Part shown: piece after piece, positions 1 through 54,562 of the stretch
Layout of the letters: each line of letters begins with the position of its first letter
Numbering within the stretch: position 1 is the first letter of the stretch
Source: Candidatus Woesearchaeota archaeon
GTDB taxonomy: Archaea > Nanobdellota > Nanobdellia > Woesearchaeales > GW2011-AR4
Assembly (NCBI GenBank): GCA_018303185.1
Contig: JAGVYR010000030.1
Location: 1-54,562, forward strand
Direction: 5' to 3'
Length of the DNA: 54,562 nt
Position numbers and translations under genes: made by a program
The notes under the pieces: generated by a model
The model's input: the letters and a program-made list of their open reading frames with translations, nothing else
What the model was told of the DNA's origin: nothing
Databases searched by the model: none

Positions 1-81
1 TTGGTTTTCACTTCCAGAACTCAAGAAAGAGCTTCTGTCAGCTTTCAGAAGAAAGGATTTAATACCCAAAAGTTACGGTTA

Positions 82-270
82 TTAAACTCCTATACTATAA
101 TATTTCGTGGCTGCCAGCCATACTTTTGATTTTCCTTTGATGCTTTTAAGCACTTCAAGGGTCTCCTCCGAAGTTTGGATATATTCTCTAAAAAGATTTT
201 CATTGGGATCGATAAGCCTTATGCCTTTTTTTTGGGTTTTGCACCATTTTATTGTTGCCATATCATCCAC
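82..270 (-). pseudogene. HEPN-like toxin remnant (N-terminal helices only)
   Basis: A 62-aa ORF overlaps the 3' end of the NTase gene, the usual MNT-HEPN arrangement. The text (EYIQTSEETLEVLKS...WLAATKYYS) resembles the first HEPN helices. There is no Rx4-6H motif before the stop at 82, and further in-frame stops follow. Confidence 0.35.
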
Positions 271-809
271 CTCACGAAATCCTCAGACCCCTTCACTAAC
301 AGGTGTTTCTTAATAATTTCCGCCTTCAGGGTTTTTGTTATTTTAATCAGGCTCTTGACATGCACTATATGGGATTCCTTGCCCAGCCTTTGAGTAAAAT
401 CCTCCAGTTTTTCATAACCTCTGCCCACAATCAGCATGTCAATATCATTCGCAGCATCAAAATCAGCTGCGGCAGAGCCGAAAATCAGCGCATTGCCCCC
501 AGGATTCCTCTGCATGAAAGAAACCATCTCTCCTAAAACAGGCCATTTCCCGCAATTCCTTATTAGCTTATGTTTCTCAGCCATAACAATATAGTCCACT
601 ATCAGCGGGCTCTCAAGGTTAAGGGAATGCAGCGCCATCCTGCCCTTTAACTCTTTTCTTGTTATGCCTTCCTTTTCAAGCTGGCTCAGCCAAAGCCTTA
701 CGGTCGGATGTGGCTCGCCAATCGACCGTGAAATATCTGAAAGGTGCATCTTCTCGTGAGGCTTTGCCAGAAAAGGTTCTAAGGCAGATATAGTTAATTT
801 TTTAACCAT
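249..809 (-). CDS. wHTH-fused minimal nucleotidyltransferase (MNT-type antitoxin-like)
   Basis: The N-terminal HTH-like segment reads LSDISRSIGEPHPTVRLWLSQLEKEG. The NTase signature reads GSAAADFDAANDIDMLIV (GS...D.D). ATG start. Confidence 0.7.
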   Translation of the reverse strand: MVKKLTISALEPFLAKPHEKMHLSDISRSIGEPHPTVRLWLSQLEKEGITRKELKGRMALHSLNLESPLIVDYIVMAEKHKLIRNCGKWPVLGEMVSFMQRNPGGNALIFGSAAADFDAANDIDMLIVGRGYEKLEDFTQRLGKESHIVHVKSLIKITKTLKAEIIKKHLLVKGSEDFVRWMIWQQ

Positions 810-899
810 ATCGTTATAAAATTAACTTATGTATATAAACTTTACTATTGCTACGATGGCTTTGCCAACTTAGCGTAGATAAAGTCAGAATAGGGAAGT

Positions 900-1382
900 T
901 CAGCACCCATCATCACTTCCGCCAGCACTCTCCAGCTTCCTGCACAGCTCTTTCTCTCTATAAGAAAGTTCAGCAACAAGCTCGTTTGCCTCTATCAAAC
1001 CGGATTCCACTTCATAAAAGCGGCCCTGCAGAAGGCTGAACCTTGAATTAAGGCCGGAAAGCTCTGCATTCGCACTGGCAAGCTCCGCCTTGGCTGAAGC
1101 AAGCTCCTTCCTGTATGCCTCATTCTCGGACTGCAGCTGAAGAAAGCCCTCCTCAAGCGTTTCCTTGTCCTTTTCCAAAGTTTCCCTGCTTTCAAGGGAT
1201 TCATTGGCTATGCTTTCAATAACAACAAGCCTGCCCGTAACGGCCTCAAGCTGCTGCCTGCTCTGCTGCGTTTCTATGGCTGTATTCTTCAGCTTAAGGC
1301 TGTAGTAGGCTGAAAACCCTGAAAACAAGAGAAGAGTAGATGCTATGACGAGCAGAAGAATAAGGTTTACATTCTTTTTCAT
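900..1382 (-). CDS. membrane-anchored coiled-coil protein
   Basis: It has an N-terminal TM segment (LILLLVIASTLLLFSGF) followed by a heptad-like E/L/A-rich sequence. No family recognised. Confidence 0.55.
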   Translation of the reverse strand: MKKNVNLILLLVIASTLLLFSGFSAYYSLKLKNTAIETQQSRQQLEAVTGRLVVIESIANESLESRETLEKDKETLEEGFLQLQSENEAYRKELASAKAELASANAELSGLNSRFSLLQGRFYEVESGLIEANELVAELSYREKELCRKLESAGGSDDGC

Positions 1383-1448
1383 GCCTTAAACGTTTCATGA
1401 AGGAAATTTAAACTTTTCTGGCAAAATGCCAATTGCAGCAAATGCTTC

Positions 1449-2171
1449 TTACTTCATAACCTTAGCCACTACATAATGGCTGTGCGAACAGTCAAAGGAA
1501 GCCATCATGCCGGCTAAAAAGGGAGGAAGAGGGTAATACCCGAAGCCGTAAACCTTGACAGAACTGAAACCTGTGCGCCTTGAAAGCAGCACAAGCTCCT
1601 TCGCAGCCATGACCTTTATGTGCTCCATGTTTTCGCCGTAATTCTCAGTGAAAATATCTTTAATCCTTTTCTTTGATATTGATGAGGATATGCCTTTGCC
1701 CTCTGATTTCGGCATTATTGTCGGGCCTGAATAGGGCTGCCTGCCCAAAAAAAGCGCAGCCACATTGTGCCAGCTCGCGAGGTTTGGAGTTCCAATCAAG
1801 GCACACCCTCCCGGCTTCAGCACCCTTCTTATCTCGGACATGAACCCTTTAACGTTCACAAGGTGCTCAATGACGTGGTTTGCAACAACAATGTCAAACA
1901 TTTCATTTTTGAACGGGAATTTATTGTTCAGGTCGCAGCATTGAGCCTTGACTCCGTTCTTTCTTGCCTTTTCCACAAGGCTTTTTACTAATTCAAGACC
2001 GTAAACTTCCTTTGTGCCTGCAGCCTTCCCATACATCAGCGAATTCTTTCCGTCCCAGCACCCAAGGTCAAGCAATCTGCCTTTCGGGACTTTGGGAATT
2101 GAAGCAAGCAGCCTGTTCCTGTATTTCTCTGTCGTATCCCTGTAAAGATATGAAAAATAGCCTGTCAGCAT
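1449..2171 (-). CDS. class I SAM-dependent methyltransferase
   Basis: Motif I reads LLDLGCWDGKNS. The post-I/II region reads DIVVANHVIEHL, and LKPGG is present. Confidence 0.8.
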   Translation of the reverse strand: MLTGYFSYLYRDTTEKYRNRLLASIPKVPKGRLLDLGCWDGKNSLMYGKAAGTKEVYGLELVKSLVEKARKNGVKAQCCDLNNKFPFKNEMFDIVVANHVIEHLVNVKGFMSEIRRVLKPGGCALIGTPNLASWHNVAALFLGRQPYSGPTIMPKSEGKGISSSISKKRIKDIFTENYGENMEHIKVMAAKELVLLSRRTGFSSVKVYGFGYYPLPPFLAGMMASFDCSHSHYVVAKVMK

Positions 2172-2172
2172 C

Positions 2173-2556
2173 TTAAGCGCTCCCTTTATTATTTTTCAGA
2201 AATATTCCCAATGATGCAAGTATTATGATTAATGGAAGAATTACAGCATGGAACTTTATATTAATTCCTGCAAGCCCGAAATAGTAGCTCAATATCCCTG
2301 TCAATCCTGCCGCAATCAACGTCCCTGCAACAGCCCTTTCTATAAAGCCTATCTTCTCATGCCAATGGAACATTATAGCACAGCCCGGAATCACATAAAG
2401 CCAGAATATCGAAACAGAAATTTTTGCAATATCCATCAAGCTTTCATTAAAAAACGCTATTTTGAAGATTAACAAAAATAACCCAAACAGGGCAAGCATC
2501 CAAATCCCTTCCTTTTTCAGCATATCAAAAATTTCCTTCTTCAATGCAATCCTCAC
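2173..2556 (-). CDS. small polytopic membrane protein
   Basis: It has about 4 predicted TM segments. An alternative ATG at 2523 would abut the upstream stop at 2525. It sits in the glycosylation cluster. Confidence 0.5.
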   Translation of the reverse strand: MRIALKKEIFDMLKKEGIWMLALFGLFLLIFKIAFFNESLMDIAKISVSIFWLYVIPGCAIMFHWHEKIGFIERAVAGTLIAAGLTGILSYYFGLAGINIKFHAVILPLIIILASLGIFLKNNKGSA

Positions 2557-4168
2557 CCGGCTTTGAATTCTTAAGCACTATGGAAACTTCATTCTCAAAT
2601 GCTATGCTTATAAAATCTTTCTTTGCAAGCTCTGATGCGATAAGCAAGTTGTACTGTGCAAGCGCGGGCTGCCCTGAAACTTTGTCAAACACAAGATAAT
2701 CAAACCGGCATATGTCCTGCGGACCGAGAAAATATTCATAAGGCTTGTCGGCAGTCACGTCTTTAAAATCAAAAAGTCCGGTTCTCACTGAAATAGAGCC
2801 GCCGCTGTCACCCGGAAGCTCGGAAAGGTAGTTTCTCTTTACGAGCCTCTGGTTTATAGAGTCAATTGCTTCCTGCGTCCTCAGCTGGTAATGCACCCTT
2901 TTTGAATTCCTCAGGAGCGCATCCTGGTCGTAGATGTCGCCATAGAAAAAATAAGCCAATGAGCTTTTTGGCGTGTTTTCGGCTATCCAGCCTAGCATCT
3001 CCCAATGGTAGGGATCCATTATGCTCTGCCCGCTTAAAGCTGAATAATGGGGCACGAAAGGGATATTTACAAAGCCAAAAGTCGCAACTGATAAAACTAC
3101 CATTATTGAAACAGAATAATAAACATTGAATTTTTTAAGAAACAATTTCAATAGGGCATAGCTCCCGAATCCCAAAAACACTGAAAGGTAGATGGGCCAG
3201 AAAAACCTTACCTGGAAAGACCTCAGGCTGAATCCTATATAATTCAGGAAGCCCGCTATAAGCATAGCAAACCCCGCAATGAGGGATACGTGCATGCTTC
3301 TCCATTTCAATACAGAGAAAACCATCCCCGCAGCCATTATAATCAGGAGGGCCGAAAATCCCATTATATAGAATCCGGGATTGCCCTGCCATACCGGCTC
3401 TACTGTGAAATGATACGGCTGGCCTTTTGCCCATGTATTGAAGAAAATAATAAGATAATAAAAAGCGGCTGCCAGTGCAATGCCGAGGGCTATCAGGGCA
3501 TTTTTCATATCGCTCTTTTTCAGGGTTTTTCCCGCCAATGCTATGGGGAAGAACATTACAATGAACAAAGCCGCGAAAACTGCCTCAGACGTATGCGTCA
3601 TGATTATTGCAGCCATTGCAATGCTGATGAAAACATAGGAATTCTCAAGGGATATGTTAGAAAATCCCCAAAAAACCAGTATCAGGAAGCACTGCGACAA
3701 TATTGAAGGCCAATGACCCCACAGGAATCCAATAATCGGCGGCTGTGAAAAGATAAGCATTGCCAGCGGAAGTGACATTAGGGCAACATGCCTGCTGAAG
3801 CCCCTTATAAGAAAATACATTAAAAACAGGGTGATTACTGAAAAAAATAATACGGAAAAATAAATTGAATCGTACACTTCAAGGCCCGAGGCATAAGAAA
3901 ACACAACTGCTATATGGTAAAGCAGGGGAGGATATCTTCCAACAGCATCTTCGAATCCTTTTGAGATGTAATTAGCTTCATACCTGAAATTGCCCGCATC
4001 CTTTATGGCTTCCGCCCTTGTCTGGTGCTGGAATGCATCAGAAGCAAGGTAGCCGAAAGGGTAGTCATGGCTTATGCCATGCCCTAGGAGCGCTCCAGGC
4101 CCCATGTAGAGGAAAAGCAGGAAAGCTGCTGCCAGCGCGGCCTTTTCAATGTCAAATCTGAATGCCAT
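2525..4168 (-). CDS. large polytopic membrane protein, GT-C-like glycosyltransferase candidate
   Basis: 547 aa with more than 10 hydrophobic segments, followed by a roughly 170-aa soluble C-terminal domain. This architecture resembles ArnT/PMT/AglB-like enzymes. The family was not identified by motif. Confidence 0.5.
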   Translation of the reverse strand: MAFRFDIEKAALAAAFLLFLYMGPGALLGHGISHDYPFGYLASDAFQHQTRAEAIKDAGNFRYEANYISKGFEDAVGRYPPLLYHIAVVFSYASGLEVYDSIYFSVLFFSVITLFLMYFLIRGFSRHVALMSLPLAMLIFSQPPIIGFLWGHWPSILSQCFLILVFWGFSNISLENSYVFISIAMAAIIMTHTSEAVFAALFIVMFFPIALAGKTLKKSDMKNALIALGIALAAAFYYLIIFFNTWAKGQPYHFTVEPVWQGNPGFYIMGFSALLIIMAAGMVFSVLKWRSMHVSLIAGFAMLIAGFLNYIGFSLRSFQVRFFWPIYLSVFLGFGSYALLKLFLKKFNVYYSVSIMVVLSVATFGFVNIPFVPHYSALSGQSIMDPYHWEMLGWIAENTPKSSLAYFFYGDIYDQDALLRNSKRVHYQLRTQEAIDSINQRLVKRNYLSELPGDSGGSISVRTGLFDFKDVTADKPYEYFLGPQDICRFDYLVFDKVSGQPALAQYNLLIASELAKKDFISIAFENEVSIVLKNSKPGEDCIEEGNF

Positions 4169-6422
4169 CTTTCTTCAGAGATTTTTTATTTTTTATAAAA
4201 ACTATTGCAAAATAAGCCATTATTGCCGCTGCAGCCAGGGAGCTTATAACCAATCCGTTCCTGAAGTCCATAGGCTCATAGCTAAGCTCAAGCCTTGCGC
4301 TTCCTTTTTCAATATAAACCGCGCTTATTGCGCCGTCAGCATTCATGATTTCCTTTTCTCTGCCGTCAGCATAAGCTTTCCAGCCGTCAAAATTATAGAA
4401 TGTTTCACTTAAAATAAGATAGCCTTCTTTTCCAGAGACATCAAATACAATCCTGTTGGGGCTGCTTTCCTGAGGATTTACAGCCGCCGCATTCCCATCA
4501 AAGCCTGAGAAAAGCGCTGTAATATCCTCGGGGCTTATTGAATTTTTATTCCTGAATATGTCCGGGATTATTTTTCCATTGGAATCTGAGTAAATTTTAA
4601 GCATGGAAATATCCTCCTGAGCCAGATTCTTCGCAAGTATCACCGCCTTAAAGCCTTTCAGTTCCGAATCGGTCATCCCTGCAAGGCTGCTCCTCCAGAT
4701 TATCGCGGAATTTTTCGGATTAAATGGGGCGTCTGCAATCAGGGAATAAACAATGCCTTTATTGTCTGCAATGATTAGCACGGGGTTTTCCGTGAAGTAA
4801 TAACGGGGCACGAATTCAAGGTTCCTGTACAGATGGGTTCTTGACCTTAAGTCATCAGTGCATATCTTGCACGGCTCAAATTCTTCAACCAACTTAGTTC
4901 CCGGAATATCAACAGCAGCATCAGAAAGAAGGTATTTCACATTAAGCATGCCCCAAAGCTTTGCCGAGTTCTGCTGTCCTGCAAAAATCAGATAATTGCC
5001 TATCTCCACAGGCCATACAGTGCCGCCCCCGGTTATGAGGCCAAGATTGTAGAGGGACATCATTGAAGAGCCATGCGAGCCTACAACATCGCTCAGCTCG
5101 AAAGGGCCTGTCTGGAAGTAATGGACGCGGAAAGTATCTTTGTCTTCAACAACCTTATTGAGTATCGGGACCTGCCCCTTTTCAGGAATTTCTATGCTAT
5201 CAGGGAAATTATGGAACGGGTTAAGCTCAAGCACAAGCAGGATAAGTACAGCCGCGAGCAATATTCTCGAATCAAGCCTGAATTTTTTCATTTTTGCAGC
5301 AAGGCTTTCAAGCTGCATGTATCCAAAGCCGGCAAGTATTGAGATTGAGAAAGTAAAAATAACCAAAGTGCGGTCTATGTTCTTAAGATTCGCGAAAAGA
5401 GGCACGAATTTGTAGGCAAAAACTGTCACAAAAGTGTCAGACGCCAAAAGTATGGGGATTATTGCGCCTGCGGCAAAGAAAAGAACTTTTTTGCTTTTCC
5501 ATTCCCTAAAGCTTAGCGCGGCAAGAAGAATGGCAAGGAATCCAATCATCGGGGCAACGCTTATGCTTGCTTTTCCCCTTACAAGGTTGTTGAAGCCTGT
5601 ATCAAAGGAATCAATGTAATGGCCCCTGCCCCCAAGAAATTCCTGATAGGAAAACCGCTCGCTTCTTGAAGATGTCTCCTGAAACTTGAATGAAGGGAGC
5701 AGCTTTGCGGCTGACAGCCCTAACGTCAGAATAATAAGCAATACGATGATTATTGAGGCTTTGACAATCTTCCCTGAAAAATTTTTCCCCATTGAGTTAA
5801 ATAAAATGTAACCCGCACAAAGCATGAAAGTGTAAAGGAAAATTATCATGCCGCCTGTGTGGATTTGAAGGGCAGCGAGAAGTGCGGCGAAGATTGAATA
5901 TTTTATGTAATCCTTTGAGTGCGCTGCCTTGAAGGTAAAAAGGAAGATAAACGGAAGCATGGATAATGGGGCTATGACCTGTACGTTTCCCCTGAGGGCC
6001 CAGCCGATTATTGAGTTGCTGAGCATGAAAACAAATGCGGCAACCATGGCAGCGCCATAGCTTTTTTTGATTTCATAAGCCAATAAGTACATTCCGAGGC
6101 CAAGCAGGAAGAATGAGATTATGAGCGTCATATTTATTGCAATGACCGGGCTTTGAAGCACCAAAAGCAGGAGCAGAGGGAGGGAAATGAAAAAAGTCTC
6201 AGGGTTTCCAAGCAGAGGGTTTCCTGTATACTGCGCCGGATTCCAGAGATACATAGAGCCACCTGATATTTGTTTTCCGATTTCATTGTAAAGAGTCAAT
6301 GAAGAATCCCAGTAATGTATCATATAATACGTTTTTGTAAAAGAAAAAAGCGGATAGAGCGCTATTATTGTTATAAGTGCTATTGCTCCGATAAATAATG
6401 CGTGCTTTTTGTCAAAACCCAT
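4152..6422 (-). CDS. YfhO-like large membrane glycosyltransferase candidate
   Basis: About 756 aa. The N-terminal polytopic region contains YLWNPAQYTGNPLLGNPETFF, which resembles the YfhO family. A large extracytoplasmic domain and a terminal TM segment follow. The start was moved to the ATG at 6422, 1 nt after the upstream stop. Confidence 0.55.
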   Translation of the reverse strand: MGFDKKHALFIGAIALITIIALYPLFSFTKTYYMIHYWDSSLTLYNEIGKQISGGSMYLWNPAQYTGNPLLGNPETFFISLPLLLLLVLQSPVIAINMTLIISFFLLGLGMYLLAYEIKKSYGAAMVAAFVFMLSNSIIGWALRGNVQVIAPLSMLPFIFLFTFKAAHSKDYIKYSIFAALLAALQIHTGGMIIFLYTFMLCAGYILFNSMGKNFSGKIVKASIIIVLLIILTLGLSAAKLLPSFKFQETSSRSERFSYQEFLGGRGHYIDSFDTGFNNLVRGKASISVAPMIGFLAILLAALSFREWKSKKVLFFAAGAIIPILLASDTFVTVFAYKFVPLFANLKNIDRTLVIFTFSISILAGFGYMQLESLAAKMKKFRLDSRILLAAVLILLVLELNPFHNFPDSIEIPEKGQVPILNKVVEDKDTFRVHYFQTGPFELSDVVGSHGSSMMSLYNLGLITGGGTVWPVEIGNYLIFAGQQNSAKLWGMLNVKYLLSDAAVDIPGTKLVEEFEPCKICTDDLRSRTHLYRNLEFVPRYYFTENPVLIIADNKGIVYSLIADAPFNPKNSAIIWRSSLAGMTDSELKGFKAVILAKNLAQEDISMLKIYSDSNGKIIPDIFRNKNSISPEDITALFSGFDGNAAAVNPQESSPNRIVFDVSGKEGYLILSETFYNFDGWKAYADGREKEIMNADGAISAVYIEKGSARLELSYEPMDFRNGLVISSLAAAAIMAYFAIVFIKNKKSLKKDGIQI

Positions 6423-6423
6423 C

Positions 6424-7869
6424 TTAGAGGTAATTAAAGTCGCGGTTTGTCTCTTTCCACAGGCCGAGCGCCTCATGGGCCCACTTGAAGAGGTGGTCTT
6501 CTTTTTGCATCAGGCCATCCACTATGCCTATGAACTTGCTGCCGACATCATGGCCGTAAAGATTTTGAGAAGAGCGCATTTGCTTCTGGAGCCCTTCATC
6601 TTTCTTTACATACTCGGCCATCCTGACAATGAATTCACTATCCATAGGCGGCACAAGCAGGTTGCCCCTTGCCAGATTTACTGTCTCGGGCCTGTCGGTG
6701 TTGAAGCGGCACGTCAGGCACACTTTGCCGAGAAGGTTCATCTCTTCCTGCACGCCGCCGCTGTCAGTCAGCACCATTGAGCAGTTTTTCGACTCAAAAA
6801 ATTCTATCACATGGCCGTATTCAGGCCAGACATTTGTGTGGAGGAAGTTTTTCCTGCCTTTCAGTTTTGAAAGCACATCTGCCATGCCATAATTTTCCAT
6901 TGCCTTCTTGGTAGCGTTCATCTCAATAAAAGCAACATTATGGCCATTCTCCACAAGCTCCTTTACCGCGCCTATTATCGCCCTGAACCTCCTTTCAGTC
7001 GTGTTGTCGCGCCTGTGTATGTCCACCCTTATCCAATCGCCTTTTTCCAGCTGGGGATAAATTGAGAAGATGCTCTGCTTCGGCTTCTGCTTTCTTCTTT
7101 CCTCAAGGGCATCCACCACAACGCCGCCTGTCACGAAAATATTCTCTTTCGGATGGCCTTCCCTCAGTAAGCTTTCCCTGTTGAGCTCTATCGGGCAGAA
7201 CATGTATTCAGAGCCGGCTGCGGATATGAAAGTGTCGAACTGCTCCGGGAAAGGCTCGTTCCTGAGAAGCATCCAATTGCCGTAAAACTGCTGTTCTATG
7301 AACTTGTCTATTGGCACTGATTTAGGCGCTTTCATTATTTCCGGGCACATGCTCCTCAATCCGGCCTCATTCTGTATTGCCCTTTCATTTCTTGAAAACA
7401 TCCATGCTGCAGGAACGATGCTTGTCAGTATGGTATCACCAAGCACTACAGGAACTACAGCGACATTGGGCCATTTTTTCTGCAGGTAGCTGGAAAGCCA
7501 CTTTATCTTGTACATCAGCTCGGCAGTTTTTTCCACCAAGCCGCCCCTTATCTGGAGGTTTGCCCCTACTTTCTGGCTTAAGTTGAATTCTTTCATGCCG
7601 TATGTAAGGATGTCATCGTAATGCTGGTTGGAGTCTATTATGAAATTAGGGATGCCTTGCCTGTCTGCAGCCTGTATAGAGCCCCAGAACTTGTAGAAGC
7701 AGGGCTTCGTGCCTATGACAAAGGCAAGCACCCATTTTTTCTGGCTTTTTCCTTTCTCCATCTCCTGCTCAAGAAGCCTTGTGTTTATCTTCAAAGGAAG
7801 AACGGGATTCATGAAGTCCTTTGGCTGTATATCTTCAAAGACGCCGTTTGAGCCATTATTATCTGCCAA
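6424..7869 (-). CDS. UDP-N-acetylglucosamine 2-epimerase-like enzyme
   Basis: It contains VLTDSGGVQEE...RFNTDRPETV and an FVTGGVVVDAL motif. The N-terminal Rossmann segment reads VIGTKPCFYKF. The ORF opens with TTG preceded by GGGGTGG, and internal ATGs at 7812 and 7761 are also possible starts. Confidence 0.7.
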   Translation of the reverse strand: MADNNGSNGVFEDIQPKDFMNPVLPLKINTRLLEQEMEKGKSQKKWVLAFVIGTKPCFYKFWGSIQAADRQGIPNFIIDSNQHYDDILTYGMKEFNLSQKVGANLQIRGGLVEKTAELMYKIKWLSSYLQKKWPNVAVVPVVLGDTILTSIVPAAWMFSRNERAIQNEAGLRSMCPEIMKAPKSVPIDKFIEQQFYGNWMLLRNEPFPEQFDTFISAAGSEYMFCPIELNRESLLREGHPKENIFVTGGVVVDALEERRKQKPKQSIFSIYPQLEKGDWIRVDIHRRDNTTERRFRAIIGAVKELVENGHNVAFIEMNATKKAMENYGMADVLSKLKGRKNFLHTNVWPEYGHVIEFFESKNCSMVLTDSGGVQEEMNLLGKVCLTCRFNTDRPETVNLARGNLLVPPMDSEFIVRMAEYVKKDEGLQKQMRSSQNLYGHDVGSKFIGIVDGLMQKEDHLFKWAHEALGLWKETNRDFNYL

Positions 7870-8011
7870 GACTTTCCACCCCAGCCCCGAAAGGCTTATG
7901 TATATTTATAAATCTTTTGGGAGCATTCGCAGAGTTACATGTCCGTGAGTGCCGCTGTTATTTTCCCTTCTGGGCGTGGAAGAATTTTTTATTCTCATTT
8001 TTACTTAAATA

Positions 8012-8383
8012 TTACATCCAGAATAATATTGTATTTGAGATTAAATCATAGACATTAAAAATCAAGATAATCATTAGCCCAATGATAAGAGTTTTAGAAT
8101 AATATTTACTAACTTTTACATATTTATTCAATAATATAATGGTTGCGGTCATAAGAATTATTTGTATTAATGGCAAGATTGTTATTTGTAAAATATCACT
8201 GTATAAGACCCCATACCCTCTAAACAAAATAGTACTTATTAGGGTAAAAATGATAGCAATGGTAAAGAATACTGCTATTAAAGTAAATATTCCTAAAATA
8301 ATATCTCTTACCTTATTCTTACTTTTCATTTTATTATTCCTAATTCTCACCTTTAAATACTTACTCAAAAAAAACACAAACAT
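8012..8383 (-). CDS. hypothetical membrane protein in an AT-rich islet
   Basis: It has 3 hydrophobic segments and a very AT-rich coding sequence compared with its neighbours. An alternative start lies at 8329. Confidence 0.4.
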   Translation of the reverse strand: MFVFFLSKYLKVRIRNNKMKSKNKVRDIILGIFTLIAVFFTIAIIFTLISTILFRGYGVLYSDILQITILPLIQIILMTATIILLNKYVKVSKYYSKTLIIGLMIILIFNVYDLISNTILFWM

Positions 8384-8416
8384 TTAAATATACCTAAGTA
8401 TACTAAGGTATACTGG
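8383..8416 (+). promoter_or_regulatory. TATA-like box plus tandem GTATAC palindromes upstream of the antitoxin gene
   Basis: TTTAAATATA is followed by TAAGTATAC and TAAGGTATAC (GTATAC at 8398-8403 and 8408-8413), ending about 10 nt before the ATG at 8424. Confidence 0.35.
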
Positions 8417-8423
8417 TGATAAA

Positions 8424-8663
8424 ATGGACACGACAACAATAAAGCTTCACGGAAATACCAAAAAGCAGCTGGACAGGTTTAAGGAGTACAAGAACGAAAG
8501 CTATGATGAGGTCATAAACAAGGTAATCTTCATAGCAAACAAGGCAAAGACCAATCCTGAACTCAGCAGGGAGACCGTCATTGCCATAGACAACGCAAGA
8601 AAGAGGATAAAGGCTGGGAATTTTATGACAGAGGAAGAGGCAAGAAAGAGGCTGGGCTTTTAG
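8424..8663 (+). CDS. RHH/CopG-like antitoxin
   Basis: 79 aa. TTIKLHGNTKKQLDRFKEYKNESYDEVINKV is typical of a ribbon-helix-helix N-terminus. It lies immediately upstream of a RelE-family gene. Confidence 0.65.
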   Translation: MDTTTIKLHGNTKKQLDRFKEYKNESYDEVINKVIFIANKAKTNPELSRETVIAIDNARKRIKAGNFMTEEEARKRLGF

Positions 8664-8721
8664 ATGCCATTAAAAATTTCAGTGAAATTTTTTGGACATA
8701 AAGAACCATGGAGACTTTCTA

Positions 8722-8982
8722 ATGTACGAGATAAGATTTGACCCAGAAGCGATTGAATTTCTTCAGAAGCTGCCGAAGGGCATTGCAGAAAGAATCTGGA
8801 ACAAGGTTATGTCCGCAAAGGAAAACCCCCGCCATTTCTTTGAGCGCCTTGCCGGCAGGGCAGACTATAAATTAAGGATTGGAGACTATAGGGCAATTGC
8901 AGACATTGATGATAAAAGCAGGAAGATTGAAGTTACTGTCATAGGCCACAGGAAGAATGTTTACAAGGATTTGCAGCAATAA
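8722..8982 (+). CDS. RelE/ParE-family toxin
   Basis: MYEIRFDPEAIEFLQKLPK...YKLRIGDYRAIADID...IEVTVIGHRKNVY is a RelE/StbE-type pattern. The start was set at the internal ATG. Confidence 0.8.
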   Translation: MYEIRFDPEAIEFLQKLPKGIAERIWNKVMSAKENPRHFFERLAGRADYKLRIGDYRAIADIDDKSRKIEVTVIGHRKNVYKDLQQ

Positions 8983-9022
8983 ATTCCAACAAATATATTA
9001 ATGCGGCTTCTATACATGCCAT

Positions 9023-10144
9023 ATGGCAGAAGACATTGAACGGGAATATAATGCAGTAAAGGGCAATGCAGCCCTGTTCGACTTCTCAATGGAAGGCAAG
9101 CTCATTATCAGGGGGGGCAGGAGGATTGATTTTCTTAATGGCATAGTTTCCAATGATGTGAAAAATCTAGGGATAGATGAAGGGGTTTATGCGGCATTTC
9201 CGGATAAGTTCGGCAGGGTTTTGTCAGACTGCCATATCCATAATTTTGGCGATTTTCTATTTGTTAATGTCCCCTTCATTGCGAAAAACAGAATATTGGA
9301 AAAACTGGGGGAAGAAGGGAAGCTGATGAAATGCGATGCCGAGGATGCTACGATGAAGTATGCCCTGCTGTCCATACAGGGGCCCAAGGCTTTGGCATTG
9401 CTTGAGGAAATTTTCAATGAAGAAATAATATTGGAGGAATTGCAATCAGCTGAAAAAACGCTGATGATAAAAAACAATGGGGAAAAAGCGGCAGAAAAAG
9501 AGCAAAAAGCAAATCACAGCAATGAAGAAAAGGACAACGGAGAAACAATAAACAAGGAAAACAATGAAAAAACAAACAATAAGGGAAATAAAGAAACAGC
9601 CAATGAAATAAAAAACATCAAAATAACGATAATCAAAAGAAAAAGAAGCGGCCTTGAAGGGTTTGACCTGCTTTTTGAAGGCAAGCATTACAAAGAAATC
9701 CTTGGAATAATCCTTGAAAAAGGAAAACAATTTGGAATGATAAAATCAAGCAATGAAGTCCATGAAATCCTGAGGCTTGAGGCAGGCATTCCGTTATTCG
9801 GAGTGGATTTTGATGAAAAGACAGTGCTGCCTGAAATTGGCGAGAAGGCGATAAGCTACACCAAAGGCTGCTATACCGGGCAGGAAGTGATTGCGAGGCT
9901 GAAAAACATCGGAAAGGGAAACACGGCAAAGAAGCTTGTAAGGCTGGAAATAGGCTGCAATGAAAAGCTAAGCAAAGGAACAGAGATAAAAAAAGATGAT
10001 AAAAAAATCGGCTACATCACGAGCAGCGCCTATTCCCCTTCTCTGGAGAAAGCTGTTGCGCTGGGGTTTTTGGAAAGAGGTTTTTATGATACCACCGGAG
10101 ATATTAGGGTTAATGAAATAACAGGAAGATTACATTCAACTTAG
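9023..10144 (+). CDS. GcvT/YgfZ-like folate-binding protein with a low-complexity insertion
   Basis: The N-terminus reads AALFDFSMEGKLIIRGGRRIDFLNGIVSNDV. The C-terminus reads SYTKGCYTGQEVIARLKN (the KGCY.GQE motif). A K/N/E-rich insert lies in the middle. Confidence 0.7.
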   Translation: MAEDIEREYNAVKGNAALFDFSMEGKLIIRGGRRIDFLNGIVSNDVKNLGIDEGVYAAFPDKFGRVLSDCHIHNFGDFLFVNVPFIAKNRILEKLGEEGKLMKCDAEDATMKYALLSIQGPKALALLEEIFNEEIILEELQSAEKTLMIKNNGEKAAEKEQKANHSNEEKDNGETINKENNEKTNNKGNKETANEIKNIKITIIKRKRSGLEGFDLLFEGKHYKEILGIILEKGKQFGMIKSSNEVHEILRLEAGIPLFGVDFDEKTVLPEIGEKAISYTKGCYTGQEVIARLKNIGKGNTAKKLVRLEIGCNEKLSKGTEIKKDDKKIGYITSSAYSPSLEKAVALGFLERGFYDTTGDIRVNEITGRLHST

Positions 10145-10217
10145 TAATGCCATTTTTTACAATGATTTTATAACACGCTAGGATTTTAAATCAAGTAACA
10201 ATCCATTTTGATTAAGG

Positions 10218-10754
10218 TTAAAGGGCTTTTTTTGGTTTTGATGTTGCAATAGATCCGACAGACTTCTGTGTTTTCATAGCATGCTTTAGCCTCCATTTTG
10301 AACTCAATCCTTTGTCTGCTTCAGCGTGGTGGTTTGGACACAATAGGATTAAGTTAGTAATGCGGTTATTTGAAGGATTTCCATCAATATGGTGAATGTG
10401 TAATCCACGATGAGCGCAAAGCTGGCATTTATCAGCAGCCCTATCATAAACTTTATTTTTTATATTTTCTGGAATAGGAACTCTCTCTTTTTTTGAACTA
10501 TCTGATTTAGCGGCATCAGAAATAAATGCCCAAATCGCATCTACTATAAACAAAAATATATTTTTCTCAGATTCTCGCAATCTTTCATTATTGAAAGACA
10601 TATAAACTAAATATGCTAACCCGGCAATGAACAAAACTAAGAGGGTTATCAACCAGTAGGGATGTTTTTGATAAAACTGGTTGCCAAAGTAGAAGATTAA
10701 AACGAGGAAAATTATGATTCCAAGACCTAAACTCGCTTTGTCTTTTTGCCTCAT
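10218..10754 (-). CDS. membrane-anchored HNH endonuclease
   Basis: Two or three N-terminal TM segments are followed by CQLCAHRG..HIHHIDGNPSNNRITNLILLCPNHH (HNH). The ATG at 10754 has an AAGGAG about 10 nt upstream. The ORF track's GTG at 10763 lies too close to that SD. Confidence 0.7.
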   Translation of the reverse strand: MRQKDKASLGLGIIIFLVLIFYFGNQFYQKHPYWLITLLVLFIAGLAYLVYMSFNNERLRESEKNIFLFIVDAIWAFISDAAKSDSSKKERVPIPENIKNKVYDRAADKCQLCAHRGLHIHHIDGNPSNNRITNLILLCPNHHAEADKGLSSKWRLKHAMKTQKSVGSIATSKPKKAL

Positions 10755-10946
10755 TTTATACACTCCTTCTGGTGAAGGATTTATATAATTTACTATTCAG
10801 ATAATCACATTGGAGTAATGGTAAATAAACAATCGACACTCGTTAAATAACCATAAACTATATAAATAACATATAGCATTACTCTATAATGCAACGGGGG
10901 ATAAATAGCACAGAGTTAATTCTTGTTTTTGCAGGGGTGAGCATCC

Positions 10947-12659
10947 TTGACTAAGTTTATTGTAGTGGCAGGCGGCGTAATGTCCGGCGTTGGCAAGGGA
11001 GTGACTTCCGCCTCAATAGCAAGGACATTACAAGAGCATGGCTACAAAGTCACTGCGGTAAAGATAGACCCTTACATAAATTATGATGCGGGCACATTGA
11101 GGCCGACAGAGCATGGCGAAGTGTGGGTAACTGATGATGGGGGCGAGATTGACCAAGATTTAGGGACTTATGAAAGATTCCTTAATTTAGACATCCCGAA
11201 GAAGAACAATCTTACAACAGGCCAGGTCTACAAGACAGTGATTGACAAGGAAAGAGCAGGAAAATTCTTAGGGGAAACAGTGCAGTTCATACCGCATATT
11301 CCTGATGAGATAAAGAGGAGAATAAAAGAAGCCTCGAAGAACTATGACATTGCGGTTGTAGAAGTCGGCGGCACAATAGGCGATTATGAAAACATCCCGT
11401 ACCTTTTCGCGATGAAGGGCATAGAGAGGGAGATGGGAGAGCATAATGTGGCATATGTGCTTGTTACTTACCTTCCAATACCGGGGCACATAGAAGAGAT
11501 GAAGACAAAGCCCACACAGCAGGCGATAAGGCTTCTTGGCGAGACAGGAATATTCCCTGATTTCATAATATGCAGGGCGAAAAGGGCATTGGATGCAGTG
11601 AGAAAAAAGAAGATTGAGATTTATGCAAACATTCCTTCTGACCATGTCATATCGGAGCCGGACATTGACACTGTTTACCAGATTCCTCTGGATTTGGAGA
11701 GGGAAAAGCTTGGCGAAAAGATACTGAAGCACCTTGACTTAAAGCCAAAGAAGCAGCCTGAATGGAAGAACTGGGCATCGCTCGTGGAGAAGATAAGGTC
11801 GCCAAAGAAGACTGTCAAGGTTGCCATGGTCGGGAAGTACATTGACATAGGCGACTATAATTTAGCGGACAGCTATGTGAGCATAAACGAAGCACTGATA
11901 CACGCAGGCGCATCCTTAAACGTGGGAGTGGACATAAACTGGCTTGACTCAAAGAACTTCGAGGGAAAGAAAGATTTAAGCATGCTGAAGGAGTATGACG
12001 GCATAATTGTTCCGGGAGGGTTTGGAAGCAGCGGGGTTGAGGGCAAGATAAACGCGGTTAAATTTGCAAGAGAGAATAATATTCCGTATCTGGGGCTGTG
12101 CTACGGGATGCAGCTTGCAGTCATTGAATTCGCAAGGAACGTGTGCGGCATGAAGGATGCGAACACAACCGAGAATGCAAAAGAATGCACCCCGGTCATT
12201 GACATTATCGAATCCCAGAAAGAGCTTATGGAGAAAGAGCAATATGGGGGCACAATGAGGCTCGGGGCATATGCTGCAATCCTGAAAGACGGGAGCCAGG
12301 TGCACAAGCTTTATTCAGAGTTAGGAAGGGAGAAGGAAGACGGGCAGAGGATTGAAGAGCTCAGGAAGGAAAAAAACCAGAAATTCAGGCTTGGAATTCT
12401 GGACGGGGCAAAGCACGTTGTCCTGGAGAGGCACAGGCACCGCTTTGAGGTAAATCCCGCTTTTATTGCTGAGATTGAGAAAAACGGCCTTGTATTCTCA
12501 GGTCATCATGAAATGGAAAATGGAACGAGGCTGATGGAATACATTGAGCTGCCAAAACATGCATTTTTTATGGGAACGCAGGCGCATCCAGAATTCAAGT
12601 CAAGATTGGGAAATCCATCGCCTTTATTTTATGGGTTTGTGAAGGCGTGCGGGAAATAA
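10947..12659 (+). CDS. pyrG: CTP synthase
   Basis: The N-terminus reads TKFIVVAGGVMSGVGKG. The GATase domain contains GLCYGMQ and the HRHRFEVN motif. It has a TTG start with GGGGTGA about 8 nt upstream. Confidence 0.95.
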   Translation: MTKFIVVAGGVMSGVGKGVTSASIARTLQEHGYKVTAVKIDPYINYDAGTLRPTEHGEVWVTDDGGEIDQDLGTYERFLNLDIPKKNNLTTGQVYKTVIDKERAGKFLGETVQFIPHIPDEIKRRIKEASKNYDIAVVEVGGTIGDYENIPYLFAMKGIEREMGEHNVAYVLVTYLPIPGHIEEMKTKPTQQAIRLLGETGIFPDFIICRAKRALDAVRKKKIEIYANIPSDHVISEPDIDTVYQIPLDLEREKLGEKILKHLDLKPKKQPEWKNWASLVEKIRSPKKTVKVAMVGKYIDIGDYNLADSYVSINEALIHAGASLNVGVDINWLDSKNFEGKKDLSMLKEYDGIIVPGGFGSSGVEGKINAVKFARENNIPYLGLCYGMQLAVIEFARNVCGMKDANTTENAKECTPVIDIIESQKELMEKEQYGGTMRLGAYAAILKDGSQVHKLYSELGREKEDGQRIEELRKEKNQKFRLGILDGAKHVVLERHRHRFEVNPAFIAEIEKNGLVFSGHHEMENGTRLMEYIELPKHAFFMGTQAHPEFKSRLGNPSPLFYGFVKACGK

Positions 12660-12695
12660 TTAAATAGGCGTATTTCTTTTTATTGGCTATATGCA

Positions 12696-13000
12696 GCTAT
12701 TGCGTTCAAAATGAAGGTTGCCATCTGCTTGTGAGCACCAGTTCAAAGCTCATTCAGCCTGACGGGGGAAGTCCCTCATGAAAATCATAGATTTTCAGGA
12801 GTCCCGGAAAGCTAGTCAGAAAGTCTGTTGCTTTCCGATACTTACGGGGTGGCAGGCTTTTGAAAAACTCATCAAGTGCGAACGATGGCAACCGATAGCG
12901 GGTGAAAGCTGCTAACCCGAGATTTGCCTGCGAGAACGCTCGCCTTTGCTGCAAGTTCGAGCAGGCTCGCGTTCAGGTGAAGCGAGATTTCGGACAAAGC
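12696..13000 (-). mobile_element. composite or degenerate copy of the structured MITE-like element (copy A)
   Basis: The right end, GCTTTGTCCGAAATCTCGCTTC when read as the reverse complement, matches the termini of copies B and I. The left end, GTTCAAAATGAAGGTTGCCATC, matches copy G. A long-range stem pairs GGTTGCCATC (12716-12725) with GATGGCAACC (12884-12893). The flanking repeat is imperfect (CTATATGCA versus ATACATGCA). Confidence 0.5.
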
Positions 13001-13033
13001 ATACATGCAATTCAAAGATTTAAGTGATGCATC

Positions 13034-13465
13034 ATGATTGTCAATATAGGCATTGAAAAATTACTCCTTCAGTTACTGAGCATAGCAGGCTTTCTTATAT
13101 CCCTGTATTTTGCATTCGTTTACCATGGGCTTGCAAGGGCCTCTGAGAAACTGATTCCGGCAAATGTCTGCTCAGCTAAAACATGCCATTCAGTGCTTGA
13201 GACAAAGTTTGCCAAAGCCTTTAAGATTCCTAATTTCTATCTCGGGCTTGTTTATTATTATATTGTGTTTGTCTCAACCTTTTATAACCCTGAAGGAATG
13301 ATATTATGGGGATTCCTCATTGTGAGCTGGCTTGCTGTGCTGTTTTCAGCATATCTTTTTTATGCACTTGTGTTTAAGCTGAAGACAAGGTGCAACCTGT
13401 GTTTTGCGGCGCAGATGATAAATTTGGGTATTGGAATGATGTTGGTACTGGGGTTTTATGGCTAA
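13034..13465 (+). CDS. VKOR-family (vitamin K epoxide reductase-like) membrane protein
   Basis: It has 4 TM segments. Loop cysteines occur in CSAKTCHSVLETKFAKAFKIPNFYLG, and a CNLC (CxxC) motif lies in the last TM region. Confidence 0.7.
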   Translation: MIVNIGIEKLLLQLLSIAGFLISLYFAFVYHGLARASEKLIPANVCSAKTCHSVLETKFAKAFKIPNFYLGLVYYYIVFVSTFYNPEGMILWGFLIVSWLAVLFSAYLFYALVFKLKTRCNLCFAAQMINLGIGMMLVLGFYG

Positions 13466-13475
13466 AAGAAAACAT

Positions 13476-13871
13476 TCACAAGCATCTTAAATCTTGAGGA
13501 CTATGTTTTAGTGCGCTTTCGATACGATGGTCTATGTAAGTCTGCATTCCTTCAATCAAAACAGTTGACATGGCAGGGATTGCCCATTCTGTACCTCCAT
13601 TGGCACCTAAATAAGCGTAAATCAACCATTCTGCCGCATGTGTGAACCCAGCTGCATAATTCTTAACCAAATCATGAACGTGCATAGGGGTACCTATACG
13701 CATAGGTTCTGAATATCTCCATGTAACTCGTGGGGCATGTGCGCTTGCAGTCCCTTTGAAAAATCCGGCAACGACATCAGAAACAAAGTTAGCCAAATTC
13801 CTTTCAGCTCGTTTCGCCATCCAGGCAGAATCTCGAAATGAAGATGAATTTGGTGCATCCATATTTACCAT
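13476..13871 (-). CDS. hypothetical protein
   Basis: A 131-aa soluble ORF with no recognised motif. It is divergent from the small P-loop gene. Confidence 0.45.
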   Translation of the reverse strand: MVNMDAPNSSSFRDSAWMAKRAERNLANFVSDVVAGFFKGTASAHAPRVTWRYSEPMRIGTPMHVHDLVKNYAAGFTHAAEWLIYAYLGANGGTEWAIPAMSTVLIEGMQTYIDHRIESALKHSPQDLRCL

Positions 13872-14002
13872 TCTGTGGAAACAAATATCTATATATAAAT
13901 ATTTCTAACTTAGGCATTGGTAAGATAAAGAGTGTTAAATTCGGCTGTTAAGAATAGGCTGATTTGAGAAAATTTATTAAAAATAGGATTTCTTCCATAG
14001 TT

Positions 14003-14401
14003 ATGAAGAAAATAATCGTTTTAAAAGGAGAAGCAGGTTCTGGCAAATCCACAGCTTTAACCAAGTTAGTAAAAGATGTGTTTGAGATTGAGTTATATCT
14101 CCCAAAAATAAGAAAGGACTTGGTAATTTCTTTTAAATACAAAAATAAGACTATCGCCATAATTACTGTAGGTGATGATGTTCCAAAAATAAAAAGACAT
14201 TTCAATAGGATTAAGGATAAATTTGATGTTCTAATCTGTGCCTGTAGGGAGAATGGGGCAACTTTTAATTTTTATAATGCGTTTAACCGCATTGCGGGCT
14301 ATGATGTAGGGTTTATTGGTAAAAAGACAAATACTGATGAGGATAGGGAAAGAGTAATATCAAAAATAAAAGAAATAATCTTTAAACAATTTAGTGAGTA
14401 A
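14003..14401 (+). CDS. small stand-alone P-loop NTPase
   Basis: The Walker A motif reads GEAGSGKST, and a possible Walker B reads FDVLICA. It is only about 132 aa. The ATG lies about 25 nt after an AT-rich TATA-like stretch, which suggests a leaderless transcript. Confidence 0.6.
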   Translation: MKKIIVLKGEAGSGKSTALTKLVKDVFEIELYLPKIRKDLVISFKYKNKTIAIITVGDDVPKIKRHFNRIKDKFDVLICACRENGATFNFYNAFNRIAGYDVGFIGKKTNTDEDRERVISKIKEIIFKQFSE

Positions 14402-14599
14402 AGGTTTATTTAAGGCTTTTCTCAAAAGTGCCTTCCATTCAGCCCCCTTATCAAGCCTCGCCCTCTGCACTGGGCTCACTTAACAGCCGAAGGATAATTG
14501 CTCTATCTTAAAAATAAAATAATATTATCGCTTCTAAAATAATTTTTAACAAAAGCCTTATAAATGACGCTTTTACCCTCACCTGAAGGAGTGGTTTTG

Positions 14600-15541
14600 A
14601 TGGAGAACGTGGGGCAGCAGCCCGCAAAGAAGGGATTTTTGGATTCATTAAGGGATTTCTATGACAAGAAATACAAGGTACTCCTCATAATACCATTCGT
14701 AATGTTCATTACCGCATTGGCGCTGATTGGCATGAAGATAGCGCAGACAGGAGACTTCATGAACAAGGATGTCAGCCTCAAGGGAGGAGTTACAATAACA
14801 ATACCTACAGATGCGCAAATAGAGCCTTTGTCCCTTGAAAATGCGCTGAAGGGCAGCTTTCCGGGGAATGACATAACAGTAAGGGCGCTTTCACAGTTTG
14901 GGACGCAGATTGGGGTGATTGTACAGGCGGATGTAGCTCAAGGCGAGGTAAGCGGCCTTCTTGACAGCATAAGGCAGGCAACAAAACTCAAATTGAAAGC
15001 GAATGACTATACTGCAGAAGTAATAGGCAGCACATTGGGGCAGTCTTTCTTTAGGGAGGCTTTCAAGGCGCTTATTTTTGCATTTATCGCAATGGCAATT
15101 GTTGTCTTCATATATTTCAGGACATTCGTGCCCAGCATGGCAGTCGTTTTGGCAGCTTTTTCCGACATTGTTGTAACGCTGGCTGTTGTAAATTTAATGG
15201 GCATGAGAATAGGCACTGCAGGGATAGCAGCATTTTTAATGCTTATCGGCTACAGTGTTGATACAGACATTCTTCTTTCAACACGCGTCCTGAAGAGAAA
15301 AGAAGGCAGCGTGATGGACAGGGTTTTGAGTTCGGTCACAACCGGAATGACGATGACCATGACCTCAATTGTCGCGGTAACGGTAGCATTGCTTTTCGCG
15401 CAGTCTGATACCATAAGGCAGATAATGACAATCCTGCTTATAGGGCTGATTGCTGACATAATCAACACATGGATTCAGAACGTTGGCATATTAAGGCTTT
15501 ATTTGGAGAGAAAGCAGGCAAAGGCAGAGCAGCTAAAATGA
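14600..15541 (+). CDS. secF: protein-export membrane protein SecF
   Basis: It shows the SecD/F C-terminal 6-TM pattern (GYSVDTDILLSTRVLKRK). The ATG at 14600 follows AAGGAG. Its stop overlaps the secD ATG as ATGA. Confidence 0.85.
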   Translation: MENVGQQPAKKGFLDSLRDFYDKKYKVLLIIPFVMFITALALIGMKIAQTGDFMNKDVSLKGGVTITIPTDAQIEPLSLENALKGSFPGNDITVRALSQFGTQIGVIVQADVAQGEVSGLLDSIRQATKLKLKANDYTAEVIGSTLGQSFFREAFKALIFAFIAMAIVVFIYFRTFVPSMAVVLAAFSDIVVTLAVVNLMGMRIGTAGIAAFLMLIGYSVDTDILLSTRVLKRKEGSVMDRVLSSVTTGMTMTMTSIVAVTVALLFAQSDTIRQIMTILLIGLIADIINTWIQNVGILRLYLERKQAKAEQLK

Positions 15542-17268
15542 ACTACAAGATAAAGAAAATCTTTACAAGCGTAAGGGGGATAATACTCCTTGTTGCATTA
15601 TTGCTTTCTGTGGTTGCAATAAGCCCAATGCCTTTCAATGACGGGGTTGCGATAAGGAATGTCATAACAAACAGCTCGGCATCCATTGCAGGCATACCGC
15701 AGCCCTCGCCGACAGAAAGGCCTGTCAGCAGGGAGAGGATAACTGCAGTCAATAATGCCCCTATAGAAAGCGTGGAAGAGTACTACAATGCTGTCCAAAA
15801 TCTGCGGATAAACCAAAGCATACAGATAAAGACCAATGAAAGGCTTTACAGGCTTACTGTAAAAGAAGCTTTTGAAACAATCCAGCTCAATGAGACAGAA
15901 TTGCGTTCAGTGGAAGAAGTAATCACAGTCAATAGGACAATAAACGGAACTTTAACAGAGGTAAATGAAACAACTTCCAAAGTTGTGCGGGTTCCAAAGA
16001 CAATAAGGGTAAGCAAAGGGCCGCAGGATATCGGACTGAGGGTTTCTGATGCTGCCACCACAAACCTGAGGAAAGGGCTTGACCTTCAGGGCGGAACAAG
16101 AGTCTTGCTGCAGCCGGAAAAGCCACTGAATCCTTTTGACCTTGCAACTCTTATGGACAACATGCAGGAAAGGCTCAATGTATACGGGCTTACTGACCTT
16201 GTCATAAGGGATTCCAAGGACCTTGAAGGCAACCAGTACATTCTTGTAGAAATTGCAGGGGCAAATGAAGATGAGATAAGAAATCTGCTTGAAAAAGAAG
16301 GCAAGTTTGAGGCAAAGATAGGCAACAGCACAGTTTTCACAGGAGGCAAGGACATAACTTTCGTATGCAGAAGCCCCGAGTGCGCAGGCATAGACCCCAA
16401 TATCGGCTGCGGGCAGTCAGGAGGGCAGTGGGCATGCACTTTCAGTTTCTCAATAACTTTGAGCACACAGGCGGCCCAGAGGCAGGCTGACGCGACAAGA
16501 GACCTTGCTATAGTTCCCTCTGAAAACAGCAGGGAAGGCTACTTAAGCCAGCCTCTTGAATTGATACTTGATGACAGGAAAGTAGATGAGCTAAGGATAG
16601 CATCTTCATTAAAGGGAGAGGCGGCAACCAACATCCAGATTTCGGGCTCAGGGATAGGGGCAAGCAATCAGGAAGCCATCTACAATGCCCTTGGGAACAT
16701 GAAAAGGCTCCAGACAGTGCTTGTGACAGGCTCACTGCCTGTAAAAATGAGCATAGTCAAGATAGATTCGATAAGCCCTGTTTTGGGTGTAGGGTTTGTG
16801 AAGAACGCGCTTCTTGTGGGATTTTTGGCATTGCTTGCAGTCCTTATTGTCGTCTATATAAGATACAGGAAGCTATACATAGCGCTTCCGATGTTCGCCA
16901 TCTCCCTGTCTGAGCTGGTCATGCTTCTTGGAGTTGCAGCATTAATAGGGTGGAACCTCGATGTCGCGGCAATCGCCGGAATAATAGTTGCTATAGGAAC
17001 AGGAGTTGACCATCAGATTGTCATTACGGATGAAACGCTTAAAGGGGAAGCTGCAAGGTCATATAACTGGAAAGAGAAGCTGAAAGGGGCTTTCTCAATT
17101 ATCATGGGCTCTTATTTCACCTTGTTTGTTGCTATGGTACCTTTGATATTTGCGGGCGCAGGGCTTCTGAAAGGCTTTGCAATAACCTCTTTGATAGGCG
17201 CAAGCATAGGCGTGTTTATCTCAAGGCCAGTCTATGCGAAAATGATTGAAATCGTCCTGAAGGAATAA
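15538..17268 (+). CDS. secD: protein-export membrane protein SecD
   Basis: The periplasmic head contains GLDLQGGTRVLLQ. The C-terminal TM bundle contains GTGVDHQIVITDE. It is translationally coupled to secF. Confidence 0.85.
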   Translation: MNYKIKKIFTSVRGIILLVALLLSVVAISPMPFNDGVAIRNVITNSSASIAGIPQPSPTERPVSRERITAVNNAPIESVEEYYNAVQNLRINQSIQIKTNERLYRLTVKEAFETIQLNETELRSVEEVITVNRTINGTLTEVNETTSKVVRVPKTIRVSKGPQDIGLRVSDAATTNLRKGLDLQGGTRVLLQPEKPLNPFDLATLMDNMQERLNVYGLTDLVIRDSKDLEGNQYILVEIAGANEDEIRNLLEKEGKFEAKIGNSTVFTGGKDITFVCRSPECAGIDPNIGCGQSGGQWACTFSFSITLSTQAAQRQADATRDLAIVPSENSREGYLSQPLELILDDRKVDELRIASSLKGEAATNIQISGSGIGASNQEAIYNALGNMKRLQTVLVTGSLPVKMSIVKIDSISPVLGVGFVKNALLVGFLALLAVLIVVYIRYRKLYIALPMFAISLSELVMLLGVAALIGWNLDVAAIAGIIVAIGTGVDHQIVITDETLKGEAARSYNWKEKLKGAFSIIMGSYFTLFVAMVPLIFAGAGLLKGFAITSLIGASIGVFISRPVYAKMIEIVLKE

Positions 17269-17269
17269 G

Positions 17270-17650
17270 ATGGCAGCAAAATTCTGGGCAATGGCGACAA
17301 TGTTCTTCATCACTTTTCTTACCTCTACAGCCCAGATTTTGTGGAAGATTGGCAGCGAAAGCCTTGAGTTCAATATTTTTTCAATAATAACCAATTATTA
17401 TCTTATTGTAGGGCTCGCCCTTTATGCAATAGGGGCAGGGATGATGATACTGAGCTTCAGGGGAGGGGATGTTTCCTCCTTATATCCAATAATAGCCACA
17501 AGCTATGTGTGGGTAAGCATAATGTCCATATGGTTTCTTGGGGAAGGAATGGGCTTCTACAAGTGGGCAGGAGTCACAGTGATTGTCATCGGGATAGTGA
17601 TGATAGGCTATGGAAGCAGGGAAAGCAAGGCCATGGCGGGTGCTCTCTGA
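17270..17650 (+). CDS. small 4-TM EamA/SMR-like half-transporter
   Basis: 126 aa with 4 TM segments. It is paired and overlapping (TGATG) with a paralogue, resembling ArnE/ArnF-type pairs. Confidence 0.6.
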   Translation: MAAKFWAMATMFFITFLTSTAQILWKIGSESLEFNIFSIITNYYLIVGLALYAIGAGMMILSFRGGDVSSLYPIIATSYVWVSIMSIWFLGEGMGFYKWAGVTVIVIGIVMIGYGSRESKAMAGAL

Positions 17651-18003
17651 TGGCAACTGAATTATGGGCCATAGCACTGGTTGTTTTAGGCACGATTGTT
17701 GGCTCAGGAGGGCCAATATTATTGAAAAGAGCATCTGAGAAAAAGCTTTCAAGCATTGCTTCTTTGATAAAGAATTATTACCTGATGGGCGGGCTTGCCC
17801 TTTACGCAGCCGGAACAATACTTTTCATCCCCGCTTTGAAGGGCGGAGAGCTTTCTATACTTTATCCTTTTGTCTCCCTTGTATACGTGTGGGTTGCGCT
17901 GCTTTCAGTAAAGTTCCTTGGAGAGAAGATGAACCTTTACAAGTGGCTGGGAATTGCAGCCATAATTGTTGGCGTTACGCTGATTGGGATTGGAAGCGGA
18001 TAG
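17650..18003 (+). CDS. small 4-TM EamA/SMR-like half-transporter (second subunit)
   Basis: It is a paralogue of the preceding ORF (SILYPFVSLVYVWVALLSVKFLGEKMNLYKWLG versus SSLYPIIATSYVWVSIMSIWFLGEGMGFYKWAG). Confidence 0.6.
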   Translation: MATELWAIALVVLGTIVGSGGPILLKRASEKKLSSIASLIKNYYLMGGLALYAAGTILFIPALKGGELSILYPFVSLVYVWVALLSVKFLGEKMNLYKWLGIAAIIVGVTLIGIGSG

Positions 18004-18038
18004 AAACCTTTTTATATATTGTTCCTTAGTTTTTTGCC

Positions 18039-18716
18039 ATGAAGACTTTTGTAATATCTCTGGGAGGCTCGCTTATAGTGCCGGATGATGTAGACTCTGT
18101 ATTTCTCAGAAATTTCAAAAAGCTCATTGAAAGCTATTCTTCAAAAGGCTGCAGGTTCGGAATAATCTGCGGCGGCGGAAAGATTGCAAGAAGGTACATG
18201 GAAGCTGCATCCAAAGCAAGGAAACTGAGCAATCAAGAGCTGGACTGGATAGGGACTTATGCAACCCAATTAAACGCCAATTTAGTCAGGGTTTTGTTCG
18301 GAAACAATGCCAATGACGAGATAATAATAAATCCAAATGAAAAAATAAGGCCAAAGAAAAAAATACTTGTTGCCGGCGGCTGGAAGCCGGGGTGGAGCAC
18401 TGACTTTGACGCTGTGCTTCTTGCCAAAAATCTGGAAAGCAAAGTTGTAGTGAATATGAGCAATGTAGATTATGTTTATGATAAAGACCCTAAAAAAAGT
18501 AAAAACGCAAAGCCTATAAAAAACATCTGCTGGAGCCATTTCAGGAAGATGATGGGCAATAAATGGACTGCAGGATTAAATGCGCCTTTTGACCCGATTG
18601 CTGCAAGGGAAGCGGAGAAGCTTGGGATGAGAGTTGTTATTCTTGGCAGGGATTTAAGGAACCTTGGGGATTTCCTTGACGGAAAAAAGTTTAAGGGGAC
18701 TGTAATTGCAGATTAG
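18039..18716 (+). CDS. pyrH: UMP kinase, archaeal type
   Basis: It contains FVISLGGSLI and IICGGGKIARRY, and its length of about 225 aa is typical of archaeal uridylate kinase. Confidence 0.85.
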   Translation: MKTFVISLGGSLIVPDDVDSVFLRNFKKLIESYSSKGCRFGIICGGGKIARRYMEAASKARKLSNQELDWIGTYATQLNANLVRVLFGNNANDEIIINPNEKIRPKKKILVAGGWKPGWSTDFDAVLLAKNLESKVVVNMSNVDYVYDKDPKKSKNAKPIKNICWSHFRKMMGNKWTAGLNAPFDPIAAREAEKLGMRVVILGRDLRNLGDFLDGKKFKGTVIAD

Positions 18717-18718
18717 TA

Positions 18719-19633
18719 TTAATCCAATATACTCATAATATAATCCCCACTCCCATCCGTTTGAAATTTTTTACCTCTCCATCTGGTTCTCCTTGCGGTA
18801 ATATCGTACATTAGGAAACCTTCGGCTGGAAGATGCAAATTCCCTTCTTTTACGCTTTCTTTCCCCATAAGCCTTATCACCATATCCCTTTGTTCTTCAG
18901 GCTTCATTCTCATAGATTTTTCGAGATCTGTTTCGGGAAAACCGTTATCCACCAATCTCGCATGAGTCCTTCGAATCGATCTTTTATTTTTTGCAGATAC
19001 AATGGTCACATATGGCATCCCAAGCTGGTAAGCCCAATCTAACGTAAAATGAGTAAATGCGTGAGTCCATTTGAACCTCCCCCTATGCATATCCTCATTG
19101 TTGTTTCCTTCCGGATTGCTAACACCTTGAAACTGGGATATTACTACCCCCGCATTATTCCAATAAGGGCCATTTAATGCCATGACTGCAAAATCAGTAT
19201 CTTTGTGCCTTATAAATAAGCAATATGGCGCATCAACCCAGACATCCGACCCTGCTCGGGCATATCCGCAATCTTGAAAAGCTCGAGTGTGGAATTGCAC
19301 CAATGAATAATGTTTTAGGTCTTCTGAAGGCACATATGCCCTCTCTCTTTTGAACCTGCCTAAATATTCAGATCCAAACGGCTTCATAATGCCAAATAGC
19401 TCAAATGTTGCCAGCTCTATCCCAATTTTTCTAATTCTTTCTTCTAAAACGTTCTCAGCATCAGTATGCGCTGCCTTTAATGATGGCCCTAACCTTCCCA
19501 TTACATGATTAGCTGTGGTAAAGTGACCATTTTCTCCACAGAGGCTAACTCTTGCACTTAGTGGGAGAGTGTTGTCTCCGCCCCAATCATAGATTGCTGA
19601 GTACTTTAGGTCTTGAAACAATGCCATAAGCAT
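18719..19633 (-). CDS. hypothetical protein (304 aa, no recognised family)
   Basis: A long ORF with neighbour-like codon usage and ATG starts at 19633 and 19627. No motif was identified. Confidence 0.55.
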   Translation of the reverse strand: MLMALFQDLKYSAIYDWGGDNTLPLSARVSLCGENGHFTTANHVMGRLGPSLKAAHTDAENVLEERIRKIGIELATFELFGIMKPFGSEYLGRFKRERAYVPSEDLKHYSLVQFHTRAFQDCGYARAGSDVWVDAPYCLFIRHKDTDFAVMALNGPYWNNAGVVISQFQGVSNPEGNNNEDMHRGRFKWTHAFTHFTLDWAYQLGMPYVTIVSAKNKRSIRRTHARLVDNGFPETDLEKSMRMKPEEQRDMVIRLMGKESVKEGNLHLPAEGFLMYDITARRTRWRGKKFQTDGSGDYIMSILD

Positions 19634-19686
19634 AGTAATAGAAAACTCTTTTTAAAAGTAACTATTTTTACAACTATCCAGTGGTT

Positions 19687-20205
19687 TTAAATAAAATCAC
19701 TTATCTTATGCTTTTTCTCCTCGTGCCACAGCCATGCCAGCAGGATTATCGCATCAAGGCCTGCGGCAAAGGTAGGAGTCAAAACGCTGCTCAGGATGTT
19801 CATGTCATAAGCAGCCATGGAGAACGGGTACAGTAAAAACAGCCCGGCAGCGTCTGTAGTGAACAGGAAATCCAGCAGGATATGCAGTAAAATGCCAAAT
19901 GTGGTAACGAAGAAATAAACCGCAATCCTTCTCTGCTGCAATTTCCTTCTCGTCCAGAAATAAAACCCGGGTATCAGAAATAATAAACCGAATAAAGGCG
20001 TATGGGTAAATGTGCGGTGCATTATATCCTCTCCAAAAAATCCAAGAACCTTTCCCAGAAGTATATCTATATCAGGAAGCAAGCCGGCAAACCCTGCTAT
20101 AAATACCGTATGCAGCGTAAAGTAATGCCTGTGCCTTGAAATATAGTCCCTGTACAAATCCACCAAAATAATGGATGTTATTACGTGAGTTACTGCCAGC
20201 GGCAT
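19687..20205 (-). CDS. YdjM-like membrane-bound metal-dependent hydrolase (DUF457)
   Basis: It contains LAVTHVITS, LLPDIDIL and HRTFTHTP. The ATG at 20205 lies 1 nt after the upstream stop. Confidence 0.65.
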   Translation of the reverse strand: MPLAVTHVITSIILVDLYRDYISRHRHYFTLHTVFIAGFAGLLPDIDILLGKVLGFFGEDIMHRTFTHTPLFGLLFLIPGFYFWTRRKLQQRRIAVYFFVTTFGILLHILLDFLFTTDAAGLFLLYPFSMAAYDMNILSSVLTPTFAAGLDAIILLAWLWHEEKKHKISDFI

Positions 20206-20206
20206 C

Positions 20207-20542
20207 TTAGAGCTTTTTCGCAAATCCTTTTGCTGTTTTCCTCCCTTCTTTTTCAAGCTTTTTCTGAAGCTTCTGCAGCTTCACATTAAGCCGCAAAGCG
20301 ACCTGCCTTGAGACTTTTTCAGCTTCTTTTGCCATCCTTCCTGCCTCGCTTTCAGCAAGCTTCTGCATCCTTTTCCTTTCCCTATCAGCTGCGCTTATAA
20401 ACGTTCTGGCGATATCCTTCGCGCCCTTTGAGTCTAAATTCGCCCTTTTAGCTATCTGCCCGGCAACCTGCTCAGCCTTCTTCTTAGTCAAAGATGCGGC
20501 TCCCAGCCCGAGCAAAAAGCTTTTCTTAATAGCGTCTTTCAT
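20207..20542 (-). CDS. phasin-like helical protein (often found next to ABC1 kinases)
   Basis: It is a K/A/E-rich helical protein. The ATG at 20542 is preceded by GGAGGTG. The function call is weak. Confidence 0.45.
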   Translation of the reverse strand: MKDAIKKSFLLGLGAASLTKKKAEQVAGQIAKRANLDSKGAKDIARTFISAADRERKRMQKLAESEAGRMAKEAEKVSRQVALRLNVKLQKLQKKLEKEGRKTAKGFAKKL

Positions 20543-20543
20543 A

Positions 20544-22223
20544 TCATCCACCTCCTGCTTCCTTTATTATTGAAAAGAAAAGTATTATGGCTAATATTCC
20601 AGCGCCGATGAAGCTTAAGAATGAAAGTATCGGCATCTGGAAGATGACAGGGCCCTTGTTCAGCTGCATCAGAATAGCGCCTACAATAAGCAGGGCAGCT
20701 ATTATCATTGCATACGAAACCCTGTTAGAGGAGCGGTCTATCTCTACAGAAAGCTTCCTTATGGAAGAGTCTGGAATATCAACTTTTATCGTGCCTTTCT
20801 CTATCTTTCTTAAAACTCTTTCAGTCTCCTCAGGAATTACCTCAAGCAGCTTTCTGAAGCGGAAGGCGCTCTTTATGATGGATTTTGCAATGTACTGCGG
20901 GCTCGTCCTTTCCTTCATCAGCTTCTCTACAAAAGGCTTTGATGCGTCAACAATCCTGAAATCAGGGTCGTATTCAAGCGCAATGCCCTCCAAGGTTACA
21001 ATTGTCTTCCCGAACAGGACAAAGGATAGCGGCATCTTCAAGCCAAAGTTCAGGGCAATGTCCATGACACTTTCAAGTATATGGCTTATCTTTATGTCTT
21101 TTATTGCCCTGCTCTGCAAAGGATCAAGTATCAGCCTGACTTCATATTTCAGCTCGCGCTTGTCTACCTCGGAAGACGAATCGCAGATTTCAACAAGCGT
21201 ATCAACAATCATGTCAGCATCATTCTCAATGACGCCATAGAAAAGCGAAATTGACTTTTCCTTAAGGCGGTCGTCAAAATGCCCAACTATGCCAAAATCA
21301 ACCAAGGCAATGGAGCAGTCAGGCATGACAAGTATGTTGCCGGGATGGGGGTCTGCATGGAAAAAGCCGTGTATGAACACCTGAGTCAGGGCAGCGTCAA
21401 AGCCGTTCTTCATTACCCTGCCAAGGTCTATCTTTCTTTTTCTCAGCTCTTCGATATTGTGCAGCTCAACGCCGTCTATAAATTCAAATACAAGGGCCTT
21501 GTTTGAGATTAAATTTTCATAGACTGCAGGGATCTTTACAGTTGGAATGTTCTTGAAATTGTGCTCGAACAGATGGCAGTTTGCAGCCTCCCTCCTGAAG
21601 TCCAGTTCTTTAAGGGTCCATTTTGCAAACTCATTTACGACATTGAGGGGCTCGTATTTCCTTATGGCTGGAAAGTGGCTTTCAAGAAGGGAGGCAATAT
21701 ACTTCATTATCTCTATGTCTGTCTCAATGAGCCTGTCAACATCAGGCCTCTGGATTTTTACAGCAACTGTGCTTCCATCCTTCAATACAGCCTTATGCAC
21801 CTGGCTTATTGAAGCTGAGGCTATCGGCTTTTGGTCAAATTCTTTGAAAATGTCTTTTATGTCTTTCCTGAACTCATGCCTTATTGTCTGCTGGACTTGC
21901 TCGAACGGAAACGAAGGCACAGAATCCTGCAGCTTTTCCAGCTCTTTTATGTAGCTTTTTGGAATCAAGTCGGGCCTTACAGAAAGCATCTGCCCGAACT
22001 TTATGAACGTAGGCCCCAATCTTTCCAAAGTAAGGCGGAGCCGCTTTTCCATGGGATGGCTGCGCTTTTCATCCAGCCTCTGCTTCAGCTTCCTTGTCAA
22101 TGGAATGCTGTGCTTTTCCCTTATCTTGTCAACTACAAAGTCAAAGCCCTCTTCAAACAGGACTGCAAGAATTTCCCTAAAGCGGTTTATGTCCCGCACC
22201 TCTTTTATAATCTTCAAGGACAT
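20544..22223 (-). CDS. ABC1/UbiB-family atypical kinase
   Basis: It contains ASASISQVHKAVLKDGSTVAVKIQRP and FFHADPHPGNILV, and has C-terminal TM segments. Confidence 0.85.
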   Translation of the reverse strand: MSLKIIKEVRDINRFREILAVLFEEGFDFVVDKIREKHSIPLTRKLKQRLDEKRSHPMEKRLRLTLERLGPTFIKFGQMLSVRPDLIPKSYIKELEKLQDSVPSFPFEQVQQTIRHEFRKDIKDIFKEFDQKPIASASISQVHKAVLKDGSTVAVKIQRPDVDRLIETDIEIMKYIASLLESHFPAIRKYEPLNVVNEFAKWTLKELDFRREAANCHLFEHNFKNIPTVKIPAVYENLISNKALVFEFIDGVELHNIEELRKRKIDLGRVMKNGFDAALTQVFIHGFFHADPHPGNILVMPDCSIALVDFGIVGHFDDRLKEKSISLFYGVIENDADMIVDTLVEICDSSSEVDKRELKYEVRLILDPLQSRAIKDIKISHILESVMDIALNFGLKMPLSFVLFGKTIVTLEGIALEYDPDFRIVDASKPFVEKLMKERTSPQYIAKSIIKSAFRFRKLLEVIPEETERVLRKIEKGTIKVDIPDSSIRKLSVEIDRSSNRVSYAMIIAALLIVGAILMQLNKGPVIFQMPILSFLSFIGAGILAIILFFSIIKEAGGG

Positions 22224-22268
22224 GGGGAAAATGCGGGAAAGGGAGTTTATAAAGTTTATTGGAAAAAC

Positions 22269-22488
22269 GGCTCTGTCCGAAATCTCGCTTTGCTTGGGTT
22301 AGCGGCTTTCGCCCAACTGGTTACGCCCGGTTGACAGGCAATATGGGGCATGAAGCCCCATGCCGCAGCCTTCACATCGCATGATGGCTGCGGCGTATGG
22401 CTGTAAGCCATACATGTTTTGGTCAACTTTTGCTGGAAATCTAAAATGGGCTCATCTGATGCCGCTAACCTACATTTCGGACAGAGCC
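22269..22488 (+). mobile_element. structured MITE-like element, archetypal copy B (220 nt)
   Basis: It has perfect 15-bp termini, GGCTCTGTCCGAAAT (22269-22283) and ATTTCGGACAGAGCC (22474-22488). These are directly flanked by the 9-bp direct repeat TGGAAAAAC (22260-22268 and 22489-22497). The second stem pairs GGTTAGCGGC with GCCGCTAACC. Three perfect internal hairpins are present. Confidence 0.7.
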
Positions 22489-22499
22489 TGGAAAAACAG

Positions 22500-22802
22500 T
22501 TATCGAACTTCCTCATCAACCCATTTCTGATAAGGCAAATTAGCTTCAGAATCTATCTTAAGTATGCATGGAACTTTGTATGAATGCACTTTTGAAACTT
22601 CTTCCTTTATTTTTTCATATTTTCCCTTTTTTGTTTTTGCAAGAATTGCATATTCAGGCTCATTCTGCAGCTTGCCCTGCCACATGTACATGCTTCTTAT
22701 AGGGAAGAAGTTGGAGCAGGCTATGAGCTTTTTCTTCAATAAGTGCAGGGATATCTTTCTTGCCTCTGCCTTGTCTTTGCATGTTATGTAGATTAATGTC
22801 AT
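22500..22802 (-). CDS. cutA: CutA1 divalent-cation tolerance protein
   Basis: MTLIYITCKDKAEARKISLHLLKKKLIACSNFFP... is a typical CutA fold sequence. The start was set at the internal ATG. Confidence 0.8.
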   Translation of the reverse strand: MTLIYITCKDKAEARKISLHLLKKKLIACSNFFPIRSMYMWQGKLQNEPEYAILAKTKKGKYEKIKEEVSKVHSYKVPCILKIDSEANLPYQKWVDEEVR

Positions 22803-23019
22803 TTTTTTCCTTATTGTTTTTAGTGTTTTGCCATTTTGTGCGTTTTTAATCCGGCTCTGCAATGCTAGTCACGAGGCTCGCTCTCACTCATAACGCTCGC
22901 CTCGTGGTTTTATTGGTAAGCCTTTTTCTATGATGTCTTGCTCAAATTTTGCTGTTAACCCTCACTTAGGCACTGATTTTTATCTAAATATTTAAAAATT
23001 GCCATATATTCCGGCAGTT

Positions 23020-23760
23020 ATGGAAAGAAAAAAGGACTTTGAAGCATTATACAGGAAGAATCTTGAGCTTACGAAGAAGCAGGTTAGGGAAGCTGTAAAT
23101 GAAGACTTATTGATAATACAGGCCATAAGCAGCGTAGGAGACATAGACAAAACCGCTAATCTGCTGTCAAAGAGGCTCAGGGAATGGTTTGCCCTTTATA
23201 ATCCTGAATTGGAGCATCGGGTAAAGGAGCATGAAGAGTTTGTGAAGCTTGTTATTGCCCAGAACGAAAAGAAGGCAGATGATTCAATGGGCAAGAGCTT
23301 TGAAAAAGAAGATTTCGGGCAGATACTAAGCCTTGCAGGGCATATAAACTCGCTGTACGAATTAAGGCAGCAGTACTTCAATTACCTTGAAAAAATACTG
23401 AAAAAATACTGCCCGAGCGTGCTTGCAATAACAGGGCCGATAATAGGGGCAAAGCTATTCGGGCATGCAGGAAGCCTGAGGAAACTGGCTGTTTTGCCTT
23501 CTTCAACAATACAGCTTCTTGGGGCCGAAAAAGCATTGTTCAGGCACCTTCAAACCAGAGGACGTGCAAAATCGCCAAAGCATGGCATCCTGAGCCAGCA
23601 TCCTGTAATGGGAAAAGTCAAATTTAAAGAGCACGGCAAGGCTGCAAGGGTGCTTGCAGACAAGATATCCCTTGCTGCAAGGATAGACTACTTCAAAGGG
23701 CAGTATGCGGGCGATAAGCTGAGGAAAGAGATTGAGGAGAAATTCGGAAAATGGGAGTAA
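23020..23760 (+). CDS. nop5: Nop5 (Nop56/58) box C/D sRNP protein lacking the N-terminal domain
   Basis: It contains LLIIQAISSVGDIDKTANLLSKRLREWFALYNPEL and SSTIQLLGAEKALFRHL...PKHGIL (the Nop domain). Only about 22 residues precede the coiled-coil/NOSIC region. It overlaps flpA. Confidence 0.8.
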   Translation: MERKKDFEALYRKNLELTKKQVREAVNEDLLIIQAISSVGDIDKTANLLSKRLREWFALYNPELEHRVKEHEEFVKLVIAQNEKKADDSMGKSFEKEDFGQILSLAGHINSLYELRQQYFNYLEKILKKYCPSVLAITGPIIGAKLFGHAGSLRKLAVLPSSTIQLLGAEKALFRHLQTRGRAKSPKHGILSQHPVMGKVKFKEHGKAARVLADKISLAARIDYFKGQYAGDKLRKEIEEKFGKWE

Positions 23761-24428
23761 GAAAATCAAAAATCTTCGAGGTTTACGAATCTGATGACTT
23801 CAGGAAAAGGAAGCTGTATACTGCAAACTTAGTTCCCGGAAAAAAAGCTTACGGCGAGAATATTGCTGTGCAGGATGGGATAGAATACAGGGAATGGGAT
23901 GCCGGCAGCAGCAAGCTTGCCTCTTTGATACTCAACGGATGCACAAACACAGGGATAAGAAACGGCGATGTTGTGCTTTATCTTGGAAGCTCCACAGGAA
24001 CAACAGTGAGCCACGTCTCTGATATTGTGGGGAAAGAAGGATTTGTGTTCGCTTTGGATGTAGCTCCAAGAGTCATGAGGGATTTAGTTTTCATGTGCGA
24101 GGACAGGAAAAATATTGCTCCAATACTTGCAGATGCGAATAAGCCAGACAGCTTTAAGGACAGGGTAATGGAAGCTGACGTGCTGTATCAGGACATTGCG
24201 CAAAAAAATCAGGTTGAAATTTTCCTGAAGAACGTGAAGGCATTTCTGAAGAAAGGCGGCTATGCCCTGCTTGCTGTAAAAGCCAGAAATATTGATGTCA
24301 CAAGAAACCCTAAAGACATATTCAGGCAGGTGCGCGCTGAGCTTGAAAGCCATCTTACCATAATTGATTTCAGAACTCTGGATCCGTATCAAAGGGACCA
24401 CTGCATGTTTGTTTGCAAGAGGCAGTAA
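23751..24428 (+). CDS. flpA: fibrillarin-like 2'-O-methyltransferase
   Basis: It contains YREWDAGSSKLAS, VLYLGSSTGTTVSHVSDIV and DVLYQDIAQ. Confidence 0.9.
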   Translation: MGVRKSKIFEVYESDDFRKRKLYTANLVPGKKAYGENIAVQDGIEYREWDAGSSKLASLILNGCTNTGIRNGDVVLYLGSSTGTTVSHVSDIVGKEGFVFALDVAPRVMRDLVFMCEDRKNIAPILADANKPDSFKDRVMEADVLYQDIAQKNQVEIFLKNVKAFLKKGGYALLAVKARNIDVTRNPKDIFRQVRAELESHLTIIDFRTLDPYQRDHCMFVCKRQ

Positions 24429-24430
24429 CG

Positions 24431-24621
24431 TCAGGTTAAGGCAGGCCCGCCTCTTGTTTGAGGCTGAGGCAAAGAACGTGTTCTGGAACAATGGAACAGT
24501 TTTTCCTCAATAAAAAATTCATTGTTTCAAAAAAATAATAGATAAAAAAACCGCCGAAGCCTCTGGCGGCTCTGCCTTAACCGAAATAAAAAACCGCTGA
24601 GGCAGATGGCGCCCTTAACCT
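24431..24621 (+). repeat. second repeat family, copy D
   Basis: It shares with 41575-41729 a 39-nt core, GTTCTGGAACAATGGAACAGTTTTTCC[T/C]CAATAAAAAAT (24480-24518), with one mismatch. The long-range inverted repeat pairs GGTTAAGGCAGGCCCGCC with GGCGGCTCTGCCTTAACC. The 3' arm appears duplicated. Confidence 0.5.
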
Positions 24622-24687
24622 AGCCCTGCCTGAAGCAATAGCAAGATTTAAAAGGTGATATTTATTACTACTTCTTGGGGAAAATCT

Positions 24688-25572
24688 ATGGACGATAATG
24701 CTGTTAAGGGGACTTACAGGCTGAAAAAGGGCCTTGCAGAGATGCTGAAAGGCGGTGTGATAATGGATGTAGTGAATGCTGCCCAGGCGAAGATAGCTGA
24801 AAAAGCAGGCGCTGTTTCTGTCATGGCTCTGGAGAGAGTTCCTGCAGATATAAGGGCTCAGGGCGGCGTAGCAAGGATGGCTGACCCGAAAAAAATTAAG
24901 GAAATAATGAACGCTGTCTCTGTTCCGGTCATGGCAAAGGCAAGAATAGGGCATTTTGCAGAGGCAAGGATTCTTGAAGCGCTGGAAGTTGACTACATTG
25001 ACGAAAGCGAAGTTCTCACTCCGGCTGATGAGAGGCATATTGAAAAGCATTCATTCAATGTCCCGTTTGTCTGCGGCGCACGGGATTTGGGAGAGGCACT
25101 GCGCAGGATTAAGGAAGGCGCTGCAATGATAAGGACTAAGGGAGAGGCTGGAACTGGAAATGTCATTGAAGCTGTAAGGCACATGCGCAGGATAAATGAG
25201 GAGATTGAAGCTTTGAAAGGGCTTTCTTCAAGAAAATTAAACCAGAAAGCTGTTGAAATGAGAGTTTCTTACAAGCTGGTTGAAGAGACCGCAAGGCTCG
25301 GAAGGCTTCCTGTCGTAAATTTCGCTGCTGGCGGCATAGCGACGCCTGCAGATGCCGCTTTAATGATGCAGCTCGGGTGCGACGGCGTTTTTGTCGGAAG
25401 CGGCATTTTCAAGTCAAAAAATCCTGAAAAAATGGCGAAAGCTATTGTGGAGGCTGTAACCCATTACAATGAGCCTGAAATCCTTGCAAAAATTTCTGAG
25501 GGATTGGGAGAAGCGATGGAAGGCATCGAAATCGAGAAATTAAGCGTGAAGATGCAGGAGAGGGGGAAGTGA
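24688..25572 (+). CDS. pdxS: pyridoxal 5'-phosphate synthase subunit PdxS
   Basis: It contains [22 protein letters not shown] and [14 protein letters not shown]. Confidence 0.95.
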
Positions 25573-25904
25573 TGGTTGGAGTGCTGGCAAGGGCATTTGT
25601 TGGTGAACCAAATGAATGCAGTATAGATGACCTTATTTTTTTTATCGGGGCTGAAAAGATAAGGAAAGGTGATGTTTTAAACATAAATGGTGAGTTTGGA
25701 GTTTATTCTAGAGTGATAAAAAAAGATAGAAGCCCTATCCCAGAAATCAGCCTTTTGATGTTTCATCTCACTTCGGAAGGACCCAAGCATTATGAAGTTC
25801 CTTTGGAAAGTGTAACTTATTGGAAAAGCCATGGGCATATCACTAGCGGTTCTATGAATCTTCTTAAGAAAGTTGAAGAGGCATATTTTTCAGGGAACCA
25901 ATAA
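25572..25904 (+). CDS. hypothetical protein inserted between pdxS and pdxT
   Basis: About 110 aa. Its ATG overlaps the pdxS stop, and its own stop lies 1 nt before the pdxT ATG. It is more AT-rich than its neighbours and has no recognised motif. Confidence 0.5.
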   Translation: MVGVLARAFVGEPNECSIDDLIFFIGAEKIRKGDVLNINGEFGVYSRVIKKDRSPIPEISLLMFHLTSEGPKHYEVPLESVTYWKSHGHITSGSMNLLKKVEEAYFSGNQ

Positions 25905-25905
25905 C

Positions 25906-26493
25906 ATGAAAATCGGCGTTCTCGCACTGCAGGGGGATTTCAGGGAGCATATCCGCGTTCTTGAAGATTTGGGAGTGGAAGCAGCGGAAGTAAGGCTACC
26001 GCATGAGCTTGATGAGCTGAAAGGCCTTATCATTCCGGGCGGAGAAAGCACCGCAATAGGGATGCTCATGCAGAAATACGGCATGGACAGGGCAATAAAG
26101 GAGAAATTTGAGAAAGGAATGAAGATATGGGGCACGTGCGCAGGCGCGATCCTGATTGCCAAGGAAATTTCAGGGGAGAAAAAGGATTTCTCACTCGGGC
26201 TTATGGACATTTCAGTCAGAAGGAACGGCTACGGCAGGCAGCTGCAGAGCTTTGAAGCCAATCTTAATGTAAAATGCATCGGCGGCTTTAAAGGGGTTTT
26301 CATAAGGGCGCCTAAAATAGTAAAATGCGGCGATAATTGTGATGTCCTTGCTGAATATCAAGGCAGCCCGGTAATGGTGCACGAGCAAAACCTGCTTGCA
26401 ACAACTTTCCATCCGGAGCTTACCAAAGATGCAGGGATCCACCAGTATTTTATAGACATGGTAAAAGATGAGATTTCTATAGAAATAAGCTAA
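25906..26493 (+). CDS. pdxT: PLP synthase glutaminase subunit PdxT
   Basis: It contains KIGVLALQGDFREH, IIPGGEST, GTCAGAILI and FHPE. Confidence 0.95.
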   Translation: MKIGVLALQGDFREHIRVLEDLGVEAAEVRLPHELDELKGLIIPGGESTAIGMLMQKYGMDRAIKEKFEKGMKIWGTCAGAILIAKEISGEKKDFSLGLMDISVRRNGYGRQLQSFEANLNVKCIGGFKGVFIRAPKIVKCGDNCDVLAEYQGSPVMVHEQNLLATTFHPELTKDAGIHQYFIDMVKDEISIEIS

Positions 26494-26494
26494 A

Positions 26495-27892
26495 CTACTC
26501 TATCTCCCTTATTTCAAGTATGTCTATGTTCTTCTTCGGGCTTATGTCGGATATTATTATAGCCCTGTCTCCTTTAATAAGAAATTCCTTCTGCTTCAGC
26601 ATTCCTATCGCTTCCCTTATCATCTCATCAGAATTCTCCCTGAATTTAATCCTGAATGGGAATGCGCCCCAGAAGATTGTCATGCGCCTCATTACCTCTT
26701 CGGATTCTGTGAAAACGAATATGTCGGTATTGGGCCTTTTTCTTGTGACCCGGCTCAGCAGCCTGCCTGTCCTTGAAAACACTATTATTGCCTTGGCATC
26801 AAGATTTTCAGCGTTTATGCATGCCCCTAAAGAAAGCGCCTCCTTCACGTCCTTCGTCTTGAAGCCGTTTTTCAGCTCGAAAGAAAGCTTTTTCTGCACG
26901 TTTTTCGCTATTGTCGCCATTGTCTTGACGCATTCCACAGGATACTGGCCTTTTGTGGTCTCCCCTGAAAGCATTATGCAGTCAGCCTTCTCATAGACTG
27001 CGTTTGCAACGTCTATGACTTCGGCCCTTGTCGGCCTTGGATTGACAATCATTGACTCAAGAAGATGCGTGGCTATTATGACCGGCTTACCCTGCTCAAT
27101 GCATTTCTTCACCATCTCTTTCTGCAGGATTGGAATGTCTTCAAGAGGAACTTCAACCCCCAAATCGCCCCTGGCTACCATGACGCCGTCAGAGGCTTCA
27201 ATTATCTCATCCATGCTGTCTACGCCCTGCTGGTCCTCAATCTTCGCGATTATCATAGCCCCGGAATTAAGGCTTTTGAGAAGCGAACGCATGTCCTCAA
27301 TGTCCTTTTTGCCCCTTACAAAAGACTGTGCGATGAAATCAGCACCGTGCTTCACCACAAGCCTTATGTCTTCTTTGTCCTTTTCAGTTATTGCCGGCAG
27401 CCCCGTCTTTATTCCGGGTATTGTGACTGTTTTCCTGTTGCCTATGCTGCCCTGGTTGAGGACTTTGCAGAGAAAATGATAAGGCTCAACCTCAAGAACT
27501 TCAACTGCCACAAGGCCGTCATCAATCAGTATTATGCCGCCGACATTCACCTTATTTATCAAATCCTCATGGAGGATGAATGTGTGCTTTTCGCCTTCCT
27601 GTATGTCGCAGGCGCTGCTTACGGCAATCTTAAAGATTTCACCTTCCTTAAGCTTAACTTCCTTGCCGGAAGTCCTTATTTCGGGGCCCTGCGTGTCTAT
27701 CATCAGGCTTACGGGGAACACTGTCTTTTTGTTCAGCTCCCTGATGCGCTTCATAATCATCTCATGCCAAGCCTTGTCGCCATGGGACATGTTTATCCTT
27801 ACTATGTTCATGCCGTTCCTTGAAAGATTGAAGAGCATCTCCTCTGACTCGGTCTTCGGCCCAATGGTTGCAACTATCTTTGTGCGCCTCAT
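26495..27892 (-). CDS. pyk: pyruvate kinase
   Basis: It contains RRTKIVATIGP, MNIVRINMSHG and IMVARGDLGVE. Confidence 0.92.
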   Translation of the reverse strand: MRRTKIVATIGPKTESEEMLFNLSRNGMNIVRINMSHGDKAWHEMIMKRIRELNKKTVFPVSLMIDTQGPEIRTSGKEVKLKEGEIFKIAVSSACDIQEGEKHTFILHEDLINKVNVGGIILIDDGLVAVEVLEVEPYHFLCKVLNQGSIGNRKTVTIPGIKTGLPAITEKDKEDIRLVVKHGADFIAQSFVRGKKDIEDMRSLLKSLNSGAMIIAKIEDQQGVDSMDEIIEASDGVMVARGDLGVEVPLEDIPILQKEMVKKCIEQGKPVIIATHLLESMIVNPRPTRAEVIDVANAVYEKADCIMLSGETTKGQYPVECVKTMATIAKNVQKKLSFELKNGFKTKDVKEALSLGACINAENLDAKAIIVFSRTGRLLSRVTRKRPNTDIFVFTESEEVMRRMTIFWGAFPFRIKFRENSDEMIREAIGMLKQKEFLIKGDRAIIISDISPKKNIDILEIREIE

Positions 27893-27952
27893 AGCTTTCT
27901 GGATAGAAACAGGGTTTTTAAGGTTTATGGATAATCAGATATTGCATTTGTT

Positions 27953-28037
27953 GCAGCAACAATGGCGAGGGCAAGGCTGGGGTTGCGCCGTCCGGGCTGC
28001 CGAGCAGCGAAGCGTCCGAAGCCATTTTTGTTGCTGC
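27953..28037. repeat. GC-rich long hairpin between grx and pyk
   Basis: GCAGCAACAATGGC (27953-27966) pairs with GCCATTTTTGTTGCTGC (28021-28037). The interior (GGGGTTGCGCC...GCCGAGCAGCGAAG) resembles pieces of the MITE-like family. Confidence 0.4.
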
Positions 28038-28100
28038 CAGCCTCAAAAAATGCAGAATCCTATTTTAAAAAAGAATATAAAAATCAAAAAAACAAAGAAA

Positions 28101-28337
28101 TCAGCCCTGAAGCGCCTCTTCTATTGCATCCCTGTTATATCCCACTATAATCGTGCCGTCAATGTCAGTCACGGGAACGCCCATCTGGCCTGACTTCTCT
28201 ACCATCTCCTCTGCTGCCTTCCTGTCAGCGCCTACATCAACATCTTCGTATTTGACGCCCTTTTCCTTCAAAAAATCCTTGACCTTCACGCACCACGGGC
28301 ATGTCCTTGTCGAGTAAACCTTAACATTCTTTGCCAT
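28101..28337 (-). CDS. glutaredoxin/NrdH-like small redoxin
   Basis: 78 aa with VYSTRTCPWCVKVKDFL (CPWC) and VPVTDIDG. Confidence 0.8.
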   Translation of the reverse strand: MAKNVKVYSTRTCPWCVKVKDFLKEKGVKYEDVDVGADRKAAEEMVEKSGQMGVPVTDIDGTIIVGYNRDAIEEALQG

Positions 28338-28355
28338 TTTATATCCTCCATATCC

Positions 28356-28478
28356 TTATTTGGCAATTGCCACTATAACTGCCACTGCAGCTATAACCAG
28401 CATTGCCAGCATTGCTTTTTCATGCATGCACATCCCTTCCTTTTCCTTGCATCCCTGCATTGGGCACATATGCGCCAT
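28356..28478 (-). CDS. candidate 40-aa Cys/Met/His-rich membrane peptide
   Basis: It is not in the ORF track because it is under 60 aa. Hand translation gives MAHMCPMQGCKEKEGMCMHEKAMLAMLVIAAVAVIVAIAK. GAGGTGATG lies just upstream, and a TTTAAATATA box lies about 30 nt upstream. Its stop is 18 nt before the grx ATG. Confidence 0.4.
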   Translation of the reverse strand: MAHMCPMQGCKEKEGMCMHEKAMLAMLVIAAVAVIVAIAK

Positions 28479-28606
28479 TATACATCACCTCAACCTCATA
28501 TTATATTTAAATCTTATCATGCTAATAAATATAACAATATTTCCTTAAACCCTTAAATATGAATTTTAAGGTTAATTTAATAAATTGGCGGCAATTATAG
28601 GCAAGA

Positions 28607-29431
28607 ATGAACCATCTACTTTTCGGCACTGCAGGCATACCCTTGCTAACTAAAGGAAGCACTACAGACGGCATAGTGGATGTAAGGAAGATGGGCCTAG
28701 GCGCAATGGAGCTTGAATTCGTGAGGAGCGTCAATATCTCCAGAGAAAGGGCGCCAGAAGTGAAGAATGCAAAAGAAAAGAATGGTGTTGTCCTGACGTG
28801 CCATGCGCCTTATTTCATAAATTTAAATTCTGATGACAGATTGAAGCTGAAGGCAAGCAAAGAGCGCATTCTGAACTCTGCAAGAATATTAAGCTTGTGC
28901 GGGGGCTGGAGCGTGTGCTTCCATCCGGGCTTTTACCAGAAGAGCACGAAGGAAGACACATTTAACAATATCAAAAACGCAATAAAAGAACTCTCAACAA
29001 CCATAAAAAAAGAAAAAAACAACGTTTGGCTTCGCATGGAAACAACAGGCAAGGGAAGCCAGTTCGGGAATATAAACGAGATTCTGGATATCTCGGCAGA
29101 GTTTGACAATGTCATGCCATGCGTTGACTTTTCGCATCTGCATGCAAGAACCAATGGAAAATATAACACAAAAAAGGAATTTGACCAAATTCTTGGACTT
29201 ATAGAGAAAAAACTGGGAAAGAACGGGCTTCAGAACATGCACATTCATGTTTCAGGCATTGCCTATGGGGAGAAAGGGGAGAAGCATCATCTTATCCTTA
29301 AGGAATCGGACTTTAACTATAAAGATCTGCTTAAGTCACTGAAAGACTTTAATGCAGCAGGCGTATTGATTAGCGAGAGCCCGAATATAGAAGGGGATGC
29401 GCTGGTAATGCAGGAAGAATACGGAAAATAA
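28607..29431 (+). CDS. endonuclease IV / AP-endonuclease-2 family TIM-barrel protein
   Basis: It contains LFGTAGIP, CHAPYFINL, FHPG, ETTGK and DFSHLHA, a metal-ligand pattern typical of the Nfo/xylose-isomerase-like fold. Confidence 0.65.
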   Translation: MNHLLFGTAGIPLLTKGSTTDGIVDVRKMGLGAMELEFVRSVNISRERAPEVKNAKEKNGVVLTCHAPYFINLNSDDRLKLKASKERILNSARILSLCGGWSVCFHPGFYQKSTKEDTFNNIKNAIKELSTTIKKEKNNVWLRMETTGKGSQFGNINEILDISAEFDNVMPCVDFSHLHARTNGKYNTKKEFDQILGLIEKKLGKNGLQNMHIHVSGIAYGEKGEKHHLILKESDFNYKDLLKSLKDFNAAGVLISESPNIEGDALVMQEEYGK

Positions 29432-30718
29432 TCATCCGCGCCTGAAAAACTCCTCGGTGCCCTTTGCCTCAATCGCGGCAACAAGCTTCTTTGATGCGTA
29501 TATGTATGCAGCTGTCCTGAAGCTGGTCTTATGCTCTTCCCTGGCTTTCAGGACCTCTTCAAATGCCATTACCATGAGCTTCTTAAGCCTTTCCTGAACT
29601 GTCTCAAGCTCCCAGTAATATCCAGCCCTGTTTTGAACCCATTCAAAATAGCTTACAGATACGCCGCCAGCATTGGCAAGAATGTCAGGAATTATTGTTA
29701 CGCCTTTCTTAAAAAGTATTTCGTCAGCCTCTATCGTTGTGGGGCCGTTTGCCAGTTCCACAATAAGCTTTGCTTTTATCCTGTCAGCGTTTTTCTCTGT
29801 TATCTGGTTTTCCAGCGCTGCCGGAATCAATATGTCAACGTCAAGCTCAAGAAGCTGCTCATTCGTGACGTCTTCATGCTCAATGTCATCGCATACAGTG
29901 CCTCTGCAGTATACTCCGTCAATCATGCCTTTTTCCTGCTTTACTTTGAGTATAGAGTCAGGATGTAAGGAGCCTGTTTTCGTGTAAATGCCGCCCTTTG
30001 AGTCGCTCAATGCAACAATCTTATAGCCGTCATCATGTAAAAGCCTTGCAATATGATAGCCTGCGTTCCCAAATCCCTGCACAGCGACCCTCAGCTTTTT
30101 TTCATCAAGATTATGCTTTTTTGCATACTCCCTGATTATGTAATAGGCGCCTCTTGCAGTCGCATCATCCCTGCCTTTGCTCCCTCCCAAGGAAACTGGC
30201 TTTCCTGTTATGACTGCCGGCGTCAATTTCCTTGAGATGCGGCTGTACTCGTCAGCCATCCAGCCCATTATTGTCTCGTTTGTATAAACGTCAGGTGCAG
30301 GAATGTCAATGTCAGGGCCTATGAACTCGTAAATCCCCCGTATATAGCCTCTGCTTAATCTTTCAAGCTCCTGCTTTGAGAGCTTTTTGGGGTTGACAAT
30401 CACGCCGCCTTTCGCGCCTCCGAACGGAATGCCCACAACTGCGCATTTGAAAGTCATCCAGAATGCCAGCGTCTTGACTTCATCCATGTCCACATTTGGA
30501 TGGTAGCGTATCCCGCCCTTTGTTGGGCCAAGAATGTCATTGTAATGCACGCGATATCCTTTGAAAATTTCAAGCTTGCCGTTGTCCATCCTCACAGGGA
30601 TGCTCACTTCTATTATCTGCTTCGGGTTTTCCAGCGTTTTTTTAGCGTCATCACTGACTTTGAAGAATCTCGTAGCTTTTTCAAACTGCTTTACTGCGTT
30701 TTCAAAAAGTCCCGGCAT
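29432..30718 (-). CDS. gdhA: glutamate dehydrogenase
   Basis: It contains GPTKGGIRYHP, PFGGAKGG and VQGFGNAG. Confidence 0.92.
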   Translation of the reverse strand: MPGLFENAVKQFEKATRFFKVSDDAKKTLENPKQIIEVSIPVRMDNGKLEIFKGYRVHYNDILGPTKGGIRYHPNVDMDEVKTLAFWMTFKCAVVGIPFGGAKGGVIVNPKKLSKQELERLSRGYIRGIYEFIGPDIDIPAPDVYTNETIMGWMADEYSRISRKLTPAVITGKPVSLGGSKGRDDATARGAYYIIREYAKKHNLDEKKLRVAVQGFGNAGYHIARLLHDDGYKIVALSDSKGGIYTKTGSLHPDSILKVKQEKGMIDGVYCRGTVCDDIEHEDVTNEQLLELDVDILIPAALENQITEKNADRIKAKLIVELANGPTTIEADEILFKKGVTIIPDILANAGGVSVSYFEWVQNRAGYYWELETVQERLKKLMVMAFEEVLKAREEHKTSFRTAAYIYASKKLVAAIEAKGTEEFFRRG

Positions 30719-30782
30719 TTTTACACCTTATTTTTATATTTTTAATGGTATACCTGTAAATATATAAATTCTTGGTTTAAGC

Positions 30783-32105
30783 CTAAAAAGACCCTCCTGA
30801 AAGTATTCTCTTTGTCTCTGCCTTGTAATCCTCTACATTGGGCTGGTCAAAGGGGTTCACTTCCATCAAAAAGCCAAGATACATAATCTCCATCATTTTT
30901 AACTGCAGGAGCTGGCCAATTGAAGACTCTGACTTGTCCGGCAAAGCCAATTCCATGAACGGCCTTTTTCCTTTCCTGAAAGCTGCCTTTGTGCCTTCAA
31001 GAACTGCATTCATTATTTTTTCAAGCGATTTTCCCTGTATTTTATCCACAAGGTTTGAATATTCCTTAAAATCAGGGACTTTTACATTGGCTTTATTACC
31101 CCTAACCCTTACAAAAGCCGTAAACTTGTCATAAGGCCCGCCAAGATAGAGCTGGGCCATTGAATGCAGGTCGGTCGAGCCTATGGAGACTGTCGGAGTA
31201 ATGCCGTTATGGATTTTTTTGCCTTTTACACTGAACTCCTTTCCAATGCTCTCGCCCATCAGCTGCCTGTACCACTTGCCTACTGATTCAAGGTCGTTTG
31301 AGAACAAAAACAAGTCTGCAATATTTTTTCCTTTTTTCGAGTTCAGATAAAGAAGGATTGCACTTAAGGCTGCAGGATTATTTTTTATATTTTTATTTAA
31401 GCATTGCTTTCTCATCAATGCGGCGCCTTCCAGCAATTTATCAATATTAACGCCAATCAACCCTAAAGGAAACAATCCCACCGGTGAGAAAACAGAATAC
31501 CTGCCGCCGACTTTCTTCGGAATTTCAAGGGTGCCAAAGCCTTTTTCCAATGCGAGATTCCAGTATTTTGAGCCTTTGTCACTTGTTACAACAACATATT
31601 TTTCATAATTTTTTTTATATTTTTTTAATAATCTGATAAAAATCTCAAAATTTGCCATTGTCTCGGTTGTGCCGCCTGACTTTGAAACCCCGTTTATGAT
31701 GATGTTTTTTCCTTTTTTAAGGACGGGCTCAATTATGCCCATTATATCCTGCACGGAATCAGAATCAACAGTGTCCGAGTACAGTATCTTTATCCTTGGA
31801 TTGAGCTGGTTGTAAAACTTCCCCAAGACAGCTTCCTGCACCGCTATCGTGCCGAGGTTGCTGCCGCCTATGCCAACCACAACCAGATACTCAGGATTAA
31901 GCGCCTTTTTGGCTTTTATTATCTTTATAACATTGTTTAATGCTTTTTCATCTGTTGGCAGGTTAATTGAAGCCTTGTCATTCCCATAGCCTTTTTTTGA
32001 GGCGAGGGACATGCCTTTTATTTCCTTTTGAAGCGTTCTACCAGCCTTATTTATCTTATTTTGAGAAATAAAGGAACCAGAATAGCTGAGTTTTATTTTT
32101 TCCAT
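30783..32105 (-). CDS. pgi: glucose-6-phosphate isomerase (short type)
   Basis: It contains VVGIGGSNLG, SKSGGTTET and VGGRYS. The start was set at MEKIKL. Confidence 0.85.
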   Translation of the reverse strand: MEKIKLSYSGSFISQNKINKAGRTLQKEIKGMSLASKKGYGNDKASINLPTDEKALNNVIKIIKAKKALNPEYLVVVGIGGSNLGTIAVQEAVLGKFYNQLNPRIKILYSDTVDSDSVQDIMGIIEPVLKKGKNIIINGVSKSGGTTETMANFEIFIRLLKKYKKNYEKYVVVTSDKGSKYWNLALEKGFGTLEIPKKVGGRYSVFSPVGLFPLGLIGVNIDKLLEGAALMRKQCLNKNIKNNPAALSAILLYLNSKKGKNIADLFLFSNDLESVGKWYRQLMGESIGKEFSVKGKKIHNGITPTVSIGSTDLHSMAQLYLGGPYDKFTAFVRVRGNKANVKVPDFKEYSNLVDKIQGKSLEKIMNAVLEGTKAAFRKGKRPFMELALPDKSESSIGQLLQLKMMEIMYLGFLMEVNPFDQPNVEDYKAETKRILSGGSF

Positions 32106-32160
32106 TTTTATCTTTGTTTTTAGGTTTGTTTTTAAAATTGTCGGTAAGGAGTAAGGCAAT

Positions 32161-33621
32161 TTAAGGGAAGTATACTTCCGTCTCCGGGTGGAATGCGGCC
32201 CATGCAAACCAAAACAGCGTCTCGACCGCTATATCACTTCCTTCTGATGCTTTAGCTTTGGCACTCTTTAAAGTATTATTAAAATCTACAATGATTTTTT
32301 CTCCACCTAATGAATCCTCAACTGTTCCAACACGCTCCAAATCGCTTTTTTTGTATGCCTTAAATTTCCCATTAAGCTCTATCCCGTAAACTATTTCGTA
32401 AGCATCAAGCCTGAAATCCTCATTCTGCAGCCTGAACCTGAGGTTTATATCGGTAAAATCTCCATCCCTGCCATAGGGATTGCTGCCGCTGTAATCCCTG
32501 GATGGAAAACCGGTGTCCTTTGAAAGTACTTCACTATCAGGATATGCCTTTTTCCAATCACCCCACTTTACGGTGTCTGTGGGGAGCTTTTTCAGCTTTG
32601 TCCCGGTCAAAGGGCCTATAACTGCCTTTCCGAGCGTTTGCGGCCAATAAGAATCTGTTTTCCTGTCGTACATGACAAGCTCCGAGTTTAATAATTTTCC
32701 GGAAACGCCGAATTCAACCGCTTCTCCGCCTATTTCCCTGTGAAATGCCAGTCCGGTGAAGCACAGCGGGCAGTAAGATACCAATATGGGGTCTCCCAGT
32801 ATATTGTCATTTACAATCTCATGGCTTACCAGAATCCTGAAGGGGTAGAACCTTTTCTCGCCCCTGTAAACTATGCCCAGGCCAAGCTCATCGTCAGGGA
32901 GCCACTTGCCTGCATTTTCCACTTCAATAAACTTTGGATTATCTATCGAAGGTATGCCGTCTTTTGGAACTCCGCCAGAGAGAAGCTCATCCGGATGAAT
33001 GATATACCTTGTTCCATCCTGCAGAGTTTTTATTTCGTCCGCCACACTCAAACCTATTCCTTTATCCCTATTATCTTCCAATAATTTGCCAAGTTTTTCC
33101 CCAATCTCTTCATCCGTAAGCGGGCCGAATTTTTTGCCTTTAATTCTGCCATCCACCCCTATGAAATAAGTTACCGGCTGAGTAAACACATTATACGCTT
33201 CCCTTGCGCTTTTATCAGGGTCAAGCAATATGGGGTAAGATACCTGAATTTCACCAATGGACTTCCTTACAGCTTCAGGGCTTTCCTGCAAGTTTATTCC
33301 TATTATCTCCAAATTCCCCTTATTTTCCCTGTAGATTTTCTCAAATGCCGGCATCTCCTGCCTGCACGGCGGGCACCATGATGCCCAGAAGTTGAGTATA
33401 ACCGCCTTATTGCCGCGGAATGAGCTCAACTGCACTTTTTCCCCGTTCAAGGAGTTAAGAATGAAATCCGGCGGTAGGTCTCCAATGCCGAGGCCTGTGC
33501 CATGCCCTTTTATAACAGCTGAGTTTTTGTCCTTTTGGAAATAATTTTCTAATACTGGCAAGGCGGCCATTAGTATAATTGTAATAAGCAAAATCAGGAT
33601 AACTTTTTGATTATTCTCCAT
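32161..33621 (-). CDS. membrane-anchored TlpA-like thioredoxin fused to a DUF3179 domain
   Basis: An N-terminal TM segment is followed by ILNFWASWCPPCRQEMP (a Trx CxxC). The C-terminal half contains DGIPSIDNPKF...VSYCPLC, which is typical of DUF3179. Confidence 0.7.
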   Translation of the reverse strand: MENNQKVILILLITIILMAALPVLENYFQKDKNSAVIKGHGTGLGIGDLPPDFILNSLNGEKVQLSSFRGNKAVILNFWASWCPPCRQEMPAFEKIYRENKGNLEIIGINLQESPEAVRKSIGEIQVSYPILLDPDKSAREAYNVFTQPVTYFIGVDGRIKGKKFGPLTDEEIGEKLGKLLEDNRDKGIGLSVADEIKTLQDGTRYIIHPDELLSGGVPKDGIPSIDNPKFIEVENAGKWLPDDELGLGIVYRGEKRFYPFRILVSHEIVNDNILGDPILVSYCPLCFTGLAFHREIGGEAVEFGVSGKLLNSELVMYDRKTDSYWPQTLGKAVIGPLTGTKLKKLPTDTVKWGDWKKAYPDSEVLSKDTGFPSRDYSGSNPYGRDGDFTDINLRFRLQNEDFRLDAYEIVYGIELNGKFKAYKKSDLERVGTVEDSLGGEKIIVDFNNTLKSAKAKASEGSDIAVETLFWFAWAAFHPETEVYFP

Positions 33622-33726
33622 TACAAAAACATTAATGCACCTGTGCTTGATTAATATTTGGTTTAATAAACAACTTATACTTATATACTTTAAGCCAGAG
33701 TTTTCGAAAATGAATTGGGCAATCCA

Positions 33727-33885
33727 TTAAAATTTCACAGCATTTTTTGTAATATCAATATTGCAGCTATTATGGCTCCTGCACCACGCCTCACATCTTT
33801 CCGCCAGTTCTTTCGTTTCATACGCAAAGCCGCATTCCTGACAAATGGAGCAGGTTTTGCCTTTTCTTGTTATCTCATTTGCCAT
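33727..33885 (-). CDS. candidate 52-aa Cys-rich (zinc-ribbon-like) protein
   Basis: It is not in the ORF track. Hand translation gives MANEITRKGKTCSICQECGFAYETKELAERCEAWCRSHNSCNIDITKNAVKF, with 7 Cys including CxxCxxC. It lies between two thioredoxin genes on the same strand. Confidence 0.45.
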   Translation of the reverse strand: MANEITRKGKTCSICQECGFAYETKELAERCEAWCRSHNSCNIDITKNAVKF

Positions 33886-33914
33886 TTTATAGCCGTTATA
33901 AAAATTAAAGATTA

Positions 33915-35111
33915 CTATCCAAAAGTAAACGTATACAGCTTGAACCTTTTCCCTTTCGCCACTATCTCAATCCTGTGCTTCCCGTACTCATAGTCAGCAA
34001 GATTGTAGAGCCTTTCCTCATTGACTTTTGCAATTCCGCTGGTGCCGATATCGCCACCTTTTGTGCTTTCATCCGCTTTTTTCCCGTCAATAAAGACCTC
34101 TATCTCTGCCTCGCTGTCAGAGCCGGCAACGATATTCAGGACTTTGGCATCATAATTCAGGATAAGCCTTGCCCCTTCCTCTTCGGACTCAATGTTGTCT
34201 GCATTAACTTTCCATTTTCCTTCAAGATAGATGTAGTTGTCAAGCATTTTTTCAGGAAGAGTGTAATCAACTATCCTGTTGGCAGGCAGCCCTTCCTCAT
34301 TTCCAAAATTGCCCCTGGTAAAATCATAGCCAAGGTAAAGCTCGGGAGTGCCTATATTTCCGGTAATGGAAACAGCATCTTCCGGCCTGCTTATCTCCAT
34401 GCTAATATCCTGCTCCATGCCCATCCTTTCTGCTCTTTCCTGCAGAAGCTCCTGAATCTTCATTTCTGTCTCGGCATACGCCCCCTCGCCAATATGGTCA
34501 TACCTTACAAAGCCGTCAATGTCAATAAGATACTTGCGGGGCCAGAACCTGTTGTTGTAGGCGCGCCATGTTGAATAGGAGTTGTCCTGCACAATGGGAT
34601 ATTGAAGCCGGTATTTTTCGGCTGCCTGCTTCACGTTATTGTAGTCTTTCTCAAACTCGAATTCAGGAGTGTGCACCCCAATAATGACAAGCCCCTTGTC
34701 CTTATACTTATCATGCCATTCCTTAATGTACGGGAGAGTGCGGATGCAGTTTATGCATGTGTATGTCCAAAAGTCTACCAAAACAACTTTGCCTTTCTGG
34801 TTTGCTATGCTTATGCTGTCATCGGTGTTTATGTAGCCTGCAATTCCCCTTAATTCAGGAGCCTGCTGGAAATTTGCTGATTTCGAGGCAATGGCTTTCT
34901 CATCCGGGATGTAATCTGAAATTCTTTCCTGAACCTGCGCTTGATTTGAGCCTGAAGATTCTGAATTTTCCGCAGGAATATCGCTTTCTATTGAATTTTC
35001 ATCCAAGATATCCACTTCTGAAGGCACTGAAACCTTTTGGGACTCAAAATAGTAAATCAGCGAGGCTATTGCCGTCAATACAATTATCAATGCAAATGCC
35101 CTGTTTTTCAC
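33915..35111 (-). CDS. TlpA-like thioredoxin with a DipZ-type C-terminal domain
   Basis: It contains VLVDFWTYTCINCIRTLP (CxxC) and PELYLGY...YLEGKWKV, as in the C-terminal part of actinobacterial DipZ. The GTG start lies 1 nt after the ccdA stop, with AGGAGG upstream. Confidence 0.7.
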   Translation of the reverse strand: MKNRAFALIIVLTAIASLIYYFESQKVSVPSEVDILDENSIESDIPAENSESSGSNQAQVQERISDYIPDEKAIASKSANFQQAPELRGIAGYINTDDSISIANQKGKVVLVDFWTYTCINCIRTLPYIKEWHDKYKDKGLVIIGVHTPEFEFEKDYNNVKQAAEKYRLQYPIVQDNSYSTWRAYNNRFWPRKYLIDIDGFVRYDHIGEGAYAETEMKIQELLQERAERMGMEQDISMEISRPEDAVSITGNIGTPELYLGYDFTRGNFGNEEGLPANRIVDYTLPEKMLDNYIYLEGKWKVNADNIESEEEGARLILNYDAKVLNIVAGSDSEAEIEVFIDGKKADESTKGGDIGTSGIAKVNEERLYNLADYEYGKHRIEIVAKGKRFKLYTFTFG

Positions 35112-35112
35112 C

Positions 35113-35853
35113 TTATTCCTCCTTTTTTATTGCGGTTGCGGCAAGGTAGCTGAGAAATGCCGGGATAAGGGGAAGGACGCACGGGCTGAGGAATGAGGCG
35201 ATGCCCGCTATGAAAGAGATTCCAAGCCCGACTGTGCTTCCTGAAGCGCTGATTCCTGCATCAAGGGACACAAGCAGGCTGGATACAGCTGAGAAGTTGG
35301 CAACTCTTGAAAGGTTGTTTGTAAAAACAAGGACGCCTATCAGTACAAGCAGGGCTCCAAAGATGTAATTGACAATCTTCAGCTTATCGGTGTACCTGCT
35401 TATCCATCCTGAAGCGCGGTCTGTGAAAAGGCCTACAACAAGGAACGGTATGCCCAAGCCAAGCGAGTAAGAAAGCATAAGCGGGAACGCGCTGCCAGGA
35501 TTTGAGACTGCCAGAGTAAGTATAGCGCCAAGAATTGCACCTACGCAGGGCGTCCAGCCTACAGCGAATGCAGCGCCGAAAACAAATGACGTTATGTAGG
35601 AATACCTGAACTTCCTCTTTACCTGCAGCTTGTGCTCGCGCTCAAGGAATGGTATTTTAACAAGGCCGAGCAGGAAGATTCCAAAGAATATTATTATTGC
35701 TCCTCCAATCCAGCCAAGTACCTTCTGCACTTTGAAAGCGTATGCTGAGAGCACGCTCTGGAGTAAAACACCCACAACAGAAAAGACAAGGCTGAAGCCC
35801 AATACGAAAAATACAGAGTTTATGAAAATGCTCCACTGCTTTTTGCCTTCCAT
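35113..35853 (-). CDS. ccdA: CcdA/DsbD-family thiol-disulfide electron transporter
   Basis: It has 6 TM segments, with FLSPCVLPLIP and GWTPCVGAILG (the two conserved Cys). Confidence 0.85.
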   Translation of the reverse strand: MEGKKQWSIFINSVFFVLGFSLVFSVVGVLLQSVLSAYAFKVQKVLGWIGGAIIIFFGIFLLGLVKIPFLEREHKLQVKRKFRYSYITSFVFGAAFAVGWTPCVGAILGAILTLAVSNPGSAFPLMLSYSLGLGIPFLVVGLFTDRASGWISRYTDKLKIVNYIFGALLVLIGVLVFTNNLSRVANFSAVSSLLVSLDAGISASGSTVGLGISFIAGIASFLSPCVLPLIPAFLSYLAATAIKKEE

Positions 35854-35854
35854 A

Positions 35855-36400
35855 TCAGTTTACACCTGCGCTGTTTATAGATTCTATTACCTTGTCCTTT
35901 GTGAATGCCTCCAAAGACCTTGAGGCTTCTTTTCCATCGCTGCCAATTATTACCTTTGTATGCTGCAGCCTTATATTGAATTTCTCTATCATTTCCTTGT
36001 CCTCTTCATTTGTTTTGCCGTCATTGAAATGAACCTCATAGCCAACGACATTTTCATTGTCCAATTCATTGAAAGCTGAGAATATGTGCGGCTGCTCTGC
36101 ATTGCAGATAGGGCACCAGTCTGCATGAAAGTCAAGGAAGATAGTTTTTCCTTCCTTTAACGACTGCTCGTAATGGGCTTTGTCAAACCTATAATAATTA
36201 TTTGCGAGTTTTTCCAGATTTTCGTTGGATTCCATCATTGCGCCTTTTCCAATAGTGCTGTCCTTTTCCATCATATTGCCCGTTTCAATGGCTTTTTCCT
36301 GTATCGCTTCCTCATTTATCTCTGCATTCCGGGCAACATTAGAGCATCCGTATGCGAAAACCATTGCCGCCATTAAAATTCCCAAAAACACCGATTTCAT
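35855..36400 (-). CDS. secreted or lipobox-like thioredoxin-fold protein
   Basis: The signal peptide ends in FAYGCS. It contains FLDFHADWCPICNAEQP. Confidence 0.7.
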   Translation of the reverse strand: MKSVFLGILMAAMVFAYGCSNVARNAEINEEAIQEKAIETGNMMEKDSTIGKGAMMESNENLEKLANNYYRFDKAHYEQSLKEGKTIFLDFHADWCPICNAEQPHIFSAFNELDNENVVGYEVHFNDGKTNEEDKEMIEKFNIRLQHTKVIIGSDGKEASRSLEAFTKDKVIESINSAGVN

Positions 36401-36477
36401 TCCATCACCCTGAGTTTTTTTCTCTTTTTTCTTTTCAGGCTTATATTAAATTTCTATTAAGCCATTAAAACAACGGC

Positions 36478-36762
36478 TTAATCCCTTGTTATGAACAATA
36501 AAACTGCAAAAGCTACTGCCTGCAATAGGCTGAAAATGAAGACGTGCACTGAAACTGCGGGCACATAGTAGTCCATCATGGTAACGAAGTAGTACAATGA
36601 TATAAGATTCTGAGCCAAGAAAAGAATTGCGAAGATGAAAAGCCCGTAAGTGAACCTCGATTTTATCCTGCTGAGATTCTTTGTGTATATCACCAACAGC
36701 GCTACAAGCAGAATTGTCGAGATTCCTGTAAAAATCGTTGTCAAATTCATCAGCATTGCCAT
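36478..36762 (-). CDS. small 3-TM membrane protein
   Basis: 94 aa and hydrophobic. It lies directly downstream of the ArsR-like regulator. Confidence 0.5.
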   Translation of the reverse strand: MAMLMNLTTIFTGISTILLVALLVIYTKNLSRIKSRFTYGLFIFAILFLAQNLISLYYFVTMMDYYVPAVSVHVFIFSLLQAVAFAVLLFITRD

Positions 36763-36820
36763 AAAGCTTCATCCCAGCTTTTGTTTATATAGTTTTACCC
36801 AAATTGGTTCCAAAATGAGC

Positions 36821-37111
36821 CTATTTTTTCTCAATCTTCCCCCAAATCCCATTAAAAGTGCTGATATCTGCTTTTATATACTCGGAAAGAAAAAATACAG
36901 CCCCGTAATTCCCCTTGTTTATTGCCGTAATAATCTGGTTTTTCTCCAGAACTTCAAGATGATGCCTGACCGTCTTGTAGTCTAATTTTAACTTTTCCGC
37001 GATTTTATTTGCGTTCGAGGGAGTTTTCTCAAGCAGCTTTATTATCCTGCCTCGAGTCTCGCCGCCCCTGGTGCCTGCAATAAGATACCATAAAAGGTTT
37101 TTCATGGGCAT
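36821..37111 (-). CDS. ArsR-family wHTH transcriptional regulator
   Basis: It contains RGRIIKLLEKTPSNANKIAEKLKLDYKTVRHHLEVLEKNQII. Confidence 0.7.
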   Translation of the reverse strand: MPMKNLLWYLIAGTRGGETRGRIIKLLEKTPSNANKIAEKLKLDYKTVRHHLEVLEKNQIITAINKGNYGAVFFLSEYIKADISTFNGIWGKIEKK

Positions 37112-37181
37112 TCAATGAGATGGAAGTTTTTAAGGCTTTTGGGGTATATAAGCTTTTAACCTGAACATCATTACCTCACTT

Positions 37182-37667
37182 ATGGCAGCAGTGTTAAGTT
37201 CAATGGCAGATGCTCAATCGGCAACTCTGAGAAAAATTGAATCCCTGAAACCTGAAGAAGTTGATGTGGATAATCATCGCTTTTCTTTAAACCCTATGGT
37301 CTCTATCGGATACAATGGGTGCAGGGCAGTTATCCTGAAAGGCAGAAACAGCCAGATGGGCTTAAGCCATACGCCACCCTATAAAGATATTGGCTCGTAT
37401 CTTGATGAAGCTGAAATTATATTTGGCGGTTACGAAGGTATGGGCGCTATTGTCTTCCCTAAATTTGAAAAATTTGAGGAAAAATGCCTTGACAGGGGCA
37501 TAAGCCCCCTTAGGCTTCCATGGCTGGAAGCGGCAGATGCAGCTTTTTCTGAAAGCCATGAAAAGAGAGACATTATAGTGGTGCCTTCTGCTTTGGAAAT
37601 ATTTGTTTATACTGCAACAAGAGAATTTAGCGGCACATTTTCCGGAAGCAGGCTTAAGCGCCATTGA
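37182..37667 (+). CDS. hypothetical protein (161 aa)
   Basis: The ORF has a TATA-like GTATATAAG about 30 nt upstream. The segment GYNGCRAVILKGRNSQMGLSHTPP is only loosely reminiscent of the CheD Cys...His core. Confidence 0.5.
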   Translation: MAAVLSSMADAQSATLRKIESLKPEEVDVDNHRFSLNPMVSIGYNGCRAVILKGRNSQMGLSHTPPYKDIGSYLDEAEIIFGGYEGMGAIVFPKFEKFEEKCLDRGISPLRLPWLEAADAAFSESHEKRDIIVVPSALEIFVYTATREFSGTFSGSRLKRH

Positions 37668-37770
37668 ATTCTGTTAAATAGACACATCATCCACAAGCTT
37701 TTTAAATATCGGATATGCAATATTTCAACAGTGGTTTTGAAAGGAAAGCGGCGGTTTTCGGGCGCAGGGA

Positions 37771-37789
37771 GTTAAATCATGGATTTAAC
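37771..37789. promoter_or_regulatory. perfect 8-bp inverted repeat upstream of the CARF-like regulator gene
   Basis: The repeat reads GTTAAATC-ATG-GATTTAAC and lies 58 nt before the ATG at 37847. Confidence 0.3.
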
Positions 37790-37846
37790 CATTAAGGAAA
37801 ACCATTTAAAAAACAGAAATTATCCGGTTAAACGGGCGATTGAAAG

Positions 37847-38482
37847 ATGAAATATGTGGTTGTGGCTCCTGTCGGGGGCAGCATGGACGCATTGTTTGTG
37901 GGAATAAGGGAATTTCCCACCGAAAGAGTCATTCTTCTGGTCCCTGAAGGCAAGGCAGACGAGGCAAGGAAGGCGAAGCACGATCTGGACAGGTTCAAGA
38001 TACCTGCTGAAATACAGGAAATAAAAGGCAGCGTATGGGAATCCGTTTTTATGAAGATAGCCGAGATAAAAAACATAGAGAAAGGAAAAGAAATCCTGAT
38101 AAACACATCAACAGGGGACAGAAACACGACATGCGCAGCAACTTCAGCGGCTTTTGTAAACGGGCTCAAGGCGATTGCAGTTGACGGCAATGAGGCAATG
38201 CTCCTTCCTGTGCTGAAATTCTCCTATTACAACATGATTGCAGGGAGAAAGATGGAAATACTCAAATTGCTGGCAAAGCCCGGGTGCTGCGCGTCACTTG
38301 AAGAATTAAGCAGGAAAACGAAAATGTCCCTTCCATTAATAAGCTACCACATCAACGGAAACCTCAAGTCAGAAGGGCTGAAGGAGATGGGCCTTATAGA
38401 GACAACTGAAGTGAAAGGCAGGGTTGGAGTCACACTTTCGACACTGGGAAGGATGCTGATTAAGGGGTATATTGGTTCTTGA
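37847..38482 (+). CDS. Csa3-like regulator: CARF-like Rossmann domain plus C-terminal wHTH
   Basis: The N-terminus reads MKYVVVAPVGGS, with ILINTSTGDRNTTCAATSAA matching the CARF [DN]xTxGx[KR]-like motif. The C-terminus reads MEILKLLAK..ASLEELSRKTKMSLPLISYHINGNL (wHTH). Confidence 0.55.
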   Translation: MKYVVVAPVGGSMDALFVGIREFPTERVILLVPEGKADEARKAKHDLDRFKIPAEIQEIKGSVWESVFMKIAEIKNIEKGKEILINTSTGDRNTTCAATSAAFVNGLKAIAVDGNEAMLLPVLKFSYYNMIAGRKMEILKLLAKPGCCASLEELSRKTKMSLPLISYHINGNLKSEGLKEMGLIETTEVKGRVGVTLSTLGRMLIKGYIGS

Positions 38483-38533
38483 CTATTCTATAGTGATTAA
38501 CTTTATATAGGATTCTATAATGCCTATACGCTT

Positions 38534-39793
38534 ATGGACATTTCATTGCTTGTTGAAAATACTATACTCAAGGGAGAAAACCAGCCTCTCCTTAGGCTAT
38601 ACGAAAGCCTAGGCAAGGTGGTTGTTGCAGAGCCCTGGGAGATAAATGCCAAGGCGGCCAAAAAGATAAAGAGGATCAATGTCCTTGTTACGAGGTCAAA
38701 GGTAAAAGTTACAAAAGAGCTTATTGATGCGGCTGAATGGAGGGCAATTGCAACAGTTACCGCAGGCACCGACCATATTGACACTGCTTATGCAAAAAAG
38801 AGAGAAATTCCAGTGATCTATGCGCCGGGCTCAAATTCGAATGCTGTTGCCGAGTTTTTTTTCACCGCAATTGGCTATGTTTTAAGAGGCAGAGAGAAGC
38901 CGTTAAGCAAATATTCTCTTGGAGTAATAGGAAACGGCCATTGCGGCAGCGCAGTGGTGCGCATTGCGCAGGGATTCGGGATGGAAACAAGAATCTATGA
39001 CCCGCCCCTTCATACAAAAGCACCTGAAAGCTTTAAGCAAAGCGACCTTGAAGAAACCCTCGCATGCGATATTGTGACATTGCATATTCCCCTTACCAAA
39101 TCAGGAAAGTATGCCACTAAAGGGATGATTAATGAAGAAACACTTCGGTATATGAAAAAAGGCGCATACCTAGTAAATATGTCAAGGGGAGGAGTTTTGG
39201 ACACTCAAGCAGTAATAGATGCCATACATAAAGATAGGATAGGGGGAGTAATCACTGACGTCTTTGCAAATGAGCCTTCTCTTTCTGCTGAGGACAGGCA
39301 ACTTGCAGATAATGCAGTCCTGGCGACGCCGCATGTGGCGGGATGGGCGGCCGAGGCATTGAGGAGAGGGGCAGTGCAGGCATATTATGGGATTTGCGAA
39401 GCCCTTAACACCACACCGGATGAACATGCAGATGATTATATCACCAAAGGGCTTAAAGAAAGGTATGGGCATGTGGTCGAGATAAATGGAGAGAAAAATG
39501 CTGTCGAGAGGGCGTTTTTAAAACTTCTCGAGGCAAATCATGATATTGCTGAAACAAGCTGGCAATTCAAGACGGGATTGGGGCGCGCATCCTCCTCAGG
39601 GCATGCTGCGATTTGCTTTAATTGGATGAGGGCTGAACATAACAGAAGAGAGATAGCAGGCAAGGCAATTCAGCTTGACATAAAAGACAGAAAGCTAAGT
39701 GCGCAGGCTGAAAAACTGGCTCTGGCATTCAATATGGGGATATACGATTCTGGCAGAGGCAGGCAGCCAAATTACATAATGAGAATTTCTTAA
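38534..39793 (+). CDS. D-2-hydroxyacid dehydrogenase, PdxB (erythronate-4-phosphate dehydrogenase)-like architecture
   Basis: It contains TVTAGTDHIDTAYAKKREIPVIYAPGSNSNAVAEF, GVIGNGHCG and TPHVAGW. A C-terminal extension of about 120 aa contains F..MR....RRE, as in the PdxB dimerisation domain. Confidence 0.65.
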   Translation: MDISLLVENTILKGENQPLLRLYESLGKVVVAEPWEINAKAAKKIKRINVLVTRSKVKVTKELIDAAEWRAIATVTAGTDHIDTAYAKKREIPVIYAPGSNSNAVAEFFFTAIGYVLRGREKPLSKYSLGVIGNGHCGSAVVRIAQGFGMETRIYDPPLHTKAPESFKQSDLEETLACDIVTLHIPLTKSGKYATKGMINEETLRYMKKGAYLVNMSRGGVLDTQAVIDAIHKDRIGGVITDVFANEPSLSAEDRQLADNAVLATPHVAGWAAEALRRGAVQAYYGICEALNTTPDEHADDYITKGLKERYGHVVEINGEKNAVERAFLKLLEANHDIAETSWQFKTGLGRASSSGHAAICFNWMRAEHNRREIAGKAIQLDIKDRKLSAQAEKLALAFNMGIYDSGRGRQPNYIMRIS

Positions 39794-40659
39794 GCAGCCT
39801 TTACAGAAGATGTTTTTTCAATCTTCCTGTAAACAATAAAAACCACACCAAGATAAGCAGCATAGCTTAAAACCTCAACCAAAGAAGGATTCCCATTATA
39901 GCCGAAAAGCCCTACAAAAAAGCTTCCGATTGCGCCTTTCTCATGAAGCAGAGGGAAAGAGCCGTCTGCATTGACAGCAGGGTTTATGTCCCAAACATGC
40001 TCAACAACTATCGGAACTATTCCGGCTTCCTCAAGCTCATGGATTCCATGCGCAACAAGGCCTGCAGCAAACAGTATCAAAAGCACGGAGCTTATACTGA
40101 AGAATTTCCTCAAATTGACTTTTCTTGTGCCTGAGAAAAACAGATAGCCGGCTATGAGGGCAATAGCGATGCCCAAAGTGCTGCCAAGCAATGAAATTCC
40201 GCTTTCATACTTTACGGCATTCAGAAATATGACAGTCTCAATGCCTTCCCTCAATACTGCTATTGATATCAATATGAAAAGGCCCCACGCATATCTTTTG
40301 TTCAGCTCCGCAACCCGGATGTGGGCATGAACCCTTTCCTGGATATTTTTTGACATGCGGTGCTTTTGCTTCAGCATCCATAATACCATGGTTGAAAGAA
40401 GGGCAGCAGCGATAAGCATTGTAGCGCCTTCAAAAATCTCCTCAGACTTTCCTGAAAAGCCGCCGGCGAAAACAGTGAACATGACAGCGGCAAGAATGCT
40501 TGCGATTATGCCAAATGCTATGCCATAATAGACCGTCTTCTTGTACTCGTAGCGCTCTGTCTTGTTGAGATAGGCCATCACTATTCCTACGACTAAAGCC
40601 GCTTCCAGTGTTTCCCTTGATGTCAATAAAAAGCTTGATAGCATTGCGTTTTCCACCAT
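39790..40659 (-). CDS. FTR1/EfeU-family high-affinity iron permease
   Basis: It has two REXXE motifs, RETLEAALV and REGIETVIFL, and 7 TM segments. Confidence 0.85.
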   Translation of the reverse strand: MVENAMLSSFLLTSRETLEAALVVGIVMAYLNKTERYEYKKTVYYGIAFGIIASILAAVMFTVFAGGFSGKSEEIFEGATMLIAAALLSTMVLWMLKQKHRMSKNIQERVHAHIRVAELNKRYAWGLFILISIAVLREGIETVIFLNAVKYESGISLLGSTLGIAIALIAGYLFFSGTRKVNLRKFFSISSVLLILFAAGLVAHGIHELEEAGIVPIVVEHVWDINPAVNADGSFPLLHEKGAIGSFFVGLFGYNGNPSLVEVLSYAAYLGVVFIVYRKIEKTSSVKAA

Positions 40660-40666
40660 TTAATAA

Positions 40667-40860
40667 GGCTCCAGTGAAAATCTCACTTCGTTCGGCCAGT
40701 GCCTGCTCGCCTTTATGAGTTTTTCTCAGGCATGCCACCCCGCAACTGGTTACACCCGGTTGACATGTAACGAAAATCGAAGATTTTCGGAACGTCCGGA
40801 AACCTTCGGTTTCCGATACGCAAGATGGAGCTTACAGCTCCATGCCGTGGCTATAAGAAG
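40667..40860 (+). mobile_element. degenerate or partial copy of the MITE-like element (copy F)
   Basis: It starts GGCTCCAGTGAAAATCTCACTTCGTTCGG (terminus plus loop motif). It shares CAACTGGTTACACCCGGTTGACA with copy B and TGAGTTTTTC..GCCACCCCG with copy A. Several perfect hairpins are present. I found no matching right terminus or target-site duplication. Confidence 0.4.
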
Positions 40861-40932
40861 AGATATTTAAACTTTTTTACAGCAAATTAAGAAATATTGC
40901 GGAAAGATTAAAAATGGCTGCGAATTCAGCAA

Positions 40933-41097
40933 AGGTCGGTGCGAAATGAAGGTTGCCATCATCAGGGCGAGGCTCTTTAATTGGCAGATTAAAAGAGTTG
41001 AAGGGGACGCTCCCTACGGGACTTCAACGATACTTTCAGAGAGACATCAAAGCCGAGCAGATGGCAACCCGAAGAATGAGATTTCGCACCGACATAG
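40933..41097 (-). mobile_element. structured MITE-like element, copy G (165 nt)
   Basis: Its termini, AGGTCGGTGCGAAAT and ATTTCGCACCGAC, are directly flanked by the 9-bp direct repeat ATTCAGCAA (40924-40932 and 41098-41106). The inner stem pairs GGTTGCCATC with GATGGCAACC. Confidence 0.7.
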
Positions 41098-41118
41098 ATT
41101 CAGCAACAAAGGGGGAAA

Positions 41119-41547
41119 ATGGACCAGCTTGACAATAGTATAATACAGATTCTAAGAAAGAATGGAAGGGCATCTTTCCAGGAGATGGCAAAGCTTCTAA
41201 ATGCACCTGAAAGCACCATAAGAAGCCGTGTCAAAGGCTTGGAAAGCAAAGGAGCTATAAGGGGATATTCCGCTGTTGTAGACCCTTCAAAGCTCGGATT
41301 TGGCAGTGTTGCAATGGTCGGCATAGACACAGCACCTGAAAGGTTTCTGGAAATTGCAAACATGCTTACAGAATTTGAGAGTGTAAAATCTGTCTCAACA
41401 TGCTCAGGAGACCATATGATAATGACTGAAATCTGGATGGAGAATGCCTCCCAGCTAAGGGATTTTATCAGGAATAAAGTGGAGAAGATTGACGGGGTTA
41501 CAAGGACATGCCCTGCGATAGTGATGGAAAGATTGAAGGAAGCTTGA
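41119..41547 (+). CDS. Lrp/AsnC-family transcriptional regulator
   Basis: It contains LDNSIIQILRKNGRASFQEMAKLLNAPESTIRSRVKGLESKGAIRGY plus a C-terminal RAM-like domain. Confidence 0.85.
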   Translation: MDQLDNSIIQILRKNGRASFQEMAKLLNAPESTIRSRVKGLESKGAIRGYSAVVDPSKLGFGSVAMVGIDTAPERFLEIANMLTEFESVKSVSTCSGDHMIMTEIWMENASQLRDFIRNKVEKIDGVTRTCPAIVMERLKEA

Positions 41548-41574
41548 TATTGCTTACACATCCAGGGGGGGCAA

Positions 41575-41729
41575 GGTCAACTTAAGGAAGGGTGCCTCAT
41601 TATTTCTGCTGAGGCAATGAATGCGTTCTGGAACAATGGAACAGTTTTTCCCCAATAAAAAATATCCAATGGCTCAAAATAAAAAACATTCAAAAAACTG
41701 CCGAAGCAGATGGCACCCTTAAGTTGGCC
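41575..41729 (+). repeat. second repeat family, copy H
   Basis: Its termini are GGTCAACTTAAGGAAGGGTGCC and GGCACCCTTAAGTTGGCC. The core at 41625-41663 matches 24480-24518 at 38 of 39 positions. Confidence 0.5.
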
Positions 41730-41783
41730 ATATCTCCGGGAAGCGACGATAGATTTAAATACCATAAACATAACTATTACAAC

Positions 41784-41987
41784 ATGAGCGACACAATAAC
41801 TATACCCAAATCGGAATACAAGAAGCTAAAGGAATCTGTAACAATATCAAAAGCAGAATATGAGGAGATGCTTGAAACTATTGAAATTTTAAGCGACAGG
41901 GGCATTCTGAAAGATATCAGTGATTCCAAGAAGCAGTTTGAAGAAGGCAAATTTACGACTTTAAGCAATCTCAAAAATGAAATTTGA
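41784..41987 (+). CDS. antitoxin (Phd/YefM/RelB-like)
   Basis: 67 aa with EEMLETIEILSD. It overlaps the downstream RelE-family gene by 11 nt. Confidence 0.6.
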   Translation: MSDTITIPKSEYKKLKESVTISKAEYEEMLETIEILSDRGILKDISDSKKQFEEGKFTTLSNLKNEI

Positions 41988-42246
41988 GGTTGTCGTTCCT
42001 GATAAAATAAAGAAGAGAATTCTGAAGCTCGAGAAAGCTGACAGGGAAAGAATTTTTGAGAAACTTGACGAATTGTCCCCTAATTATGAGTTGGGCAAGC
42101 ACCTTTCTTCCATAAACCTATGGAGCTTAAGGGCAGGGGACTACAGGATTCTTTACCAAGCTGATAAAGGCAGAATAAAGATATTTGTCTTCCATTTCGG
42201 AGGCAGGAAGAATGTTTACGATATCCTGAAAAAGCTTTCCAGGTAA
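41977..42246 (+). CDS. RelE/ParE-family toxin
   Basis: It contains LWSLRAGDYRILYQADKGRIKIFVFHFGGRKNVY and is a paralogue of 8722-8982. Confidence 0.8.
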   Translation: MKFEVVVPDKIKKRILKLEKADRERIFEKLDELSPNYELGKHLSSINLWSLRAGDYRILYQADKGRIKIFVFHFGGRKNVYDILKKLSR

Positions 42247-42258
42247 AACAAAAAACCC

Positions 42259-42960
42259 TTAAGCCCTGAAGGTGAACTTCTTCCTTATCTCGACAAAGCT
42301 CTCTGCCTTTACTTTCATTTTCTCAAGGGCCTTGTCAAGCACTGCATTCAGGGTTACATATGAAACAGCAATCCCGGATGCGAAAAGAAGCCTTTCAACC
42401 AAAACTACCGGTATGAGGGCAATGTAAGCTTCAACAGTCATTGGCACTGACCATATCCATATTGCGCCGCCAACAGCATGGGCTGCGAAAGTAGAGCCAA
42501 GGCTCTTTGCCATGACGCCTTCTGAATACTTCTTTGGCAGGACTGCTGCTATCAATGGGACTGTCCAGAACAGCGAGAAGTACCATACCTGCTTTCCCAA
42601 TGGGTGCGCTATAAATGCTGCTATTGCAATCAATGAAACAGCAATTCCGAAGCTTTTCCTCTTTGTTCCGAAATAGTATGCTGCAAAAAGCATAGGCAGG
42701 ATTCTTAGCAGGCTGAGCATTGAAAACTGGGTTCCTGCTATGAAAAAGTTTGAAAGCTGTGCAATCAAGACAGATGCAGCGCCTACAACAGGGCCAAGAA
42801 ACATGCCTGCTGTGGGCCCGAAGAGCTGGAACAGGGTAAAGAACTGGTTTTCTTTTCCAACCAATGCAGAGAAGTTGATGTTCATTCCGACAAGGGACAG
42901 CAAAGCAAACAATCCCAAAAACAATACACCTTTTTTCGTAAAGAGCTTTTTGAATTCCAT
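42259..42960 (-). CDS. polytopic membrane protein (possible transporter substrate-capture component)
   Basis: It has about 6 TM segments. The ATG at 42960 is preceded by AGGTGAT. The function is not established. Confidence 0.5.
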   Translation of the reverse strand: MEFKKLFTKKGVLFLGLFALLSLVGMNINFSALVGKENQFFTLFQLFGPTAGMFLGPVVGAASVLIAQLSNFFIAGTQFSMLSLLRILPMLFAAYYFGTKRKSFGIAVSLIAIAAFIAHPLGKQVWYFSLFWTVPLIAAVLPKKYSEGVMAKSLGSTFAAHAVGGAIWIWSVPMTVEAYIALIPVVLVERLLFASGIAVSYVTLNAVLDKALEKMKVKAESFVEIRKKFTFRA

Positions 42961-43010
42961 AAGGATATCACCTAGAAAATGCATAACTGATGGGTTTAAA
43001 AATGTTTTTA

Positions 43011-43514
43011 TCAAAACCCCTGCATCAGATGCACAGAATAAGTCTTTCCTTTCGGAATTCTTCTTATTAAGTTCCTTTTTTCAAAATCAGTCAGAACCTG
43101 AGAGACTTTTGCCTTTGATAAATCAGTGCGGAAAGTCAAAGTAGTCTGGGTTATGCCGTCCTGCTCTTTCACCGCCTTCAAAATGCGCTGCTCATAAGTA
43201 TCCATGACATTCAGGACAAGGCTGAACTTGTCTTCCTGCACTTTTGTATTTTTTTCCTGCTCAAGCCTTTCAAGTATTGCCTGCTCGCTTTTGTTAAAGA
43301 ACAATAAAAAGAAACCGAGGGAAGCTATGAAAGAGACAATGCCTATCGCAATATGTGATGTGCCTATGGCGCTCCTTACCTGCTGGCATCTTTCTGTAGG
43401 CGCGCACTGGAGGGCCTGCTCCTGCCTGTTCAAAGTTCCCATGAAAGAGAACAGCATAAAGCCTAGCACTATACTGACCCCTAATATCAGAAAGCCGAGC
43501 TTTTTTGACTCCAT
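43011..43514 (-). CDS. membrane-anchored MarR-like wHTH regulator
   Basis: It has two TM segments with a Cys-containing loop (CAPTERC). The C-terminus reads ILKAVKEQDGITQTTLTFRTDLSKAKVSQVLTDFEKRNLIRR. The ATG is preceded by GGTGGA. Confidence 0.65.
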   Translation of the reverse strand: MESKKLGFLILGVSIVLGFMLFSFMGTLNRQEQALQCAPTERCQQVRSAIGTSHIAIGIVSFIASLGFFLLFFNKSEQAILERLEQEKNTKVQEDKFSLVLNVMDTYEQRILKAVKEQDGITQTTLTFRTDLSKAKVSQVLTDFEKRNLIRRIPKGKTYSVHLMQGF

Positions 43515-43586
43515 AATCCACCTTTTAGGATAAAAAGGAAAAAACACTATAAAAAGATTGTGCTTTTTGCCAAGGAAAAAATTAAA

Positions 43587-44093
43587 TCAATCTTTTTTAA
43601 ATTTAAGCAGCAGCTTTCTCTCTTTCCAGACAATATAGAGCAGAAGAATGAATGCGGCTGCGAGCAAAGCAAGATTTAGGGAGCTTTTGCCGGTTTTTTC
43701 TGAAACAGAGCCTACATCAACACTGAAAGCTGTATCGGCAAGCAACTCCATGCCATTATAGAATTTTAAATCGATATCATAGCTGCCGCCTTCAGGGAAG
43801 ATATAGCTTAATGAGGAAATGCTGCCTTCAAGATAAAGATTTGTGGACAAAACAACTTCCTCTTCATTTGAAATCCTTATCCAAAGCCTGTCGGCATTCG
43901 CGTAACCGCTGTCATTTTTATTAGTAAGGATAAAGTTGAATATTGATTTTTCCCCAGCCTGCAGATTTACCGGAGCATAGCCAAAATCAACAATATAGCT
44001 TCCAGCCTCTTTGTCAATGCCCGCGTCAAGGTGTGAAATGGCAAAGACAGGTGAAAATACGATTGCAATCAAAATGAAATAAAACAGCTTCAT
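43587..44093 (-). CDS. secreted beta-rich protein with a C-terminal TM anchor
   Basis: It has a signal peptide, an Ig-like alternating pattern and a terminal TM segment (LNLALLAAAFILLLYIV). Confidence 0.5.
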   Translation of the reverse strand: MKLFYFILIAIVFSPVFAISHLDAGIDKEAGSYIVDFGYAPVNLQAGEKSIFNFILTNKNDSGYANADRLWIRISNEEEVVLSTNLYLEGSISSLSYIFPEGGSYDIDLKFYNGMELLADTAFSVDVGSVSEKTGKSSLNLALLAAAFILLLYIVWKERKLLLKFKKD

Positions 44094-44108
44094 ACCGCAT
44101 CATTCCCC

Positions 44109-44570
44109 TTATTTTTTGCTTCTTTCATCAAAACTAAGCCTGCCGGCGCCTGAGAATGCCAAAGACAAAGCCGCGAGCGCGAGCCCATAGTCTCTTACCG
44201 CGACATCATTGTAGCCAAGTGAGAGGCTTATGGAAAATATGTGCAATGCGGCTGCCAGAGCAGCAATTCTTGTGTAAAATCCTACAAGCAGGAGGATTCC
44301 GAGTGACAGGTCCAGCATCCCGTTTAATGCTATCAAAGTTACCGCTTCTACCGGAACAATGCCCATCATCCTGAAGTGCATGCCCTGCATTGTATCTGCA
44401 GGAGGAAATGCCCATGAAGGAAGGTAGCCAAGAAAATAATCCGGCTGGACAAGCTGGCTTACCCCGAACCAAATCAGGACAAGGGCGAGCCCTATCCTTA
44501 TTATTGTTACAGAATACTCTTTGTTTTTTGTGAAAAAGCTTTTTATTTTTTGCATCTTTCGCTGTTCCAT
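44109..44570 (-). CDS. DoxX-family membrane protein
   Basis: It has 4 TM segments, with IIRIGLALVLIWFGVSQL and GFYTRIAALAAALHIF. Confidence 0.6.
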   Translation of the reverse strand: MEQRKMQKIKSFFTKNKEYSVTIIRIGLALVLIWFGVSQLVQPDYFLGYLPSWAFPPADTMQGMHFRMMGIVPVEAVTLIALNGMLDLSLGILLLVGFYTRIAALAAALHIFSISLSLGYNDVAVRDYGLALAALSLAFSGAGRLSFDERSKK

Positions 44571-44650
44571 TATTGCCGTTTTTAATAATTGTTATTTTTT
44601 ATTGGTTCTTCACTGCCGCGCTTGCTGAGCACCAGCCAAAGAATTACCAC

Positions 44651-45082
44651 CTACAATCCGCCCATGTCAGAGAATGACCATCCCGCAGCATTTTCCGCCT
44701 CAAAGCCCAAAGTGCATCCCGCAAAAGAAAGAAGCCAGAGGGCAATTAGTATTATTATCGCTGTTTTCAAAATCACTTTTTTCCTGTACCTGAAGTAAAT
44801 TATAGCCGCTATCGCAATTGCCGATGCCGCATGGAACAATATTATAAAATGGAAGATCCATGTCTCAACAGCATTTTCAGAAATGGAAAGCATATACAAT
44901 ATTCCGGCGGGCATGAATGCGAAGAAAAGCGCAGACATTCCCAAGAAACTCCCGATGTCCAAGTATTCGTTTCCCTCCATTACCACTATGGTAACTGCAC
45001 CAGCAAAAGACAAAACAATCAGGAACAGCGGGAAGAAATACCATCTGGATGCAAAATCCCATAGCCTGCTGCTGTCCGCCAT
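44651..45082 (-). CDS. hypothetical 4-TM membrane protein
   Basis: A hydrophobic ORF with no motif. Confidence 0.45.
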   Translation of the reverse strand: MADSSRLWDFASRWYFFPLFLIVLSFAGAVTIVVMEGNEYLDIGSFLGMSALFFAFMPAGILYMLSISENAVETWIFHFIILFHAASAIAIAAIIYFRYRKKVILKTAIIILIALWLLSFAGCTLGFEAENAAGWSFSDMGGL

Positions 45083-45127
45083 ATTCTTATTAACTTCCTT
45101 TTGCTTTAAATTTTTATTGCTTTTTCA

Positions 45128-45328
45128 GGCTTTGTCCCAAGACTCGCTGCGCTCGGTTTAGTGGCAATCTCACTTCGTTCGTAGGTTTTACTTCGTAAAA
45201 CCTTCAAAGTCTTAGCTTATTCAGGCTCTTACTGACCTTTCCCGGATGGAGCGTCCCCTTTGTCAGCTTATCTGGAAATATGAAAGAGACTTTGACCTTA
45301 TGCCACTAAACTTTTCTTGGACAAAGCC
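45128..45328 (+). mobile_element. structured MITE-like element, copy I (201 nt)
   Basis: Its termini are GGCTTTGTCCCAAG and CTTGGACAAAGCC. They are directly flanked by the 9-bp direct repeat GCTTTTTCA (45119-45127 and 45329-45337). The second stem pairs GTTTAGTGGCA with TGCCACTAAAC. An inner hairpin reads AGGTTTTAC-TTC-GTAAAACCT. Confidence 0.7.
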
Positions 45329-45334
45329 GCTTTT

Positions 45335-46105
45335 TCATTCAGCCTTATTGTAAATCCCGTACAGATTGTAAGATCCTATGAAAAACATCATGCCACTGAG
45401 AATCTGTCCCATCGTGAGCCAGCCGAAATAAAAGCCAAGCTGCGCGTCAGGAGCGCGGTAAAACTCGACAATGAAGCGGAGGAATCCGTAAAGCGCCACG
45501 AAAGCCCAGAACAGAAAGCCGCGAGGAAGCTTTAGTTTTCTTATATTCCATAATACTGTGAAACTCAATAAATTCTTTAATGAAGCGTATATCTGGGAAG
45601 GGTGGCGGAAGCCTTCAGCTCCCCGAAACTTGACTGCCCATGGCACATTAGTAATGCGGCCATACAGCTCGCCATTGGCAAAATTTCCCAATCTTCCGAG
45701 GGCAAGGCCAAGCGCAAGCGGAATTACAGTGATGTCGGCCATGTCGTAGAAATGCAATCTCTTTCTTTTCGTGAAGATAATACCGCCGATAACAGCGCCC
45801 ACAAGCCCGCCGTGGAAAGAGAGGCCGCCGTGCCAAACTGCGAAAATGTCGAGAGGGTTTGCGGCGTAGAAAGGAAGATTGTATATCAAAATGTAGAAAA
45901 CCCTTGCGCCAAGGATTGCCCCAATCAGAATATGAAGCAAGTAATCGGAGATATCATCCTTTGAAAGCTTCAATCCCTTTTCCTTCGAAAGCTTGATGAG
46001 CATGAAATACGCAATCACAAAGCCAAGAGCCCAGAACATGCCATAATACCTTACCTCCAGAGGCCCGAGCCTCAGAAGCACAGGGTCTATGGATGAAGTG
46101 AACAT
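45335..46105 (-). CDS. lgt: prolipoprotein diacylglyceryl transferase (bacterial type)
   Basis: It contains RYYGMFWALGF, HGGLSFHGGLVGAVIG, LGRLGNFANGELYG and RHPSQIYASL, which together form the Lgt signature set. Confidence 0.85.
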   Translation of the reverse strand: MFTSSIDPVLLRLGPLEVRYYGMFWALGFVIAYFMLIKLSKEKGLKLSKDDISDYLLHILIGAILGARVFYILIYNLPFYAANPLDIFAVWHGGLSFHGGLVGAVIGGIIFTKRKRLHFYDMADITVIPLALGLALGRLGNFANGELYGRITNVPWAVKFRGAEGFRHPSQIYASLKNLLSFTVLWNIRKLKLPRGFLFWAFVALYGFLRFIVEFYRAPDAQLGFYFGWLTMGQILSGMMFFIGSYNLYGIYNKAE

Positions 46106-46106
46106 C

Positions 46107-46859
46107 CTATTTGCCTCCTTTTTCCCTAGCTATAAGATAAAAGTAAAAGCGGTTGAAGAACAAAATAAGATACGGGATGGCAATCAGGGCTATGAGATAT
46201 ACTCTTATCGTGGCAGGATAAAGCGCGAGATTATTGCCAAATCTTATGTAGTACTGCGCATAATCTTTCAGTATGCTGTTAGCGCCTATGAAATACCACA
46301 GCGCAAACAAAACTATCATTGAGGCAATGCTCCAGAGATACAATCCGATATAAGAGCTGATTTTCGCAAACGCCATTCCAAGGGATTTCCTGAGCAGCTC
46401 AGCGAATTTCTTCGTGTCAGAAAAGCAGGAATGGGAAAAATTCAGCAAAGGATAGAAAAAGAAAAGCAGTGCTAAGGAAAGCACTATGAACATTATCTGG
46501 CCGAGAAGAGGTTTCATCATGGAAATAAAAAATAATATAGCAAAAGCAAACACATTAAGGGCAACAGCCAGCATTGCATTAAGCCCAAGGAATTTCGGAA
46601 ACAGCTTTGCTTCGGTTTTTTTCGGTGAGAAGACACCGGATATGCTGCTAATAACCAAAAATTTGGATATTGAATAAGCCAAAACCATGACCGCGAAGTA
46701 AATGAGCTGGCTAATCGGCGAAGCCGGAAAAAGTCCCTTGATGAAAAATGCGGCAGTGAAGAAAACAAGGTCAATCACAAGCACTGTCAGGGCAACATCA
46801 TAATTATTTTTGATCAGCTTTGCTGTCCTGAGAAAATAGGATTCTTTAAAGGAACTCAT
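46107..46859 (-). CDS. hypothetical polytopic membrane protein in the dsbA-lgt operon
   Basis: It has about 6-7 TM segments. The ATG at 46859 overlaps the upstream stop as ATGA. No family recognised. Confidence 0.5.
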   Translation of the reverse strand: MSSFKESYFLRTAKLIKNNYDVALTVLVIDLVFFTAAFFIKGLFPASPISQLIYFAVMVLAYSISKFLVISSISGVFSPKKTEAKLFPKFLGLNAMLAVALNVFAFAILFFISMMKPLLGQIMFIVLSLALLFFFYPLLNFSHSCFSDTKKFAELLRKSLGMAFAKISSYIGLYLWSIASMIVLFALWYFIGANSILKDYAQYYIRFGNNLALYPATIRVYLIALIAIPYLILFFNRFYFYLIAREKGGK

Positions 46860-47302
46860 GGGCTTATTCGGCAACCTGTTGCCTGTGCAAGGCTGTCAAA
46901 GCTCTGCACTTTCTCAAGCTTTTTTCCGCCTATGACCCATGTGGGCGTAAATCTGATATCTGGCCCTTCTGTGAAGTCCCTGTAGTCAACATATTTGAAG
47001 GATTTTCCGAACATTCCTCTCTGGGCCTGCGAGTACTGGCACCACGAGGCACCATACATGACAGCGCCTTTTTCCGAAAGGCATTGCGCAAAGCCGTCAT
47101 GAAGGCCGGGCTTCTGGGCATTGTAGAATGCAAATCCAATTGCAGAAATCGCAACTAAAACTATAACAGCGCCTATTATCCAAGGAATTTTGCTCTTTTT
47201 TGCTTCCTGCTGGGGGCTTGTATCAGGATGCTGCTTTGCAGCCTCTGCCTGCTGCCTTATGCTCTCCAGTTTAGCAAGCTTCCTTTCCTTTCTGGTTGAC
47301 AT
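46856..47302 (-). CDS. membrane-anchored thioredoxin-like protein with a CxxS site (VKOR-partner type)
   Basis: FAQCLSEKGAVMYGASWCQYSQAQRGMFG...TPTWVIGG resembles the Trx-like domain fused to cyanobacterial VKOR. Its active site reads CQYS rather than CxxC. Confidence 0.6.
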   Translation of the reverse strand: MSTRKERKLAKLESIRQQAEAAKQHPDTSPQQEAKKSKIPWIIGAVIVLVAISAIGFAFYNAQKPGLHDGFAQCLSEKGAVMYGASWCQYSQAQRGMFGKSFKYVDYRDFTEGPDIRFTPTWVIGGKKLEKVQSFDSLAQATGCRISP

Positions 47303-47308
47303 CTTACC

Positions 47309-47527
47309 TTACAATGATGCGGATGGCTCTGAAACTGCTGAAGGGGTTTCAGTCACAGGAGCCGGAGCAACACCGCAGCCGCCGCCATAGTAAGCGTTTG
47401 GCTGTCCTGCGCCGTACTGGCCCTGCTGCCCATATGCCGCATATCCGGTAGGACCGGAATTCCTGCTGCATCCTACAACTAACAATGCCAAAACCAAAAT
47501 TAAAGCAAATAAAGCTGTTTTTTTCAT
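47309..47527 (-). CDS. small lipobox lipoprotein, G/Q/Y/A-rich
   Basis: The signal peptide MKKTALFALILVLALLVVGCS carries a canonical lipobox (VVGC). The mature part is low-complexity. Confidence 0.55.
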   Translation of the reverse strand: MKKTALFALILVLALLVVGCSRNSGPTGYAAYGQQGQYGAGQPNAYYGGGCGVAPAPVTETPSAVSEPSASL

Positions 47528-47538
47528 GTTCTCACCTT

Positions 47539-48300
47539 TTAGTTTGCAAGCTCAGCCTCAATTACCTGCTGGAAATTCTGGAACGGATGAGCTCCTATCA
47601 ATGGTATCCCATTTATCAAAAAGCCCGGTGTTCCGCTTATTCCTGCTTGTGAGCCCTGGCTGAAATCTTCCTGTATCTCTGCCCTGTATTTTCCTGTTTC
47701 TACACAGCTGTTGAACTTGTCCATGTCAAGGCCAAGCTTCTGCGCAATTTCAGTGTATAGTGCTGCACCCATTCTGCCCTGGTTCTGGTAAATCTGGTCG
47801 TGGAATTCCCAGAACTTGCCCTGCTCATGGGCGCATTCTGCGGCTTCTGCAGCCGGCTGCGCCTCAGGGTGGAAGCTCAACGGGAAGTCTTTGTAGACCA
47901 TCTTTACTTTTCCAGTTTTTATATATTTCTCTTCAATCTGCCCAAGAGTATCCTGATAAAATCGGCCGCAGTAAGGGCACTGGAAATCTGCAAATTCCAC
48001 AATTGTTACAGGAGCATCTGCATCGCCCTTTACAGGGTCGCCTTCAAGGCTTACCTGCTGCCTCTGAGGCTCGCCCTGCGGCTCCTGCTGTGTCGGCTGC
48101 GGCGCAGCTGCCTGCTGCTGGCCTCCGCCTGTATTTGCGCCGACGCTTGGACCGCCTGAACCTGTGAACCACATGACAACAATTATTATCGCTAAAACTG
48201 CAGATACAATCTGCCAAAGAGTCTCTTTCTTAATTGTGTAAGCCTCTTTCTTTGGCTCGTGCATGTGATGCACATGCGGCTTGTCTTCTTTTTCATCCAT
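47539..48300 (-). CDS. membrane-anchored DsbA-like thiol:disulfide oxidoreductase
   Basis: An N-terminal TM segment and a Q/P-rich linker are followed by VTIVEFADFQCPYCGRF and GTPGFLING. Confidence 0.8.
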   Translation of the reverse strand: MDEKEDKPHVHHMHEPKKEAYTIKKETLWQIVSAVLAIIIVVMWFTGSGGPSVGANTGGGQQQAAAPQPTQQEPQGEPQRQQVSLEGDPVKGDADAPVTIVEFADFQCPYCGRFYQDTLGQIEEKYIKTGKVKMVYKDFPLSFHPEAQPAAEAAECAHEQGKFWEFHDQIYQNQGRMGAALYTEIAQKLGLDMDKFNSCVETGKYRAEIQEDFSQGSQAGISGTPGFLINGIPLIGAHPFQNFQQVIEAELAN

Positions 48301-48480
48301 ATTAAATGCACCCCTTTATCGGCTGTCAATCTGAGGGCTTTTATAAAGTTTTGCCCCCTTTGCCTTGTTATTTTATGATAGGATATATAATTAATCATGA
48401 AGACGGTATGGCATTTTGGCTTTTAAACTGAAAAACGGGGCTTATTTATGTTCATTATTGTTCATGCTGTGTTATTTCAG

Positions 48481-49245
48481 CTATTCAAGGAATGTAAGCA
48501 GAAGCATGACTGCAATGCCCAAAATGAATGTGATGAACTGCATCAGTGATATGAACGGATTGTTTTCCTTGTGAAGCTCAGGAATAAGGTCAGCGGATGC
48601 AATGTAGATAAAGCCTCCTGCTGTGAAAGGGATAAGGAACAGGGAGAAGCTTTCTGAAATGTTCTGAATCAGCAGGACAACCAGTGCCCCCGCTACAGCC
48701 AGAAGAGCAGACATCAGGTTGAAGAAAAGCGCCTTCTTTCTTGTGAAGCCGCCATGTAGAAGCACGCCAAAGTCTCCAATCTCCTGCGGGATTTCGTGGA
48801 ATATCACTGCAAGGGTCGTGGCAATGCCCAACGGAATCGAGGCAATGTAGCTTCCCGCAACTATCATGCCGTCTATAAAGTTGTGAAGGCCGTCCCCGAA
48901 AAGATTCATCTTTGCAACGCCGTGCGGATCTTTAGCGTCATGGACATCGCAAGTGCCTGTCTTGTGGCAATGGCGCCAGTGGATGTATTTTTCAAGGACA
49001 AAGAAAACTATGATTCCCGCAAGGGTGTATAATGAGAGCTGTATGGTGAAGCCATATCCTTCAACCGCTTCCGGCAGAAGATGGATGAAAACATCACCGA
49101 GCAAAGCGCCTGCGGCAAAGCTGACAAGAATGACAAGAGCTTTTTTTGTGTTTATTCTGTTGAAGAGCAAGGCAACTGCACCTATCAATGATATGGCGCT
49201 GACTATCAGGACGCTTAGGATTGAGTAAAGCCAGATGCTAAGCAT
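48481..49245 (-). CDS. ZIP-family metal transporter
   Basis: It contains HNFIDGM and FHEIPQEIGDFGVL. Confidence 0.85.
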   Translation of the reverse strand: MLSIWLYSILSVLIVSAISLIGAVALLFNRINTKKALVILVSFAAGALLGDVFIHLLPEAVEGYGFTIQLSLYTLAGIIVFFVLEKYIHWRHCHKTGTCDVHDAKDPHGVAKMNLFGDGLHNFIDGMIVAGSYIASIPLGIATTLAVIFHEIPQEIGDFGVLLHGGFTRKKALFFNLMSALLAVAGALVVLLIQNISESFSLFLIPFTAGGFIYIASADLIPELHKENNPFISLMQFITFILGIAVMLLLTFLE

Positions 49246-49323
49246 AGCCTTAGAATACTGCTCCTGTTTTAAAAGGTTTTTATTAGCAACACATTTATTA
49301 ATTCTCCATAATTCTTAGAAACA

Positions 49324-50541
49324 ATGCAAAACCTATCATTCACAGTAAAGAAAGAAGCAAAAAAAAGCAGGGCAAGGCTTGGAATTATTGAAGTTGCCCA
49401 CGGTAAGATTGAGACGCCATACTTTGTCCCTGTGGCTACTGCTGCCACTGTGCGGGGTTTGGACCAAATGGACATGGAAGAATTGAGGGCGCAGGTTTTG
49501 CTGGCAAACACTTATCACCTTCATTTAAGGCCCGGAGACAAAAACGTGAAAAAGCTTGGCGGGCTTCATAGGTTCATGAACTGGAACAAGCCTTTATTTA
49601 CAGATTCAGGAGGATTTCAGGCGTTTTCCCTGGGATACGGGATGGAGCACAACATCAATAAACTGGGGAATATTTTTCCTGAAAACAAGAAAACCAAAAC
49701 AGAAGATATAAAGGAAAAATTTGCAACCATAAACGACAAAGGAGTAACGTTCAAGGCGCATCATTCAGGCGAGATAATCCATTTGAACCCAAAGAAGTCA
49801 ATAGAGATACAACAGAATCTTGGGGCTGACATCATTTTGGCTTTTGACGAGTGTACATCTCCATTGTCTTCAAAGGAATATACAAAGACTGCAATGGAAA
49901 GGACGCACAGGTGGGCTATAGAATCGTTAAAGTTTCACAAGAAAAAAGCAAAAAAAACAAAGCAGGCACTTTACGGAATAATACAGGGCGGAGAATACAG
50001 GGATTTAAGGGATGAATCAACCAGATTCATAACTTCTCTTGATTTTGACGGCATTGCAATCGGCGGCTCACTGGGGAAGTCAAAGAATGACATGCATAAC
50101 ATCCTTGACTGGGTTATTCCTTCGCTTCCAAAAAACAAGCCCCGCCATCTTCTTGGGATTGGGGATATTGATGACATTTTCATTGCAGTGGAAAAGGGAA
50201 TTGACACTTTTGACTGCGTCTATCCGACAAGAATAGCTAGAAGAGGCACTCTCTTGGTTACTCCCGAAGAAGGCGGCTCATTAAAGAATAAATTCAGGCT
50301 GAATATTGGCAATGCAAAGTTTAAGCTGGACAAAAAGCCGGTTGACAGGACTTGCACATGCAGCACGTGCAGGAATTATTCAAGGGCTTACCTAAACCAC
50401 CTGTACAAGACAAAAGAGCTTGCCTATTTCAAGCTTGCAGCGCTGCACAACGTGCATTTCATGCTCAATCTGATGGAAAGGATAAGGGAAGCGATAAGGA
50501 ATGATTCCCTTCATAAGCTGAAAAAGAAATGGCTAGGATAG
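49324..50541 (+). CDS. tgt: tRNA-guanine transglycosylase, bacterial (queuine/preQ1) type
   Basis: It contains ETPYFVPVATAATV, LANTYHLHLRPG, FTDSGGFQAFSL, DTFDCVYPTR and the zinc site CTCSTCRNYSRAYLNHL..H. It has no PUA or C-terminal ArcTGT domains. Confidence 0.85.
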   Translation: MQNLSFTVKKEAKKSRARLGIIEVAHGKIETPYFVPVATAATVRGLDQMDMEELRAQVLLANTYHLHLRPGDKNVKKLGGLHRFMNWNKPLFTDSGGFQAFSLGYGMEHNINKLGNIFPENKKTKTEDIKEKFATINDKGVTFKAHHSGEIIHLNPKKSIEIQQNLGADIILAFDECTSPLSSKEYTKTAMERTHRWAIESLKFHKKKAKKTKQALYGIIQGGEYRDLRDESTRFITSLDFDGIAIGGSLGKSKNDMHNILDWVIPSLPKNKPRHLLGIGDIDDIFIAVEKGIDTFDCVYPTRIARRGTLLVTPEEGGSLKNKFRLNIGNAKFKLDKKPVDRTCTCSTCRNYSRAYLNHLYKTKELAYFKLAALHNVHFMLNLMERIREAIRNDSLHKLKKKWLG

Positions 50542-51402
50542 TGAGACAAGCACTATGCCGGATATTATCATAAGTATAGCAAGGTACTGCAGCGGCTTTA
50601 TTTTTTCTTTGTAGATGAACTTTCCGTACAATACTGCGATGAATGGGTTTGAGTATGTAATCGCGATTATTATGCTGACATCCGCTATGTTTATCCCGAG
50701 GTTGTAGAACAGTGTTCCTGCAGCTATGAAAATGGCCAGCAAAACTATGTAAGCCATATGCTTCCCGGCTTTTGGGAATGAAGTTTCAGCTTTTATATGC
50801 TTCAGATGGACGAATGAGGCAGCCATCACCCCGAATTCAAAGACGAATGCGGAAAGGTAAGGGCCGAGATGGGCTATCGGGAGCTTTGCAAGGAAATAGA
50901 CAAGGCCCCATAATGGTATTGCGAGCAAGGCAAATGGGACGCCGCTGGATTTTTTAAAGAAATCAGAACCTCTTATGTTCCTGAAATTTATTGAAATCAA
51001 TGTAATTCCAAAAAGAATAATTATTATTGAAAGTATCTGCATTGAAGACAGTATTTCATTGAAAAAGAAAACTGAAAGAAGGATTGTGACAACCAATGAA
51101 GAGTTTGCTATCGTAGTTACTATGCCGACATTGCCGCAAGTGACCGCTTTGTAATAAAACAATAGCGGGAAATACCCGAGAATGCCGATTAGCAGGGCAA
51201 CGAGAATATAGCCTGCAGAAAATTTTGATTCGCCGATAAACACTAAAAAAACAACAAAAAGAATTAAACTCACTAATATTCCCCTCAAAAAAACGCTTCT
51301 TTCGCTTCCAACCTCGCGTGCCGGGACTTTGGATATCGCGTTTGCAAGGCCGTAGCCGAGCATAGACAGGAGGCCGAATATTATGCCGGATGGGATGCCC
51401 AT
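50533..51402 (-). CDS. EamA/DMT-family transporter
   Basis: It has 10 TM segments arranged as two EamA repeats. Confidence 0.8.
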   Translation of the reverse strand: MGIPSGIIFGLLSMLGYGLANAISKVPAREVGSERSVFLRGILVSLILFVVFLVFIGESKFSAGYILVALLIGILGYFPLLFYYKAVTCGNVGIVTTIANSSLVVTILLSVFFFNEILSSMQILSIIIILFGITLISINFRNIRGSDFFKKSSGVPFALLAIPLWGLVYFLAKLPIAHLGPYLSAFVFEFGVMAASFVHLKHIKAETSFPKAGKHMAYIVLLAIFIAAGTLFYNLGINIADVSIIIAITYSNPFIAVLYGKFIYKEKIKPLQYLAILMIISGIVLVSLS

Positions 51403-51404
51403 GG

Positions 51405-52145
51405 TTATCCGTCTGCCCTGTCAGCCTCTTTTTTAAGGCGCCTTGCCCAGTAGACAAATGGAGTGTCGCAGACTGCCACGACAAATTTCATTACGTAGCT
51501 TACCCAGAATATCTCAATGATTATGGGCCACTCAAAGACCTGCTCCCAATGAACCCTTCCATAAGTAAAAAAAGATTCCAATCCAAAAGCCCCTACAAAT
51601 GCTATATAAGTAAAAATAGCATTATCTAAAAGCTGGGAAACCATTGTAGATGCGTTATTCCTGATCCAGAGATGCTTTCCCTTTGTCTTTTTCTTCCAGA
51701 ACTGGAATGCCCATACGTCATGGAACTGGGAGACAAGATAGGCTGCCAATGAAGCTACAACAATCCTCGGGAAAAAGCCGAATACCTGCTCGAGCGCAGG
51801 GCTCATGATGTCGGACTCGTCAGGCACGAACTGAAGTGTAACTTGCATCACTACGGCAGTCATGATGAGGACAAAAAACCCTATTATCACTGCCTTATTT
51901 GCCTCTTTTTTCCCGTAATTCTCGCACAGGATGTCTGTTATTAAAAATGTTGAGCTGTAGATTATGTTCCCTTCAGCCGTGACAAACCCGAAAACCTTGA
52001 TTGTCTTCAAAACCTGTATGTTTGCAAGTATTATGGAGATAGCTGTCCAGACATAGAGGCCTGTCCTTCCGAATAATTTGTATGATGCTATCACTCCCAG
52101 GAAAATGAACAGGAGCAAAAACACCCATAAAAGCTCGTTTATCAT
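51405..52145 (-). CDS. yhhQ: YhhQ-like queuosine-precursor (7-deazaguanine) transporter
   Basis: TAEGNIIYSSTFLITDILCENYGKKEANKAV and DNAIFTYIAF are typical of the YhhQ/DUF165 family. Confidence 0.7.
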   Translation of the reverse strand: MINELLWVFLLLFIFLGVIASYKLFGRTGLYVWTAISIILANIQVLKTIKVFGFVTAEGNIIYSSTFLITDILCENYGKKEANKAVIIGFFVLIMTAVVMQVTLQFVPDESDIMSPALEQVFGFFPRIVVASLAAYLVSQFHDVWAFQFWKKKTKGKHLWIRNNASTMVSQLLDNAIFTYIAFVGAFGLESFFTYGRVHWEQVFEWPIIIEIFWVSYVMKFVVAVCDTPFVYWARRLKKEADRADG

Positions 52146-52156
52146 TTTTCCTCCGC

Positions 52157-52990
52157 TTATTTCTTCAGATGCTTATCCAAAAAAGCAACTGTCTTTTCCC
52201 AGGCATCCTTTGTCTTTTCAGCATCATGGCCCGCGTTTGAAGGGTTTGCAAAGGCATGGCCTACTCCTTCATAGATGTAAATTTCGTTTTCAACGCCAAG
52301 CTCATCCAGCGCAGCGTCAAACTCATTTACTGATGAGACAGGGATTCCTGTGTCTTCCTCTCCAAATACGCCAAGCACGGGCCAGTTGATGGCATCAAGC
52401 TGCTCAGGATCTGTAACTAAATTTCCGTAGTAGATGACAGTCGCTGAAAGGTTTTCATTGAAGGAAAGCTGAAGGCTCATCCCGCCTCCGAAGCACCATC
52501 CCATTGAGGCTATGTCATTCTGTATTACGTCTTCCCTGCTGTTGAGATAGGAGACGGCAGCCTTCATGTGCTCAATTGCAGCTTCAGGGTTTTCCCTAAC
52601 TTCAGAAGCGTAAGTGCGTGCATCATCCGGAACTTCAGCAACCTTTCCTCCGTACAAATCCACTGCAAGCACAACATAGCCTTCCTCTGCCAAGTCGTGG
52701 GCCATGTTCTTTATGTTCTGGTTCAGGCCCCACCATTCGTGTATCATTACGACAGCAGGGTATTTTCCTTCTGCTTTTGGAGTTACAAGATAATCATTGT
52801 AGCCATTGTACATTACCCATTTTCCGTCCATGCTTTCGTCAGGCTCTGATATTGCGGCTTCTTCCCCATGCAGGGAAGGGTCATTGTCAATATCTTCCTG
52901 AGTCCTCTCCTGTGTTGTTTGAACAGGAGCACAGGACGCAATAAGCATTATCAAAGCACTAAAAACCAATGCAATTCCGAAATTTTTCAT
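52157..52990 (-). CDS. dienelactone hydrolase-family lipoprotein
   Basis: The signal peptide carries the lipobox LIASC. It contains VVMIHEWWGL, GWCFGG and the H of GVGHAF. The ATG at 52990 is preceded by GGTGA. Confidence 0.8.
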   Translation of the reverse strand: MKNFGIALVFSALIMLIASCAPVQTTQERTQEDIDNDPSLHGEEAAISEPDESMDGKWVMYNGYNDYLVTPKAEGKYPAVVMIHEWWGLNQNIKNMAHDLAEEGYVVLAVDLYGGKVAEVPDDARTYASEVRENPEAAIEHMKAAVSYLNSREDVIQNDIASMGWCFGGGMSLQLSFNENLSATVIYYGNLVTDPEQLDAINWPVLGVFGEEDTGIPVSSVNEFDAALDELGVENEIYIYEGVGHAFANPSNAGHDAEKTKDAWEKTVAFLDKHLKK

Positions 52991-53001
52991 TTTTTCACCA
53001 G

Positions 53002-53958
53002 TCAATTGCCGAAATACCTTGATATAAAAGCTTTTGCCCTTTCCGGGCTCGCTTCCTTGACAAGAACGCGGCCGTCTCTGAATGCAGTCAGCTCGTTGAA
53101 GACGAAGCAGAAGCCGGCATCCTTTATTGGGGCTATCTTTTTTAATTTTTCTTTCGTCTTTTTATAATCTATATCTAAATAAAACTGGTAAACATTGTTG
53201 CCGCAGTACTTTACGGCTTTCTCTTCCTTTTTTCCGCTGAGATATTCATAAATGCCTTTGCAGGCTTTGCATTTTGGATTTTTCTTTATCTTTATTTTTT
53301 CCAATGTATTTTCCCATATATTGAATCTCAACAATTCATTTTCCCTTGTTTTTCCTAAGATAATCTTCAAAACCTGTGTGACAGCGAGAGAAGCTACTGA
53401 TGCAGATGCTGTGTTCAAAATGCCTGCAGTCTCGCAAGTTTCCTCTGCTTTTGAGGCCTGGAAGATGCAGCCAAAGCACGCGCCTTTTGGAAGAAAAGTT
53501 ATTACATTGCCCTCTTCCTTTATCGCTGCCGAGTAAATCCACGGCTTTTTGCTTTTTTTGCAGAACTCGTTGATAATGTGCCTTGTGTATATATTGTCGG
53601 TGCAGTCCAATATAATGCTTGCGTCTTCTAAAATCTGGGTGTTCCTGTGATTCAAATCTGAAACATGGAATTCAATCTCAACATCCGAATTAACGTCTTT
53701 AAGGATTGAAGCAGCAACTTCTGCCTTGTAGCTGCCCACGTCCTTTTCATCGAATAAAGTCTGCCTCTGCAAATTGGAGAGTTCAACAATGTCCCTGTCT
53801 ACAAGGATTAATTTTCCGATGCCTGCCCTTGCCAGAAGGTCAGAGGCAATAGTTCCAAGCGCGCCAATGCCGATTACTGCGACTGCCGCTTTCCTTATTT
53901 TCTCCTGCCCCTTCTTTCCGATGCCATGAAGGGCTGACTGCCTTGAATACCTGTCCAT
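53002..53958 (-). CDS. ThiF/MoeB/UbaA-family E1-like adenylyltransferase with a C-terminal extension
   Basis: It contains RYSRQ, VIGIGALGTIASDLLARAGIG.LILVDRDIVELSNLQRQ and two CxxC pairs. An extra C-terminal domain of about 75 aa is present. The start was set at the ATG at 53958. Confidence 0.8.
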   Translation of the reverse strand: MDRYSRQSALHGIGKKGQEKIRKAAVAVIGIGALGTIASDLLARAGIGKLILVDRDIVELSNLQRQTLFDEKDVGSYKAEVAASILKDVNSDVEIEFHVSDLNHRNTQILEDASIILDCTDNIYTRHIINEFCKKSKKPWIYSAAIKEEGNVITFLPKGACFGCIFQASKAEETCETAGILNTASASVASLAVTQVLKIILGKTRENELLRFNIWENTLEKIKIKKNPKCKACKGIYEYLSGKKEEKAVKYCGNNVYQFYLDIDYKKTKEKLKKIAPIKDAGFCFVFNELTAFRDGRVLVKEASPERAKAFISRYFGN

Positions 53959-54007
53959 GACCACTCCCCTCAGCAGGTTTATTCGGTTGTTTTTAAAATT
54001 AACCTGA

Positions 54008-54373
54008 TCACTTCACAAACTCAACATTCTTCAATTCAGTGAAGTGCTTCTCGCCTGTAAGGAATTTTATTCCAAGCTCAAGCGACATAATGTAGCCTAT
54101 GCAGTCAATATAGGAAATCAGATTCTTCTTTTTCCTCTGCGAAAGCCTGAACTTCATTGCCTGCTTTACAGTGTCCTCGCTTACAGGCACGCATATCGGC
54201 CTGAATTGCGCATAGTACTTTTCAGCTGTCTTTTCATCATACAGCCTAAGGAGGATGTAGTAAAGCTCCATAAGGTTGTAGGAAGTTGTGACAGAAGCGG
54301 AATCGGCAAACTTTTTGTATGCAGGATTGCCCTTTATTATCTCAACTATTGCGTAAGTGTCAAGGAAATGCAT
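54008..54373 (-). CDS. vapC: PIN-domain toxin VapC
   Basis: It begins MHFLDTYAIVEI, has an acidic residue pattern and is 121 aa long. Confidence 0.8.
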   Translation of the reverse strand: MHFLDTYAIVEIIKGNPAYKKFADSASVTTSYNLMELYYILLRLYDEKTAEKYYAQFRPICVPVSEDTVKQAMKFRLSQRKKKNLISYIDCIGYIMSLELGIKFLTGEKHFTELKNVEFVK

Positions 54374-54562
54374 CTAGTCTTCCCCTTCCCTTATCCTGTC
54401 CAGAATCTCCTGCGTAGGCTCTTTTATATTCAAAGTTCCGAAAGCTTTCTTTATGCCTGCCTGCTTTTCAGGGATGTATATCTTTAAGTAGCTGTCAGCC
54501 TTTATGCGGTTTTTCCTTATTATATCTTTGGGAAGGGCTATTCCTATTGAATTGCCCCATCT
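54374..54562 (-). CDS. vapB: AbrB/SpoVT-type antitoxin VapB (5' end outside the window)
   Basis: Hand translation gives ..RWGNSIGIALPKDIIRKNRIKADSYLKIYI...REGED*. Its TAG stop directly abuts the vapC ATG. Confidence 0.7.
   Translation of the reverse strand, partial: RWGNSIGIALPKDIIRKNRIKADSYLKIYIPEKQAGIKKAFGTLNIKEPTQEILDRIREGED

Follow-up and report, generated by a model that had tools for sequence, protein, structure and literature searches.

A probable family of miniature DNA transposons with IS5/IS903-type ends and hairpin-rich interiors in a Woesearchaeota genome

The DNA analysed here is a single stretch of 54,562 nucleotides (the window) from an uncultured groundwater archaeon, Candidatus Woesearchaeota archaeon. 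Its genes include the archaeal Nop5 and fibrillarin, along with CutA1, an ABC1 kinase, CTP synthase, VKOR, LGT, an AsnC-family regulator and FTR1, and a search for tRNA and tmRNA genes came up empty. The ABC1 protein has homologues under the name Candidatus Woesearchaeota, the closest of which shares only 67% identity with it.

Between the CutA1 and ABC1 genes lies a 220-bp segment at positions 22269-22488, which we call copy A. Its termini, GGCTCTGTCCGAAAT (22269-22283, similar to IS903-group ends) and ATTTCGGACAGAGCC (22474-22488), are complementary at 15 of 15 positions, and both abut an exact 9-bp target-site duplication, TGGAAAAAC (22260-22268 on the left and 22489-22497 on the right). 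Inward of the first terminus is a 13-nt linker found at that end only, CTCGCTTTGCTTG (22284-22296), followed by a subterminal inverted repeat, P2, in which GGTTAGCGGC (22297-22306) pairs with GCCGCTAACC (22461-22470) as a perfect 10-bp stem. The interior holds a module of three hairpins (22343-22413), at 22343-22361 with loop ATGAA, at 22362-22394, and at 22395-22413 with loop TGTAA, all of them perfect. A preliminary description had placed the 15-bp perfect termini, the abutting 9-mers, P2 and the three hairpins exactly where we find them. It had also reported a 13-nt loop on the 5' side only; the 13-nt linker is there, but the opposite side has a linker of its own, the 3-nt TAC at 22471-22473, so the arrangement is asymmetric rather than one-sided. 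We define the sense strand of an element as the strand that presents the short linker first, which for copy A is the - strand of the window, as it is for the flanking CutA1 and ABC1 genes.

Compared with shuffled sequences, copy A folds with z-scores of -9.3 and -9.4 (RNA, the two strands) and -9.0 (DNA), and the stability of its fold is thus far beyond chance on both strands. In three other assemblies (L001, L002 and L043) the same locus is 256 bp long and has 36 internal bases more than the window. By this comparison the window's copy A is an internal deletion form, in which 36 bp have been lost between short A-runs, and the label 'archetypal' that it had been given does not suit it.

The locus has a candidate empty counterpart. 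L078, a relative with 66% identity in the ABC1 protein, keeps the gene order and has only 44 nt, and no element, between CutA1 and ABC1. Compared by eye, and in a distant relative, the L078 spacer ...CCAACAATAAATTTATAAATAACCTTTC... resembles the window flanks minus the element and one duplicate, ...TTTCCAATAAACTTTATAAACTCCCTTTCC..., and a TATA-like motif is common to both. A search for empty sites in related genomes, which had been proposed as a check, thus gave a positive outcome, to be read with the distance of this relative and the by-eye comparison in mind. Within the population no presence/absence polymorphism was seen, all assemblies of the three loci having the respective copy in place.

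Four further copies lie in the window. Copy B (40933-41097, + strand, 165 bp) has IS5-like termini GTCGGTGCGAAAT and ATTTCGCACCGAC and a perfect 9-bp duplication, ATTCAGCAA, at 40924-40932 and 41098-41106. It sits about 21 nt upstream of the + strand gene for the AsnC-family regulator, with a TATA-like sequence on one side and the start codon on the other, and is probably part of the regulator's 5' UTR. Copy C (45128-45328, - strand, 201 bp) has termini GGCTTTGTCC.../...GGACAAAGCC, has a - strand gene on either side (LGT and a 143-aa ORF) and is likewise bounded by a perfect 9-bp duplication of its own, GCTTTTTCA, at 45119-45127 and 45329-45337. The recurrence of the architecture at these two places, as first described, is therefore borne out. 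The third place named in that description, copy D (12696-13000, + strand, 305 bp, between the CTP synthase and VKOR genes, both + strand), is related but degenerate. It combines a B-type P2 with an A-like terminus, its two termini are mismatched, it has no clean duplication, and its long linker is expanded with extra hairpins, an expansion also present in copy H of L085. Although all three named copies were found, the list missed a fifth, copy F, which emerged from BLAST between copies and is truncated in the window (40667-40854, - strand, upstream of the - strand FTR1 gene). The complete copy F is 335 bp long (L083/L084 5354-5688, other assemblies of the same population), and the window version lacks about 195 bp, among them one end of the element and part of its flank.

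The search for further copies that had been suggested yielded, in addition to copy F, three finds beyond the window. Copy H in L085 is a sixth copy in the same population. Outside the host population only two copies were found: E16 (L016 874-1085), in another Woesearchaeota MAG, and a copy known only as a spurious ORF, the Plass-assembled peptide P0121 (SRR3989338), reached via the open frame across copy A and with no DNA on record. Exact-pattern scans with GCGAGATTTCGGACANAGC gave 16 matches in the genome collection, about the number expected by chance, of which only the one in L016 is real, and 40 in the metagenome collection, where L041 (copy D again) and L043 (copy A) alone are real; scans of viral contigs returned chance matches or unrelated phage genes only. 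Profile searches with both ends found no more copies in the window or in related DNA totalling about 0.4 Mb, an end-profile scan found no family members in the neighbourhoods of the closest relatives (L076-L078 and L080-L082, ABC1 63-67% identical) or in extensions of the window (L134-L145), and the open frame of copy B, used as a query, found nothing.

Taken together, the copies define a family of elements about 165-391 bp long. Each has terminal inverted repeats some 15 bp long and, inside them, subterminal ones of 9-11 bp, separated by a spacer that is short at one end (3-5 nt) and long at the other (11-15 nt), around a variable interior rich in short perfect palindromes. The opening of the long linker, CTC(G/A)(C/T), is conserved in all copies. 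The termini pair at 15/15 positions in A and 13/13 in B; C has 14 pairs and one bulge, and F has 13 Watson-Crick plus two G-T pairs. The target-site duplication is exactly 9 bp in copies A, B and C, in three different target sequences; copies D, F and H have no clean duplication and look decayed or recombinant. A scan of the window for exact 9-bp direct repeats abutting inverted termini (at least 11 of 14 positions matching) returned only copy A and the element at 45128-45328, and the same scan on first-order Markov resamplings of the window gave 9 cases in 100, or 0.09 expected per window. All copies are intergenic. No reading frame is common to them in six-frame translations, and with no consistent frame between copies a protein-coding reading was rejected.

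Matched termini, a duplication of fixed length, several diverged copies and the lack of a shared frame identify the family as miniature DNA transposons (MITEs). Prokaryotic MITEs are small (about 50-600 bp), non-coding and multicopy, with terminal inverted repeats, a fixed-length duplication and an empty related site, and each of these properties was found here. The earlier proposal of a non-autonomous transposable element agrees with this, given the inverted termini, the 9-bp duplication in three copies, the multiple copies and the empty orthologous site. We consider it likely, with good though not complete confidence, that the segment at 22269-22488 is a copy of a gene-less MITE family with IS5/IS903-type ends that is moved in trans by a DDE transposase, and that its hairpins are DNA palindromes.

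Transposition would then proceed as follows. An IS5-family DDE transposase of the IS903-group type (Pfam DDE_Tnp_1 type), encoded elsewhere, would bind the two matching ends, excise or copy the element and insert it at a target whose strands are cut 9 bp apart, and repair of the staggered cut would leave the 9-bp duplication. The multi-hairpin fold would be mainly a consequence of symmetry at the DNA level, the two ends needing the same binding sites, and the internal palindromes may stay perfect through hairpin-templated correction or recent origin, with no need for a selected RNA structure. Once inserted, copies would decay by deletion and recombine with each other. The anatomy, the duplications, the family of copies, the empty orthologous site, the likeness of the ends to IS903 and IS5 and the lack of coding capacity are observed directly; within this scheme we infer the identity of the transposase, the mobilisation in trans and the cause of the retained stem complementarity.

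That the stems differ between copies and nevertheless remain complementary, and that the start of the long linker is conserved, had been correctly recognised from the outset. P2 occurs as five different sequences (A, B/D, C, E16 and F), all perfect, and it is perfect even where the termini have decayed (D and E16). The named helices comprise 187 Watson-Crick pairs, two G-T pairs and one mismatch. Copies A and F are colinear in the flanks of the three-hairpin module (A 79-111 with F 74-106; A 189-211 with F 237-259), and the module itself is inverted in F relative to A. Compared in matched orientation, its 5-nt loops TTACA and TTCAT are identical, and its stems differ at 4 of 7, 2 of 9 (plus one pair lost) and 1 of 7 pairs, with every change compensated. 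A motif, GGGG(A/T)CGCTCC(C/A)T(A/C)CGGGA, is conserved in copies B, C and H inside unrelated enclosing stems (GTTGAAG/CTTCAAC, CTGAC/GTCAG and GCGTT/AACGC). Complementarity that is kept in internal hairpins, which are not transposase sites, and a P2 that is perfect despite decayed termini are not predicted by purely selfish DNA. The asymmetric linker, inspected by eye, does not fit a kink-turn consensus.

Could the fold itself have been co-opted? The elements would then be MITEs transcribed with their neighbour genes, with an RNA structure or a discrete processed RNA under selection, and by analogy with proposals for bacterial ERIC and Correia elements such an RNA might serve as a stabiliser, a processing site or a regulatory module. 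We judge this unlikely, but it is the alternative that fares best. It gains from the compensated stem changes in the internal hairpins, where A and F share both loops over stems that differ at 4/7 and 1/7 pairs, from the core motif kept within different stems in B, C and H, from the persistence of P2 in copies with decayed termini and from the probable position of copy B in a 5' UTR. The hairpin module, however, is represented by only two independent instances, and with the module facing opposite ways in A and F, the two copies conserve no single RNA strand and could not yield the same RNA. Strain variants also dispense with parts of the structure: population variants delete 36 bp including the core motif in copy A and about 195 bp, a whole end, in copy F.

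The pairing itself argues in the same direction. In natural RNA helices that have diverged this far, wobble pairs on the transcribed strand are usually numerous, whereas here G-T pairs amount to about 1% of the named helices and are equal on both strands. In long minimum-free-energy helices they make up 5.6% on the sense strand versus 6.3% on the antisense strand, and 12% in shuffles. On the sense strand the wobble cases are the two G-T pairs in the termini of F and a G-T pair closing the GGGG..TCCC hairpins; on the antisense strand they are the CAACTGG/CCGGTTG hairpin and a P2 variant in L043. With individual cases on either strand and balanced totals, strand-specific G-U evidence cancels. 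In the small sample of six to seven copies, neither strand-specific wobble nor a conserved transcribed strand, the generic signs of a structured RNA, was found. Rfam gave no match in the whole window at gathering thresholds, only matches no better than chance (E 0.1-5, well short of gathering) in the element region searched at E ≤ 10, and at E ≤ 5 no match on any copy and nothing relevant in the whole window, which also counts against a co-opted RNA.

Perfect, strand-symmetric complementarity is, by comparison, what matched transposase sites and hairpin-templated correction predict. One transposase binds both ends of a DNA transposon, which forces them to vary together, and the hairpin-templated correction of quasi-palindromes is a known mutational process. 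The covariation is real, but it provides no evidence for a selected RNA, and the fold is best read as DNA palindromy, with a low but real probability left for selection at the RNA level. In the preliminary description, the compensatory changes had been taken to mean that the RNA or single-stranded DNA fold is under selection. That step, as it was argued, lacks support in view of the near-absence of wobble and mismatch among the named pairs, the equality of G-T pairs between strands, the inverted module, the structural deletions and the lack of an Rfam match. The family may serve as a cautionary case: 'compensatory' stem changes in a transposon are no evidence for a functional RNA.

The orientation of the copies bears on the same issue. 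In all five window copies, and in copy H too, the short-linker-first strand coincides with the coding strand of whichever genes lie next to it, an agreement with a chance of about 1/16 to 1/32 (two-sided). One orientation of all five window copies with respect to adjacent genes is not predicted by purely selfish DNA. Among the six copies of the host genome, runs of at least five T are absent from the sense strands and number four on the antisense strands. Oligo-T tracts terminate archaeal transcription, and selection against the terminating orientation is thus a simple explanation, for what is a small sample. Both the shared orientation and the T-run asymmetry also lend something to co-option, and together with the persistence of P2 in D and E16 they are what keeps that hypothesis alive at the low probability we give it.

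A more far-reaching version, which we hold to be somewhat less likely still, is that a mobile family of modular hairpins in a reduced DPANN genome has its complementarity under structural selection and its copies retained only in the transcription-compatible orientation, as domesticated cis-acting RNA or DNA modules. The signs that would speak for such domestication are loops that stay conserved while their stems covary, a conserved core of about 19 nt in variable stems and a three-hairpin module that can be flipped in orientation. Should the orientation bias and the loop conservation hold across the full genome, the family would offer a tractable example of MITEs being domesticated in archaea.

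Returning to the reading of the family as IS5/IS903-type MITEs, the parentage is indicated by the ends. The verified IS903 is 1057 bp long with GGCTTTGTTGAATAAATC at both ends, and IS903-group termini start with GGC, typically GGCTTTGT.... Copy C, which starts GGCTTTGTCCAAGAAAAG, is identical to IS903 in its first 8 nt (GGCTTTGT, 8/8) and matches it at 13/18 overall; the same 8 nt are also identical to those of the ISAba12 group. Copy A starts GGCTCTGT, and GGCTCTG is the start of copies A, F, E16 and H. Copy B starts GGTCGGTGCGAA and is IS5-like, its GGTCGGTGCGAAAT matching the verified IS5 end GGAAGGTGCGAATA at 10/14. As to the duplication, the 9 bp typical of the IS903 group are present in three of three intact copies. 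ISAba12-type IS and MITEAba12 have GGCTTTGTTGC... ends and 9-bp duplications, and most IS903-group IS in the same study give 9 bp (PMC6382973), as does every IS5/IS903-group IS tabulated in PMC3281130. Ends of the form GGCT(C/T)TGT.../GGTCGGTGCGAA... together with a fixed 9-bp duplication point to a parent in the IS5 family, IS903 group, a partner that we infer only from end sequence and duplication length.

No such parent turned up in the sequences searched. Pfam scans of 30 window ORFs, supplemented by precomputed Pfam assignments for genes of overlapping contigs, detected no transposase (about 35.1-39.8 kb and 54.0-54.4 kb were partly covered), and tblastn with the IS903 transposase against the window and related loci returned only noise at E > 4. 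The preliminary statement that the window contains no transposase gene agrees with both results over the large part of the window that the Pfam scans cover. An autonomous IS with these ends or an IS5-family transposase was found neither in the window, nor in about 0.4 Mb of related DNA, nor by pattern scans across the genome, metagenome and viral collections; the neighbourhoods of the closest relatives (L076-L078, L080-L082) and the window extensions (L134-L145) contained no IS5-type transposase.

The failure of tblastn to find an IS5-family transposase in the sequences examined leaves some room for a MITE whose parent belongs to another family with 8-9-bp duplications and GG-initial ends, such as IS1 or IS256, which we regard as improbable. 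Both families occur in archaea, which suits such a parent, and the starts of A, C and E16, GGCT(C/T)TG, also fit the IS1 rule GGnnnTG of the ISfinder family descriptions. Yet the first 8 nt of copy C are those of IS903 and the ISAba12 group, copy B resembles the IS5 end at 10 of 14 positions, and the three intact duplications are all exactly 9 bp, as in the tabulated IS903-group members. IS256 mostly gives 8-bp duplications.

The least probable reading by a wide measure takes the hairpins as recognition structures for a single-strand (HUH) transposase, IS91-like or IS200/IS605, so that the fold matters as single-stranded DNA: the helices are DNA-like perfect palindromes, and one assembly (L144 4683-5464) carries, past the start of the window, fragments of an IS91-family Y2 transposase (Pfam Y2_Tnp and Zn_Tnp_IS91), but HUH elements (IS91, IS200/IS605) are not known to carry terminal inverted repeats or to duplicate their target, whereas three copies here have matched termini and exact 9-bp duplications. 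An IS200/IS605-derived (PATE/REP) or IS91-type element, whose subterminal hairpins would be recognised as single-stranded DNA, was rejected on the same features.

Among known systems, the family described here is most like MITEAba12 and the other IS903-group MITEs (ISAba12, ISEcl7, ISNov2, IS903), with which it shares non-coding elements, inverted termini of about 15-16 bp starting GGCTTTGT, an exact 9-bp duplication, multiple copies, intergenic AT-rich targets and the lack of a transposase of their own (PMC6382973). Unlike MITEAba12, it resides in a DPANN archaeon rather than a proteobacterium, and its elements measure about 165-391 bp versus 113 bp, with about 50% G+C versus 78% A+T. The woesearchaeal family also differs in its subterminal inverted repeat, its unequal end spacers and its modular interior of perfect hairpins; its copies are highly diverged from each other, and no co-resident parent IS was found.

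A second resemblance is to ERIC/IRU elements of enterobacteria and Correia/NEMIS elements of Neisseria, intergenic imperfect palindromes that form long stem-loops when co-transcribed. For ERIC and Correia the orientation relative to the flanking gene matters for the effect on mRNA, transcription and RNase processing are documented, and the duplications have other lengths (TA for Correia). The woesearchaeal family, in contrast, has a 9-bp duplication and no RNA-strand signature in its pairing, and is known from sequence alone. MITE transcripts have been reported to form stable structures (PMC10969869).

Like the archaeal MITEs of Sulfolobus, Halobacterium, Haloquadratum and the Woesearchaea of a recent census, the elements are intergenic, non-autonomous IS derivatives by the reading we prefer. 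Their density in the window, five copies in 54.6 kb or about 92 per Mb, compares with roughly 100 per Mb in the census, a 2024 survey of MITEs that includes one Woesearchaea genome with 105 per Mb and gives no element anatomy (PMC11602168). MITEs in archaea are thus already known; what the woesearchaeal family adds is an unusually modular, hairpin-rich interior. It also documents the anatomy of a MITE family in Woesearchaeota, a small-genome symbiotic lineage whose transposable elements are barely described, and end sequence and duplication length tie that family to the transposition chemistry of IS5/IS903.

The copies also have a practical side, as they break metagenome assemblies and coincide with conflicting junctions, which matters for the binning and finishing of these genomes. 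In L043, copy A is joined to a different right flank, and in L085 the first ~65 nt (sense strand) of copy F are joined to copy H. Such junctions arose either when copies recombined with one another or through chimeric assembly at repeats. Several contigs begin inside copy F.

The MITE-family copies differ between assemblies of the same population. Relative to those other assemblies, copy A in the window (22269-22488, reverse strand) carries a 36-bp internal deletion (22330-22336 region, with the deletion point near 22426/22427), and copy F (40667-40854, reverse strand) has lost ~195 bp, comprising one end and its flank, at 40854/40855. These deletions are either real strain variants or the product of assembly collapse at repeats. 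At two further loci from this population (L085 144-534 and L043, reverse strand, about 915-1170), a family copy is joined to another flank or to a second family member, copy H, and several short contigs (L086-L092) start within copy F. Either the family repeats break or mis-join metagenome assemblies, or they mark real recombination.

Copies A and F also differ in the orientation of the three-hairpin module, which lies at 22343-22413 in copy A and at 5512-5582 in L083/L084, the loci that hold the complete copy F. The modules are in opposite orientations, yet the sequence on either side of them is colinear between the two copies. The inversion breakpoints fall at the module edges, each adjoining ...CAT, and not at the enclosing TTGAC/GTCAA repeat. 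The inverted module could be a nested mini-element, or it could have arisen by a hairpin-mediated flip.

The conserved end, GAAATGAAGGTTGCC, supplies an ATG located 13 nt into the element (M-K-V-A..., window 40946-41143 and 12711-12734), and P0121, a spurious peptide that stands for another family copy, starts at this same ATG. The ATG could be a relic of the start codon of a parent transposase.

Beyond the window start in one assembly (L144 4683-5464), two adjacent ORFs match Pfam Y2_Tnp and Zn_Tnp_IS91 and form a split IS91-family rolling-circle transposase belonging to this population's genome. The way such an enzyme works has no connection with the 9-bp target-site duplications of the MITE copies. 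Adjoining CTP synthase is an ORF of 181 aa (10218-10763, reverse strand) that carries an HNH_3 endonuclease domain and is possibly a free-standing homing-type endonuclease. In a relative (ABC1 67% identical), the CutA1-ABC1 spacer (L076 9850-9920), the same intergenic position that copy A occupies in the window, holds a G+C-rich palindrome (TAGGCGCGGCCAATGGTGCCG...CGGCCCGCCATTGGGGCCGCCTA) amid otherwise A+T-rich sequence. It differs from copy A and may be a small, unrelated palindromic element.

A tRNA search of the window found none. Beyond the window end, a 645-nt spacer contains what looks like an intron-bearing tRNA gene (L134 15750-15875, GCGAGGGG...GGGTTCGAGTCCCACCTCTCGC). Two small gene pairs with ParE-toxin-like members (8424-8982 and 41784-42246; precomputed Pfam matches in loci L140 and L083) are probable toxin-antitoxin modules. 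LGT-type prolipoprotein diacylglyceryl transferases are probably uncommon in archaea; one is encoded at 45335-46105 (reverse strand). Together with VKOR (13034-13465, forward strand) and the DsbA-like and several thioredoxin/peroxiredoxin-fold genes (47539-48300 and 32161-35111, reverse strand), it suggests an extracytoplasmic thiol-redox and lipoprotein toolkit.

Follow-up and report, generated by a model that had tools for sequence, protein, structure and literature searches.

A bacterial-type Lgt, intact by its residues, in an operon with predicted oxidative-folding and lipobox proteins of a DPANN archaeon

In archaea, the only lipoprotein lipidation components described are AliA and AliB (arCOG02177 and arCOG02178) of Haloferax volcanii, and DPANN archaea are predicted to be rich in lipoproteins (PMC12462473, PMC13631571). 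According to papers published in 2025-2026, archaea possess neither Lgt nor the other bacterial lipoprotein enzymes, and the preliminary description of the DNA studied here, which held that model archaea with lipobox proteins lack Lgt homologues, agrees with this published view; in the literature no Lsp has been reported from archaea either. The stretch analysed in this work (54,562 nucleotides of a Candidatus Woesearchaeota contig, hereafter the window) encodes an Lgt that is intact by its residues, which contradicts the statement that archaea lack this enzyme. Taken together, our findings suggest that the operon containing this gene probably couples oxidative folding to bacterial-type lipoprotein lipidation in a DPANN archaeon.

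The operon consists of five minus-strand open reading frames at positions 45335-48300, separated by 11, 6, -4 (an ATGA overlap) and 1 nt; the exact frames and gaps given in the preliminary description were reproduced from the list of open reading frames. The order is a DsbA-like thiol oxidase of 253 aa with the motif FQCPYC and an N-terminal membrane anchor (47539..48300), the precursor of a small lipoprotein of 72 aa with the lipobox LVVGC (47309..47527), a membrane-anchored thioredoxin (Trx)-like protein of VKOR-partner type of 148 aa with CQYS (46856..47302), a novel membrane protein of 250 aa, counted from its ATG, with six transmembrane (TM) segments (46107..46859) and the Lgt homologue of 256 aa (45335..46105). 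The ATG of the 6-TM gene overlaps the stop codon of the Trx-like gene and a gap of 1 nt separates its stop from the ATG of lgt, an arrangement of start/stop overlap and minimal spacing that indicates co-translation; an alternative TTG start at 46874 would lengthen the 6-TM protein to 255 aa. A TATA-like box, TTTATAAAA (48339..48347, minus strand), was read from the sequence about 43 nt upstream of the DsbA ATG and is likely the promoter of the operon, and an SD-like GGGGTG is found upstream of the same gene at 48309-48314.

The assignment of Lgt rests on several comparisons. The protein matched PF01790 with 237.1 bits (cut-off 24.9) over residues 8-246 and the TIGR00544 equivalog with 211.2 bits (cut-off 118.9), and the E. 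coli Lgt (5azb) matched it with E=3.7e-47. The full signature set reported earlier (HGGL, GRLGNFANGELYG and HPSQIY) is present, and no catalytic residue was missing when a proper pairwise alignment was made: all 12 catalytic or essential E. coli residues checked are identical in the window protein (E. coli first, Y26=Y21, H103=H98, D129=D124, R143=R138, N146=N141, E151=E146, G154=G149, H196=H168, Y235=Y206, R239=R210, E243=E214 and R246=R217), most of them invariant or nearly so among 28 archaeal and bacterial sequences. The periplasmic head domain of the E. coli enzyme is absent, owing to a 22-residue deletion at about E. coli positions 171-192. Among bacterial Lgts, it is the head and arm domains that vary (PMC13251419) and, for this reason, a missing head does not bar family membership. 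These results show lgt to be a true member of the bacterial Lgt family, predicted from its residues to be catalytically intact.

Regarding its origin, the best 120 matches of the protein are 60-71% identical to it, and the named ones among them all belong to Woesearchaeota, Nanoarchaeota or an 'archaeon'. GTDB archaeal genomes matched the protein at 37-63% identity and bacteria at no more than 42%. By these identities, Lgt falls within a large and diverse Woesearchaeota/Nanoarchaeota clade (55-71% identity) represented in more than 20 archaeal metagenome-assembled genomes (MAGs), some with contigs of 190-344 kb. In the neighbor-joining tree, run as the phylogeny proposed earlier, the main archaeal clade separated, but bootstrap for archaeal monophyly was weak (37%) and two archaeal sequences (L014 and L030) fell among bacteria. 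The GC3 of lgt (0.556) agrees with that of housekeeping genes. The size of the archaeal clade and this native GC3 suggest that any acquisition from bacteria would be ancient, not recent, with vertical inheritance afterwards, and they speak against the laterally acquired module of the preliminary description if a recent event was meant.

Candidate substrates for the enzyme are encoded around it. The 72-aa protein begins with MKKTALFALILVLALLVVGC and reads MKK-TALFALILVLALL-VVGC, that is, a positive n-region, a hydrophobic h-region and a lipobox, followed by a second conserved cysteine in GGGCGVA. The five homologues examined all keep both the lipobox (LVVGC, FIMGC, LVFGC, FVSAC and MVLGC) and GGGCG, and the protein is one of two in the window that pass the strict lipobox pattern ([LVI][ASTVI][GAS]C); it is likely an Lgt substrate. 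A dienelactone hydrolase (52157..53005, minus strand; DLH, 181 bits) is likely a further one, since the lipobox LIASC noticed earlier is real and is kept as ISAC in the homologue of L061. The earlier proposal was sustained only in part for a secreted Trx (35855..36400, minus strand; Thioredoxin, 30 bits), whose VFAYGC is lipobox-like but non-canonical at -3 and -2 and fails the strict scan, so that this protein is a possible lipoprotein. An enrichment of lipobox proteins had also been anticipated, and across the archaeal loci such signal peptides were found in 17 of 421 genes, against 7 of 612 shadow ORFs, with Cys at +1 far over-represented relative to Ser and Thr. In four relatives (L004, L028, L063 and L076), lipobox proteins are encoded directly beside lgt.

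The remaining components are related to disulfide formation. The DsbA-like protein matched Thioredoxin_4 (131 bits) and DSBA (72.5 bits), contains CPYC and an N-terminal TM segment, and recurs beside lgt in L004, L007, L061, L072 and L078. Residues 42-144 of the Trx-like protein matched the Trx domain of Synechococcus VKOR (3kp9, 4nv6 and 3kp8, E=1e-9 to 3e-9). The CxxC redox site is absent from the window protein, which has the monothiol WCQYS together with two further conserved cysteines (C74 and C144); CxxS/T also occurs in L061, L072, L073, L005 and L075, and CxxC in L063, L070 and L078. A stand-alone VKOR of 143 aa, with the loop pair CSAKTC and the site CNLC (13034..13465, plus strand; PF07884, 68 bits), is likely the quinone-linked re-oxidant of DsbA and/or of the Trx-like protein, and in L063 a VKOR gene directly follows that of the 6-TM protein.

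We propose the following mechanism. Working at the outer face of the membrane, Lgt would S-alkylate the +1 Cys of lipobox precursors exported by Sec, the candidate substrates being the 72-aa protein and the dienelactone hydrolase, joined in relatives by cupredoxins and Trx-like proteins. DsbA, re-oxidised via the stand-alone VKOR, would introduce disulfides into exported proteins, and the monothiol VKOR-type Trx would probably form mixed disulfides with single-cysteine clients, for example the adjacent small lipoprotein. The 6-TM protein would work with Lgt, perhaps by dealing with its lipid donor or by-product, in a cell possibly unable to make lipids itself. Since the head-group-binding residues R143 and R239 are retained, the donor would carry a phosphoglycerol head group and could be either bacterial-type phosphatidylglycerol or archaetidylglycerol. 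For some Woesearchaeota, Castelle et al. (2021) reported bacterial fatty-acid and G3P-dehydrogenase genes as well as possible bacterial hosts, which makes a phosphatidylglycerol donor of bacterial type plausible. As regards archaeal lipids themselves, their G1P stereochemistry and ether chains might not fit Lgt.

It could be argued that the archaeal Lgt homologue was recruited to another reaction, such as the transfer of archaeol from archaetidylglycerol or the modification of a non-protein acceptor. Ester-linked sn-1,2-diacylglycerol lipids do not normally occur in archaeal membranes, Haloferax attaches archaeol by means of the unrelated AliA/AliB, the periplasmic head domain is deleted, and the partner protein, which evolves fast, is restricted to these archaea. 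Nevertheless, we consider such a recruitment rather unlikely: the catalytic and head-group-binding residues are all unchanged, conserved lipobox proteins are encoded in clusters around lgt, the bacterial enzymes also differ in their head and arm domains, and placing an ether lipid on a lipobox Cys would likewise count as lipoprotein lipidation.

The lipidation reading leaves a role to be assigned to the 6-TM protein, for which no match was found in Pfam (33 members tried), NCBIfam or PDB sequences and whose family has only 34 representatives among 1.84e9 proteins. Of the fold checks proposed earlier, AlphaFold2 gave a confident model (pLDDT 90, pTM 0.85) with six long TM helices and no strands, and Foldseek returned no match to it at E<=0.001. 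The gene adjoins lgt in at least 10 lineages, among which the order of the genes is shuffled, and the gap to lgt is 1 nt in the window, L073 and L078 and 5-15 nt elsewhere. The protein evolves fast, with 27-32% identity where Lgt is 55-70% identical. A single Asp (D30, in the middle of TM1) is conserved, other polar positions are exchanged within the family (3 of 33 members have Q for H143, R237 can be K, K66 can be N, and D to E also occurs), and a topology based on the positive-inside rule puts the conserved polar residues into the cytoplasmic half of the membrane. The gene was absent near lgt in many Lgt-bearing archaeal loci (L002-L013 and L075-L077), and therefore the protein is either not obligatory there or encoded elsewhere. 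From these comparisons, it appears to found a small new Lgt-linked family with no known fold match. Other identities were considered for it and rejected: Lit (hhalign probability of 0.3% against the Lit of L075, and no PF07314 match in 33 members), a divergent Lgt paralogue (0.1% against the Lgt alignment), an Lsp homologue (no Pfam match in the 33 members and no Lsp chain among the Foldseek PDB hits) and a protein of Lsp architecture, which would be a four-TM, beta-cradle protein with an Asp dyad, whereas this one has six TM helices, no strands and one Asp. We tentatively suggest that it may assist Lgt as a non-catalytic or transport-like accessory, dealing with the lipid donor or the by-product, a possible role that we infer only from gene context and residue patterns.

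The preliminary description had instead proposed a signal-peptidase II analogue, that is, a non-homologous lipoprotein signal peptidase replacing Lsp and acting after Lgt. The apparent translational coupling to lgt across at least 10 lineages is consistent with this proposal, and in two bacterial loci (L042 and L051) lsp sits in exactly this position and overlaps lgt at its 5' end. With an E. coli LspA probe, bacterial Lsp was found in L042, L051 and L057, but neither the window nor the roughly 30 archaeal loci, of 2-17 kb each, gave a match, which is also in keeping with the proposal. A further argument comes from L075, where two maturation enzymes are encoded beside lgt. The Lit-like protein (110 bits) scores 88 bits against the broad TIGR01906 model, above its cut-off of 75 but below that of the Lit equivalog, and the Lnt-like protein exceeds the Pfam cut-offs for both LNT_N and CN_hydrolase, remaining below that of TIGR00546 (103 vs 133 bits). 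Several bacterial enzymes of lipoprotein maturation are thus present in the lineage. Bacterial Lit and Lnt act on a free N-terminal Cys, and therefore, with both encoded in L075, a signal-peptidase II activity must exist. However, the 6-TM protein is unlike Lsp in sequence and fold, its lone D30 forms no dyad, its polar residues are swapped and placed in the cytoplasmic half while the scissile bond lies at the outer leaflet, its divergence is far greater than that of Lgt, and it is missing near lgt in L075, the very locus with Lit and Lnt. A peptidase role is thus improbable in our judgment. More doubtful still is the wider idea that this family is the missing signal peptidase and that Woesearchaeota run a complete pathway of Lgt, a new peptidase and Lit/Lnt, possibly on ether lipids; if true, it would mean that the bacterial lipoprotein machinery can function on either side of the lipid divide, one of its steps having been invented anew. 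Of the preliminary description, the bacterial-type Lgt in an archaeal operon with oxidative-folding genes and a lipobox protein stands, the signal-peptidase role has so far found no support, and a lateral acquisition would have to be an ancient one.

Another explanation is that the five genes are mere neighbours kept together by recent ancestry. The full five-gene order was found only in the close relatives L061, L062, L067 and L065, and in L072 with one inserted gene, and in most GTDB archaeal loci none of the other four genes lies less than 6 kb from lgt. On the other hand, the five components recur in shuffled orders (L061, L072, L073, L078 and L063), also at large evolutionary distances: L078 has 6-TM protein-Lgt-DsbA-Trx, L063 has Lgt-cupredoxin-flavodoxin-like-6-TM protein-VKOR-Trx, L073 has lipoprotein-Trx-6-TM protein-Lgt without DsbA, and in L004 and L007 Lgt is next to DsbA. 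These rearrangements, and the spacing that points to co-translation, make mere neighbourhood very unlikely and support a functional linkage of the five operon genes as predicted from gene order. Nonetheless, the module of five described earlier is upheld only in this sense of linkage, since the widely conserved pair is the 6-TM protein and Lgt, and DsbA, Trx and the small lipoprotein vary.

The archaeal status of the DNA, which the preliminary description had left to be tested, was confirmed from gene content: the window is that of a Woesearchaeota/Nanoarchaeota-type (DPANN) archaeon. Nop5 (182 bits) and fibrillarin (262 bits) are encoded on the same contig at 22999-24428, fibrillarin scoring 263 bits against the archaeal NCBIfam equivalog (cut-off 113), and secF and secD occur in the order secF-secD with archaeal-type best models. 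Regulators of DUF7343 and HFX_2341_N, families originally described from haloarchaea, are encoded at a distance of 2-8 kb from lgt, and the window is syntenic with the independent assemblies L061 and L062. In other assemblies the neighbours of lgt are the genes for S17e and Rpb6/RpoK at about 140 nt (L076 and L077), L34e at 2.5 kb (L078) or, ending 1 nt ahead of it, an eRF1-domain gene (L030). Bacterial contamination or a chimeric assembly, which would leave no archaeal Lgt at all and could be suspected from the typically bacterial families present (Lgt, DsbA, VKOR, Q-type TGT and YhhQ) and from the error-prone binning of DPANN MAGs, has a negligible probability and is refuted as far as sequence data allow by these archaeal genes and neighbours, by the even GC across the window, by the identical Lgt protein on 10 contigs and by the clade shared among the archaeal MAGs.

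Compared with known systems, the closest is the bacterial Lgt (E. coli, 5AZB; PF01790/TIGR00544), to which the polytopic core aligns end to end, with the GRxGNFxNGExxG, HGGL and HPSQ motifs and the tested essential residues retained. The window protein differs in being archaeal-encoded, shorter (256 against 291 aa, without the 22-residue head insert), at most 42% identical to the sampled bacterial sequences and accompanied by a partner gene with no known bacterial counterpart. In the bacterial lsp-lgt operons (L042, from Margulisiibacteriota, and L051), a small polytopic gene likewise overlaps the 5' end of lgt, but there it encodes Lsp, whereas here it codes for a member of an unrelated 6-TM family (about 250-290 aa) that has neither the Asp dyad nor the Lsp fold. 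Homologues of Lit (PF07314/TIGR01906) and Lnt (TIGR00546) are found beside lgt in L075, not in the window. The likeness to AliA/AliB lies in the presumed end product, archaeal secreted proteins whose lipobox cysteine carries a lipid in thioether linkage. Finally, the four canonical VKOR cysteines, the CPYC of DsbA and the homologous Trx domain recall the VKOR-Trx fusion of Synechococcus (3KP9) and the actinobacterial pairs of VKOR and DsbA-like proteins; here, the Trx-like protein is separate, membrane-anchored and monothiol (CxxS/T), with an extra conserved Cys pair, and among its relatives CxxC is kept and some are themselves lipoproteins.

The five genes packed on the minus strand at 45335-48300 lie as the preliminary description had placed them, with spacings of 11, 6, -4 (ATGA) and 1 nt in the ORF listing. 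They encode a DsbA-like oxidoreductase (47539-48300; 253 aa, CPYC; Pfam Thioredoxin_4 131 bits, DSBA 72.5 bits), a 72-aa lipobox protein (47309-47527; signal peptide MKKTALFALILVLALLVVGC), a Trx-like protein (46856-47302; 148 aa, WCQYS), a polytopic protein (46107-46859; 250 aa counted from the ATG) and Lgt (45335-46105; 256 aa; Pfam LGT 237 bits), the second, third and fourth of which matched no Pfam family above cut-off. Within the 180-nt gap upstream of the DsbA-like gene, the minus strand carries a TATA-like TTTATAAAA (48347-48339) and an SD-like GGGGTG (48314-48309), and since these elements precede tightly spaced genes, it is plausible that all five constitute a single transcription unit. 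The window Lgt belongs to the NCBIfam equivalog TIGR00544 (211 bits against a cut-off of 119), and it matches E. coli Lgt (5azb, E=3.7e-47). In a pairwise alignment with the E. coli sequence, which agrees in the aligned segments with the 5azb search alignment, none of the catalytic residues checked is missing: all twelve (Y26, H103, D129, R143, N146, E151, G154, H196, Y235, R239, E243 and R246, E. coli numbering) are identical. The sole large difference is a 22-residue deletion that removes the periplasmic head insert. We propose with high confidence that this DPANN archaeon has a bacterial-type Lgt, predicted to be functional, in an envelope operon that would join lipoprotein lipidation to oxidative folding of the DsbA/VKOR type.

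Several features show the contig itself to be of archaeal origin rather than a chimera. Nop5 (182 bits) adjoins fibrillarin (262 bits) at 22999-24428, the latter falling in the archaeal NCBIfam equivalog (263 bits against a cut-off of 113); secF stands before secD, both with archaeal-type models as best matches; and regulators of the DUF7343 and HFX_2341_N families, first defined in haloarchaea, are found 2-8 kb from lgt. GC is level throughout the window, the GC3 of lgt (0.556) is close to that of the pyruvate kinase (0.577) and CTP synthase (0.539) genes, and the region from ThiF to FTR1 is reproduced in two independent assemblies (loci L061 and L062). Elsewhere in the same Lgt clade, ribosomal protein S17e and Rpb6/RpoK are encoded about 140 nt from lgt in L076 and in L077, an NCBI Nanoarchaeota MAG, and L34e lies 2.5 kb from lgt in L078. 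Scans of the window found no tRNA and no Rfam family.

The preliminary description had also regarded the operon as a laterally acquired module, and here the main claim stands but the timing changes, as the transfer would be ancient and clade-wide. The 120 best database matches of the window Lgt are 60-71% identical to it, and all the named ones among them are Woesearchaeota, Nanoarchaeota or simply "archaeon", some of these from contigs 100-322 kb long. In the species-representative genome set, identity to the window Lgt is 37-63% for 17 archaeal MAGs and does not exceed 42% for bacteria. A neighbour-joining tree placed 20 archaeal Lgt sequences in one clade, separate from 31 bacterial ones, though with a weak bootstrap (37%) and with bacterial sequences picked by peptide patterns and hence biased, because of which the bacterial donor is not resolved by this tree. 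Two archaeal-labelled Lgt sequences, 37-40% identical to that of the window, group among the bacteria (L014, 5998-6765; L030, region 4818-6765). In L030 only 1 nt separates this divergent lgt from the eRF1-domain gene before it, which makes it genuinely archaeal, and sequences of this type may represent a second, independent acquisition. The picture that emerges from these comparisons would thus be one of an old acquisition followed by vertical descent, with perhaps a second event. Four GTDB records (L002, L003, L004 and L009) are titled "uncultured Methanosarcinales archaeon", and their Lgt nests inside the Woesearchaeota/Nanoarchaeota clade; these titles look like placeholders or wrong taxonomy.

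Of the proposed module, only the pair formed by Lgt and the polytopic protein is broadly conserved. When the HMM of the latter's family was run over all fetched loci, its gene directly preceded lgt, at a distance of 1-116 nt, in the window and L065, in L001, in L058, L059, L060 and L066, in L061, L062 and L067, in L068, L069 and L071, in L072, in L073 and L074, and in L078. L063 and L064 instead have it two genes after lgt, with VKOR and then Trx following directly, and the only locus with the gene showing no lgt is a 2.3-kb contig (L070). The polytopic protein is just 27-32% identical in pairs whose Lgt is 55-70% identical; the two genes have therefore stayed adjacent through extensive divergence and rearrangement. 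By gene context, the polytopic protein is a genuine partner of Lgt, and its family offers a concrete, clonable candidate for such a role.

The family is small and isolated. Word-indexed homology searches with the single sequence or with a 33-sequence profile retrieved almost only the protein itself, and an exhaustive HMMER scan of 1.84 billion representatives found only 34 relatives (173-289 aa); the metagenome locus search was run with a 6-sequence alignment. No member has a credible Pfam match, and the family profile found nothing among PDB sequences. A DUF4271 match of the window protein (23.5 bits, below cut-off) occurs in one of 33 members and was attributed to chance. AlphaFold2, supplied with the family alignment, predicted six long TM helices with high confidence (pLDDT 90, pTM 0.85), and Foldseek returned no match at E<=0.001 in PDB or BFVD. 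The top non-significant matches were the SLC44/CTL-like PNS1 (E=1.8, TMq 0.52) and CTL1 (TMq 0.45), at most a hint that the model may be a transporter-like helical bundle. Conserved positions are D30, F33, Y62, S63, K66, F90, N94, Y136, N140, H143, Y170, N236, R237 and F240; N94 is invariant, and some of the others are replaced by similar residues (H by Q, R by K, D by E, S by T). The family-wide distribution of K and R indicates an N-in, C-in topology, and the conserved polar residues, as placed by helix positions and the positive-inside rule, lie in the middle to cytoplasmic half of the membrane. Because of its fast evolution, the conservative substitutions and this inward-facing polar cluster, we tentatively favour an accessory or transport-like role, as one possibility. 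Profile comparison ruled out a diverged Lgt (probability 0.1%) and a Lit (0.3%).

Candidate substrates are present in these loci. Homologues of the 72-aa lipoprotein in L061, L072, L005 and L073 have the lipoboxes FIMGC, LVFGC, FVSAC and MVLGC, and all retain a second cysteine within a GGGCG motif; the lipobox of the window's dienelactone hydrolase is also retained in L061. In a crude census of the fetched archaeal loci (330 kb), lipobox-type signal peptides occurred in 17 of 421 genes, against 7 of 612 in a shadow-ORF control and 6 of 288 in the bacterial loci. When Ser or Thr was substituted for Cys in the pattern, it occurred 24 times, though Cys is much the rarer residue. Lipobox proteins directly adjoin lgt in L004, L028, L076 and L063. 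Cupredoxin-domain proteins with a lipobox are encoded in L063 (5116-5508, IAGC), immediately downstream of lgt, and in L058 (13244-13636, IFGC), and recall halocyanin, the classic lipid-modified archaeal blue copper protein.

Among the redox partners, the window's stand-alone VKOR has CSAKTC as its loop pair and CNLC as its active site, and the Trx-like protein shares homology with the Trx domain of the Synechococcus VKOR fusion (E about 1e-9). Its motif is CxxS/T in the lineage of the window and CxxC in L063, L070 and L078, and the L063 and L078 versions also bear a lipobox (LSGC and LAGC), which makes them lipoproteins themselves. C74 and C144 are common to all Trx-like members but do not occur in the cyanobacterial VKOR-fused domain. 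The proximity of a monothiol Trx to a single-cysteine lipoprotein suggests, as we infer, a mixed-disulfide relationship. A second thiol-redox cluster on the minus strand (32161-36400) comprises a DUF3179/AhpC-TSA fusion, a Thioredoxin_10/AhpC protein, a CcdA/DsbD_TM membrane protein and a secreted Trx with a lipobox-like AYGC, and looks like a reducing (CcdA-type) pathway complementing the oxidising DsbA/VKOR one. A membrane-anchored winged-helix regulator (DUF7343/MarR-like, N-terminal TM segments) is encoded at 43011-43547 on the minus strand and also in L005, L058, L072 and L076; it recurs 0.1-5 kb from lgt in five lineages, often with DoxX, cupredoxin, DUF411 or HMA-ATPase genes, a neighbourhood that may be a copper or redox-stress envelope island.

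Other features of the window include a bacterial-type queuine tRNA-ribosyltransferase (49324-50541, plus strand; TIGR00430 equivalog 517 bits, archaeosine TgtA model only 142 bits) and a queuosine-precursor transporter YhhQ/Vut_1 (51405-52145, minus strand; TIGR00697 235 bits). Such genes are known in archaea, since bacterial queuosine genes were already reported in some DPANN (Castelle et al., 2021). In L013, TGT directly follows lgt. A well-conserved polytopic protein, p251 (42259-43014, minus strand), has homologues in L061 and L077 at 312-321 bits and lies 0.1-1.9 kb downstream of lgt; it was dropped as a further Lgt partner, being conserved near lgt only in the close sub-lineage and having no family match, and its single-sequence AF2 model was unusable (pLDDT 48). 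The minus strand also carries an HNH endonuclease domain fused to N-terminal TM segments (10218-10763) and a PIN-domain protein (54008-54373), and two small overlapping plus-strand ORFs (87 and 89 aa; 41724-42246) look like a toxin-antitoxin pair.

Lgt and other bacterial lipoprotein enzymes have been stated to be absent from archaea (Nat Commun 2025; mBio 2026; JBC 2026), and the same papers took this absence as an argument that archaeal lipids required other enzymes, AliA/AliB. A large, conserved Lgt clade in Woesearchaeota/Nanoarchaeota, catalytically intact as judged from its residues, would contradict that claim, and the Lit- and Lnt-like genes of at least one relative strengthen the case. 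Our literature search found no paper pairing Woesearchaeota with Lgt, those pairing DPANN with Lgt report no archaeal homologue, and the catalogue of bacterial systems in DPANN by Castelle et al. (2021) does not mention it. Archaeal Lgt proteins already bear automatic annotation labels; their genes have thus been publicly available without attracting comment. Bacterial fatty-acid and G3P-dehydrogenase genes, and a possible life on bacteria, have been reported for some Woesearchaeota (Castelle et al., 2021); others probably scavenge archaeal lipids. It can now be tested whether the Lgt fold uses archaeal (G1P, ether) lipids or these DPANN have bacterial-type lipids scavenged from bacterial hosts, and whether Lgt-bearing DPANN fill gaps in the phyletic pattern of AliA.

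What removes lipoprotein signal peptides in archaea becomes testable as well. In L075, whose Lgt is 67% identical to that of the window, the genes after lgt encode a DsbD-type membrane protein and then a Lit-family protein (8770-9402; PF07314 110 bits; TIGR01906 88 bits, cut-off 75), and 3 kb beyond lies an Lnt-like gene (12424-13794) whose LNT_N and CN_hydrolase domains each exceed the Pfam cut-off, with 103 bits on TIGR00546, under the cut-off of 133. In bacteria, Lit and Lnt need a lipidated cysteine whose amino group is free; signal peptides must therefore be removed in these archaea. A probe with E. coli LspA detected Lsp in three bacterial loci, which served as positive control, and had no match in the window or any archaeal locus examined. 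That the polytopic protein is a non-homologous signal peptidase is a minority hypothesis, which we consider unlikely. In two of the three bacterial loci with Lsp, L042 (Margulisiibacteriota; lsp 5541-6014) and L051 (unclassified bacterium; lsp 5541-6023), lsp directly precedes lgt and overlaps its 5' end, and the slot it occupies there is that of the polytopic gene in the archaeal loci.
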